From Sphyrna mokarran (Eukaryota): DNA of 64,000 nt. The position numbers and the translations under genes were made by a program. The notes beneath the pieces are model-generated. The model made no database searches, was not told the origin of the DNA, and was given only the letters and a program-made list of their open reading frames with translations. Positions 1 to 64,000 of this stretch are shown one piece after another (the stretch's first letter is position 1; the number at the start of each line of letters is the position of its first letter). The stretch lies in contig JAGIQG010000009.1 of the NCBI GenBank assembly GCA_024679065.1, positions 95,728,001 to 95,792,000 of the forward strand, in the 5' to 3' direction.

Positions 1-674
1 CCTGGGGATTTGTTCATTTTCAAAAATGTTAATCCCATTAATCGTTGCTGTCTTGCAATGTTTATCCATGCCATCATTCAGTCTCCTCTTCCTGAATTAC
101 ATCATTGTATTATCATCGGCTCCCTGATTTCTGAATTATTCATCCAGAATCTTCCCCCATCCTCTGCTTCCTCACACAGGTTAGTGTTTCGGTGTCTGAT
201 AGATCCAAATCTTTCCTTTTTGAGCCCCGATTTCATGTATTTATAAAACATTTTTGGATATTCCTCGATTTTAATTTGAAGTATCTTTTCCCAAGCATAC
301 TCTTTGTTTTCTCAATTTTTCTTCTAATTTCACCCCTACGTTTCCTGAACTCCTCCAGTTTTCTGCAGTTTGTCAGGGCTCTGCTGGGTCTGATTGGGTT
401 TTGTTGGGGGTGTTCTGTGTCTGTTGGGTTTTCCTCTTTCTGTAACAATGGATGTTTTTATCTTTCCCAGTGACCTTCGGCACCCTGTTAAGTAATCCGC
501 AAGATCAGTAGAAGGAACAGCTGAGACAATCATTGAAGATTTAACTCTCTTGAGCTGACAGCCAGTGACTGATGGCGGATCTACATCTGTAACTGTGTAA
601 ATTATACTGAGGCAGCAATGTTAATCACTGTGTCAATGTGCTATCCAGATATTTGGTTTGTGTCAGCGATTTAG

Positions 675-1108
675 AACTGAGGGAGAGCTGCAATGCCCAG
701 GAGTATCGAGAGACAGCTGCAGTGTCAGAAAGTCGGTATTGAGGGAGAGCTGCAATGCCCGAGAGTTAGTATTGAGGGAGGGTCAGTACTGAGAGAGTGC
801 TGCCCTGTCAAAGGGTCAGTACTGAGGGAGAGCTGCAGTGTCAGAAGGTCAGTACTGAGGGAGTGTTGCACTGCCAGAAGGGCAGTACTGAGGGAGTGTT
901 GCACTGCCGGAGGGTCAGTGCTTGAGGGAGTGCTGTCCAGTCAGAGGGTCAGTACTGAGGGAATGTGGTATTGCCAGAGGGGCTGTACTGGAGGTGTGCT
1001 ATATTGTTAGAGGGGCTGTAGAGAGGGAGTGCTGCACTGTCAGAGGGGCAGTACTGAGGGAATGCGGCACTGCCAGAGGGGCTGTGCTGAGGGAGTACTG
1101 CACTGCCC
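675..1108. repeat. 33-bp degenerate tandem repeat
   Basis: GTACTGAGGGAGTGCTGCACTGTCAGAGGGTCA x~13; 11-aa periodic ORF. Confidence 0.9.
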
Positions 1109-1109
1109 G

Positions 1110-2665
1110 ATGAGCAATAGATCTAGCAACTCCAGTCTGGGCATCCATGAGGTTCTGTGGACCAATAGCAGCACCAGAATTGTATTCAATCACAATCTGG
1201 TCTGGCATATCCCCCATTCCACCATCAAAACTGAGCTAGAGGTTTATCTCTGGTTCAATGAGGACTGCAGGAGGGCATGGCTATAAATGAGATGTCAACC
1301 TGATGAAGCTACAATACAGAATTACTTGTGTGCCAAGTAGCAACAGCAGCAAGGGATAGACAGAACTAAGTGATCCCAGAATCAGTTGACTGGATTCAAG
1401 TCTGCAGTCCTGCCATATCCAGGGATGAATGGTGGCGGAGAATTAAATAACTCACTGAAGGAGGAGGCTCCACAAATATCCCACCCTCAATGTCTGGGGA
1501 GTCCAGTACATCAGTGCAAAAGATCAGACTGTAGTGTTTAGAACAATCTTCAGCCTGAGTTGCTGAGTAAATTATTCATCTTGGCCTCCTCCAGAAGCCC
1601 CAACATCACAGGTACTAGTCTTCGTTCACTCCACACAATATCAACAAATGGATGAAGGCACAGGATACTGCACAGGCTATTGGGCCTGACATATTGCAGC
1701 AACAGTACTTCAATCCACTCTTGATTATCAGTAAAGAGAGGCAGGAGGTCATGAATGATGCTATCAAGCGGCACTTAGCAAGGACATGGACAATAGGGCT
1801 GAACTCCAAGGGAGAGGTAAAAATGCCATTGATATCAAGGCAGCGTTTGACAGAGTGTGACACCAAGGAGCCTTAGCAAAACTGGAGTAAATGGAAATTG
1901 GTGGTAAATCTTCCGTTGGTTGGAGTCATACCTAGCACAAAGAGAAATTGTTGTGATGGTCGTATGTCTATCATTTCGACTATAGAACATCAGTTCCTCA
2001 GAATAGTGTCCTAGGGCCAGCCATCATCAGCTGTTTCATCAATGATCTCTCTTCCATCGTAAGGTCAAAAGTGGAGATGTTCACTGATGATCTAATGTAG
2101 CAAGACTTGGACGATATCCTGGCTTGGGCTGACAAGTGGCAATTGACATTGGCACCACACAAGTGCCAGGCAATTACCATCTCCAGCAAAGAGGCTGTAA
2201 CCATCTCCATTTAACTTCCATTGCGTTATCATCGCTGAATGTCCTGAATTGGTTGAAGACTGGTATCTGTGATGCTGGGGCTTCTGGAGGAGACCAAAAT
2301 GGATAATTTACTCAACATCCTGGAGGTTACCATTGATCAGAAGCAAAACTGGATGAGATATATAAATACTGTCACTACCAGAGCAGATCAGAGATGAACA
2401 ACTCAACCTCCTGACTTCTGAAATCTTGTGCACTATCTACAAAGAATAAGAAACGTGATCGAATACTCTCCAGTTGTCTGGATGAGTGCAGCTCCAACAA
2501 CACTCAAGATGGTCCAGGACAAAGCAGTCTGTCTAACTGACACCCCTTCCACAAACATTCAGTTCCGATGAACAGTGGGAACCTCCTTCAGCAAGTGTTT
2601 AATAGTCGACAAATGCACTGCAGAAACTCATCCAGGTTCCTTCAGCAGCACCTTCTGAACCAACA
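1110..2665 (+). mobile_element. degenerate non-LTR retrotransposon (CR1-group) RT fragment
   Basis: Remnants of LDIKAAFDRV (~1830), Q.SVLGP (~2000) and F.DD (~2080) RT motifs, with many stops. Confidence 0.75.
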
Positions 2666-3604
2666 CCGCCCCCCCCACCAATGTCTATTCTCTGTAAATT
2701 AGTTTATCGCTATGTTAGCGTTGGCAGAGAAGACAAGGTAAATTTCCCCATTCTTATTTGTCCCAATAGTGTTTATAACTGTGTCCTTAAAAATGTAAAG
2801 ATTAATTTGTGTTTGTTTGATTGTGTAGCAGGAGGCTCCTTAGCTTGTTCGCACTTTGTGTAAACCTGTTATGCATAATAGCAATGCCACTGATGTAGAT
2901 TGCAGTTATAATTGAACTTAGGACAATGGAATGCTTTATGCTGTTGATTAAGTGAACAGAAATGGGGAAAAATCTCAAATCTTCTGAAGAAGCATTGGAG
3001 GCTCCTGTCGACATCTGTTTCCAGGACCCTAATTGCATTGTAAATAAATGCAACATTGAGTTGTAACTGCATGAACACCCATTGTAAGCATTATCTCTCG
3101 ATTGAGGTCAAGTTACCATGTGGTTTGGTCAGTAAAAACAGCAGGGTCTAACTCTGGAACACTGTCAGAATACATGCTAAGCATATCTGTTTCTTTGTTT
3201 CACTTGAATCTCAATCAACTTTAGCGATTGTAATCTACTGCTACTTGCGATGAAATGTATTATATCCAGTGAAAAAATCTCATCATGTTATTGTTGAACT
3301 GATGAACTGTAACTTGTGTAAAGAACTTGTGAAATCCATTCCCTGTTTTGATTAAAAATACATTTTAATTAACTTTTAACTTAAACTCTAGTACACTGTT
3401 CATTTGACCTTTCTAGTTCAGTTATTGCTGATTTATGAAGCTATCTTATCCCACACCTTGGAACTCTTCCTAAAACTCTGTTGTCTTTCCCTCCTAACAT
3501 TAAAATTTATATATCACTGTAATGTAACTTTAGCCACATATCACTATTTAGGAAAAAAAGATTTATTTTGGTATCCTAGTTAATAATTGTGCCTTAGTCA
3601 ATAT

Positions 3605-3770
3605 ACAAACAGATTATCTGGTGATTTTTGCATTGCTGTTGATGGGATTTTGTTGCATTCAAATTGGTTGCTGTATTTGGTACTTTACAACAATGATTAC
3701 TCTTCAAAAGCACTTCATGTATGGCTATAAAGTAATTTGGAATGGCCATTGATTGTGAAAAGTACTTTCC
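3605..3770 (+). mobile_element. Deu-domain/SacSINE1-like SINE 3' fragment
   Basis: AACAGATTATCTGGT...ATTGCTGTT..TGGGA...CAAATTGG.TGC...TTCAAAAG.ACTTCAT..GGCT.TAAAG..TTTGG. Confidence 0.6.
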
Positions 3771-4089
3771 TTTCCCTCCTCAATTTATACCTGGGACCAG
3801 ATTTTCAAAAACCCATGGGCAGGAGTTTGGGTGCAGTTATTGTGTTAGTCTTCAATGCTTCTGAAACACACTGCAGTTTCAATATGAGGGCAGGGTGAGG
3901 AGAACAGAGTCTGCAACTCACACACCACCACCTAAGACATTAGGTTTTGTGCTAATCAACAGCCTGGAGAGGACCAGAAGGAGCTTTTTAAAGCGGCAAA
4001 AGAGAAAGTGAATGGCCTGGAGCACAATAGTATGCAGCTGTTGGGAGAGCTACAGGTCCTGTAACGTGATGTTGGTGCTGAATTAAAAT

Positions 4090-5420
4090 CTTGAAAAAAG
4101 TTTTATTGAAATTAAGGTGCTCAACGGTGTCACAAAATTGCCATCACTTGGGGAGAGTGGGTCAAAAGCCAAAGGGTTAATCATTTGACCACTGGTATGC
4201 ACAATATCATGAGACATTGGCACCAGTTTTGGGGAAGATGGGACCAGTTCAGATGGGATGGTCTTTGTCTGAATCGTGCTGGAACCAGAGTCCTGGCGAA
4301 TCATATAACTAGGGCTGTAGATAAGGCTTTAAACTAAATTGTGGGGAAAAGCGTTCAGGGATACGGTGAATTACAAAATGAAAGGTAAAAGAGAGAGTAT
4401 GAGTGCAGGTTGATGATGAGGACATTCAACTAGTTAAAGGAGTTGAGGGCTCAGGAGAGGTTAGTAGCATTTTCAGACCATGTAATAGGACAGAGACCAA
4501 AGAGGGTAGGAATCTAACCTCAGGCAGAGTGAAAAAAGGTGACAAGCTCAAGAAGAGAGATGGTCAATGCAGTGCAGGGAGATGGTCTGGGGAAGGATAA
4601 CCAGGTTGCGACAGGTAGGGACGGAGCATGCAATCAAAAGAATACACTAACAAATCAGGTCCAAATAAAGGCTAGCATACAGGCGCTTTACCTGAGTGCA
4701 CGTATCACTCGAAACAAAGTGAATGAGTTGATGGCACAAATCAATACAAATGGATATGATCTAGTAGCCATTACAGGGTGACCAGGATTGGGAACTGAAT
4801 ATCCAAGGATATCAGACATTTCAGAAGGATAGACAGGAAGGACAAGGAAGCAGAGTAGCTCTGTTAATTATTGATAGCATCAGGGCGCTAATGAGAGCTG
4901 ATATAGGCTCTAAGGAGCAAAATGTGGAGTTGTTGTGGGTAGAGATAAGGAATAGTAAGGGGAGAAAGTCACTGGTGGACGTGGTGTATAGGCCCCCAAA
5001 TAATAACTTTGAGGTGGGGCAGGGCTATAAACAAATAATGGATGCATGCGAAAACAAAAAGTCAATAATCATTGGGAATTTTAACCTGCATATTGATTGG
5101 TTGACTCAAGTTGGACACGGTAGACTTGAGGAAGAGTTCTTAGAATGCTGTCAGGACAGTTTCCTCGAACAGCATGTTACAGAACCTACAAGGGAGTGTA
5201 TTATCTTGGATCTGGTCCTATGTAATTAGACAGGTAAAATTAAAGATCTTCTTGTGAGGGATCTTCTTGGAATGAGTGATCACAATATGGTTGAATTTCT
5301 AATACAAATGGAGGGTGAGAAAGTAGAGTCCCAAAACAGGGTCCTCTGCTTGAATAAGATGAGGGCGGAATTGGCTAATGTGGACTGCGAGTGCAGACTA
5401 GTTGATAGGACAGCTGAGGT
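4090..5420 (+). mobile_element. CR1 LINE 5' fragment (ORF1 esterase remnant and APE endonuclease)
   Basis: DGL.LNRAGT remnant; YDLVAIT, VYRPPN, IIGNFN, LDLVLCN and SDHN endonuclease motifs. Confidence 0.85.
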
Positions 5421-5589
5421 ACATCGGATATTGATGTATTTGTTCTTATCCTACAGGTATTTTGGTCCGCCTTGTTGTCTAACAAGGGGCATACACGCTA
5501 CTCTTGGATTTTTTTTTCAGGAGTATCCTAGTGCTTCACGTTGTTAGTGTACACTTGGCCTGGACCATTTGATGGGCAACACGTCAGCT

Positions 5590-5875
5590 CCGTGACTATC
5601 TCTGTGCTGTGCAGATACATGGATTTGGCCTGTGTCTGTGGGAATTTGCGCATTCTCCCTGCGCTTGTGAGGGTTTTCTCTGGGTGCTCCAGTTTCCTCC
5701 CACATCCCAAAGATGTGCTCTTAGGCTGGTTGGCAGAACAAATTCTCCCTAAATTGTCTCAAATTTGGTTTCAATCCATAGATCTATAAACACAGACAGG
5801 GACAGAAGTGGGAACATTGAGGTGGCGGCACGGGCTTGTTGAGCCGAAGGGCCTGTTTCCCGTGCTGTTTTGTTC
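5590..5875 (+). mobile_element. V-SINE-type SINE fragment
   Basis: TTTGC.CATTCTCCC...GGGTGCTCC.GTTTCCTCCCACA core. Confidence 0.75.
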
Positions 5876-6189
5876 TTTGTTCTTGGTTTCCCCTTATTGC
5901 TGATATTTGCTCTGTATCTTCATTTGATGAAAAACCAATTTAAACACCTGTCATTTAATAAAACAACACAAGAAACTTCACAGTTTTTTGTAAAAGGAAA
6001 TATGATACTGATCCTTCTCAGAGGATGTGATGCCATTGAACAAATGATGTCTCCACTGCACCACAAGGCCTCTACACTTATGCACATTCACACTGGTGTT
6101 CCAATTCCCACTTTAATCTTCTGCTCAAAATCATCTTGACATGTTTTCCTATCAGTTTGAAAGTGCTCTTCATTGACCCAGGAGGAAGA

Positions 6190-6715
6190 ACTATTAAAAC
6201 GCGGAAACAAGAATACTGGTCTGAACTGGTCTTGTACACTTTAAATCAAACACCATTAAAATGGGGTAACAAGATTAGTGGCCTGAGCTGGGTTTGTATA
6301 CTTTAAATGGAACATGGGTAAAATGGGGAGTAAAAATACTGATCTGAACTGGTTTGTAAACTCTACATTGAACCCCAGGAAAATGGGGCAATAGAAATTG
6401 TTGTCTGATAGTCTTATATATTTTGAACACCAGTAAAACAGGGAAGCAAGATTACTGGTCTGAACTGGCCTTGTGTACTTTAAATAGGACATCTGTAAAT
6501 CAGGAAGCAGGGATACTGATCTGAAATGGTCTTGTATATTTTAAATGGAACACCAGTAAAATGGGGAAGTAAGATTACTAGTCTCAAATTGTTTTGAATA
6601 CTTTAACTGAACCAGTATAAGAGGAAAATAAGAATATTGGTCTGAACTGGTTTTGCATACGTTCAATTAAACCCCAATAAAATCGGAAAACAAGAACACT
6701 GGTTCTGACCTGCTG
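6190..6715. repeat. ~60-bp degenerate tandem repeat (~9 copies)
   Basis: CTGGTCTGAACTGGT...TTTAAATGGAACACCAGTAAAATGGGG recurs about every 60 bp. Confidence 0.75.
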
Positions 6716-6718
6716 TTC

Positions 6719-6935
6719 ATAGAACATAGAACACTACAGCACAAACAGGCCCTTTGGCCCACGAGTTGCGCCGATCACATCTATATCTACCAATCCACAG
6801 ACCTATCTATAACCTCCTATCCCATTCGTTCCCATATACTCATCCAGAAGTCTTCTAAAAGACCACAGCGTGTTTGCCTCTACCACCTCCGACGGCAGCC
6901 AATTCCATTCACTCACCACCCTCTGAGTGAAAAAC
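6719..6935 (-). mobile_element. CR1 LINE 3' end
   Basis: (CATAGAA)n tail; reverse complement encodes FTQRVVSEWN. Confidence 0.8.
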
Positions 6936-8004
6936 CCCTGGTGCTGTGAGGAAATTGTTGCCACTGTACTGGCTAGATTTCATTTTATTGGTGTTTAGTG
7001 GTCTGATTGGTTTTGCGACATCAATTCATTTTGTTTTCTACCCTGTCCCTCCACCCCATCCAACTGCCATCCCATACCTTCAAACTCTTCCCTTTCCTCC
7101 CCCTCCTCCTGAGGGTCTGTCTGGTCTCTCTCCCCATGGTTACAATCCAGACAAATGGATCAAACTGCCTCCATTCAGCCAGAAGTTTCCAACTTCAATA
7201 CAGAATTCACAAAGGAGCAACAAACACTCTCTCCCCCTGCGCCCATCTCTCTCTTTATTGATTGTCTCAACAGAACTCAACCAGACATTAACTGTAGGCT
7301 CACTACAGTGCAGAAGGAGGCCATTCAGCTCATCACATCCATGCTAACTCTCCGAAAGACCATCTTATGCAATTCAATATAGACAGTCAGCCGAGGCTGG
7401 GATTGAACCCAGGTCCCTGGCTCTGTGAGGCAGCAGTGCTAGCCATTGTGTCACCATATCATCCACATCGACAAGATTGCTTCCCATCCTTTAGTTTTGT
7501 GCACAGTACAGAGAGATATTCATAAGCTAAAAGGAGAAATTGTTTGCTTACAAATCAGGATATCTCTGAACATAAACAACTCAGTTCTTCACACTGTACT
7601 TTAACTTTACTGTGAATTTCTTTAATGTTTTTTCTAACTTGCTTCTGATATTCCACCAACTGACATCAACAGGCCATTTCTGAAAAGCAGCGAGATCCAT
7701 TTCTTCATCTGGATTCAATAATCTAATCTCTGGTCTCACATCTCCGTGATCTCTCACTATTTGTTTCTTCCTGTTGGCTTTCTCCCAAACATTCCAAATT
7801 CTCTACTCTAATCCAAACACCCAATCTCCAAATACTGTTTCTTGGTGCACTATTTTACCTTTCAATTAACTCTATCTTATCAACTATTCACTTCTTCAAA
7901 TCAATTCCTTCCTGAACAAACACATTAACTTATCAAACAAGCCTCAGGAACATGAGACCAATTGTTATTGTGATTGGTTCAATGGTAGAAGGATTAATAT
8001 AAGT

Positions 8005-9130
8005 AAAGGACACAGCTCACATACTGAGAGAGACAGAAATAGTACAGGACACAGCTCACAGACTGGGACAATATCAGTACAGAACATAGCTCACACATTG
8101 AGAGAGACAGTATCAGTGCAGAATACAGCTCACATACTGAGAAAGACTGTCTCTACAGGTCACAGCTCATACACTGAGAGAGACAGTATCAATACAGGAC
8201 ACAAATCACACACTGACAGAGACAGTATCAGTACAGGACACAGCTCACAGACAGAAAAGGACTGTATTAGTACACACAGCTCACACACTGAGAGAGACAG
8301 TATCAGTACAGGACACAGCTCACACACTGAGAGGGACAGTGTCAATACAGGACACAGCTCATACACTGAGAGAGATAGTATCAGTACAGAACACAGCTCA
8401 CACACTGAGAGGGACAGTAACAGTACAGGATACAGTTCACACACTGAGAGGGACAGTATCAGTACAGCACACAGCTCACATACTGAGAGGGACAGTATCA
8501 GTACAGGACACAGCTCACACACACTGAGAGGGACAGTATCAGTATAGAACACAGCTCACACACACTGAGAGGGACAGTATCAGTACAGAACACAGCTCAC
8601 ACACACTGAGAGGGACAGTATCAGTACAGGACACAAATCACACACTGACAGAGACATTATCAGTACAGGACACAGCTCACAGACAGAGAAGGACTGTATT
8701 AGTACACACAGCTCACACACTGAGAGAGACAGTATCAGTACAGGACATAGCTCACACACTGAGAGGGACAGTGTCAATACAGGACACAGCTCATACACTG
8801 AGAGAGACAGTATCAGTACAGAACACAGCTCACACACTGAGAGGGACAGTAACAGTACAGGATACAGCTCACACACTGAGAGGGACAGTATCAGTACAGA
8901 ACACAGCTCACATATTGAGAGGGACAGTATCAGTACAGGACACAGCTCACACACACTGAGAGGGACAGTATCAGTACAGAACACAGCTCACACACACTGA
9001 GAGGGACAGTATCAGTACAGAACACAGCTCACACACACTGAGAGGGACAGTATCAGTACAGGACACAGCTCACACACTGAGAGAGACAGTATCAATACAG
9101 GACACAGCTCACACACTGAGAGGGACAGTA
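8005..9130. repeat. 39-bp minisatellite array (~28 units)
   Basis: Same unit as the 52770-64000 array, with an internal 432-bp duplication. Confidence 0.95.
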
Positions 9131-9183
9131 CTAATAATGCTGGTCCTTTTGTGTGCAACGAATTCTGTGGTTAACTCAAAAAT

Positions 9184-9527
9184 AGAATCATAGAACCCTA
9201 CAGTGCAGAAAGATGCTCTTCAGTCCATCGAGTCCACACCGAACACAATCCCACCCAGGCCCTAACCCCATATCCCTACATATTATACCCATTAATCCCT
9301 CTAACCTCCACTATCCTGGACACTAAGGGGCAATTTCTTAGCATGGCCAATCAACCTAACCCACACATCTTTGGACTGTGGGAGGAAACTGGAGAACCTG
9401 GAGGAAACCCACACAGACACGAGGAGAATGTGCAAACTCACACAGACAGTGACCTGAGCCGGGAATCGAACCCAGGACCCTGAAGCTGTGAAGCAGCAGT
9501 GCTAACTACTGTGCTACCGTGCTGCCC
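9184..9527 (-). mobile_element. tRNA-derived HE1/V-SINE-type SINE
   Basis: Reverse complement starts GGGCAGCACGGTAGCACAGT (A box) ... GGTTCGATTCC (B box) ... GGTTTCCTCCCACAGTCCAAAGA and ends in a LINE-derived TTCTATG tail. Confidence 0.9.
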
Positions 9528-9536
9528 CTGTTACAC

Positions 9537-9660
9537 AGTAAGAAGTCTCACAACACCAGGTTAAAGTCCAGCCAATTTATTTGACAGTAAACTCACAAGC
9601 TTTCGGCATTTGCCCCTTCATCAGGTGAATGGAGAGTTCTGGCCTCAGACAGAACATATA
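9537..9660 (-). mobile_element. Penelope-like element terminus (related copies ~18143-18225, 31698-31795(+), 38615-38730, 46205-46285)
   Basis: AGAAGTCTCACAACACCAGGTTAAAGTCCA...TTTATTTG...AAGCTTTC...TTCATCAGGTGA. Confidence 0.65.
9591..9630 (-). ncRNA. minimal type-I hammerhead ribozyme motif
   Basis: Reverse complement: ATTCAC-CTGATGA-AGGGGCAAATGCC-GAAA-GC-TT-GTGAGT (stem I 6 bp, stem II GGC/GCC, palindromic AAGCTT in place of stem III). Confidence 0.6.
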
Positions 9661-9702
9661 ACTCTATGTTACATAACTCTATGTTATGGGTTAACTCTAT
9701 GT

Positions 9703-9900
9703 TAGGGTGGTAAGGGTATGGAATGCTCTGCCTGCTGCAGTTGTAGATGCGCCAAGTTTGGGGGCATTTAAGTGGTCAGTGGATAGGTTTATGGATGAAA
9801 AGGGAATGGTTTAGGTTAGAGGTTCATTGCTTTTTCTTAATTGGTCAGCACAACATCGAGGGCCGAAGGGCCGGTTCTGCGCTGTAATGTTCTATGTTCT
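9703..9900 (+). mobile_element. 5'-truncated CR1 3' end
   Basis: RVVRVWNALP... through GGGCCGAAGGGCC and the TTCTATG tail. Confidence 0.85.
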
Positions 9901-10860
9901 TATATGCTTTGTCTGAGGCATGTAACATAATTTGATTTCCAAAACATCACTAGCCTTTGCTTTTCAATTTTATTCCCCATCAATTAAAGTGATTCCAGTT
10001 CAAAACTAGCAAACATCTCTTCCTCAAGTACCACACAGGTCAGGTGAAAGCAGACTGGCTTCCTGTCCAAGGTGAAGTTATGGCCCAATTTTAGATATGA
10101 AGTCCAGGTCAGCATCCACTATTGGGGCAATGCAATGTCTTTCCATGTTTTATGAAAGATATGCATAGCCCAACATATTAAATTGTCTCACTATCATTCA
10201 GAACTCCCTTATCTCCAATAATTTTCCAGCAAATCTCCTCTGCGCTCTCTCTAATATCTTGATATTCTTCCGAAACCACTGTGACCAGAGGTGGGGTCAG
10301 TTCTCCAGCTGGGATCTAATCAATATTGTATCAATGTTGAGCATGACCTCCTTGCTTTTGTACTCTGTGCCTCTATTTATAAAGCAGTGGGGTCCATCTG
10401 CTTCTTTCACAGTCTCATCACATCTTCCTCCTGGCCTCATACTCACACAGGTCTCTCTGTTCTACAATCCTTTATAACTGTACGTTCAGTTTACAATTAC
10501 CTCTGTACATTCTTCTGTTCAAACTGCATCACTTCAAATTCTTCACTGGATTGTATTTCACCTGCTCTGCGTCTGCCCATTTCACCCGTCTGTCTAATGG
10601 AACATTGATTGCATCTGGATGGTTGACAAAGTGATGGAGGTGAAGCTTCGGTTTCACAGAGTCTTTGTTCAGACCCTGGCTGTGGTAACTGTGTTCAGTT
10701 CGAGACACCGCACCTCGGGAAGGGGAGATTAATCTTGGACAGGGTTCCGATCACCAAAATAATAAAAAGAGGTTAAATGAAAGAGGTTTTTTAATCTCCC
10801 ATCGTTTACCTGATTGGACAATTCTTAACATTGAGTCAGTTTCTCACCGTTTGTATCTAT

Positions 10861-10908
10861 TCTGCCGGAGACTGATGACTCACTGAATCTCTTTATTTTG
10901 ATTGGTTC
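10861..10908 (+). promoter_or_regulatory. MHC-type X1-X2-Y promoter module of copy A
   Basis: TGCCGGAGAC (X1-like), TGACTCA 10876-10882 (X2/AP-1/CRE-like) and ATTGG 10901 (Y box), ~140 bp upstream of the ATG; a further ATTGG at ~10814. Confidence 0.65.
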
Positions 10909-12047
10909 AGTCCGATGTTGTGTCCAATCAGATTGAGGTTCAGTGTGAACAGAAAAGACAGAAGGAATGAGTTGAGAAAATGGTCTTTCTTTGGAAAAGA
11001 GTTTCCTCCAAATGTTTCCCCAACACGAGAGAAGCAGCAATGATTGGACTGATAGTGCTGGTCCTTCTGTGTGGAGAGGTGTCTGCAGGTGAGTGATGGG
11101 GTGTGAGAGGGGCAATGCCAGGCTGGGTGGAGGTCTTACTCTCGGTTTGGAATCAGTGTTTTGGGGTTCATGCCCTGATCTGTGTGTGTGAGGGTGTTGG
11201 TGTTTTTAGGATGTATATCCTCAATTCTCTCTCTCTATTTCAGGCTCTCACTCTCTCCGGTATTTCCTCACGGGAATGACTCCGATCCCGGGTCTCCCGG
11301 AGTTTGTGGGTGTCGGTTATGTGGACGGTGTCCAGTTTGTTGTGTACGACAGTGATCGGGGGGAGCTGATCCCCCGGGAGCAGTGGATGGTGGAGAGCGA
11401 GGGTCCGGCAGCCTGGGAGGGGAAGAAAATCTTCATAAAGCAGCAGGAAACGAGTTCTAAAGCTAATACTGAGATCCTCAAGTCCCGCAGCAACCAGACA
11501 GGAGGTGAGCGCTCACTCTCGCAGCACCCGGGGATCCAGGCGGGAATGAGGAGAAACCCAGAGTGGATCAGGAACCGGGAGCCAGAGGCTGATTGGCTGC
11601 GATTGGAGATGTGACAGGAAATGTGATTGGCTGTAAATCTGTGTTTGAGTGGGGGCGGGGGGGGGGGGGGCCAGTATTCAATGTTGATTGGCTATTTGCC
11701 TTGTTAGATTGGTTCTGATTGGCTTTGCAGGTGAGATCACCCATTGGGACTATCTCTGGCTGTTTGTGTTTCTGATCCACAGGGATCCATGTCTGTCAGA
11801 TAATGACTGGCTGTGACCTGTGGGATGATGGGACCACGAGTGCATTCAGTAAATACGCGTGGGACGGACGTGATGTTCTCTGCTTTGACCAGGATTACAT
11901 GGTGTGGGTGACCCCAGTGCCCTGGGGGGAGAGCATCAAAAATAGATGCAACTGGCTGGATAACAATATTCAGCGATGGAAACATTACTTTGCGATGGAG
12001 TGTATCGAGTGGCTGAGAAAATACCTGGAATACGGACGGAGAGAATT

Positions 12048-12325
12048 GAGAGTCGGTGAGTGAGGGGGGAGTGAGAGTTGGTGAGTGAGGGGGGGAGTGA
12101 GAGTCGGTGAGTGAGGGGTGGTGGAGTGAGAGTCGGGATGGAGGGAGTGGGAATGAGAGTCGGTGAGTGAGGGGTGGAGTGAGAGTCGGTGAGTGAGGGG
12201 GGGAGTGAGAGTCGGTGAGTGAGGGGTGGAGTGAGAGTCGGTGAGTGAGGGGTGGAGTGAGAGTCGGTGAGTGAGGGGTGGAGTGAGAGTCGGTGAGTGA
12301 GGGGGAGAGTGAGAGTCGGTGAAGG
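12048..12325 (+). repeat. 26-bp G-rich intron-3 minisatellite containing the exon-3 donor
   Basis: AGAGTCGGTGAGTGAGGGGTGGAGTG x~10; paralogs at 30900-31090 and 40750-40890. Confidence 0.9.
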
Positions 12326-12789
12326 GGGTGATGCCGGGACTCTCTATCTCGAGGTTTCTGTACTGACTCCTCTTTCTTTCTCTCTCAGTTGCCCCCGTCG
12401 TGTCCTTTACCCGTCGGGGTGATTCTAACCGGCTGTCCTGTGCCGTCACCGGGTTTTACCCTCAAGCCGTCGAGGTGAATCTGTGCAGAGATGGAGTGGT
12501 GATTGGTGAGACTCTGTCCACTGGGATCTTACCCAATCACGACAGCACCTACCAGATCCGGAATGGATTGAGTTTGATCCAGAGGACCAGGCCGAGTATT
12601 CCTGTTGGGTGGAACACAGCGGGATGAAGGAGACACTGGTGGTGATTTATGGTAAGACTGTTTCTCACTGTTAGAGAGGACCCAGCCTCAGACTAGGATC
12701 ACAGGAGGGAGGGTCAGTGCTGAGCTGTCAGCCCAGGATATAGAGAGAGGAAATAAATATTATTCAATGTGTTATATATTATGGTTTCA

Positions 12790-13175
12790 CATTACAATGT
12801 GATACAGTGTATCATTGGATATTGTGATTGCACTGAGCCTGGTGTGACATTGGACACAAGAGTAGGTCTTGACCTGGAATGTTCTGGGATATTACAATTG
12901 GTGGAGCCGAGTGTATCTGGGATACTGCAGTAGGACAGTCTGTAGTGTATCCTGAGATATTCCTCGTAAGACCAATCCCTGTGCATCTGGGATATTTTAG
13001 CCTGTCAGGACCCGGTGTATCCTGGGATATTACAGGAGATGGGACACTATGAATTATCAGAGGATGGAGAGACCTTGGTGCACCCAAGAAACAATACTTT
13101 TCATTGTGCACCAATTTATCTGACAATAATAAATCTTATCAAATATTACAGTAGGACAGGACCCAGTGCATCCTG
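12790..13175. repeat. degenerate intron-4 tandem repeat (GTGTATCCTGGGATATTACAG core)
   Basis: Core recurs every ~33-36 bp; paralogs at ~31640-32370 and 41380-41760. Confidence 0.65.
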
Positions 13176-13189
13176 CAAATTCACTTCTA

Positions 13190-14455
13190 TCAAATTAAGA
13201 TCAGTACTCAGAAAAATAATGGAATTCCTTCTATTGGAGACAATTCATGAAAATCTAGGATCAAATATTATGACAATGAACAGTCAGCATGAATTTTGAA
13301 CAGGAAAATATTGTTTTACTCCACTTAGTGGAATTTTTGCATATGTTTCAGAGGGAATAGACAATGGAAATGTAATAGATGTAATATATAATTTTTCAAG
13401 TGTAATAGGAAAGGGGGATCATGATGGACTGATTGACAAGATCAAAGCAAGTGGAGTTATTAGTGACAGAATGGATTACTTGCTGACTTTGGGACAGAAA
13501 GCAGAGAGTGTGAGTAAAGGGAGTTTCAGAGTTACAGAAAGAGATAAATGATGTTTCACAAGGTTCAATGCTGGAATCACCACTGTTCACAACTTACCCT
13601 CCAAATCTTAGATATTGGAAGCAAAAATACCATTTCTTAGTTTGCAGATAACATCAAATTGGGGGAATTATTTGATTTTGAGGAGCACTGGAATAAATTA
13701 ACAGGACATGAATAAATCTCAGCAAATAATTGGTGAATAAAGTTCAGCACAGATAAAGATGAGGTATTTTTCAGTTAATGATAAATAGGGAGGTTTGAGA
13801 AACAAAGGATCTTAGTATACAAATACACCAATCAGAAAATATACAGTTACAGGTGAGGCAATAAATGAAATACAATCAAAAACCAGATTTTACTTCTCAA
13901 GGAATAGAATTGTAAAGCAGGGCTGTTGTTGCCAAATTTTGGTTAAACCACATTTAAAGACCATGTGCAGTTCCAGTCACCAATTCATACAAAGGATTTA
14001 GAGTCAGGGGAGAGAGTGTGGAGAAGATTGACAGAGATTATTCCAGAAATGAGTGGGTGGACATCTCAAGAAAGGATTGACCAGCTGGTTCTCTACTCTC
14101 AGAAAACAGAAGGCTGAGAGTTGATCTAATCGAGAACTTTAAAATTATGAAATGTTTTTTATAGAGTGGACACATCAAGAGTGACCCTCATGTGAGAAGA
14201 GCACATCCAGTGACCATCAATACAAGAACCTCAATGGGGAATTCGTGAGAAATCTCTTCACCCAAAGAGTGATGAGAATGTGGAGCTGAACTGAACCGAA
14301 CAGTTTGAGGGGAAGATAGACAAGCAAATGAAGGAGAAGGGAATAGAGTTAAAATGATTCAATTAGATGAGGAATGATGGAAGGAGGCTCAAGTGGAACA
14401 GAAATATCAGCACCAATGGATGGGCCAAAAGACCATTTTCTATATCGTATCTCCT
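13190..14455 (+). mobile_element. old CR1 RT fragment in intron 4 (paralogs 32370-33710 and 41770-43030)
   Basis: SQHEF, QGS.L, FADN.K and FTQRV remnants; shared by all three gene copies. Confidence 0.8.
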
Positions 14456-16019
14456 GCGTTTCATGATTCACTCTCTCTCTGATTCACTCTCACATTTCTC
14501 TTTCTTTCTCTGATTCACTCTCTCATTCTGTCTCCCTAATCTTTCTCTATCTCTCATTCTCTCTGTCCTTTACTCATAGTTGGTTGTCCTCTCTCTGATT
14601 CTCTCCCATTCTCTCACATTCTATTTCGCTCTGATTCTCACTTTTCCCTCTCCCTGATTCACTCAGTCTCTCTGATTCTCTCTCTCTAACAGAACCAGAG
14701 TCTCGCTCCCACGTTGCTGTTGCTGCCGGGATTGTGGTCGGGGTCCTCGTGCTCATCGTTCTCATCATTGTGGTTGTCATCACCAACAACAAGAAAGGTA
14801 GGAATTGGAGGAAAAGAGCATTAGGCGAACTGTAGTGGATCCAGGCAGTCCGGGAGGCTGGAATTGATTCATGCCATGACGAGACTTTTCAATCAATTCA
14901 CAATAATGAATGTCAGAGACAGTGGATGATAGTTCACTGTGGGCAGGGATTCAGGGAGAGTATTGCAGAGTAATGGTGGCTTAGGCTGTGGGTCTCAGGT
15001 TAGTGTGGGGGCAGGGAGGGGGTTGGTGAGTGGGTGGAAGAGCTGCAGGGTTGGGATAGGGTCAGTAAGGGGCTCATGGTAAAGGGGGAGTGTCTGAGAA
15101 ATGTGGGAAGGGTCTCAAATTGGATGAGGAGTTCAGGGTATCAGTGAGGGCTCAGGTAAGAGTGAGGGTCCAACGACAGGATGGGAGGGAGGATCCAGGG
15201 TCAGATAGGAGTGAGGGTCTCAGATTGCGGTGTGAGAGAAGGTTCAGAATTCGGTTGTAGGGGCTCAGTACGAGTGAGAGTTCCAGCCTCTGTCTCTGAT
15301 TTTGTCTCAGTCTCATCACTCACTGAACATTCCTTGTGTTACAGGCAAAGGGAACAGCGACTAAATCCTGCAAATAGTAAGTTGATCTTCAAATATTGTC
15401 CTTTTGCAACTATGTACATCATTGTCCATTCTATTTCAAACATAGTATGTGTGTGTTTGTGTGTGTGCATCCATTGTGCGTTTGTGTGTGGATGTGTGGG
15501 CTTCTCTGTGTCACTGTCAGTTTGGATGTGTGAGAGTCTCTTCCTTTCTCTATGTCTCTCGGTCTCTGTTTGTCTCTCTCGTATTCTCTTGATCACATCC
15601 ACAGTCTCTGTCTCTCTGATAATGAACAAATTTTTAACACCTCTTCTTCCTTTAATAGCTTCTAATGGTGGGGATTCTTCATCCAGATCCTCCACAAGTT
15701 CCCGAGGTATGAACTGTGTTGATAAATATTGGGAGTTGATCCTTCTAACTGGGATATTCCCGTTGGATTTTACTGTATAATCTGGTGGGTGGGATGTGAG
15801 TCAGTGTCTGTCTATCACTGTATAGTCAGAAACATTCAACCTGGACAGTCTTCGCGAAGCTGTTCAATTTCCTAAAGAAAGTCAGAATTGACAGAGTTTT
15901 CCCTGAAGTCGGCCACTGGAGTCTGTCACTCCCACAGAATTTAACATCAGTAGTGTTTTATGATGAGTCTGATCATTTGCTGAATGTTTGGGGTGTGGAG
16001 TAGACTCAGGAGTTTATTT

Positions 16020-16390
16020 GGTGTTTGGGGGCTCTGAAGGGTTTAGCTGGTATTTGGGGGTCTGATGGGTTTAGCTGGTGTTTGGGGCTCTGAAGGGTTT
16101 AGCTGGTGTTTGGGGCTCTGAAGGGTTTAGCTGGTGTTTGGGGCTCTGAAGGGTTTAGCTGGTGTTTGGGGCTCTGAAGGGTTTAGCTGGTGTTTGGGGC
16201 TCTGAAGGGTTTAGCTGGTGTTTGGGGCTCTGAAGGGTTTAGCTGGTGTTTGGGGCTCTGAAGGGTTTAGCTGGTGTTTGGGGCTCTGAAGGGTTTAGCT
16301 GGTGTTTGGGGCTCTGAAGGGTTTAGCTGGTGTTTGGGGCTCTGAAGGGTTTAGCTGGTGTTTGGGGCTCTGAAGGGTTTAGCTGGTGTT
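16020..16390. repeat. 28-bp VNTR downstream of copy A
   Basis: GGGTTTAGCTGGTGTTTGGGGCTCTGAA x~13; ~7 copies at 35255-35462 and ~3 at 44675-44765. Confidence 0.93.
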
Positions 16391-17715
16391 GTGTAGATGG
16401 AATGTTCAATCGTAGAAAATTTATGATTGAGAGTGAGGCCATCCAGTCCATCTGAATCCTGACTGTTAATGAAGAACTCTTTAGCCTTATCTCACCTTCC
16501 TGTATTCGTTCTGCAGCTCTGTGGATCAAAGCTCTTCAACTTGACATCCAAGAATTGATTCAATGTGGTGACAGTTTCTGTCTCTACCATGTTTTCAGAC
16601 AGTGAGTCCTGGGTCCCTACTGCCCCCTGGGTGAAAATCTCCTTTCTCATTTCCCCTCTGATCTTTCTACCAATTATTTTAAATTTATCCCCCTGGTTTT
16701 TGATGGTATGCTAAGGTAAATGTGTCATTTCTATTTACAATGGCTCGTTATAATTATATCCACCATGGGGATCTTGTCTAAAGCATTTTTAAAATCTCTC
16801 TTCACCACATCTACCCCACTGCCCTCATCAACCCTCCTTCTCACCTCTTCCAAATTTTAATTTAGTTTAGCCTAAATGAAGGTTTGTACCCTTCCTCAAA
16901 ATTGATTCCAATAATTCTTCCAACACCAAAATTACATTGACTGGTGTTGATTACCTTTTCTTCTCTTTTCAATCCATGGTGCAATATTGGCAGTCCTTTA
17001 ATCTCCTTCCACACTCCTGTAGCCCAAGACGGGTGATTCTGATGATCAGAGCCCCTTGAATATCCTCCCTTGCTTCTTTTAACCAGGAGATTTATCTACT
17101 TTAAAAACTCTATAATCTGTTAATACATCCTCTGTTACAATGTTTATCTGATGCAGTAATTCACACTCTTCTTCCTTAACTGCAATATCAGGATTGCTTC
17201 CTTTTACCCAAAGATAGTGGCAGTGTATTTATTCACAGTCTCACCACATTCTCCATCCTGTCACACGGACTATCTTATCGGTCTGCGACAGAGCCTACCC
17301 CTTCCTGCTCCTTTTCTCTTCATGTACTTAGAGATCATGCTTAGATGTTTCTTGATATTTTCATGCCCTCACTTTACTTTCCTGGTTTCACTGTTAATTT
17401 CACTCTGACAATAGTGTACTACTCCAGGTTTCTGCAGTATTGGGTGTTATGGGTTTAATAGAATTTGCTGCTGGTATATGTGGAGGTTGAGTGGATGGGT
17501 TTTGTTGGGGGTATTCCAGCTCTACTGGGTTTGCCTCACACTATAGCGATGTATTTCTTTCTCATCCTCAGTGTCCGATTTGTAATCCAGAGATACCAGG
17601 CCTGAGAGCAGTGGCAGAATGGATGCGAGAATCTGGGAAGATTTTATTGAAATGGCAGCAATGGACTGATTTAAACACTACATATAGTCTTTTTCACTAC
17701 ATATAGTCTTTTTTT

Positions 17716-18025
17716 TGATAGCCTTTTTCCTAGGATGGAGAAAGCTAGCACGAGGGGACACAGCTTTAAATTAAGGGGTATGAGTTATAGGACGGATATC
17801 AGAGGTGGGTTCTTTACTCAAAGAGTGATTAGGGAGTGGAATGCCCTGCCTGCAGCTGTTGTAGATGCGCCAAGTTTGGTGGCGTTTAAGAGGTTAATTG
17901 ATAAGTATATGGAAGAGAAGGGAATGGTTTAGTTTGGAGGGGCATTGCTTTTTATTTTGGTCGGCACAACATCGAAGGCCGAAGGGCCTGTTCTGTGCTG
18001 TAATGTTCTATGTTCTATGTTCTAT
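17716..18025 (+). mobile_element. young 5'-truncated CR1 (HER1-like) insertion
   Basis: TRGHSFKL...FFTQRV..WN.LP; (TTCTATG)n tail; absent at the paralogous site ~46085. Confidence 0.9.
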
Positions 18026-18624
18026 ATGTAGCTCTCTGTGAACGGAACTGTGGCAATAGTTTATCAGGAATTGCTCCATCTGGAGCTGCACTTTTGAAGC
18101 TGTTCTGATCTGACCTGTTTATTCTGCACAGATTGTGGAGTAAGAAGTCTCACAACACTAAGCTGAAGTCCAAGAGGTTTGTCTGGAATTATAAGCTTTT
18201 GTAAAGCTGCTCCTTCCTCAGGCGATTCATTATTTACCTTGCACTGATTCTAAAGGTTATGGGTTGTCAGGCATTACTCTATCAGGATCTACACTGTTTA
18301 AGCTATTCTGTTCTGCCCTGTGTTGTGGGGCTTTTTGATAATCAGGCTTTTCAAGTTGTTACAATATTTTTCCCTTGATGTAGACAAACCAAATCTCACA
18401 TCTATTTGATATGCCAGCTATATCGCAAGGATCCCAGAAAGCTAGCCAGAATAATTCAGAATTGCACAAGCAGTTGTAATTTTGGGCACAATTACAATTA
18501 CTTAATATACCCATCAAGATATGGGAGTTATCGCTATCCACTCACAACTATTGATTAAGATCACAACATGCATATGATACGAATGTTAAACACCAATCAT
18601 CACCATTACATGCCTGTTTAATTA

Positions 18625-19507
18625 TGTGACATATTATGCCTTTAAGAAATGGATTATTTAAATCATCTCTCTACAGTTTGTAGGCAGCTTTCTTTTCTTT
18701 GTTACCAATTTTTGTGTTTGAGTGTTGTTTTGTTGCTGTTTAAATTGTTTAAATGGGATTTTGTTTATTTTTAATCTGGGCCTACTGTAATATCCTGGAG
18801 CTTTACGAGTTTACAACCTTTTCCAATTGTTAGAGGGAAGAATGATTGATAGGTCAGATGACAAAAGTTATTTCACTTTTGGTTTCGGGTGCTGGCTGCT
18901 TTTTTAGTTCGAACATATTTGGACTTCAAACTGAAAGGCAGTATTTCTGAGGCTCTCTCCCTGTTATTAGAAATTCTGCTATGTTGGAAGCAGTTTTTCT
19001 TGCCTTCCTGGAATGAAAACTTTGCTGTCTGAGGTTTGCTGGTTAATAGCTAGATGTCAGCAGTGGCTTTATTCCTACCTCAGTGTCTGCTGGAAGTTAT
19101 AAAGCTGAGATGCCAGAGGTTGAATTCTATTGAAAGGACTAATTCACAACAGGCATTACTGAGCTTCAAACCACGCGGGTATTCTTATTTTCTGAGCTAA
19201 ATGTGAAGTAGATGTATGTTTTTAAAGGTGCTTATTATATTGGAATGTGTATTTAATTGTTAAGGTTTATACACTGTCATGGTTATGTTTTTCTTGTCTC
19301 TAATAGGAAAGGGTATTGCTAATTTTCATTCCATTTGGTAACTGTATTCTTAAATAAATTTTTATTGAAAAAAGCTCTCTAATGGGTCATTTAAATCACA
19401 GCTAAAGTGAAACTTTTCATGCTTTTTCTAGCCAAATTCAAAATGTAAAATTGTGGTTCCAGCTGACTTCATAAAATACCTTGGAGTTTCTGACCTGGGT
19501 TATAACA
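18625..19507 (+). mobile_element. solo LTR (Gypsy-like)
   Basis: TGT...ACA termini, ATTA 4-bp TSD on both sides, internal AATAAA at ~19353; 883 bp. Confidence 0.75.
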
Positions 19508-19569
19508 ATTACAATATTCAATTAGCACGAAGATTTAATCATATTAGCTGATCTAATAGAGGTGGCATA

Positions 19570-19885
19570 GTGTGGCAGCACAGTGGCACAGGGGTTATCA
19601 TTGCTGCCTCACTGCACTAAAGACCAGGGTTCAATTCCTGCTAGACACTTGTCTGTGTGGAGTTTGCACATTCTCCCAGTGGCCATGTGGCCTTCCTCCG
19701 GTTTCCACCCACAGTCCAAAGATGTGCGGGTTAGGTTGATTGGCCATGATAAATTGACCATAGTGACAGGGGCATTAGCAGCATAAACATGTGTGTTAGA
19801 AGAATAGAGTCTGAGTGGGATTGTGAACAGTGCAGACTCGATGGACCGAATGGCATTCTTCCTGTAAGGATTCTATGATTCTATG
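19570..19885 (+). mobile_element. HE1-type SINE (paralog 47625-47960)
   Basis: A/B boxes, V-domain core, TTCTATG tail. Confidence 0.85.
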
Positions 19886-20456
19886 AATTGATGTTGTTAC
19901 AAGTCCTCTGTAACATCCAAATTTGAGTCTGGATTTGTACATATCAAATACCTCTCCGATGTCCGGATGTCTAATCTAATGAACTCTTTCAGTTTAGTAG
20001 TCTTTGTTAATAACGAACCTCTATTTTAGGCTTACCTTCCTTGTGCTGATGCCTTGACGTTTACATGGGTAAACTTTAACAGAGACCGTGCTTTCTCCAA
20101 TGATAGCTTATGTATGATTAATAACACTTTCACTCTGTTCATCCTGTCCAAGGAGGTGATTTTACCTTTGTGCCCACTGGCTGATTGGCAGGGTGAGCCG
20201 GTAATATGGTGAGCAAGTCGAGAAATTCACACCCGATTTCTTCCCTTTCACGATCTTCCCCGCGCCAGACCTCCGGTAAGGTCATCCTCACATCCATTTC
20301 CAGTGCAAGGCTGAATAAATTATTTAAGTAAAATTTACATATCTTTTGTATTGAATTCACAAGCCTATCGTCTGGATTCACTTGCCTCTGTGGCCTCGCC
20401 AGGAGAGATTCTCTCCAATGAAAATCACAGCTGGCCCCCACCAATGGGGAACTAGA

Positions 20457-21157
20457 TAGAACATAGAACATTACAGTGCAGAACAGGCCCTTCGGCCCTC
20501 GATGTTGAGCCGACCAATTAGGAAAAAGCAATGACCCTCAAACCTAAACCATTCCCTTTTCGTCCATAAACTTATCTACTAACCTCTTAAACGCCACCAA
20601 ACTTGGTGCATCTACAACTGATGCAGGCAGGGCATTCCATACCCTTACCACCCTCTGGGTGAAGAACCTACCTCTGACATCCGTCCTATAACCACCACCC
20701 CTTAATTTAAAGCTGTGTCCCCTCGTGCTAGCTTTCTCCATCCTAGGAAAAAGGCTATCACTGTCCACCCTATCTAAACCTCTAATCATCTTATATGTTT
20801 CAATAAGGTCTCCTCTTAGCCGCCTTCTTTCTAATGAAAACAACCTCAAATCCCTCAGCCTCTCTTCATAAGACCTGCCTTCCATACCAGACAACATTCT
20901 GGTAAACCTCCTCTGTACCCTCTCCAATGCCTCCACATCTTTCTTATAATGCGGGGACCAGAACTGCACACAATACTCCAAGTGCGGCCGCACTAGAGTT
21001 TTGTACAGTTGCAACACGACGTTGCGGCGCCGAAATTCAATCCCCCTACCAATAAAAGCTAAGACTCCATGTGCCTTCTTAACAACCTTATCGACTTGAT
21101 TGCCAACTTTCAGGGATCTATGCACATATACACCAAGATCCCTCTGTTCATCAACAT
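20457..21157 (-). mobile_element. young CR1 insertion with an open RT C-terminal frame
   Basis: QRDLGV...LYKTLVRPHLEYCVQFWSP...LERVQRRFTRM...RRRLRGDLIE; absent at paralogous ~48543. Confidence 0.93.
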
Positions 21158-21969
21158 GATGTAATGGCCTCGCTGGTAGAAATAGAGGCCTTTGGCTGCC
21201 CGCCAAGGTAACTAGCGCCCTGGCACTGCCAACTGGTGTCAGGCTATAACACGAAGATGGGGCCTGAGGGGACAGTCCTATCGGGGAGGGGCCAGACCAG
21301 GTCGGCGGATTGGTGCTGGTGGGCAAGAAGGAAAAACTGTACGATGCCACAATGATTAGTGGGGAAGGGTCATCCTCTGCGTTCGCCGTGGCATGATAGG
21401 GGCGTTTTAGGCTGGCTATTGTGGTAAGAGGGGGTGTCATGAAGATGATCTATCTGAGCAGGTGGGAGGATGGAGCAAGTTGTGAGCATTGATCGGCACA
21501 AGCAGGCAAGAGAGTGATGGTGGACCACTGGTCCCCACAGTTGCTGGGAGCAGGGGTGGTGTGTTTAGGCCAGAGAGGCTGGCTGAGAACAGCAGAGGCT
21601 GAGTGACAATCCTCTCTGCTCCCACAGCAGAGGGACCTTTGCAAGGTCAGAAATGGACGTCAAGAGGTAGTAACAGACAGTGATGGGAATATTTGGTGGA
21701 TATATGTATATGGACTTTCAAAACAAATTACCACATGGGATTACTTTTGAAGATGAAATCAGTTTTTTGCACATCTCTTGAACTGGATCACAATGATCTT
21801 TTACCATTCCAGCCTCTCACTCCAGATAACATCGGGACGATGCAGGAAGGTGACCTTTGTGTTCCGATCCAGTTCCACCTCCCCAAGTAGTAGTTCCTGA
21901 TTTTGATAACCCATCACACATCAAGGTGTGTGATACACACCTGGTATTTCCACTTGGAGTTTGGGCTGC

Positions 21970-22235
21970 TGGCAGTGTTGAGGTATTGTCACCGGATAGG
22001 AATCCAGAGACACAGGATAAAGTTCTGGGAACCTGGATTGAATCCATTATGGGAGAGAATGGAAATTGAACTCAATAAAAAATGAAGTCTAATGATGACC
22101 ATGAAGCCATTGCCGACTGTTGTAAAAACCCATCTTGTTCACTAATGTCCTTGAAGGAAGGAAATCTATTGTCCTTACCTGGTCTGCCCTACATGTGATT
22201 CCAGACCCACAGCAATGCGATTGTCTCTTAAATGT
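21970..22235 (+). mobile_element. second SINE family (paralog 49380-49650)
   Basis: CTAATGATGACCATGAA...GTTCACTAATGTCC.....GGAAGGAAATCT...CATGTGA.TCCAGACCCACAGCAATG core, recalled as a recurrent shark repeat. Confidence 0.6.
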
Positions 22236-22409
22236 CTTTGGAAATGACCCAGGAGAATTAGAGGTGAAGGATATGCAATGTTCATGTACACATTTCATCA
22301 GTATCACTGTAAGCTTGTCCCACTGCTGCAACCTTTTCCATGGAGCTGCTTTGGATTTGTACATGGTTGGGGTGAGGGGGAGTGGGGTAAAGGGTGCTAA
22401 ACAAACATT

Positions 22410-22665
22410 AAAGGTTCCAGTTTATTTATTAGTGTCACAAGTCGACTTATGTTAACGTTTAATGAAGCTTACTGTGAAAACCCTCTGGTGCCTGTTCAGT
22501 TTCAGTGAGGGAGGATTTAGCATTTGCAGTGCACCTCAACAGCACAACTTTCAAAATGTGGGAGGAAACATGAGCACTGGGAGAAAACCTATACAAACAC
22601 AGGGATAACATGCAAACTCAGCACAGGCAGTTACCCAAGTTGGGAATCCAGGTGAGGCAGCAGTA
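22410..22665 (-). mobile_element. V-SINE-type SINE (paralog 49830-50110)
   Basis: Antisense V-domain core and TTTATTTATTAGTGTCACAAG tail. Confidence 0.7.
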
Positions 22666-23204
22666 TCTATATACCGTCCTTTATACAAGGCACAAACATC
22701 ACCAAGAGAAAGTCAGCAAATTATCAATCTAAACTACTTTCCTTTCTGTAAAATATGTATCAGTACCAGATTACACCCATGATGATGTTAATATATGTGC
22801 AGTGTGTATGTTTCTTAACACTACATCTCTCTCTCAATCACTCTCCTTGGACAAACATCCCATTATTTTCCATTCTATCTCAACTGGGAGCCCTGGATAA
22901 TATTGACAATCAAATATAATCTTTTGACATTGAATTTGATTGCTGACACTGACATGTTTGCTCCTTAGGTGATTTATCATTATTTAAGCAGAAGATTAAA
23001 TGATACTTACATTTTTCAAATCATCTCAAATTGAGACAGCCCCATGTATAGTTTACTTCAGAACCTTCATAGAAAGGAGATAAAATGTATTTTAAATCCC
23101 AGCAGGTTTCTCTTTAAGCATTTTAAAATATTAATTCACATATAATGAATTTGTGAATTCCAAATTCTTCTGCCCTGTTTTCATGTTTCTTTAAGTGATA
23201 CTAT

Positions 23205-23445
23205 AGGGCAGCACCAAGGACCCAGATTCAATTCCCGGCCTGGGTCACTGCCTGTGTGGAGCCTGCACGTTCTGCCCGTGTCTGTGTGGGTTTCCTCCCA
23301 CAGTCCAAAAGATGTGCTGGTTAGGTGGATTAACCATGCTAAATTCTCCCTCAGCAGAACGTGCATGAGTGTGGCGACGAGGAGATTTTCACAGCAAGTT
23401 AATTGCAGTGTTAATGTCAGCCGACTTGTGACACTGATAAAATAC
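23205..23445 (+). mobile_element. V-SINE-type SINE (paralog 50650-50890)
   Basis: GGTCACTG.CTGTGTGGAG...CACAGTCCAAAAGATGTG...CTTGTGACACT.ATAAA. Confidence 0.8.
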
Positions 23446-24084
23446 TTAAACAAAAAGTCCATTGGAAAGCGTGCTCAAGTCAAGATCTCCCATTGCCAAG
23501 CACACTGTCTTGGCAAATCACAAATATCAAAGCCTTTGTACAAATTGGTAAATGCAGCTAAGTTTCCAATTCTTGTAGCTGTTGGAAATATTGTTACACT
23601 TTGCAGTATTGGACACAATTGTTACCTGTGCGGATGTGTGTGAGTTTATAAAATAGAAAAGGTTCGTGTGCTCAGAGATGAAAGGGTTAATTCTAAATTA
23701 AAACATGTTTGGTGAAGGAATTCACTGTCACCGCGGTTTCAAACAGAGACTGGGTTACAATGTTCTCAGAGTAATGGCGGTTTCAGCAGAACAAAAATAT
23801 TTCTTCAAGTCTTGTGGATTCACCAATTCAAACTGGATATTTTAGAATGAAAACCTTGGCGCAAAATGGATTAGAAGTTAAGGTCTCAATTGTTCCCCAA
23901 GGTGATTTTTATGAAGATTTTAAACACAAGAATAATCCACCAACAATCACCTTAAATTCAGCTCCTCAATTCGAAATTGCACCGTCAAAATTAAAGAAAC
24001 AACTTCACTCTGACAGATGTGGATTTGTATCTGGATTAGAAATCCGCATGTTTCACCCGTTTCAATAGAGTTTCATTGTAACGA

Positions 24085-24670
24085 TAACAAGTTTTCAGTT
24101 TCAAAACTTTTAAACTGTTCTCCTCCTTTAGACCTCACCATTTTCAGGAAAACACATCAGAATTGGAGCCGGTCTGAAGGAACAGCAATGCAGAGCATTC
24201 ACACAGCCTTTCCTCATTCACTAACAGGACATTTACACACACACATCTGGACACACAATTCTTTCTCACATCACTTCAAGTTTCACTCTGGATCTTTTCA
24301 ACATTAAAAAGGTGTCTTTTAAAAGGAGATAAAATAAATTCCATCACATTTTCTTTCTTCACTAATGTCTGTTATTGAAATGAAGGGAAAACCGCGTTTC
24401 ACAAATAACAGAAAAGGAAACATTGAAGATTGTTCCATTGAAACAACAGAGGGCGGAGTTTCTAACAGAGTGTGTTTCAATTCCAAAACTTCTACAAACT
24501 TCTTCAACTTAAAAAGTAAAACTTGTTTTATTTTCTCAATTCTGGGGACACAATCTGAAATTCTTTGCACTCACTCTAATTTCTATTTCACTGCAATTTT
24601 CCTGTTTATTTTCTCCCATCCGGAAGCCGAGGATCGGCTTCAGTCCCGGTTTCGATTTGAAATTTATTTT
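24085..24670. promoter_or_regulatory. putative IRF/ISRE-GC-ETS regulatory block (copy 1)
   Basis: TTTCAGTTTC 24093, GAAAAGGAAA 24411, GGGCGGAG 24451, TTTCTATTTCA 24580, CCGGAAG 24620, local CpG enrichment. Confidence 0.35.
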
Positions 24671-25334
24671 AACTTTCTCTCTTTCCGACAACAGTCAATC
24701 CGACAGCTCATTTTCCATCATCTCAATGGCATTGCCCCAGGTCTGTCTCCCCGCGGTTACAATCCGGACAACAGCATCAAACCGCCTCAGTTCACCCAGA
24801 ATTTTCCAACTTCAACACGGAATTCACAGAACATCAACAACCTTCCCCTCCCCTCTCCCCCTCTTTTCAGTTGTTGTCTGAATAAACTCAACCGTCGATC
24901 AACCATAGAATCCTTGCAGTGCGGAAGGAGGCCATTCGGCTCCTCGAGTCTGCACCGATTTCCGAAATAGCATTTTGTCCAGCAGCTGAGTTTCTCTCCA
25001 CCAAATTCCCAGCCTCTGACCCACTCTTGCAGCGACAGTGTTTAATTTCTTCTTTTCGAACCTGCTTCTGATATTCCACCAACCAGACATCAACAGCCCA
25101 TTCCTGAAAAACAGCGAGATCCATTTCTTCATCCTGATTCAATAATCTAATCTTTGGTCTCACATCTCCGTGATCTCTCACTATTTGTTCCTTCCTGTCG
25201 ACTTTCTCCCAATCATTCCAATTTCCCTGCTCTGATCGAAGCATCCAATCTCCAAATACTATTTCTTTATGCACCATTATATCTTTCAATTTAACTCTTG
25301 ACTGACCAGCTATTCACTTTTTCAAATCAAGTGC

Positions 25335-25465
25335 AGCACACAGCTCACACACAGAGAGGGACAGTATCAGTACAGGACACAGTTCACACACTGAGAGGGA
25401 CAGTATCAATACAGGACACAGTTCACACACTGAGAGGGACAGTATCAGTACAGGGCACAGCTCAT
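25335..25465. repeat. 39-bp minisatellite remnant (~3 units)
   Basis: Same unit at the paralogous position. Confidence 0.9.
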
Positions 25466-25624
25466 AAATTTCTTCTCATGTTAACTAATTTACTTCTTAT
25501 CCTGTGGCTTTGCCCTCATGTTTATGTTTTATTGCTCACCACAGAAAGAATCTTTCAGTATCAACCCTATCAATCACTCTCAGAATGTAATCTTTCAGTG
25601 AGGTTACCTGAATATTACTAATTC

Positions 25625-27140
25625 CTGGCTTGGCTCACCATCTGTGTGGAATTTACACATTTTCCCCATGTCTGCATGGGTTTTCTCTGGGTGCTCCGGT
25701 TACCTCCCACAAACCAAAGACGTGCAGGTTAGGTTGATTGGCCATACTAAATTGACCATAGATGCATCGGTTAGAGGATTAGGGGGTAAAATATGTACGG
25801 ATATGGGGATAGGGCCTGGGTGGGAATGTGGTTGGTGCAGACTTGGTGGGCTGAAGGGCCTCCTTCTGTACTGTAGAGTTTCTATGACCTCATTTTTCTA
25901 AACTCCATTGAATAAATCCCAACCTGCTCAACTATTCCTCATTAGAAAATCCCGATGCTTCCAAGATTTGGAGAAAGAAACGTCCTCTGTACGTCTGGCT
26001 GGAAAACATCTACACAGGTGTGTTGTTAATAATTGCCTTTATCTTTGTGACAAGAATTCTTTCTCCTGTTCTCCAATCTCTTTGCAACATCAAGGTACCA
26101 TTTGCTTTCCGGATTGCATATTTGAACAGGGCGCTTTGGCAAGTGGTTAGCTTTGTTGCCCCCACAGTGCCAGGGACCAGGGTTCAACTCTAGCCGAGGG
26201 TCACTATCTGTGTGGAGTTTGCACATTCTCCCCATATCCGTGTGAGCTTTGTCTGGGTAATCCAGTTTTTTCCCACTGGTTAGGATTGGCCATGCTAAAT
26301 TGCCCCTTAGAGTCCTAAGATGTATAGGTTTGGGAAATTAACCACATAAATATGTGGGGTTACAGGTATAGGGATTCGGTAAGATGCTCTGTTGGAGAAT
26401 CAGTGGGCTGAATGATCTCTTTCTTCACTGCAGAGATTCTATGATTCGACCTGGAAGAATTTTTGTGTTCCTTGTGGAGTACAGATGGGTCTCTAATTTT
26501 TAATAAGTGTTCTATTTTTCAATCTGTGCTAGCAAAGTTGAAATAGCAGCATCCCTCATGCCACTCCTCCCCTCCAGCAACTCTTTTCTCTGCCATATCC
26601 GAGCAGTTCTAGTGATTTCTAACCATGTGAAATATGAAGCAACATTTCAGGTCAAACACAGGATTGTTGTGCAATGTGCATTCACTGAGCTCACAGATAA
26701 AACTGTCTCACTTCATTACATCTGAATTAATAAGTAAATAAATGTGCCCTAGTTTCAGAAATACCTTTACACATAATCATTCATTTCAAAAAGCATTTCT
26801 GTTTGAAACCTGCAAAGATTACAATAGATCAGAAAGGCTGAGTGTGAAATTAGGGCAGAACGATGCACAGTGGTTAGCACTGCTGCCTCTCAGTGGTAGG
26901 GAACTGGGTTTGATTCCCGGCTTCGGTAACCGTATGGAGTTTGCAGGTTCTCTGCGTGTTTGCCTGGTGCTCTAGTTTCCTCCTACAGTCCAAAAGACAT
27001 GCTGGTTAAGTACATTAGCCTGAATTTTCTCTCAGTGTACCTGAACAGCTGCCGGAGAGTGGTGACTGGGGTATTTTCACAGTAACTTCATTGCATTGTG
27101 AATGTAAACCTACTTGTGACAACTAAATAACTTTAACTTT
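25625..27140 (+). mobile_element. three V-SINE/HE1-type copies (25625-25885, 26135-26445, 26850-27140)
   Basis: Repeated SINE core motifs. Confidence 0.8.
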
Positions 27141-27439
27141 ACTTTAGATTAATGTTGTGCTTGTCTCCAATATCACCAAGAGATGAGATTGCATCTCTTT
27201 GATAAAACATTTTAAAGTAAAAAACAGACTTTGCAAGGATTCCTCGAATCAATACTTTATCTTAAACCTGTGTCTCACAGTCACAACTTACTCTGACTCT
27301 GTTTCTCACTCCATTCTCTCGTTATTACTCCCCTGTACACTAGAGCAAAGTGGGATGTGGTTTCTGAAGGATGGATATGGTTCAATTTAAAGGCCTTTTG
27401 GCAAGCTGGGTTAATCAGAATGACGTCTATACGGGCCAG

Positions 27440-28930
27440 TGTGAATATACAGAAGGCTAAATTGTGCTGGGAAGAGACACAACGTAAGCCCACACTCCAT
27501 CTGCTGTCTTGCAGTCCATTCACTTAACTTGGCCAAATCTCTTTGCAGCTCTCTAATCCTCCACACAGTTGCATTTCACAGAAACTCAGAAAACAGGAAA
27601 AGGAATAGGCCATTCAGCCCATCAAACCTGCTCTGCCATTCATTATGATCATGGCTGATTTTCCAACTCAATCCAGCTTCCCACATATCCTTTGATCCCC
27701 TTTGCCCCAAATGCTACATCTAACTGCTTCATGAAAATATACAATATTTTTTCCCTAACTGCTGTCTACAATAGTGAATTCCATAGGCTTACCAACTCTC
27801 TGGGTGAAGAAATTTCTCCTCATCTCAGTCCTCAATGATTGACCTTGCATCCTCAGATGACAATCCCTGGTCCTGGACCCCCCCATCATTGGGAACATCC
27901 TTTCTGGATCTATCTTGTAGAGGCCTCTTTGAATTTTATAAGGATCTGTGTGATCCTCCTCATTCTTCTAGACCCCAAATGAATACAATCCTAACCAATT
28001 TAATCCTTCCTCATTTCCGCCTAGCTTTGTAGTTACTGCAAGTTTAGATACACTACACAAGTCTTCTTGGCCTGAGTCATGAATGTAGATTGTAAATGGC
28101 TGATTATCCGAGCACTGATCCTAATGACACTCCACTAACCAGAGCCGGACAGCTTGAAACTGGCCCATTTATGCCAAGTCAATATTTTTGTCTATTTGAC
28201 ATCTGGATGTAAATTGCCCCATTGAGTAGATGCAGTATGAGTTCATGAAGGGCAGGTCATATTTAACAAATTTAGTGGAATTCTTTGAGAACATTACGTG
28301 CGCAGGGGACAATGGGGAATTTGTGGATGTGGTGGATCTTAATTCCCAGAAGGCATTTGACAGAGTGCCGCACGAAAGGCTGCTGCATATGATAAAGGTG
28401 CACTGTGTTATGGATAATTATTAGCATGGATGGAGGATTGGTTAACTAACAGAAAACAAAGAGTGGGAGTAAATGGCCTCAAAAATCAGATGGAACAGAT
28501 TTAGGACTGAGTTGAGGAGGAACTTCTTCACCCAAATGGTTGTGAATCTGTGGAATTCCCTGCCCAGTGAAGCAGTTGAGGCTGCTTCATTAAATGTTTT
28601 TAAGGCAAGGATAGATACATTTTTGAACAGTAAAATTAAGAGTACTATTAAGAGTTATAGTTCCAGAAGAGAAAACATTGGAAGATCTCAGTAGGTCTGG
28701 CAGCATCTGTAAGGAGAAAAAAGAGAGTTGATGTTTTGAATGTAGATGATCCTTTGTCAAAGCCCTTTGTCAAACAGTTGTGATGAGCAGGTGGGTAAGT
28801 GGAGCTGAATCCACAAAAACAACAGCCATGATCTTATTGAATGGCAGAGCAAGCTCAAGAGGCCAGATGGCCTATTCCTGCATCCTGTTCTTATGTTCTT
28901 ATTAACCAATCCTCTATTCATGCAAAAATA
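27440..28930. mobile_element. cluster of degenerate CR1 fragments on both strands
   Basis: FMKGRSYLTNLVEFFE, QKAFDRVPHERLL and RRNFFTQMVVNLWNSLP on +; antisense CR1 3' region at 27590-28020. Confidence 0.8.
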
Positions 28931-29290
28931 TTACCCCCAACTCCACAACACTGACAATAGACAATAACGGATCTATATGTAGTAATGCACATTTGAGGAT
29001 AGGGTTTTTAATCTGAAGAAGGGTTGTATCAACTTATTTTTCATTCCAGAAAGTTTAGAATTTGGAGGGGAGACCTTTTTATAATGTTAAAATGATTCAG
29101 TATTCTGGAATCTACATCCAGTCTCTCCACCAATGAAGAATTGGAGCTTTAAAATGTAAGAGTGATAGATTTGTATTGGATAATGATATCTAAGGATATG
29201 GGTTATAGTCAGAAACTGTGGTGATCTAATTGAATGGTTAGCCCAAATGTCCTTCCTTCTGTCCCTGTATCAAACTCCTTTCAGTTCATT

Positions 29291-29566
29291 GAACATAGAA
29301 CAATACAGCACAGAACAGGCCCTTCGGCCTTCGATGTTGTGCCGACCAAAATAAAAAGCAATGCCCCTCCAAACTAAACCATTCCCTTCTCTTCCATATA
29401 CTTATCAATTAACCTCTTAAACGCCACCAAACTTGGCGCATCTACAACAGCTGCAGGCAGGGCATTCCACTCCCTAATCACTCTTTGAGTAAAGAACCTA
29501 CCTCTGATATCCGTCCTATAACTCATACCCCTTAATTTAAAGCTGTGTCCCCTCGTGCTAGCTTTA
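29291..29566 (-). mobile_element. young CR1 3' end
   Basis: Near-identical to the 17716-18025 and 34635-34948 copies. Confidence 0.9.
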
Positions 29567-29604
29567 ACCTCGTGCTAGTTCATTCACTCTGGTCACTGAT
29601 GGAA

Positions 29605-29905
29605 GTCACAATCATAGAAGGAGCCGATTCAGCCCATGGAGTCAGCACCAATCAGAGAACCTTCCCCCTGGCCCTATCACTGTCGCCCTCTGTATTTACC
29701 ATGGCTTATCTCCTGATGCACACATCTTGGGGCACTAAAGAGCAATTTGATATGAGGTATTCATTTAACCCACCCATTTTTGGAGTATGGAGGAAAACTG
29801 GGGCACCCAGAGGAAAACCACATGGAGAATGTGCAAACTCTACAGACACTGACCCAAAGCTAGAGTTGAACCCGAGTACTGTGAGACAGCAGTGCTAACC
29901 ACTGT
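29605..29905 (-). mobile_element. HE1-type SINE directly upstream of the copy B promoter
   Basis: GGAGAATGTGCAAACTC..CAGACA; CAGCAGTGCTAACCACTGTG. Confidence 0.8.
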
Positions 29906-29980
29906 GAGATAAGCAACTACATTTAGCTGGTTGGACAAGTCTCAACATTGAGGAAGTTTCTCAACCTGTTTTTTCACTGT

Positions 29981-30028
29981 TCTGCCGGAGACTGATGACT
30001 CACTGAATCTCTTTATTCTGATTGGCTG
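29981..30028 (+). promoter_or_regulatory. X1-X2-Y module of copy B
   Basis: Same X1/X2 sequence, plus CTGATTGGCT at 30018-30027. Confidence 0.6.
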
Positions 30029-30156
30029 AGTCGTATTTTGTGTCTAATCAGATTGAGGCTCACTGTAAACCGGAAAAGACCGGAGTGAGTTGAGAAAATG
30101 GCTTTTCTTTGAAAAAGAGTTTTCTCCAAATGTTTCCCAACATAAAGGAAGCAGCA

Positions 30157-33100
30157 ATGATTGGACTGATAGTGCTGGTCCTTCTGTGTGGAGAGGTGTC
30201 TGCAGGTGAGTGATGGGGTGTGAGAGGGGCAATGCCAGGCTGGGTACTGGGGTATTAACCCTGGGTCAGTGAGTGATGGGGTGTGAAAGGCGCAATGCCA
30301 GGCTGGGTGGAGGTTTTGCTCTCGGTTTGAAATCAGTGTTTTGGGGTTCATGCCCTGATGTGTGTGTGTGTGTGTGTGTTTGAGGGTGTTGATGATATTT
30401 TGGGGTGTATATCCTGAATTCTCTCTCTATTTCAGGCTGTCACTCTCTCCGGTATTTCCTCATGGGAATGACTCCGATCCTGGATTTGATTGGCTGGTTG
30501 GATGAGGTCATCCAGTGAGACTGGTTCTGATTGGCTGTGCAGGTGAGATCACCCATTGGGACTGTCTCTGATTGGCTGTTTGTGTTTCTGGTCCACAGGG
30601 ATCCATGTCTACCAGCTGGTGACTGGCTGTGACCTGAGGGATAATGGGACTTCAAGGGGATTCACCCAGTACACATGGACAGATGTGATGTTCTCAGCTT
30701 TGACCAGGATCACATGGTGTGGGTGACCCCGGTGCCCTGGGGGGAAATCATCAAAAACAGATGCAACCGACTGACTGACAACATTCAGCGATGGAAACAT
30801 AGAGGTGGAGTGTATCGAGTGGCTGAGAAAATAGCCGGAGTATGGACAGAGAGAATTGAGAGTTGGTGTGTAAGCGGGTTGGGGGGGGGGGGGCAGGGGG
30901 GAGGAGATCGGTGAGTGAGGGAGGGGTGAGAGTCGGTGAGTGGGGGGGTGAGAGTCGGGGAGTGAGGGGGGGGTGAGAGCGGTGAGTGAGGGGGGGGAGT
31001 GAGAGTCGGTGAGTGAGGGAGGGGTGAGAGTCAGTGAGTGAGGGAGGGGTGAGAGTTAGTGTGTGAGGGGAGAGTGAGAGTCGGTGAAGGAGGTGATGCC
31101 GGGACTCTCTATCTCGAGGTTCCTGTACTGACTCCTCTTTCTTTCTCTCTCAGTTGCCCCCCGTCGTGTCCTTTACCCGTCTGGGTGATTCTAACCGGCT
31201 GTCCTGTGCCGTCACCAGCTTTTACCCTCAAGCCATCGAGGTGAATGTGTGCAGAGATGGAGTGGTGATTGGTGAGACTCTGTCCACTGGGATCTTACCC
31301 AATCACGACAGCACCTACCAAATCTGGAAATGGATCGAGTTTGATCCAGAGGACCAGGCCGAGTATTCCTGTCGGCTGGAACACAGCGGGATGAAGGAGA
31401 CACGGGTGGTGATTTACGGTAAGACTGTTTCTCACTGTTAGAGAGGACCCAGCCTCAGACCAGGATCACAGGAGGGAGGGTCAGTGCTGAGCTGTCAGCC
31501 CAGGGCAGCCTGAGGCCTGGGATACAGAGAGAGGGAAATAAATATTAACCTTCAATGCTTAACATATAATGGCCTTTAGAGCAAATTAATTTTAAGTCCA
31601 GGATTTGATATGAAACCTGGGAAACTACAGATTGATTATGCCCAGACTAACCTGGGATATTACAGTATAATGTACTGTATGTATGATTACAGTATTGATT
31701 CACCTGACAAAGAGGTTGAAACACCTTGAACGCTTATGAGTTTACTATCAAATAAATCGGTTGGACTTAAAACTGGTATTGTCAGACATCTTACTGATAT
31801 TATAGTATGGCATAATACAGTGTATCATGGGATATTACAGTAGTGCAGAGCCTGGCATATCATTGGAAAGTATACTATGTCTGAACCTGGGATATTCTGG
31901 AATATTACAATATGGCAGGCCCCAGAGGGTTAGATAGGGTGGACAGTGAGAGACTTTTTCCTCGGATGGTGATGGCTAACACGAGGGGACATAGCTTTAA
32001 ATTAAGGGGTGGTAATTATAGGACGGATGTCAGAGGTAGGTTCTTTACCCAGAAAGTAGTAAGGGCGTGGAATGCTCTGCCTGCAGCAGTTGTGGACTCG
32101 CCAACTTTAAGGGTGTTCAAATGGTCAGTGGATGGACATATGGATAACATTGGAATAGTTTAGATTAGAGGGTCATTAGATGGTTCCAGTGGTTGGCGCA
32201 ACATTGAGGGCCGAAGGGCCTGTACTGTGCTGTAATGTTCTATGTTCTATGTTCAGTGTATCCTTGGATATTACTGCACAATAGAACAAAGTGCATCCTC
32301 AGATGTCACAGTACAACCAAGCCCAGTATAACTTGGTTATTACAGTATAACAGGGCCCAGTGCATCCTGGAAGTTTACTTCAGTCAGATTAAATCAGTTT
32401 CAGAAAAATAATGGAACTCCTTCTATTGGAGAGAATTCATGAAAATCTCGAAATCAAAAAATTAACAATGAAAAGTCAGCATAGATATTGAAATGGAAAA
32501 TCTTGTTTTATTCCACTTTGTGAATTTTTTGAGGATGTAACAGTGTGGAATAGTCAATGATAATGTAATGTATGTAATTTAATATGATTTTCAAATGAAT
32601 CAATAAGGTGATTAATGATCAACTAATGGATAAGGTCAAAGAATATGGAGTCAGGGATAAGTGACAGAATGGATTGCTTGCTGACTTTAAGACAGACAGC
32701 AGACAGTGTGAGTAAAGGGAGTTACTCAGAGTGACAGAATGTGGGAAATGGTGTTCCACAAGGATCAGTGCTGGGATCATCGCTGTTCATATTTTACACT
32801 CACTGATTTGGACATTGGAATCAAAAACACAATTTCTCAATTTGCAGATGGCACCAAATTGGGGGAATTGTTTGATATTGAGGAGAATTGCAGGAAATTA
32901 GTCGGACATTAATAAACTTGTAGAATGGGCAAATATTTATTCAGCACAGATAAACATGAGGTAGTGTTCTGTTATGGATGGATAAGGAGGTCACTTATCA
33001 TGAGAAAGGATAGGATTGAGGAATAAAGGAATCTGGATGTGCAAATACACTAATCAAATAACAGGTTAGACAAGGCCATAAACAAAACAAACAGAAAACC

Positions 33101-33838
33101 AGGTTTTATTTCTTTTGAATTGTACATTACTAATTGCAATTTGTACAAATGTAAATTATTGCTAACCTTTATCAAAATTGGATAGACCACATTTAGGGAT
33201 TGTGTACAGTTCCAGTCACCATTTCATACAAAGGATACAGAGTCAGGGGAGAGAGTGTAGAGAAGATTTACAGAGATGATTCCAGAAATGAGTGGGTGGA
33301 CATCTCAGGAAAGGATTAACAGCTGGGTTTCTGGACTCAGAAAACAGAAGGCTGAAGGTTGATCTAATCGAGGGTTTAAAATTATGAAAGGTTTTCATAG
33401 ACAGGATCTCCTTTTGTGGAAAGATCATAACTCGAGGTTATCAATACAAGATAGTCACCAAGAACCCAGTGAGGAATTCATGAAACCGCTTCACCCAATG
33501 AGTGATGAGAATGTGGAGCTCACAGACACAAGGACTGGCTGAACTGAACAGGATAGCTCAAGGGGAAAATAGACAAGTCACTGAGAAAGAAGGGAATAGA
33601 CAGGTAAGATGATGGAATTAGATGTGGAAAGACGGGATGAGCTTCAGGTGGAAAATTAATACCAGCATCAGCTGGATGGGCCAAAAGGTTTTTTTCTGTG
33701 TCATATATCTTGTGTTTCCTAATTCTTTCTCTCATTCTGATTTCTTTCTTTCTCTTTGATTCATTCTCTCTCCATCACTCTCCATCCTTATGCCCATCAC
33801 TCTCATCATTGTGGCTGTCGTCATCTTCAACAAGAAAG
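30157..33838 (+). pseudogene. MHC class I heavy chain copy B, decayed pseudogene
   Basis: Leader 30157-30205; a1 truncated after 45 nt (30436-30480) by a deletion; a2 30599-30865 with 1-bp and 5-bp deletions and TAG at 30832; a3 31154-31418 with +1 C; only the 3' half of the TM exon (~33795-33838) remains; cytoplasmic exons absent; 3'-flank homology resumes at ~34570. Confidence 0.92.
31925..32254 (+). mobile_element. CR1 3' end inserted in intron 4 of copy B
   Basis: RGLDRVDSERLFP...TRGHSFKL; TTCTATG tail. Confidence 0.88.
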
Positions 33839-34254
33839 GTAGGAATTGGAGGGAAACTAGCAGCTCCTCACTGAGGGGAGGGATTCAGGGAGAGTATTTC
33901 AGAGTGGGGTTGGCTCAGAATGTGGGTCTCAGATTGGTGGGGGAGGGGGAGGGGGAGGTGGGCACAGAATGGGTGGAAGAGCCCCAGAGTAGGGATAGGG
34001 AGGATAAGGCTCTTGCCTCAGAGTGAGACTGAGCGGGGGATTTTCTGGCCACACCCACCCCAGGACCGGAAAATCCCTCCCAAGGTGAACAGACCATTGC
34101 ATTGTCCTCCCCTGCCGTGACAATTTCCATGGCAGTGGGACAGGACAATTCAAGCCTGAGGGTCTCACATAAGTGTGGGAATGAGGGTCTTGAGACAATG
34201 TGAGAGTGAGGATCTTGAGTCGGGGGGAAGTAAGGGTATCGAGTCAGGGTGGGC

Positions 34255-34510
34255 GTGAGGGTCTGTGGTCAGGGCTGGAGTGAGGGTCTGTGGTCAGGGC
34301 TGGAGTGAGGGTCTGTGGTCAGGGCTGGAGTGAGGGTCTGTGGTCAGGGCTGGAGTGAGGGTCTGTGGTCAGGGCTGGAGTGAGGTTCTGTGGTCAGGTC
34401 TGGAGTGAGGTTCTGTGGTCAGGTCTGGAGTGAGGTTCTGTGGTCAGGTCTGGAGTGAGGGTCTATGGTCAGGGCTGGAGTGAGGGTCTATGGTCAAGGC
34501 TGGAGTGAGG
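34255..34510. repeat. 25-bp tandem repeat (~10 copies)
   Basis: GTCTGTGGTCAGGGCTGGAGTGAGG. Confidence 0.92.
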
Positions 34511-34634
34511 AGCTTAGATTGTGAAGGGAGTGAAGAGTTCAGCATTCTGTTGAAGGAACCCAGAATATGCAGAGTTGATCCTTCTAATGTGGATATTCTG
34601 GCTGGATTTAACTGTATAATCTGGTGGATGGGAT

Positions 34635-34948
34635 ATAGAACATAGAACATAGAACAATACAGCACAGAACAGGCCCTTCGGCCTTCGATGTTGTGCCGAC
34701 CAAAATAAAAAGCAATGCCCCTCCTAACTAAACCATTCCCTTCTCTTCCATATACTTATCAATTAACCTCTTAAACGCCACCAAACTTGGCGCATCTACA
34801 ACAGCTGCAGGCAGGGCATTCCACTCCCTAATCACTCTTTGAGTAAAGAACCTACCTCTGATATCCGTCCTATAACTCATACCCCTTAATTTAAAGTTGT
34901 GTCCCCTCGTGCTAGCTTTTTCCATCCTAGGAAAAAGGCTATCACTGT
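34635..34948 (-). mobile_element. young CR1 3' end inserted in the copy B 3' flank
   Basis: Interrupts sequence that is continuous at ~44335-44350. Confidence 0.9.
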
Positions 34949-35254
34949 GACTGTCTCTCACTGTATAGTCACTAAAGAGCAGCTCATCCAATCCAACACT
35001 GAGCTTTGAGACTGGCCTTCTGGAAGCTCCTGTACAGTCTGAGGGTGGAGAGATTGTGGGTATTGAGACATCCAGAAACATCTCACTCTGGACAGCTGCT
35101 GCCAGTTTCTCAATTTCCTGTAGGAAATTGGCATTCCAAACAGTTTTCCCTGAAATTGGTCACTGAGCTGTGTCATTCCCGCAGAATTTAACATCAGTTA
35201 TGTCATGCAATATCTCTGATCTTTATCTGGATGTCTGGAGTGCAGAGTGGATCT

Positions 35255-35462
35255 GACGGGTTTAGCTGGTGTTTGGGGCTCTGATGGGTTTAGCTGGTGT
35301 TTGGGGCTCTGATGGATTTATATGATGTTTGGGGATGTGATGGGTTTAGCTGGTGTTTGGGGCTCTGATGGTTTAGCTGGTGTTTGGGGCTCTGATGGGT
35401 TTAGCTGGTGTTTGGGAGTCTGATGGGTTTAGCTGGTGTTTAGGGCTCTGATGGGTTTAGCT
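35255..35462. repeat. 28-bp VNTR paralog downstream of copy B
   Basis: GGGTTTAGCTGGTGTTTGGGGCTCTGAT x~7. Confidence 0.88.
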
Positions 35463-36415
35463 TACAGATGCTGCATGTGATTTCATTAAGGTGACAGTGA
35501 GTGACAGATTCAAGCTCTAGATAAGGAAATCTGCAAATAGAACTGGGATGTTTTATCAGAGATTGCTCTTTTTGCTGCTGAAAGTTTTAATCTCTTCTAA
35601 TCTGTTCTGTTTACTCTGTGTTGAGTTAGGAATCCATTAACTCACTGCTGATTCATTGCTTTCTCTGTGCGATGACTGGACTGTGGAATGAGGGGATTCA
35701 CTCCCTGGGACAATCCCTGAGGTTCACAAGGGTACCGAGAAAGTGGGACGGAGCTGTTGTACTGAACCCACAGGCTGGGATTGGGAGGAATGAACTGTTA
35801 GGACTCAGGGAGTCTGTGTCTCAGAGACATTTTGATGCTGTGAGAATGTTTGGTTTCTGTTTTTCAAACCCGAATCTGCTCCAGCAAAATTTAACTTTGT
35901 TCTAGTTTCTACAATAAATGAGATTTATTTTTCACCTCCTGCCTCTGTAAAGTCTCCAGTACAAAATTAATGCCACAGGGATAGAGCAACACCACTGTGG
36001 TGAAGGACATTTTAAGACGTAATAGAATGACACTCATTCAATCACACTTGCATTAGTATCCCAGTATCATTTCACAGTAACTTCATTGCAGTCTTAATTT
36101 AAGCTTACTTGTGATACTACTGCATAAACTTAAAATTTAAATTCCTCCACAAAATTCTCAGCCTATGTCCCACTCTAATAGCTATAGTGTTTATATAGTT
36201 GGTCCAGGTCAGTGTCTGGTCAATGGCAATCCCCAGGATGTTCATAGTGGGGGATTCAGTAATAGTAATGCCATTGAATCACAGATAATTAAATGTTTAA
36301 AAGGCGCTAAACCACAATGTCCATTTGCAGAGCCAGTGCAAATAAAATAGGTGAAATAGCTTCCTTCTGCACCATAACAATTCTGGGATTCGAAATGTCA
36401 ATTGAAATGTCAATT

Positions 36416-36722
36416 CTCGGAGGCTATTTCCCATGGCTGAAATGGTCACTACGAGAGGACACGGGTTTAAGATACTGGGGGGCAAGGACAGAGGAGATGT
36501 TAAGGGTAAGATTTTCACTCAGAGGGTGGTGAGTGAATGGAATCGGCTGCCGTCAGTGGTGGTAGAGGCGAACTCGCTGGGGTCTTTTAAGAGACTTCTG
36601 GATGAGTACACGGGATTTAATGGGATTGGGAGTTACAGATAGTTCTATGGCCTGGTAGGTACTGATATGATTGGCACAACTTATGGGCTGAAGGGTCTGT
36701 TTGTGCTGTAGTGTTCTATGTT
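36416..36722 (+). mobile_element. CR1 3' end
   Basis: TRGHGFKILG...FTQRVVSEWNRLP. Confidence 0.85.
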
Positions 36723-36823
36723 AAAGTGAGTCAGGTTCAAAACTAATAGACAACTCTTCCTCAAGTACCGCACGGATCAGTTCTTGGCTCGCAATTGTTC
36801 CCTGTTTATACTGATAACATAGA

Positions 36824-38407
36824 TGAAGGAACAGGATGTAAGGTTTCCAAATTTGCTGTTGATATTGAGATTGGTGGAAGGCAGGGATATGATGAGTTCA
36901 TTGTGATTCTGCAATGGGATAAGGATAGATTGGGTGACTGGGCAAAAATCTATCAAATGGGGTTTAATGGGGAAATTGTGAGATCATGCACTTTGGCAGA
37001 AGTAATATAGATTATTATCTAAATGGAGAGAGAGAGACTGCAGGTGAGTGAAGTATAGAGGGATTTAGTTTTTTTAGTGCATGAATCACAAAAAGCTATC
37101 AGGTAGGTCCAACAGGGAGTTAAGAAAGCAGACAGCATTTTGGTCTTTGTTGCAAAGAAATTAGAATTTAAAAATGGGGAGATTTTGTTGCAATTGCATC
37201 GGGTATTGGTGAGGCCTCATCTGAAATATCTCATACAGTTTTGGTCCTCTTACCAACAAAGTATATAGTATCCGTGGAGGCAGTCCATTCTTCACCTGGC
37301 TAATTTCTGGAACGACAGGGTTCACCTATCAAGGCAGAGTAAATAGTGTGGGTCTGTATTCCTTGGAGTTTAGAAGAGTGAGTGGTGACTCATTCAAACA
37401 TATAAGATCTGTGGGAGCTTGACAAGGTGAGATGTTTTCACTCTGGGGAGAATCTCAAATATGGGGATATAGCTGCAAGATAAAGAGCTGGTCATTTAAA
37501 ACTGAGATGTGTAGAAATTTCTTCTCACAGAGTGTGGTGAATCTTTGGAATTCTCTGCCCCAAATGGTGATGGAGGTTGAATTATTTGTAGTATTTAAAG
37601 TGGAGATGGATGAATCTTTGATAGATCGAAGAATGGGCTGCTGGCTATGAGAAAAGAAGCTGAGGCAGACATAGATCAGCCATGATCATGTTGAGTGGTG
37701 GGGCAGGCTTGAAGGGCTTAGTGGCCTATTCCTGCTTCTTGTGTTCATGTGATTTAGCAGTGTAGAATACACATCCACTCTCTGCTCCAAAAAAATGTCA
37801 ATGTCTGTACAATTGGAGTTTCTAAGACTGATAGATATCATTGCTCCATAAATACTAAGGTATGGGTTAGTCAGAAACGGGAGTTCAGTTGGCAGTGATC
37901 TAATTGGTGTGATGGGCAAGGCTGGCAGGATTAAGGAACACTGAGTGTCTGGAGATATTGAGGCTCTGGCAATTAAAAAGGAAGTTGTCAGGTATAGGCA
38001 ACTGGATTCAAGTGAATCCCTTGGAGAGTATGGGGGTGATGCAACAAAAACTTCCTATTTTTAAATTCTAATTTCTTTGCAACAAAGACCAAAATGCTGT
38101 CTGCTTTCTTGACTCCCTATTGGACCTACCTGATAGCTTTTTGTGATTCATGCACTAAAAAACTAAATCCCTCTATACTTCACTCACCTGCAGTCTCTCT
38201 CTCTCCATTTAGATAATAATCTATATTACTTCTGCCAAAGTGCATGACCTCACAATTTCCCCATTAAACCCCATTTGACAGGTTTTTGCCCAGTCACCCA
38301 ATCTATCCTTATCCCATTGCAGAATCACAATAAACTCATCATATCCCTGCCTTCCACCAATCTCAATATCAACAGCAAATTTGGAAACCTTACATCCTGT
38401 TCCTTCA
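36824..38407. repeat. ~370-bp inverted repeat (arms 36824-37192 and 38040-38407)
   Basis: The second arm is the reverse complement of the first with only scattered mismatches; spacer ~850 bp. Confidence 0.92.
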
Positions 38408-38648
38408 CCCTTTCCTTAAAAGGGAAATCAGGAGGGCCAAAAAGGGACATGTGACAGCTTTGGCAGAGAGGGCAAAAGAGTAACTAGGGAGACAATAGGG
38501 TCCCTTAAGAATGAAGGAGTTCTTCGAAACACGGCAGACTGCAGTAAGTTGGATCACGTGGGATCCAGGGACAACTAACCAATTAGATATGAAATTGGCT
38601 TGCCAGTGGGGCCAGTAAGAAGTCTCACAACACTAGGTTTATTTGGAA

Positions 38649-38685
38649 TCACAAGCTTTCAGAACACTGCTCCTTCTTCAGGTGA
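38649..38685 (-). ncRNA. minimal type-I hammerhead ribozyme motif
   Basis: Reverse complement: TCAC-CTGAAGA-AGGAGCAGTGTTCT-GAAA-GC-TT-GTGA. Confidence 0.55.
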
Positions 38686-39402
38686 GTATTATTGTGTCCA
38701 CCCCAGTCCAACACTGGTATCTCCACATCATGGCTTGCTGGTAGGAGATGGTGGGTGGTGGTAGAGGGTTGTTTTTCAGACTGGGGGCATGTGACCACTG
38801 GTGTGCCACAGGGATTGGTGCTGGGTCCACTCTTATTTGTCATTTGTATAAATGAGTTGAATGAGAATAAAAGAAGGCATACTTAGTAAGTTTATGGACG
38901 GCACCAAAATTGGTGGTGCAGTGGACATTGAAGAAGGTTTCTTTCCCTGAAGCGTAGGAGGATGTGATGACCTTATAGAGATTTATAAAATCATGAGGAA
39001 CATAGAAAAGATAAAGAGACAAGGTCTTTTCTCCAGGGTAGACGAGTCTAAAACTAAAGGCTATAGGTTAAAAAATGAGAAGAAAAAGTATAAAAAGGGA
39101 CGAAAGGGGGCGATTTTTTTCACACAAGTGGTGGTGCGTAAATGGAACGAGATGCCAGAAGAGGTGGTTGACGTGGGTACAATTACAACATTTAAAATCA
39201 ATATGGACAGGAATAGATGGGAAAGGTTGAGAGGAATATGGGCTGATTGCAGGCAAGTGTGACTGGTTCAGGAAAGAAAATCTGGTGGACGTGTACGAGT
39301 TGGGCCGAAAATCTCTACGACTCTAAGTGAACAGTTCGCTCAGACCTGCTCCCGTTCTTCATGTCCTTCCCTCTATCACTGGATCGAACTCCTTTCAGCT
39401 CA

Positions 39403-39540
39403 TCCTATCCGACAACTGACGTCAGCAGCTGTATTTACTTGATTGGACAATTCTCAACATTGAGACAGTTTCTAGCCGTGTTTGTGTCTATTCTGCCGGA
39501 GACTGATGACTCGGTCAATCTCTTTACTTTGATTGATTCA
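39403..39540 (+). promoter_or_regulatory. copy C promoter: distal CRE+CCAAT module and degenerate proximal X-Y module
   Basis: TGACGTCA 39417-39424 with ATTGG 39442; the proximal module reads TGACTCG and ATTGA instead of TGACTCA and ATTGG. Confidence 0.55.
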
Positions 39541-39654
39541 GTCCTTTTGCGTCAAATCAGATTGAGGCTCAGTGTGAACAGGAAAAGACAGAAGGAGTGA
39601 GTTGTGGAAATGGTCTTTCTTTGAAAAAGAGTTTCCTCCAAATGTTTCCGCACC

Positions 39655-39718
39655 ATGAGGGAAGTAGCAGTGATTGGACTGATAGTGCTGGTCCTTCTGT
39701 GTGGAGAGGTGTCTGCAG
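39655..39718 (+). CDS. copy C exon 1, signal peptide
   Basis: GCACCATG in frame with hydrophobic VIGLIVLVLLCGEVSA; donor G|GTGAGT. Confidence 0.8.
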
Positions 39719-42700
39719 GTGAGTGATGGGGTGTGAGAGGGGCAATGCCAGGCAGGGTACTGGGGTATTAACCCTTGGTTAGTGAGTGATGGGGTGTGAG
39801 AGGGGCAATGCCAGGCTGGGTGGAGGTTTTGCTCTTGGTTTGGAATCAGTGTTTTGGGGCTCATGCTATAATCTGTATGTGTGTGTGTGAGAGAGAGAGG
39901 GTGTTGGTGTTTTTAGGATGTAATCCTGAATTCTCTCTATTTCAGACTCTCACTCTCTCCAGCAATTCTTCACGGGAATGACTCCGATCCCAGGTTTCCC
40001 AGAATTTGTCGTTGTCGGTAATGTGGATGGTGTCCAGTTTGTTATGTACAACAGTGATCGGAGGGAGCTGATCCCCCGGGAACAGTGGATGGTGGAGAGC
40101 GAGGGTCCGGCAGCCTGGGAGAGGAAGAAGAGCTTCGTACGGGAGCAGGAGATGCATTTTAAACGTTGGATTCCGCTCCTCATGTCCCGCAGCAATCAGA
40201 CAGGAGGTGAGTGCTCACTCTCCCAGCACCCGGGGATCCCGGTGGGAATGAGGAGAAACCCAGAGTGGATCAGGAACGGGGAGCCCGAGGCTGATTGGCT
40301 GCGATTGGAGATGTGACAGGAAATGTGATTGGCTATGAATGTGTGGAGGCATTGAGACTGGCTCTGATTGGCTGTGTGTGTGTGGGAGAGGGGGCAGAGT
40401 AGTTGGTGTTGATTGGCTGTGCAGGTGGGAATCACCCATTGGGACTGTCTCTGATTGGCTGTTTGTGTTTCTAATCTACAGGGATCCATGTCTACCAGCT
40501 GATGACTGGCTGTGACCTGAGGAATGATGGGACTTCGAGTGCATTCATCCAGTTTGGGTGGGACGGACATGATTTTCTCAGCTTCGACCAAGATCACATG
40601 ATATGGGAGACCCAGGTGCCCTGGGGGGAGAGCACCAAAAACAGGTGCGACCGGCTGACTGACAACAACCAGCGATGGAAAGATTACCTGAAGGTGGAGT
40701 GTATCGAGTGGCTGAGAAAATACGTGGAGTATGGACAGGGAGAATTGAGAATCGGTGAGTGAGGAGGGGATGAGAGTGGGGAGGGGGGTGAGTCGGTGAG
40801 TGAGATTTGTTGGAGTGAGGGGGGAGTGAGAGTGGGTGAGTGGAGGGGGGGAGTGAGAGTGGGTGAGTGAGGGGGGGAGTGAGAGTTGATGAAGTGGGTG
40901 ATGCCGGGACTCTCTGTCTCAAGGTTCGTGTACTGACTCCTCTTTCTTTCTCTCTCAGTTGCCCCCGTCGTGTCCTTTACCCGTCTGGGTGATTCTAACC
41001 GGCTATCCTGTGCCGTCACCGGGTTTTACCCTCAAGCCATTGAGGTGAATCTGTGGAGAGACGGAGTGATGATTGGTGAGACTCTGTCCACTGGGATCTT
41101 ACCCAATCATGATAGCACCTACCAGATCCGGAAATGGATCGAGTTTGATCCAGTGGACCAGGCCGAGTATTCCTGTCGGGTGGAACACAGCGGGATGAAG
41201 GAGACATTGGTGGTGATTTATGGTAAGACTGTTTCTCACTGTTAGAGAGGATCCAACCTCAGACCAGGATCACAGGAGGGAGGATCAGTGCTGATCTGTC
41301 AGCCCAGGACAGCCTGAGGCCCAGGACACAAAGAGAGGGAAATAAATATCATTCAATATCATACATTATGGTTTCACAGTACAACATGATACAGTGTATC
41401 ATTGGATATTGTGATTGCATTGGGCCTGGTGTAACATTGGACATGAGAGTAGGTCTTGACCTGGAGTGTTCTGGGATATTACAGTTGGTGATGCCCAGTG
41501 TATCGGGGATATTGCAGTAGCACAGATTGTGGTGTATCCTGGGATATTCCCGAAGGGCAAATACCAGTGTTTCTGGGATATTTTAGCTTCTCGTGACCTG
41601 GTGTATCCCGTGCTATTGCGGGGATAGGACACCGTGAAATATCAGAGAATGGAGAGAGCCTAGTATATCCAAGAGCAATGCTTTTCACTGTATACCAACG
41701 CATGTGTCAACAATAAATCGTATCAAATATTACTGTAGGACCGGGCCTCAGTGCATCCTGGAAGTTTACTTCAGTCAGATTAAGATCAGTATTCAGAAAA
41801 GTAATGGAATTCCTTCCATTGGAGACAATTCATGAAAATCTAGAATCAAATTCTCTAATAATGAACAGTCAGCATGGATTTTGAACTGGAAAATGTTGTT
41901 TTACTCCACTTAGTGGAATTTTTGAGGATGTAACAAAAATAATAGACAATGGAAATGTAATAGATGTGCTATATAATTTTTCAAATGTAATAGAAATCGG
42001 TCATGATGGACTGATTGACAAGGTCAAAGTAAGCAGAGTTATGGGATGAGTGACAGAATGGATTACTCACTGACTTTGGGACAGAAAGCAGAGAGTGTGA
42101 GTAAAGGGAGTTTCAGAGTTACAAAAGGGGTAAATGATCCACAAGGTTCGGTGCTGGGATCACCGCTGTTCACAACTTACACTCCATAACTTGGATATTG
42201 GAATCAAAAACACCATTTCTTAGTTTGCAGATAACATCAAATTGGGGGAATTATTTGATTTTGAGGAGAACTAGAAGAAATTAATAGGACATGAATAAAT
42301 TTCAGCAAATAGTCGGTGAATAAAGTTCAGCACAGATAAATGTGAGGTATTTTTCAGTTAATGATGAATAGTGTTGAGAAACAAAGGATCTTGGTGTACA
42401 AATACACCAATCAGTAAACGTACAGTTACAAGTTAGGCAATAAACAAAATACAATCAAAAATCAGGTTTTACTTCTCAAGGAATAGAATTGTAAAGCAGG
42501 GATGTTATTGCCAAACCTTCGTTAGGCCACATTTAAAGACTGTGTGCAGTTCCGATCACCATTTCATACAAAGAATATAGAGTCAGGGGAGAGAATGTAG
42601 AGAAGATTTACAGAGATGATTCCAGAAATGGTGGATGGACATCTCAGAAAAGGATTGACTGGCTGGGTCTCCGCTCTTGGTAAAACAGAAGATTGAGGGT

Positions 42701-44246
42701 TGATCTAACTGAGAACTTTAAAATTATGAAAGATGTTTTATAGACAGACACCCTCTTGTGCAAAGAGCATATCCAGTACCCATCAGTACCCCATGGGGAA
42801 TTCATAAGAAACCTCTTCACCCAAAGAGTGATGAGAATGTGGAGCTCGCTGCCACAGGGAGTGGCTGAACTGAACATTATAGTTTAAGGGGAAGATAGAC
42901 AAGCAAATGAAGGAGAAGGGAATAGAGTTAAAATGGTTGAATTAGATGAGGAAAGATGGAAGGAGGCTCAAGTGGAACATAAATACCAGCAGCATGGGTG
43001 GAAAGGCCATTTCCTATGTTGTATTTCCTGTGTTTCCTGACTCTCTCTTTATGATTCACTCTCACATTTCTGTTTCTTTCTCCCTGATTCACTCTCTCAT
43101 TCTGTCTCCCTAATCTTACTCTATCTCTCATTCTCTCTCTTAGTTGATTGTCCTCTCTCTCATTCTCTCCCATTCTCTCTCATTCTATTTCACTCTGATT
43201 CTCACTTTTCCCACTCACTGATTCACTCAGTCGCTCTGACTCTCTCTCTAACAGAACCAAAGTCTCGCTCCCAAGTTGCTGTTACTGTTGGGATTGTGGT
43301 CGGGGTCCTCGTGCTCATCATTCTCATCATTGTGGCTGTCGTCCTCTATAAGAAGAAAGGTAGGAATTGGAGGGCAAAGAGCGGTAGGTGAACTATAGTG
43401 CATCCAGGCAGTCTGGGAGCCTGGAATTGCCATGACTAGACTTTTGAATCAATTCACAATAATGAATGTCAGAGACAGTGGATAATAGTTCACTGGGGGC
43501 AGGGATTCTGGGAGAGTATTCCAGAGTAACGTTGGCTGAAGCTGTGGGTCTCCGGTTGGTGTGGTGGCGGGAAGGGGGTTGGTGAGTGAGTGGAAGAGCT
43601 GCAGGGTTGGGATAGGGTCAGTAAGGGGCTCATGGTAAAGGGGGAGTGTCTGAGAATTGTGGGAAGGGTCTCAAATTGGATGAGGAGTTCAGAGTATCAG
43701 TGAGGGCTCAGGTAAGAGTGAGGGTCCAACGACAGGATGGGAGGGAGGATCCAGGGTCAGGTAGGAGCGAGGGTCTCAGATTGCGGTGTGAGTGAAGGTT
43801 CAGAATTCAGTTGTAGGGGCTCAGTATGAGTGAGAGTTCCAGCCTCTGTCTCTGATTTTCTCTCAGTCTCATCACTCACTGAACATTCCTTGTTTTACAG
43901 GCAAAGGGAAGAACGACTACAATCCTGCAAATAGTAAGCTGATCATCAAACACTGTCCTTATGCAAATGTGTACATCATTGTTCATTCTGTTTCAAACAT
44001 TGTGTGTGTGTGTGCGTGTGCATCTGTCATGCGTTTGTGTGTGAGTGTGTGGGCTTCTCTGTGTCATTGTCAGTATTGATGTGTGAGAATCTTTTTTTTT
44101 CTCTGTCTCTTTGTCTCTCTCATATTCTCTTGATCACATCCATTGTCTCTGTCTCTCTGATAATGAACAAATTTTTGACACTTCTTCTTCCTTTAACAGC
44201 TTCTGATGGTGGGGATTCCTCATCCAGATCCTCCACAAGTAGCTGA
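39655..44246 (+). CDS. MHC class I heavy chain (non-classical-like), intact copy C, 7 exons, 348 aa
   Basis: Exons, all GT-AG with phase-1 junctions: leader 39655-39718 (MREVAVIGLIVLVLLCGEVSA), a1 39946-40206 (DSHSLQQF...EFVVVGNVDG...W...SRSNQTG), a2 40482-40754 (IHVYQLMTGC...WDGHDF...ECIEWLRKY), a3 40959-41222 (LSCAVTGFYP...LPNHDSTYQ...YSCRVEH), TM 43255-43359, cytoplasmic 43901-43933 (GKGKNDYNPAN) and 44200-44246 (TSDGGDSSSRSSTSS*). Total 1047 nt, in frame. C101/C164, the Ig-C1 cysteines and the N86 glycan site are present. Confidence 0.93.
39946..40206 (+). CDS. copy C exon 2, alpha-1 domain
   Basis: ttcag acceptor, 261 nt, SHSL..F / PEFV.VG.VDG / NQT motifs, donor G|GTGAGT. Confidence 0.93.
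40482..40754 (+). CDS. copy C exon 3, alpha-2 domain
   Basis: 273 nt; H..Q.M.GC, WDG.DF, ECIEWL.KY. Confidence 0.93.
40959..41222 (+). CDS. copy C exon 4, alpha-3 Ig-C1 domain
   Basis: 264 nt; LSCAVTGFYP, LPNHDSTYQ, YSCRVEH. Confidence 0.93.
43255..43359 (+). CDS. copy C exon 5, connecting peptide and transmembrane segment
   Basis: EPKSRSQVAVTVGIVVGVLVLIILIIVAVVLYKKK after a long polypyrimidine tract; donor G|GTAGG. Confidence 0.88.
43901..43933 (+). CDS. copy C exon 6, cytoplasmic (YNPA motif)
   Basis: ttttacag acceptor, 33 nt, donor A|GTAAG; Y-x-x-A motif typical of class I exon 6. Confidence 0.8.
44200..44246 (+). CDS. copy C exon 7, Ser-rich cytoplasmic end and stop
   Basis: ttaacag acceptor; SDGGDSSSRSSTSS-TGA. 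Confidence 0.75.
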
Positions 44247-46679
44247 GGTATGAACTGTGTTGATAAACATTGGGAGTTGATCCTTCTAACTGGGATATTC
44301 CCACTGGATTTAACTGTACAATCTGCTGGGTGGGATGTGAGCTCAATGTCTGTCTCTTGCTGTATAGTGACTAAAGAACAGCTCATCCATTCCGATACTG
44401 AGCTTTGAGACTGGCCTTCTGGAGACGGCTGCTCCTGTACAGTCTGAGAGTGGAGAGATTGTGGATATTGAGGTGTTGAAACATCCGGAAACATCACAGC
44501 CTCACCAACCTCTGCTAAGTTACTCAATTTCCTGAAGGAATTTGTAACTCCCACACATTTCATTGAAGTTGGTCATTGAGGTATACCGCTCCCACAGGAT
44601 TTAATATTTGTCGTGTTTTGAGATGAGTCTGATCATTTGCTGAATGTTTGGGTTGTGGAGTAGAATTTAGGAGTTAAGCTGGTGTTTGAGGATCTGATGG
44701 GTTTAGCTTGTGTTTGGGGTCTGATGGGTTTAGCTGCTGTTTGGGGCTCTGATGGGTTTAGGTGGTGGTGTGTGGATGGAATGTTCAATCGTTGAAAATT
44801 TATGATTGAGACCAAGGCCATTCAGCCCATCGTAATCCTGACTGTTAAATGAAGAACTTTCCAGCCTAATCTTACCTTCCTATGCTCGGTCTGTAGCTCT
44901 GTGGATCAAAGCGCTTCAACTGGACATCCAAGAATTAATTTAATGTGGTAAGAGTTTTTACCTCTATCATCCTTTCAGACAGTGAACCCTGGATTCCTAC
45001 CACCCTCTGGGTGAAAAACTCCTTCCTCATTGCTCCCCCCACCACCCTCCTTCCCCATCTTTCCAACGATGACTTTAAATCTGTGCCCCTGGTTTTTGAC
45101 CCTCTGCTAAGGTAAATGTGTCATCTCTATTTACCATGGTTCCTCATAATTATATCCACCTTGATGACCTTGTCCACATCATTTTTAAAATCCCTTTTGA
45201 CCACATCTACCCCACTGCCCTCATCAACCCTCCTTCTCACCTCTTCCAAATTTTAATTTAGTTTAGCCTAAATGAAGGTTTGTACCGTTCTTCAAAATTG
45301 ATTCCAATAATTCTTCCAACACCAAAATTACACTGACTGGTGTATAATTACTCAGATTACCTTTTCTTCTCTTTTCAATCCGTGATGTAATGTTGGCAGT
45401 CCTTTAATCTCCTTCCTGTATCCCAGGATGGGTGATTCTGATGATCAGATCGTCTTGAATATCCTCCCTTGCTTCTTTTAACCAGGATGTTTATCTACTT
45501 TCAAAACTCTAATATCTGTTAATACATCCTCTGTTACAATGTTTATCGGATGCAGTAATTCTCACTCTTCTTCCTTAACAGGAATATCGGGATTGCTTCC
45601 TGTTTCCCAAAGACAGTGACAATGTATTTATTCACAATCTCACCACATTCTCCACCCTGTCACACAGACTATCTTATTGGTCTGCAACAGACCGTACCCT
45701 TTCCTTCTCCTTTTCTTTTCATGTACTTAGAGGACATTCTTTGAGGTTTCTTGATATTTTCATGCGCTCACTTTACTTTCCTGATTTCCTTTTTAATTTC
45801 ACTCCTACACTCCCTGTACTATTCCAAGTTTCTGCAGAATGAGGTGTTAAGGGTCTGATAGATTTTGCTTCTGGTATATATGAGAGTTGGATGGACCTGG
45901 TGGGTTCTGTTGGGGGTGTTCCAGCTCTGCTGGGTTTGCCTCACTCTATAGCGATGTATTTCTTTCTCATCCTCAGTGTCCCTTTTGTAATCTAGGGATA
46001 CCAGTCCCACGATCAACAGCAGAGTGGATGCAAGAATCTGGGAAGATTTGATTGAAATGACAGCGATGGACTGATTTAAACACTGTATATGTGACTCTCT
46101 GTGAATGGAACTGTGGCAATAGTTTATCAGGAATTGCTCCATCTGGAGCTGCACTTTTGAAGCTGTTCTGATCTGACCTGTTTATTCTGCACAGGTTCTG
46201 GAGTATGAAGTCTCACAACACTCAGTTGAAATCCAAGAGGTTTATTTGGAATCACCAACATTTGTAGTACTGCTCCTTCATCAGACAATTCATTATTTAC
46301 CCTGCACTGATTCTAAAGGATATAGGTTGTCAGGCATTGCTCTATCAGGATCTACACTGTTTAAGCTATTCTGATCTGCCCTGTGTTGTGGGGCTTTTTG
46401 GAAATCAGGCTTTTCAAGTTGTCACAATATTTTTCCCTTGATGTAGCCAAACCAAGTCTCATGTCTAGCTATGTAGCAAGGATCCCAGAAAGCCAGCCAG
46501 AGTATGGAATTCAGAATTGCACAAGCAGTTATACTTTTGGGCATGATTACAATTAATTAACATACCAATCAAGCGTTGGGAGTTAATACTATCCACTCAC
46601 AACTATTGATTAATGTTACAACATGCATATGATACAAATGTTAAATACCAATCACCATCATTACATGTCTGTTTAATTA

Positions 46680-47560
46680 AGTGACACTATTATATTTTTA
46701 AGAAATGGATTATTTAAATCATCTCTCTGCAGTTTGTAAGCAGCTTTTTTTTTGTTGTTGTTGTCAACTTTTGAGGTTAGGTGTCATTTTGTTGCTGTTT
46801 AAATGGTTCAAATGGTGTTTTGTTTATTTTTAATCTGGGTCTATTGTGATGTCCTGGAGCTTTATGAATTTACAATGTTTTTCAATTGTTAGAGGGAAGA
46901 ATGACTGATAGGTCAGATGACGAGAGTAATTTCACTTTTGGTTTGGGCTGCTGGCTGCTTTTTTAGTTAGAAGATGTTTGGACTTCAAACTGAAAAGCAG
47001 TATTTCCGTGCCTCTGTCCTTGTTATTAGAAATTCTGCTATGTTGGAAGCAGTTTTTCTTGCCTTCCTGGAATGAAAACTTTGCTGTCAGTACTTTGCTG
47101 GTTAATAGCTAGATGTCAGCAGTGGCTTTATCTCTACCTCAGTGTCTGCTGGAAGTTACAAGGATGATATGGCAGAGTTTCAATTCTATCCAGTAATTCA
47201 CATCAGGCATTGCTGAGCTGCAAACCACGCGGATATTCTTATTTTCTGTGCTAAACGTGAAGTGGATGTAGATTTTTAAAGATGCTTATTATATTGATGG
47301 GTGTATTTAATTGTTAAGATTTATATACTATCATGGTTGTGTTTTTCTTGTCTGTACTAGGAAAGATTATGGGTAATTTTCATTCTTTTTGTTAACTGTA
47401 TTCTTAAATAAATTTTTATTGAGAAAAGCTCCCTAGTGGGTCATTTAAATCATAGCTGAAGTGAAACACTTCATGCTTTTTCTAGCCAAATTCAAAGTAT
47501 AAAACATGGTTCAAGCTGACTTCATAAAATACCTTAGAGTTTCTGACCTGAGTTATAACA
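46680..47560 (+). mobile_element. solo LTR, paralogous copy
   Basis: Same element and ATTA TSD; first T mutated to A. Confidence 0.72.
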
Positions 47561-50500
47561 ATTATAATATCCAATTAGCATGAAAATTTAATCATATAAG
47601 CTATTCTAATAGAGGCGGCATAATGGGGCAGCATCGTGGCACAGTCGGACAACCTGGTGGCACAGTGGTTATCATTGCTTCCTCACAGCACCAAAGACCA
47701 GGGTTCAATTCCAGCTAGACACTTGTCTGTGTGGAGTTTGCACATTCTCCTAGTGGCCGTGTGGTCTTCGTCCAGGTGCTCCGGTTTCCACCCACAGTCC
47801 AAAGATGTGCATGTTAGGTTGATTGGCCATGATAAATTGACCCTAGTGACAGGGACATTAGCAGCGTAAACATGTGGGTTACAAGAATAGGATCTGAGTG
47901 GGATTGTGGTCAGTCCAGACTCGATGGACCGAAAGGCATTCTTCCTGTAAGGATTCTATGAATTCATGTTGTTACAAGTCATCTATAGCACTCTAGCTTT
48001 AGTCTGGGGTTTGTATATATCAAATACCTCTCCCATGTCCAGATGTCTAATTTAGTGAACTCTTTCAGTTTAGTAGTCTTTGTTAATAAATGAACCTCTA
48101 TTCTAGGCTTACCTTCCAAGTGCTGAGGCCTTGACGTTTACCTGGGTAAGCTTTAACAGAGACAGTGGTTTCTCTAATAGCAGCTTATGTATGATTATTA
48201 ACACTTTCACTCTGTTCATCCTGTCCAGGGAGGTGATTTTACCTTTGTGCCCACTGGCTGATTGGCAGGGTGAGCTGGTGATATGGTGAGCAAGTTGAGA
48301 AATCAGGTTCACACCCAATTTCTCCCCTTTCACAATCTTTCCCACACCAAACATCCGGCAAGATCAGCCTCACATCCATTTCCAGTGCAAGGCTGAATAA
48401 ATCATTTAAATAAAATTGTCATACTTTTTGTATTGAATTCACAAGCCTGGGGCATTATCGTTTGGGTTCTCTTGCCTCTGTGGCCTCACCAGGAGAGATT
48501 CTCTCCAGTGAGAATCACAACTGGCCCCATCAATGTGGAACTAGATGTAATGGCCTCGCTGGTAGAAAAAGAGGTCTTGTGGATCCCTGCAGGGGTAACT
48601 GGCAGGGAAAGTGCTCCTTGGGCAGTACCAATCTCGCACCCTAGCACTGCCAATTGGGTATCAGGCCATGTTAAGAAGGTGGGGCTGAGGAGGCAGGCCT
48701 ATTGGGGAGGGGTCAGACTGGGGCAGCCGATTGGTGCTGGTGGACAGGTGGGAAACACTGTGCACTGTACGACAGTAATCAGTGTGGGAGGGAGGGTCAT
48801 GCTCTGGGCTGGCCATGGAGGGGAGGGGGTATTTGGGCTGGATTTTTTGGTGAGACGGGGTGTCGCGAAGATGATCTATCTAGGAGGTGGAGCAAGTGGC
48901 GAGCGTAGATCAGCACAAGCAGGCAAGAGGGTCACAGTAGGCCACAGGTCCCCCACAGTAGCTGGGAGCGGGGTGGTGTGTTTAGGCCAGAGAGGCTGGC
49001 TGAGAACAGCAGAGGCTGAATGACAGTCCTCTCTGCTCCCACAGCAGAGAGACCTTTGCAAGGTCAGAAATACACATCAAGAGATGTTAACAGATGGTGA
49101 TGGGAATATTTTGTAGACATATGTATATGGACTTCTGAAAAAAAAATACCACTTGGGATTATTAGTGAAGATGAAATCGATTCTTTGCATATCTCTTTAG
49201 CTAGATCACAATGATCTTTTACCATTCCAGCCTGTCATTCCAGATTAAGATTTGGAAGATGAAGGAAGGTGACCTTTGTGTTCCTATCCAGTCCAACTTC
49301 CCCAAGCAGTGGTTCCTGATTTTGACAACCCATCACATGTCATGATATGGTGTGACCATATCATGTGGAGTTTGGGCTGCTAGCAGTGTTGAGGTATTGT
49401 CACTGGATAGGAATCCAAAGACACAGGACGAAGCCCCAGGAACCTGGATTGAATCCCATTATGGGAGAGGATGGAAATTGAACTCAATAAAAAATAAAGT
49501 CTAATGATGACCATGAAGCCATTGCTGACTATTGTAAAAACCCATCTAGTTCACTAATGTCCTTGAAGGAAGAATTCTGACATCCTTACCTGATCTGCCC
49601 AACATGTGACTCCAAACCCACAGCAATGTGATTGTCTCTTAAATGTCTTCGGAAATGACCCAGCAGGATTAGAGGTGAAGAATGTGCAATGTGCATGTAC
49701 ACATTTCATCTGAATCACTGTAACCTTGTCCCACTGCTGCATCCTTTTCAACAGAGCTGCCGTGGATTTGTACATGGCTGAAGTGAGGGACGATGGGGGA
49801 ATGGAGTAAAGGGTGCTAAACAAAAATTAAAGTTTCCAGTTTATTTATTAGTGTCACAAGTGGACTTATGTTAAAGTTGCAAGGAAGCTTACTGTGAAAA
49901 CCCTCTGGTGTCTGTTCAGTCTCAGTGAGGGAGGATGTAGCATTTCCAGTGCACCTCAACAGTACAACTTTCAAAAGGTGGGAGGAAACGTGAGCATCAG
50001 GAGAAAACCCACACTGACACAGGAATAACATGCAAACTCAACACAGGCAGTTGCCCAAGTCAGGAATCCAGGTTCCTGGCGCTGTGAGACAGGAGTGCTA
50101 ACCACTGTGACTATACACTCTCCTCTATACAAGCGCACAAACATCAGCAAGAGTAAGTCAGCAAATTACCAATCTAAACTATTTTACTTTCTGTGAAGTA
50201 TACCTTAATACCAGATTACACCCATGATGATGCTAATATGTGTGCAGTGTGTATGTTTCTTAACACTACATTTCTCTCTCAGTCACTGTCCTTGGACAAA
50301 CATCCCATTATTTTCCATTCTATCTCAACTGGGAGCCCTGGATAATATTGGCAATCAAATATAATCTTTTGACATTGAATTTGATTTCTGACACTGTCAT
50401 GTTTGCTCCTTAGGTAACCTATCATTATTTAAGCAGAAGATTAAATGATACTTGCATATTTCAAATCATCTCAAATTGAGACAGCCTCATGTATAGTTTA

Positions 50501-51534
50501 CTTCAGAACATTCACAGAAAGGAGATAAAATGTATTTTAACTCCCAGCAAATTTCTCTTTAAGCATTTTAAAATATTAATTCACATATAATGAATTTGTG
50601 AATTCCAAATTCTTCTGCCCTGTTTTCATGTTTCTTTAAGTGATACTATAGGGCAGCACCAAGGACCCAGATTCAATTCCCGGCTTGGGTCACTGCCTGT
50701 GTGGAGAATGCACATTCTGCCCGTGTCTGTGTAGGTTTCCTCCCACAGTCCAAAAGATGTGCTGGTTAGGTGGATTAACCATGCTAAATTCTGCCTTAGC
50801 AACAGGTGCATAAGTGTGGCGATGAAGAGATTCCACAGTAAATTAATTGCAGTGTTAATGTCAGCCGACTTGTGCCACTGATAAAATACTTAAACAAAAA
50901 GTCCATTGGAATGTGTGCTCAAGTCAAGATCTCCCATTCCCAAGCACACTGGCTTGGCAAATCACAAATATCTTTGAAATATCAAAGCCTTTCTACAAAT
51001 TGGTAGCTGCAGGCGAGTTTCCAATTCTTGTAGTTGTTGGAAATATTGTTACACTTTGCAGTATTGGACACAACTGTTATCTGTGCGGATGTGTGAGAGT
51101 TTATAAAACAGAAAAAGATCATCCTGCTCAGAGCTGAATGGGTTAATTTAAATTAAAACATGTTTGGTGAAGGAATTTATGTCTCTGTGATTTCAGAGAC
51201 TGAGTTACAATGTTCTTAGAGTAATGGCGGTTTTAGCTGAACAAAAATACTTCTTCAAGTCTTGTGGATTCACCAATTCAAACTGAATATTTCCGAATAA
51301 AGATCTTGGAACACAATGGATTAGAAGATAAATTCTTAATTGTTCCCCAGGGTGACTTCTATGAAGATTTTAAACACAAGAATAATCCACCAACAATCAC
51401 CTTAAATTCAACTCCTTATTTCGAAATTGCACTGTCAAAATTGAAGAAACGACTTCACTCTGACAGATGTGGATTTGTATCTGAATTAGAAATCCACATG
51501 TTTCACCCGTTTCAATAGAGTTTCATTGTAGCGG

Positions 51535-52120
51535 TAACAAGTTTTCAGTTTCAAAACTTTTAAATTGTTCTCCCCCTTTAGACTTAACCATTTTCAGGAA
51601 AACACATCAGAATTGGAGCCGGTCTGAAGGAACAGCAATGCAGAGCATTCACACAGCCTTTCCTCATTCACTAACAGGACATTTACACACACACATCTGG
51701 ACACACAATTCTTTCTCACATCACTTCAAGTTTCACTCTGGATCTTTTCAACATTAAAAAGGTGTCTTTTAAAGGAGATAAAATAAATTCCATCACATTT
51801 TTTTTCTTCACTAATGTCTGTTATTGAAATGAAGGGAAAACCGCGTTTCACAAATAACAGAAAGGGAAACATTGAAGATTGTTCCATTGAAACAACAGAG
51901 GGCGGAGTTTCTCACAGAGTGTGTTTCAATTCCAAAACTTCTACAAACTTCTTCAACTTAAAAAGTAAAACTTGTTTTATTTTCTCAATTCTGGGGACAC
52001 AATCTGAAATTCTTTGCACTCACTCTAATTTCTATTTCACTGCAATTTTCCTGTTTATTTTCTCCCACCCGGAAGCCGAGGATCCGCTTCAGTCCCGGTT
52101 TCGATTTGAAATTTATTTTA
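51535..52120. promoter_or_regulatory. putative IRF/ISRE-GC-ETS regulatory block (copy 2)
   Basis: Near-identical paralog of 24085-24670. Confidence 0.35.
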
Positions 52121-52769
52121 ACTTTCTCTCTTTCCGACAACAGTCAATCCGGCAGCTCATTTTCCATCATCTCAATGGCATTGCCCCAGTCTGTCTCCCC
52201 GCGGTTACAATCCGGACAACAGCATCAAACCGCCTCAGTTCACCCAGAATTTTCCAACTTCAACACGGAATTCACAAAACATCAACAACCTTCCCCTCCC
52301 CTCCTCCTCTTTTCAGTTGTTGTCTGAATAAACTCAACCATCGATCAACCACCGAATCCTTGCAGTGCGGAAGGAGGCGATTCGGCCCCTCGAGTCTGCA
52401 CCGAATAGCATTTTGCCCAAGAGCTGAGTTTCTCTCCACCAAATTCCCAGCCTCTGATCCACTCTTGCGGCGACAGTGTTTCATTTCTTTTTTCGAACCT
52501 GCTTCTGATATTCCACCAACCAGACATCAACAGCCCATTCCTGAAAAACAGCGAGATCCATTTCTTCATCCTGATTCAATAATCTAATCTTTGGTCTCAC
52601 ATCTCCGTGATCTCTCACTATTTGTTTCTTCCTGTCGACTTTCTCCCAATCATTCCAATTTCCCTGCTCTGATCCAAGCATCCAATCTGCAAATACTGTT
52701 TCTTTATGCACCATTTTACCTTTCATTTTAACTCTTGACTGACCAGCTATTCACTTTTTCAAATCAAGT

Positions 52770-55700
52770 ACAGCACAGAGCTCATATAGTGGGAGAGACA
52801 GTATCAGTACAGGACACAGTTCACACACTGAGAGGGAGAGTATCAATACAGGACACAGTGCACATAATGGGAGAGACAGTATCAGTACAGGACACAGTTC
52901 ACATACTGAGAGGGACAGTATCAGTACAGGACACAGTTCACACACTGAGAGGGACAGTATCAGTACAGGACACAGCGCACATACTGGGAGAGACAGTATC
53001 AGTACAGGACACAGCGCACACACTGAGAGGGACAGTATCAGTACAGGACACAGCTCACACACTGAGAGGGACAGTATCAGTACAGGACACAGCTCAAACA
53101 CTGAGAGGGACAGTATCAGTACAGGACACAGTTCACATACTGAGAGAGACAGTATCAGTACAGGACACAGCTCACACACTGAGAGGGGCAGTATCAGTAC
53201 AGGACACAGTTCACACACTGAGAGGGACAGTATCAGTACAGGACACAGTTCACATACTGAGAGAGACAGTATCAGTACAGGACACAGCACACACACTGAG
53301 AGGGACAGTATCAGTACAGGACACAGTTCACACACTGAGAGGGACAGTATCAGTACAGGACACAGTTCACACACTGAGAGAGACAGTATTAGCGTAGGAC
53401 ACAGTTCACACACTGAGAGGGACAGTATCAGTTCAGGACACAGCTCACACACTGAGAGGGACAGTATTAGCGTAGGACACAGTTCACACACTGAGAGGAC
53501 AGTATCAGTACAGGACACAGTTCATACACTCAGAGGGACAGTATCAGTACAAGACACAGCTCACACACTGAGAGGGACAGTATCAGTACAGGACACAACT
53601 CACACACTGAGAGGGACAGTATCAGCGTACGACACAGTTCACATACTGAGAGGGACAGTATCAGTACAAGACACAGTTCACATACTGAGAGGGACAGTAT
53701 CAGCGTAGGACACAGTTCACATACTGAGAGGGACAGTATCAGTACAAGACACAATTCACATACTGAGAGGGACAGTATCACCGTAGGACACAGTTCACAT
53801 ACTGAGAGGGACAGTATCAGTACAGGACACAGCTCACACACTGAGAGGGACAGTATCAGTACAGGACACAGTTCACACACTGAGAGGGACAGTATCAGTA
53901 CAGGACATAGCTCACACACTGAGAGGGACGGTATCAGTACAGGACACAGTTCACACACTGAGAGGGACAGTATCAGTACAGGACACAGTTCACATACCGA
54001 GAGGGACAGTATCAGTACAGGACACAGTTCACACACTGAGAGGGACAGTGTCAGTACAGGACACAGCTCACACACTGAGAGGGACAGTATCAGTACAGGA
54101 CACAGTTCACACACTGAGAGGGACAGTATCAGTACAGGCACAGTTCACACACTGAGAGGGACAGTATCAGCGTAGGACACAGTTCACACACTGAGAGGGA
54201 CAGTATCAGTACAGGACACAGCTCACACACCGAGAGGGACAGTATCAGTACAGAACACAGTTCACACACTGAGAGAGACCGTATCGGTACAGGAGACAGT
54301 TCACATACTGAGAGGGACAGTATCAGTACAAGACACAGTTCACATACTGAGAGGGACAGTATCAGCGTAGGACACAGTTCACATACTGAGAGGGACAGTA
54401 TCAGTACAAGACACAATTCACATACTGAGAGGGACAGTATCACCGTAGGACACAGTTCACATACTGAGAGGGACAGTATGAGTACAGGACACAGCTCACA
54501 CACTGAGAGGGACAGTATCAGTACACGACACAGTTCACACACTGAGAGGGACAGTATCAGTACACGACACAGTTCACACACTGAGAGGGACAGTATCAGT
54601 ACAGAACACAGTTCCACAGTGAGAGAGACAGAATCGTACGGACACAGTTCACATACTGAGAGAGACAGTATCAGTACAGGACACAGCTCACACACTGAGA
54701 GAGACAGTATCAGTACAGGACACAGCTCACACACTGAGAGAGACAGTATCAGTACAGGACACAGCTCACACCCTGAGAGAGACAGTGTGAGTACAGGACA
54801 CAGCTCACACACTGAGAGGGACAGTATCAGTACAGGACACAGTTCACACACTGAGAGGGACAGTATCAGTACAGGACACAGCTCAGAAACTGAGAGAGAC
54901 AGTATCAGTACAGGACACAGCTCAGACACTGAGAGGGACAGTATCGATACAGGACACAGCTCACACACTGAGAGGGACAGTATCAGTACAGGACCTAGCT
55001 CACACACTGAGAGGGACAGTATCAGTACAGGACACAGTTCATATACTGAGAGGGACAGTATCAGCGTAGGACACAGTTCACATACTGAGAGAGACAGTAT
55101 CATTGCAGGACACAGCTCACACACTAAGAGAGACAGTATGAGTACAGGACACAGCTCACAGACTGAGAGGGACAGTATCATTACAAGACACAGTTCACAC
55201 ACTGAGTGGGACAATATTAGTACAGGACACAGTTCACACACTGAGAGAGAGTATCAGCGTAGGACACAGTTCACAGACTGAGGGACAGTATCAGTACAGG
55301 ACACAGCTCACACACTGAGAGGGACAGTATCAGTACGGGACACAGCTCACACAGAGGGCTGTATCAGTACAGGACACAGTTCACACACTGAGAGGGACAG
55401 CATCAGTACAGGACACAGTTCACACAGTGAGAGGGGCAGTATCAGTACAGGACACAATTCACACACTGAGAGAGACCGTATTAGCGTAGGACACAGTTCA
55501 CACACTGAGACGGACAGTATCAGTACAGGACACAGCTCACACACTGAGAGAGACGGTATCAGTACAGGACACAGCTCAGACACTGAGAGGGACAGTATCA
55601 GTACAGGACACAGTTCACACACTTAGAGGGACAGTATCAGTACAGGACACAGTTCACACACTGAGAGGGACAGTATCAGTACAGGACACAGTTCACATAC

Positions 55701-58700
55701 TGAGAGGGACAGTATCAGCGTAGGACACAGTTCACATACTGAGAGGGTCAATATCAGTACAAGACACAGTTCACATACGGAGAGAGACAGTATCAGTACA
55801 GGACATTGTTCACATACTGAGAGGGACAGCATCAGTACAGGACACAGTTCACACAGTGAGAGGGGCAGTATCAGTACAGGACACAGTTCACACACTGAGA
55901 GAGACCGTATTAGCGTAGGACACAGTTCACACACTGAGACGGACAGTATCAGTACAGGACACAGCTCACACACTGAGAGAGACGGTATCAGTACAGGACA
56001 CAGCTCAGACACTGAGAGGGACAGTATCAGTACAGGACACAGTTCACACACTTAGAGGGACAGTATCAGTACAGGACACAGTTCACACACTGAGAGGGAC
56101 AGTATCAGTACAGGACACAGTTCACATACTGAGAGGGACAGTATCAGCGTAGGACACAGTTCACATACTGAGAGGGTCAATATCAGTACAAGACACAGTT
56201 CACATACGGAGAGAGACAGTATCAGTACAGGACATTGTTCACATACTGAGAGAGACAGTATCAGTACAGGACACAGTTCACACACTGAGAGGGACAGTAT
56301 CAGCGTGGGACAAAGTTCACACACTGAGAGGGACAATATCAGTACAGGACACAGCTCACACACTGAGAGGGACAGTATCAGTACGGGACACAGCTCACAC
56401 GCTGAGAGGGACTGTATCAGTACAGGACACAGTTCACACACTGAGAGAGACCGTATCAGCGTAGGACACAGTTCACACAGTGAGAGGGACAGTATCAGTA
56501 CAGGACACAATTCACACACTGAGAGAGACCGTATCAGCGTAGGACACAGTTCACACACTGAGACGGACAGTATCAGTACAGGACACAGCTCACACACTGA
56601 GAGGGACAGTATCAGTACAGGACACAGCTCACACACTGAGAGGGACAGTATCAGTTCATGACACAGTTCACACACTGACAGGGACAGTATCAGTAGAGGA
56701 CACAGTTCACACACTGATAGGGACAGTATCAGTGTAGAACACAGTTCACTTACTGAGAGGGACAGTATCAGTACAGGACACAGTTCACACACTGAGAGGG
56801 ACAGTATCAGTACAGGACACAGCTCACACACTGAAAGGGACAGTATCAGTAAAGGACACAGTTCACATACTGAGAGGGACAGTATCAGTACAGGACACAG
56901 TTCCACACTGAGAGGGACAGTATCAGTACAGGACACAGCGCACATACTGGGAGAGACAGTATCAGTACAGGACACAGCGCACACAGTGAGAGGGACAGTA
57001 TCAGTACAGGACACAGCTCACACACTGAGAGGGACAGTATCAGTACAGGACACAGCTCAAACACTGAGAGGGACAGTATCAGTACAGGACACAGTTCACA
57101 TACTGAGAGAGACAGTATCAGTACAGGACACAGCTCACACACTGAGAGGGACAGTATCAGTACAGGACACAGTTCACACACTGAGAGGGACAGTATCAGT
57201 ACAGGACACAGTTCACATACTGAGAGAGACAGTATCAGTACAGGACACAGTCACACACTGAGAGGGACAGTATCAGTAGGACACAGTTCACAACTGAGAG
57301 GGACAGTATCATGGTTGGGTTAGTAGGACACAGTTCACACACTGAGAGGGACAGTATCAGTACAGGACACAGTTCACACACTGAGAGGGACAGTATAGAC
57401 AGGACACAGTTCACACACTGAGAGAGTATCAGAGGCACAGTTCACACACTGAGAGGGACAGTATCAGTACAGGACACAGCTCACACACTGAGAGGGACAG
57501 TATCAGTACAGGACACAGCTCACACACTGAGAGGGACAGTATCAGTACAGGACACAGCTCACACACTGAGAGGGACAGTATCAGTACAGGACACAGTTCA
57601 CACACTGAGAGGGACAGTATCAGTACAGGACACAGTTCACACACTGAGAGAGACAGTATCAGTACAGGACACAGTTCACACACTGAGAGGGACAGTATCA
57701 GTACAGGACACAGCTCACACACTGAGAGGGACAGTATCAGTACAGGACACAGTTCACACACTGAGAGGGACAGTATCAGTACAGGACACAGCTCACACAC
57801 TGAGAGGGACAGTATCAGTACAGGACACAGTTCACACACTGAGAGGGACAGTATCAGTACAGGACACAGCTCACACACTGAGAGGGACAGTATCAGTACA
57901 GGACACAGTTCACACACTGAGAGGGACAGTATCAGTTCAGGACACAGCTCACACACTGAGTGGGACAGTATCAGTAAGGACACATTTCACACACTGAGAG
58001 GGACAGTATCAGTACAGGACACAGTTCACACACTGAGAGGGACAGTATTAGTACAGGACACAGTTCACACACTGAGAGGGACAGTATCAGTAGAGGACAC
58101 AGTTCACACACTGATAGGGACAGTATCAGTGTAGAACACAGTTCACATACTGAGAGGGACAGTATCAGTATAGGACACAGTTCACATACTGAGAGGGACA
58201 GTATCAGTACAGGACACAGTTCACACACTGAGAGGGCAGTATCAGTACAGGACACAGTTCACACACTGAGAGAGACAGTATCAGCGTAGGACACAGTTCA
58301 CACACTGAGAGGGACAGTATCAGTACAGGACACAGTTCACACACTGAGAGGGACAGTATCAGTACAGGACGCAGTTCACACACTGAGAGAGACAGTATCA
58401 GCGTAGGACACAGTTCACACACTGAGAGGGACAGTATCAGTACAGGACACAGCTCACACACTGAGAGGGACAGTATCAGTACAGGACACAGTTCACACAC
58501 TGAGAGGGACAGTATCAGTACAGGACACAGTTCACACACTGAGAGGGACAGTATCAGTACAGGACACAGTTCACACACTGAGAGGGACAGTATCAGTACA
58601 GGACACAGTTCACACACTGAGAGGGACAGTATCAGTACAGGACACAGTTCCACACTGAGAGGACAGTATCAGTAGACACGTTCACACACTGAGAGGGACA

Positions 58701-61700
58701 GTATCAGTATAGGACACAGCTCACACACTGAGAGGGACAGTATCAGTACAGGACACAGCTCACACACTGAGAGAGACAGTATCAGTACAGGACACAGTTC
58801 ACATACTGAGAGAGACAGAATCAGTACAGGACACAGTTCACATACTGAGAGAGACAGTATCAGTACGGGACAAAGTTCACACCCTGAGAGGGACAGTGTG
58901 AGTACAGGACACAGCTCACACACTGAGAGGGACAGTATCAGTACAGGACACAGTTCACACACTGAGAGGGACAGTATCAGTACAGGACACAGTTCAGAAA
59001 CTGAGAGAGACAGTATCAGTACAGGACACAGTTCAGACACTGAGAGGGACAGTATCGGTACAGGACACAGCTCACACACTGAGAGGGACAGTATCAGTAC
59101 AGGACACAGCTCACACACTGAGAGGGACAGTATCAGTACAGGACACAGCTCACACACTGAGAGGGACAGTATCAGACAGGACACAGTTATATACTGAGGG
59201 GGACAGTATCACGTATGACACAGTTCACACACTGAGAGGGACAGTATCAGTAGAGGACACAGTTCACACACTGAGAGGGACAGATCAGTGTAGGACACAG
59301 TTACACACTGAGAGGGACAGTATCAGTACAGGACACAGTTCACACACTGAGAGGGAGGCAGTATCAGTACAGGCACAGCTTCACACACTGAAAGGGAGTA
59401 TCAGTAAAGGACACAGTTCACATACTGAGAGGGACAGTATCAGTACAGGACACAGCTCAAACACTGAGGGGACAGTATCAGTACAGGACACAGCTCACAC
59501 ACTGAGAGGGACAGTATCAGTACAGGACACAGCTCACACACTGAGAGGGACAGTATCAGTACAGGACACAGTTCACACACTGAGAGGGACAGTATCAGTA
59601 GAGGACACAGTTCACACACTGAGAGAGACAGTATCAGTACAGGACACAGCTCACACACTGAGAGGGACAGTATCAGTACAGGACACAGCTCCACACTGAG
59701 AGGGACAGTATCAGTACAGGACACAGCTCACACACGAGGGGGACAGTATCAGTACAGGACACAGCTCACACAGTGAAAGGTACAGTATCAGTACAGGACA
59801 CAGCTCACACAGGAAAGGGACAGTATCAGTACAGGACACAGTTCACACACTGAGAGACAGTATCAGTACAGGACACAGTTCACACACTGAGAGGGACAGA
59901 TCAGTACAGGACACAGTTACACACTGAGAGGGACAGTATCAGTTCAGGACACAGCTCACACACTGAGAGGGACAGTATCAGTACAGGACACAGTTCACAA
60001 ACTGAGAGGGACAGTATCAGTACAGGACACAGTTCACACACTGATAGGGACAGTATCAGTAGAGGACACAGTTCACACACTGATAGGGACAGTATCAGTG
60101 TAGAACACAGTTCACATACTGAGAGGGACAGTATCAGCGTAGGAGACAGTTCACATACTGAGAGGGACAGTATCAGTACAGGACACAGTTCACACACTGA
60201 GAGAGAGTATCAGCGTAGGACACAGTTCACAGTGAGGGAGTATAGTACAGGACAGCTACACACTGAGAGGGACAGTATCAGTACGGGACACAGCTCACAC
60301 ACTGAGAGGGCTGTATCAGTACAGGACACAGTTCACACACTGAGAGGGACAGTATCAGTACAGGACACAGTTCACACATTGAGAGGGGCAGTATCAGTAC
60401 AGGACACAGTTCACACACTGAGAGAGACCGTATTAGCGTAGGACACAGTTCACACACTGAGACGGACAGTATCAGTACAGGACACAGCTCACACACTGAG
60501 AGAGACAGTATCAGTACGGGACACAGCTCAGACACTGAGAGGGACAGTATCAGTACAGGACACAGTTCACACACTGAGAGGGACAGTATCAGTACAGGAC
60601 ACAGTTCACACACTGAGAGGGACAGTATCAGTACAGGACACAGTTCACATACTGAGAGGGACAGTATCAGCGTAGGACACAGTTCACATACTGAGAGGGT
60701 CAATATCAGTACAAGACACAGTTCACATACGGAGAGAGACAGTATCAGTACAGGACATTGTTCACATACTGAGAGGGACAGCATCAGTACAGGACACAGT
60801 TCACACAGTGAGAGGGGCAGTATCAGTACAGGACACAGTTCACACACTGAGAGAGACCGTATTAGCGTAGGACACAGTTCACACACTGAGACGGACAGTA
60901 TCAGTACAGGACACAGCTCACACACTGAGAGAGACGGTATCAGTACAGGACACAGCTCAGACACTGAGAGGGACAGTATCAGTACAGGACACAGTTCACA
61001 CACTGAGAGGGACAGTATCAGTACAGGACACAGTTCACACACTGAGAGGGACAGTATCAGTACAGGACACAGTTCACATACTGAGAGGGACAGTATCAGC
61101 GTAGGACACAGTTCACATACTGAGAGGGTCAATATCAGTACAAGACACAGTTCACATACGGAGAGAGACAGTATCAGTACAGGACATTGTTCACATACTG
61201 AGAGAGACAGTATCAGTACAGGACACAGTTCACACACTGAGAGGGACAGTATCAGCGTGGGACAAAGTTCACACACTGAGAGGGACAATATCAGTACAGG
61301 ACACAGCTCACACACTGAGAGGGACAGTATCAGTACGGGACACAGCTCACACGCTGAGAGGGACTGTATCAGTACAGGACACAGTTCACACACTGAGAGA
61401 GACCGTATCAGCGTAGGACACAGTTCACACAGTGAGAGGGACAGTATCAGTACAGGACACAATTCACACACTGAGAGAGACCGTATCAGCGTAGGACACA
61501 GTTCACACACTGAGACGGACAGTATCAGTACAGGACACAGCTCACACACTGAGAGGGACAGTATCAGTACAGGACACAGCTCACACACTGAGAGGGACAG
61601 TATCAGTTCATGACACAGTTCACACACTGACAGGGACAGTATCAGTAGAGGACACAGTTCACACACTGATAGGGACAGTATCAGTGTAGAACACAGTTCA

Positions 61701-64000
61701 CTTACTGAGAGGGACAGTATCAGTACAGGACACAGTTCACACACTGAGAGGGACAGTATCAGTACAGGGCACAGCTCACACACTGAAAGGGACAGTATCA
61801 GTAAAGGACACAGTTCACATACTGAGAGGGACAGTATCAGTACAGGACACAGCTCCACACTGAGGGGGACAGTATCACTACAGGACACAGCTCACACACT
61901 GAGGGGGACAGTATCAGTACAGGACACAGCTCACACAGTGAAAGGGACAGTATCAGTACAGGACACAGCTCACACACTGAGAGGGACAGTATCAGTAGAG
62001 AACACAGTTCACACACTGAGAGAGACAGTATCAGTACAGGACGCAGCTCACACACTGAGAGGGACAGTATCAGTACAGGACACAGCTCCACACTGAGGGG
62101 GACAGTATCAGTACAGGACACAGCTCACACACTGAGAGGGACAGTATCAGTACAGGACACAGCTCACACAGTGAAAGGGACAGTATCAGTACAGGACACA
62201 GTTCACACACTGAGAGAGACAGTATCAGTACAGGACACAGCTCACACACTGAGAGGGACAGTATCAGTACAGGACACAGTTCACACACTGAGAGAGACAG
62301 TATCAGTTCAGGACACAGCTCACACACTGAGAGGGACAGTATCAGTACAGGACACAGTTCACACACTGAGAGGGACAGTATCAGTACAGGACACAGCTCA
62401 GACACTGAGAGGGACAGTATCAGTACAGGACACAGTTCACACACTGATAGGGACAGTATCAGTAGAGGACACAGTTCACACACTGATAGGGACAGTATCA
62501 GTGTAGAACACAGTTCACATACTGAGAGGGACAGTATCAGCGTAGGAGACAGTTCACATACTGAGAGGGACAGTATCAGTACAGGACACAGTTCACACAC
62601 TGAGAGGGACAGTATCAGTACAGGACACAGTTCACACACTGAGAGGGACAGTATCAGTATAGGACACAGTTCACACACTGAGAGGGACAGTATCAGTACA
62701 GGACACAGTTCACACACTGAGAGGGACAGTATCAGTACAGGACACAGCTCACACACTGAGAGGGACAGTATCAGTACAGGACACAGTTCACACACTGAGA
62801 GGGACAGTATCAGTACAGGACACAGTTCACACACTGAGAGGGACAGTATCAGCGTAGGACACAGTTCACACACTGAGAGGGACAGTATCAGTACAGGACA
62901 CAGCTCACACACTGAGAGGGACAGTATCAGTACAGGACACAGCTCACACACTGAGAGGGACAGTATCAGTACAGGACACAGTTCACACACTGAGAGGGAC
63001 AGTATCAGTACAGGACACAGTTCACACACTGAGAGGGACAGTATCAGTACAGGACACAGTTCACACACTGAGAGGGACAGTATCAGTACAGGACACAGTT
63101 CACACACTGAGAGGGACAGTATCAGTACAGGACACAGTTCACACACTGAGAGAGACAGTATCAGTACAGGACACAGTTCACACACTGAGAGGGACAGTAT
63201 CAGTACAGGACACAGTTCACACACTGAGAGGGACAGTATCAGTACAGGACACAGTTCACACACTGAGAGGGACAGTATCAGTACAGGACACAGTTCACAC
63301 ACTGAGAGGGACAGTATCAGTACAGGACACAGTTCACATACTGAGAGAGACAGTATCAGTACAGGACACAGTTCACACACTGAGAGGACAGTATCAGCGT
63401 GGGACAAAGTTCACACACTGAGAGGGACAGTATCAGTACAGGACACAGTCACATGCTGAGACGGACAGTATCAGTACAGGACACAGTTCACACACTGAGA
63501 GAGACAGTATCAGTTCAGGACACAGCTCACACACTGAGAGGGACAGTATCAGTACAGGACACAGTTCACACACTGAGAGGGACAGTATCAGTACAGGACA
63601 CAGCTCACACACTGAGAGGGACAGTATCCGTTCATGACACAGTTCACACACTTACAGGGACAGTATCAGTAGAGGACACAGTTCACACACTGAAAGGGAC
63701 AGTATCAGTGTAGAACACAGTTCACTTACTGAGAGGGACAGTATCAGTACAGGACACAGTTCACACAGTGAGAGGGACAGTATCAGTACAGGGCACAGCT
63801 CACACACTGAAAGGGACAGTATCAGTAAAGGACACAGTTCACATACTGAGAGGGACAGTATCAGTACAGGACACAGCTCACACACTGAGGGGGACAGTAT
63901 CAGTACAGGACACAGCTCACACAGTGAAAGGGACAGTATCAGTACAGGACACAGCTCACACACTGAGAGGGACAGTATCAGTAGAGAACACAGTTCACAC
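52770..64000. repeat. 39-bp minisatellite array (>280 units, runs off the window)
   Basis: Unit CAGTATCAGTACAGGACACAG(T/C)TCACACACTGAGAGGGA; 13-aa periodic ORFs (ELCPVLILSLSVC, TGHSSHTERDSIS). Confidence 0.97.

What the first reader, a model, noticed from the sequence alone, without database searches (positions are those of the whole stretch)
39655..44246. Intact shark-type class I gene with a remodelled, probably non-peptide or restricted-ligand groove
Seen (HLA-A2 numbering; W60 to N86 aligns without gaps): the N-terminal anchors change to Q7, A59 and K63, while Y159, W167 and Y171 are kept. The C-terminal anchors are R84, T143, R146 and C147 in place of W147. Bulky F66, H73, F74 and W77 line the a1 helix. 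C147 is present in all three copies, and A59/K63 in both copies that retain a1. Established: classical class I conserves Y7, Y59, Y/R84, T143, K146, W147, Y159 and Y171. Inference: this is a locally expanded non-classical lineage, and the unpaired groove Cys147 could tether a ligand or form dimers.
Basis: partly seen in the sequence, partly recalled or inferred. Interest (0 to 1): 0.75.

Follow-up and report, generated by a model that had tools for sequence, protein, structure and literature searches.

The report
Shark UBA-lineage nonclassical MHC gene
This is an intact shark immune-display (MHC class I) gene of an old, already described multicopy non-classical family (UBA), and its altered groove likely holds a narrow set of short or front-end-blocked peptides rather than a covalently tethered ligand.

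Summary
It is not a new or local lineage. Trees place it (100/99 on a1+a2) in a shark-and-ray clade. That clade holds sawfish LOC127585956, which a published table puts in the C4-flanked class Ib cluster described as UBA-only, plus nurse and horn shark database proteins O19479/O19480. Most of the 'remodelling' is lineage-wide: K63 in 46 of 51 clade rows, Y59 in 0 of 51 (A in 28), F74 in 30. C147 is in 7 of 51, arose at least three times, and L147 is about as common; Mustelus paralogues already combine A59, K63, R146 and C147. Only Q7, N27 and W77 are private; Q7 and N27 are confirmed in public reads. The gene keeps R84, T143, R146, Y159, W167 and Y171, and its groove is average for the lineage. 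Best reading (inferred): the A pocket is disabled, with B- and F-pocket binding of a restricted set of short or N-blocked peptides. No support for a Cys147 tether. The ligand of UBA remains an open question.

The parts
39417..39446 (+). CRE/X2-like box plus Y box (inverted CCAAT) of a class I-type promoter; full module only in front of the intact gene
   Evidence: 1 match in the window, 0.01 expected; copies A and B align only from the Y box on. Motif names recalled.
39655..39718 (+). Exon 1, signal peptide
   Evidence: intron 1 skipped by spliced contigs of lineage members in 3 of 4 runs
39946..40206 (+). Exon 2, a1 domain (Q7, N27, A59, K63, F66, H73, F74, W77, R84, N86 glycan site)
   Evidence: best PDB hit 6LUP, E 7.6e-23
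40482..40754 (+). Exon 3, a2 domain (T99, C101, T143, R146, C147, Y159, E163, C164, W167, Y171)
   Evidence: best PDB hit 6LUP, E 1.4e-27
40959..41222 (+). Exon 4, a3 Ig C1 domain, both cysteines kept
   Evidence: up to 94-95% identical to Mustelus paralogues
43255..43359 (+). Exon 5, connecting peptide and transmembrane helix
   Evidence: exon 4-5 joint seen as loose ends in RNA-type contigs
43901..43933 (+). Exon 6, cytoplasmic, with the tyrosine motif also found in classical UAA tails
44200..44246 (+). Exon 7, serine-rich tail and stop
11025..15705 (+). Copy A, pseudogene: first codon ACG, 1-nt deletion in a3, short exon 6 with a stop; keeps Y7, A59, K63, C95, C147
30142..33838 (+). Copy B, pseudogene: no first ATG, most of a1 deleted, frameshifts and a stop in a2, 1-nt insertion in a3, partial exon 5, no hit for exons 6-7

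Best explanation
This is the intact copy in a three-copy tandem cluster of the shark non-classical UBA class I lineage, and it likely works as a beta-2-microglobulin-bound surface molecule that displays a narrow set of short or N-terminally blocked peptides, held by the C-terminus and a hydrophobic B pocket rather than by a free N-terminal amine. Shown: intact gene, lineage placement, residue pattern. Inferred step 1: loss of Y59 (lineage-wide) and Y7 (this gene), plus K63 in place of the usual E/Q/N, removes the amine-binding network of the A pocket. A K63-E163 salt bridge would close the A-to-B channel, as a bulky residue 63 and an R66-E163 bridge do in Mamu-B*098. Inferred step 2: F22, V24, L45, V67, F74 and small T99 would form a hydrophobic B pocket. 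Inferred step 3: R84, T143 and R146 would still bind a C-terminal carboxylate; the private W77 may fill space left by W147C. Inferred step 4: paralogues that vary in the central and F pockets would give each copy its own ligand set for innate-like T or NK-type receptors. C147 is then one of several tolerated replacements, not a functional thiol.
For: Placement: 53-row clade at 100/88; a1 99 and a2 97 SH-aLRT separately; 100/99 with both class I halves of sawfish LOC127585956, marked MHC-Ib between RGL-like and C4 in the cluster the paper says holds only UBA. Lineage-fixed N-terminal half: K63 46, L66 43, A67 36, T99 31, E163 41, W167 51 of 51 rows; variable centre and C-end. Mustelus paralogue variability is 0.47 at groove positions, 0.21 elsewhere in a1/a2 and 0.09 in a3. 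Gene-specific I143T restores a classical C-terminal anchor. Precedents read: A-pocket network (PMC8236899 section 18), HLA-F with blocked A pocket (PMC7590165), Mamu-B*098 (PMC4735555). Intact promoter module, a3 with 6 synonymous to 3 replacement private changes, and spliced lineage transcripts at the same junctions in 3 RNA-type runs.
Against: No ligand data were found for any UBA in the papers seen, and no model of this protein itself was made. F9, Q70, L97 and F66 are larger than the S9, A70 and T97 of Mamu-B*098, so a C14 chain may not fit. N27 replaces a nearly invariant tyrosine (Y42, S7 of 49 clade rows; its role at the b2m interface is recalled), which could impair b2m binding. The dominant transcript in the closest RNA-type run is another paralogue or allele (Y27; 14 differences in 170 nt); the Q7 form appears among the listed pieces only as 98 nt at depth 34.8 against 458.7, joined to an exon-4 end (229 pieces not shown). 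Groove enrichment of private changes is not significant (12 of 43 vs 23 of 133, p=0.19).
Confidence: 0.45

Rival explanations
1. A decaying duplicate in a birth-and-death cluster: still open, but weakly expressed or unable to pair with b2m, so that Q7, N27 and W77 are drift.
For: Both neighbours are pseudogenes. Q7, N27 and W77 occur in 0 of 94 compared rows. The a2 end branch is long (0.31), with 16 replacement to 5 synonymous private changes. The Q7 exon is a minor RNA form.
Against: Seven exons and all splice sites are intact. Only this copy keeps the CRE plus Y box and the first ATG. The a3 branch is 0.018. Pooled private-change ratio is 0.47 (p=0.039), though pseudogene A scores 0.49, so this test is weak.
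Confidence: 0.22
2. Non-peptide ligand (lipid or small metabolite), as in CD1, MR1 or chicken YF1.
For: The lineage groove is more hydrophobic than classical shark rows (mean hydropathy 0.28 vs -0.31). Gene C has F9, F66, F74, W77, I114, F116 and F123. The N-terminal anchors are lost.
Against: Charged or polar R62, K63, Q70, H73, R84, R146, R155 and E163 remain. C-terminal peptide anchors are kept or regained. Side-chain volume is 4969 vs 4819+/-143 (clade) and 4839+/-153 (classical-type rows), not an outlier. Sharks have separate CD1-like lineages, UFA/UGA. MR1 hits in the fold search are at 36-37% identity, below 6LUP at 56%.
Confidence: 0.15
3. Closed or empty groove acting as a ligand-independent receptor ligand (HFE-, MIC- or open-conformer HLA-F-like).
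For: Aromatic F66, F74, W77 and W156 could meet across the groove. N27 hints at weak b2m contact.
Against: Groove volume is not exceptional. Paralogue variation concentrates at groove positions, as expected if ligands differ.
Confidence: 0.12
4. Cys147 is a functional thiol that tethers a ligand or links dimers.
For: It is the only unpaired ectodomain cysteine. It is kept in all three copies and in 5 of 14 Mustelus clade rows. It arose at least 3 times in the lineage (one origin rejected, p-AU 6e-9) and occurs in 0 of 43 classical-type rows. A Cys42-Cys147 link is reported for HLA-G.
Against: TGG to TGC is one base change, and L147 (also one step) is in 6 of 51 rows, so repeated origin fits relaxed constraint. 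Retention in the two pseudogenes and the Mustelus subclade is shared descent. Residue 147 normally faces the peptide. HLA-G dimers use the accessible Cys42, which is absent here.
Confidence: 0.06

Closest known systems
Elasmobranch UBA class Ib lineage (sawfish LOC127585956; nurse shark O19479/AAC60347, horn shark O19480/AAC60348; Mustelus asterias XP_078073662.1, XP_078073666.1)
   Same: Same clade; multicopy tandem array; non-Tyr 59, K63, T99, E163, W167. The two Mustelus proteins also have A59, K63, F66, R146 and C147, at 81-82% ectodomain identity.
   Different: Private Q7, N27 and W77; T143 where 42 of 51 rows have I; 67% identity to O19479 and 73% to O19480.
Classical shark UAA (nurse shark PDB 6LUP; Triakis scyllium class I antigens)
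   Same: Exon structure, fold (stand-in model's best hit is 6LUP), R84, T143, Y159, W167, Y171, N86 glycan, tail motifs.
   Different: 50-55% identity; Y7, Y59, E63 and W147 lost; separate clade.
Rhesus Mamu-B*098 (binds N-myristoylated 5-mers; PMC4735555)
   Same: Bulky residue 63 with E163; F22, V24, V67, F74; small residue 99; C-terminal anchors kept.
   Different: Keeps Y7 and W147 and has small S9/A70/T97; unrelated origin; an analogy only.
HLA-G and HLA-F
   Same: HLA-G has an unpaired Cys147; HLA-F has a blocked A pocket and binds N-extended peptides.
   Different: No Cys42 equivalent here; not orthologous.

Membership tests
UBA (elasmobranch class Ib) | Groups with genes of the published UBA cluster | tested here: met
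   Both halves of LOC127585956 fall in the gene's clade, 100/99. The locus is marked MHC-Ib between RGL-like and C4. The paper says that cluster is UBA only and next to c4. The table itself says only 'MHC-Ib'.
UBA (elasmobranch class Ib) | Groups with the founding cDNAs of Bartl et al. 1997 | tested here: inconclusive
   Groups with O19479 and O19480. That these are Gici-11 and a horn shark clone of that paper is recalled. link UBA and Gici-11 to that paper, but the accession search found 0 papers.
UBA (elasmobranch class Ib) | Multicopy tandem cluster | tested here: met
   Three same-strand copies in 35 kb with 84-90% identical flanks.
UBA (elasmobranch class Ib) | Derived from the UAA family | tested here: met
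   The clade nests among shark classical-type rows, as stated in PMC12562908.
UBA (elasmobranch class Ib) | Lies next to C4 and RXRB in the MHC | not testable with these tools
   No genome held; 131 other open frames of the window gave no hit above a Pfam cut-off.
Classical class Ia (UAA) | Y7, Y59, D/E/Q63, R84, T143, K146, W147, Y159, Y171 conserved | tested here: not met
   Q7, A59, K63 and C147; R for K146; R84, T143, Y159 and Y171 kept.
Classical class Ia (UAA) | Single polymorphic locus beside TAP/PSMB | not testable with these tools
   No genome or population data.
UCA, UDA, UEA, UFA, UGA | Groups with labelled members of these lineages | not tested
   No labelled reference was retrieved, and the defining papers were not held. 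Membership is unlikely given firm nesting in the UBA clade.
CD1-like or other lipid-binding class I | Nearly all-hydrophobic groove without peptide anchors | tested here: not met
   Six peptide-anchor positions kept or conservative, eight charged or polar groove residues; crude sequence index only.
HLA-G-like disulfide dimer | Surface cysteine at 42 | tested here: not met
   Ectodomain cysteines are the two canonical pairs and C147 only.

The most novel reading that the evidence does not exclude
The whole UBA lineage is an ancient shark-and-ray class I family built to present N-acylated or otherwise N-blocked short peptides. A K63-E163 gate shuts the A pocket, and a conserved hydrophobic B pocket takes the acyl group or a long aliphatic anchor. 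This gene, having also lost Y7, is its most specialised form, in which W77 and C147 rebuild the F pocket and C147 might even capture a thioester or disulfide ligand. That would put lipopeptide presentation by a dedicated class Ib lineage at the base of jawed vertebrates.
Probability: 0.15. Interest if true: 0.72.

Novelty: new member of a known kind. Interest (0 to 1): 0.27.

Why it matters
As a locus it is ordinary: one more UBA copy, with near-equivalents annotated in Mustelus asterias. Its use is that it sharpens an open question. The function of cartilaginous-fish class Ib lineages is stated to be unknown, and the lineage-wide pattern found here (Y59 lost, K63/E163/W167 fixed, variable C-terminal half) gives a concrete, testable ligand hypothesis. 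This gene, with Q7 and regained T143, is a natural contrast to Y7/I143 paralogues.

Tried and rejected
No genome held, so synteny is untested. No model of the window's own protein was made; the Mustelus paralogue P0131 was folded as a stand-in (pLDDT 80.5), gave only the class I fold and no coordinates, so pocket geometry and C147 exposure are open. Literature: searches found no description of UBA groove residues. Almeida 2020/2021 were not held, Bartl 1997 was not read, and they may already describe this pattern. No RNA holder was listed on record (X2, X16 and X19 are RNA by guess). Whether the dominant X2 transcript keeps C147 cannot be settled: no difference is listed at 40646-40648, but 88 rows were hidden. 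MR1-like reading rejected as generic similarity. A C95-C147 disulfide was considered because copy A and the five Mustelus C147 rows have C95, but this gene has Y95 and the pairing is shared descent. Groove-versus-rest enrichment was not significant. The FastTree fallback was not used. A motif scan was mis-specified and ignored. Three look-ups in earlier findings returned nothing. No complex prediction was run.
Full report
Observation. The window holds three same-strand class I copies. The one at 39655-44246 has seven GT-AG exons and an open 348-codon frame. Its a1 and a2 exons hit nurse shark 6LUP best among solved structures (E 7.6e-23 and 1.4e-27). The HLA-type numbering agrees with the PDB ranges: Qa-2 3-87 to a1 2-84, and HLA-A68 142-173 to a2 stretch 10-42. 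Copy A (11025-15705) has a frameshift in a3, an ACG first codon and a stop in exon 6. Copy B (30142-33838) lacks most of a1 and has frameshifts in a2 and a3. Both keep the C147 codon. Only the intact gene keeps a CRE/X2-like box with the Y box (39417-39446; 1 match, 0.01 expected; motif names recalled). None of 131 other open frames of 72 codons or more reached a Pfam cut-off, and no genome is held, so synteny is untested.

Reality and expression. Four runs were laid on exons 1-4 at 85% likeness. A DNA contig piece (X1, 167 nt) and a piece from an RNA-type run of another study (X2, 98 nt) match the Q7/N27 stretch with no difference. X1 also shows copy B's deletion junction, so it is probably the same species and may be the source. 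Contigs in X2, X16 and X19 skip introns 1 and 3 at the modelled sites, and X19 skips intron 2, which confirms the model for lineage members. The dominant X2 form is a different paralogue or allele (depth 458.7, Y27). The Q7 piece has depth 34.8 and is joined to an exon-4 end, which would be a back-splice or read-through from an upstream copy (copy B's exon 4 ends with the same variant base). RNA status is a guess for these runs and 229 pieces were not shown, so expression of a full-length gene C is not shown.

What it is. A search with the a2 exon gave 12 shark proteins; a profile of nine of them gave 216 hits, 120 listed. I aligned 97 cartilaginous-fish rows (including cluster members and two halves of P0001), 7 outgroups and the two window copies. 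I left out tandem-domain models (P0002, P0013, P0014, P0022), partial rows and most bony-vertebrate hits. In the ectodomain tree the gene lies in a 53-row clade (100/88) spanning horn, carpet, mackerel and ground sharks and three ray proteins, with a sawshark protein as sister (100/96), apart from 6LUP and the Triakis antigens. Inside it is a 9-row group with Mustelus asterias paralogues (95/90). The clade holds in a1 (99) and a2 (97) alone; in a3 24 of 26 rows group (92). Sawfish member P0058 clusters with LOC127585956 (87% by BLAST). The supplement of PMC10751288 marks that locus MHC-Ib in a three-gene group between RGL-like and C4, and the text says the c4-flanked class Ib cluster consists only of multicopy UBA. 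Both class I halves of that locus fall in the gene's clade at 100/99. The clade also holds O19479 and O19480, which I recall as clones of Bartl et al. 1997, the paper cited for UBA and Gici-11; no call links accession to paper. So the gene is a UBA member with high probability (about 0.9). Labelled UCA-UGA references were not available.

How special is the groove? Counts over 51 clade rows against 43 classical-type rows (P0045, P0094 and P0120 left out; some rows are near-duplicates): position 59 is A28/S12/F6, Y 0, against Y38. K63 is 46 against 0 among the six commonest residues of the others (E22, N8, Q6, W2, L2, Y1). T99 is 31 against 1. Position 143 is I42/T3 against T42; 146 is R17/K7 against K37; 147 is W34/C7/L6 against W41/L2. 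F74 is 30, H73 10, F66 5; position 77 is Y17/F5/H4. Thus A59, K63, R146, F74 and an aromatic 77 are lineage traits. XP_078073662.1 and XP_078073666.1 already combine A59, K63, F66, R146 and C147. C147 needs three changes on the tree, and one origin is rejected (p-AU 6e-9), but L147 is about as frequent, which fits a relaxed site. Private to this gene (0 of 94 rows) are Q7, N27, W77 and several non-groove changes. A crude index over 30 groove positions gives volume 4969 against 4819+/-143 (40 clade rows) and 4839+/-153 (41 others), and hydropathy 0.28 against 0.28 and -0.31 (positions and scales recalled). Private changes are not significantly enriched in the groove (12 of 43 vs 23 of 133, p=0.19). 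Against A and B, private changes are 3 replacement to 6 synonymous in a3 and 16 to 5 in a2; pooled ratio 0.47 (p=0.039), but pseudogene A gives 0.49, so constraint is only weakly shown.

Mechanism. In classical molecules Y7, Y59, D/E/Q63, Y159 and Y171 bind the P1 main chain, and R/Y84, T143, residue 146 and W147 hold the C-terminal end (PMC8236899 section 18). This gene has lost three of the five N-terminal residues, has a lysine at 63, and keeps R84, T143 (regained on its own branch) and a basic 146. In Mamu-B*098 a bulky residue 63 and an R66-E163 bridge cut off the A pocket, and a hydrophobic B pocket (Y7, F22, V24, M45, V67, F74, small 99) takes an acyl chain. HLA-F with a blocked A pocket binds N-extended peptides. 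The lineage's fixed K63, E163, W167, L66, A67 and T99, with a variable centre and C-end (groove variability 0.47 vs 0.21 and 0.09 among 14 Mustelus rows), point to the same logic. I therefore infer B- and F-pocket binding of a restricted set of short or N-blocked peptides (0.45). Rivals: decaying duplicate (0.22), non-peptide ligand (0.15), empty groove (0.12), functional C147 thiol (0.06). HLA-G has an unpaired Cys147, but its accessible Cys42 is the main dimer link, although a Cys42-Cys147 link is also reported; this gene has no such second cysteine. A stand-in model (P0131) confirmed only the fold. All mechanistic steps are inference; no ligand or structure of this protein was tested.

Papers seen. 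PMC10751288: parts 1-3 of 7 of the text, two supplement searches, and supplement parts 4, 18 and 19 of 98 (figures not seen). PMC8236899: passages and section 18. PMC12562908, PMC6523485, PMC2991771, PMC11276036, PMC7590165, PMC4735555, PMC1513397: passages. Bartl 1997 and Almeida 2020/2021: reference listings only; they may already describe these residues. Searches found no account of UBA groove residues in the held library.

Verdict. Observation confirmed; interpretation partly supported. New member of a known kind, interest 0.27. The boldest reading not excluded, an ancient lineage built for N-acylated or N-blocked peptides, has probability about 0.15 and would rate 0.72.

Noticed in passing
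window 41220 to 39947 (run X2): A contig from an RNA-type run joins an exon-4 end to the Q7-type exon 2: a circular RNA of exons 2-4, or read-through from an upstream copy. Copy B's exon 4 ends with the same variant base. Several NCBI models of this lineage are also tandem fusions (P0001, P0002, P0133, P0277, P0288).
   Followed up: partly
window 39417-39446: Only the intact gene keeps the CRE/X2-like box; homology of copies A and B begins at the Y box, so the duplications may have left them without a full promoter.
   Followed up: partly
window 40020-40022: Y27 is changed to N, absent from all 94 compared rows; it may weaken b2m contact (role recalled).
   Followed up: partly
window 11783-12055; P0003, P0006, P0130-P0132: Copy A and all five Mustelus C147 rows also carry C95 on the groove floor; gene C and copy B have Y95.
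   Followed up: partly
window 12389-12651 and 31154-31418: Copies A and B, the dominant X2 transcript and several catshark proteins have an extra cysteine in a3 where gene C has tryptophan.
   Followed up: no
window 52767-64000, 7998-9130, 25330-25464: A 39-bp satellite (289 copies, running off the window end) with shorter arrays before copy A and at the end of its duplication unit; it may mark duplication borders.
   Followed up: no
window 36824-37192 and 38040-38407: A 369-bp inverted repeat at 97% identity about 1.2 kb upstream of the gene's promoter.
   Followed up: no
window 4768-5226 and scattered: Endonuclease/reverse-transcriptase (LINE) remnant with a Pfam hit below cut-off; short repeated LINE-like tails recur at 17716, 20456, 31943 and 34638.
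   Followed up: no
P0013 (sawfish LOC127585898): A tandem classical-type class I model that groups with sawfish P0059 but carries no MHC label in the published table.
   Followed up: partly
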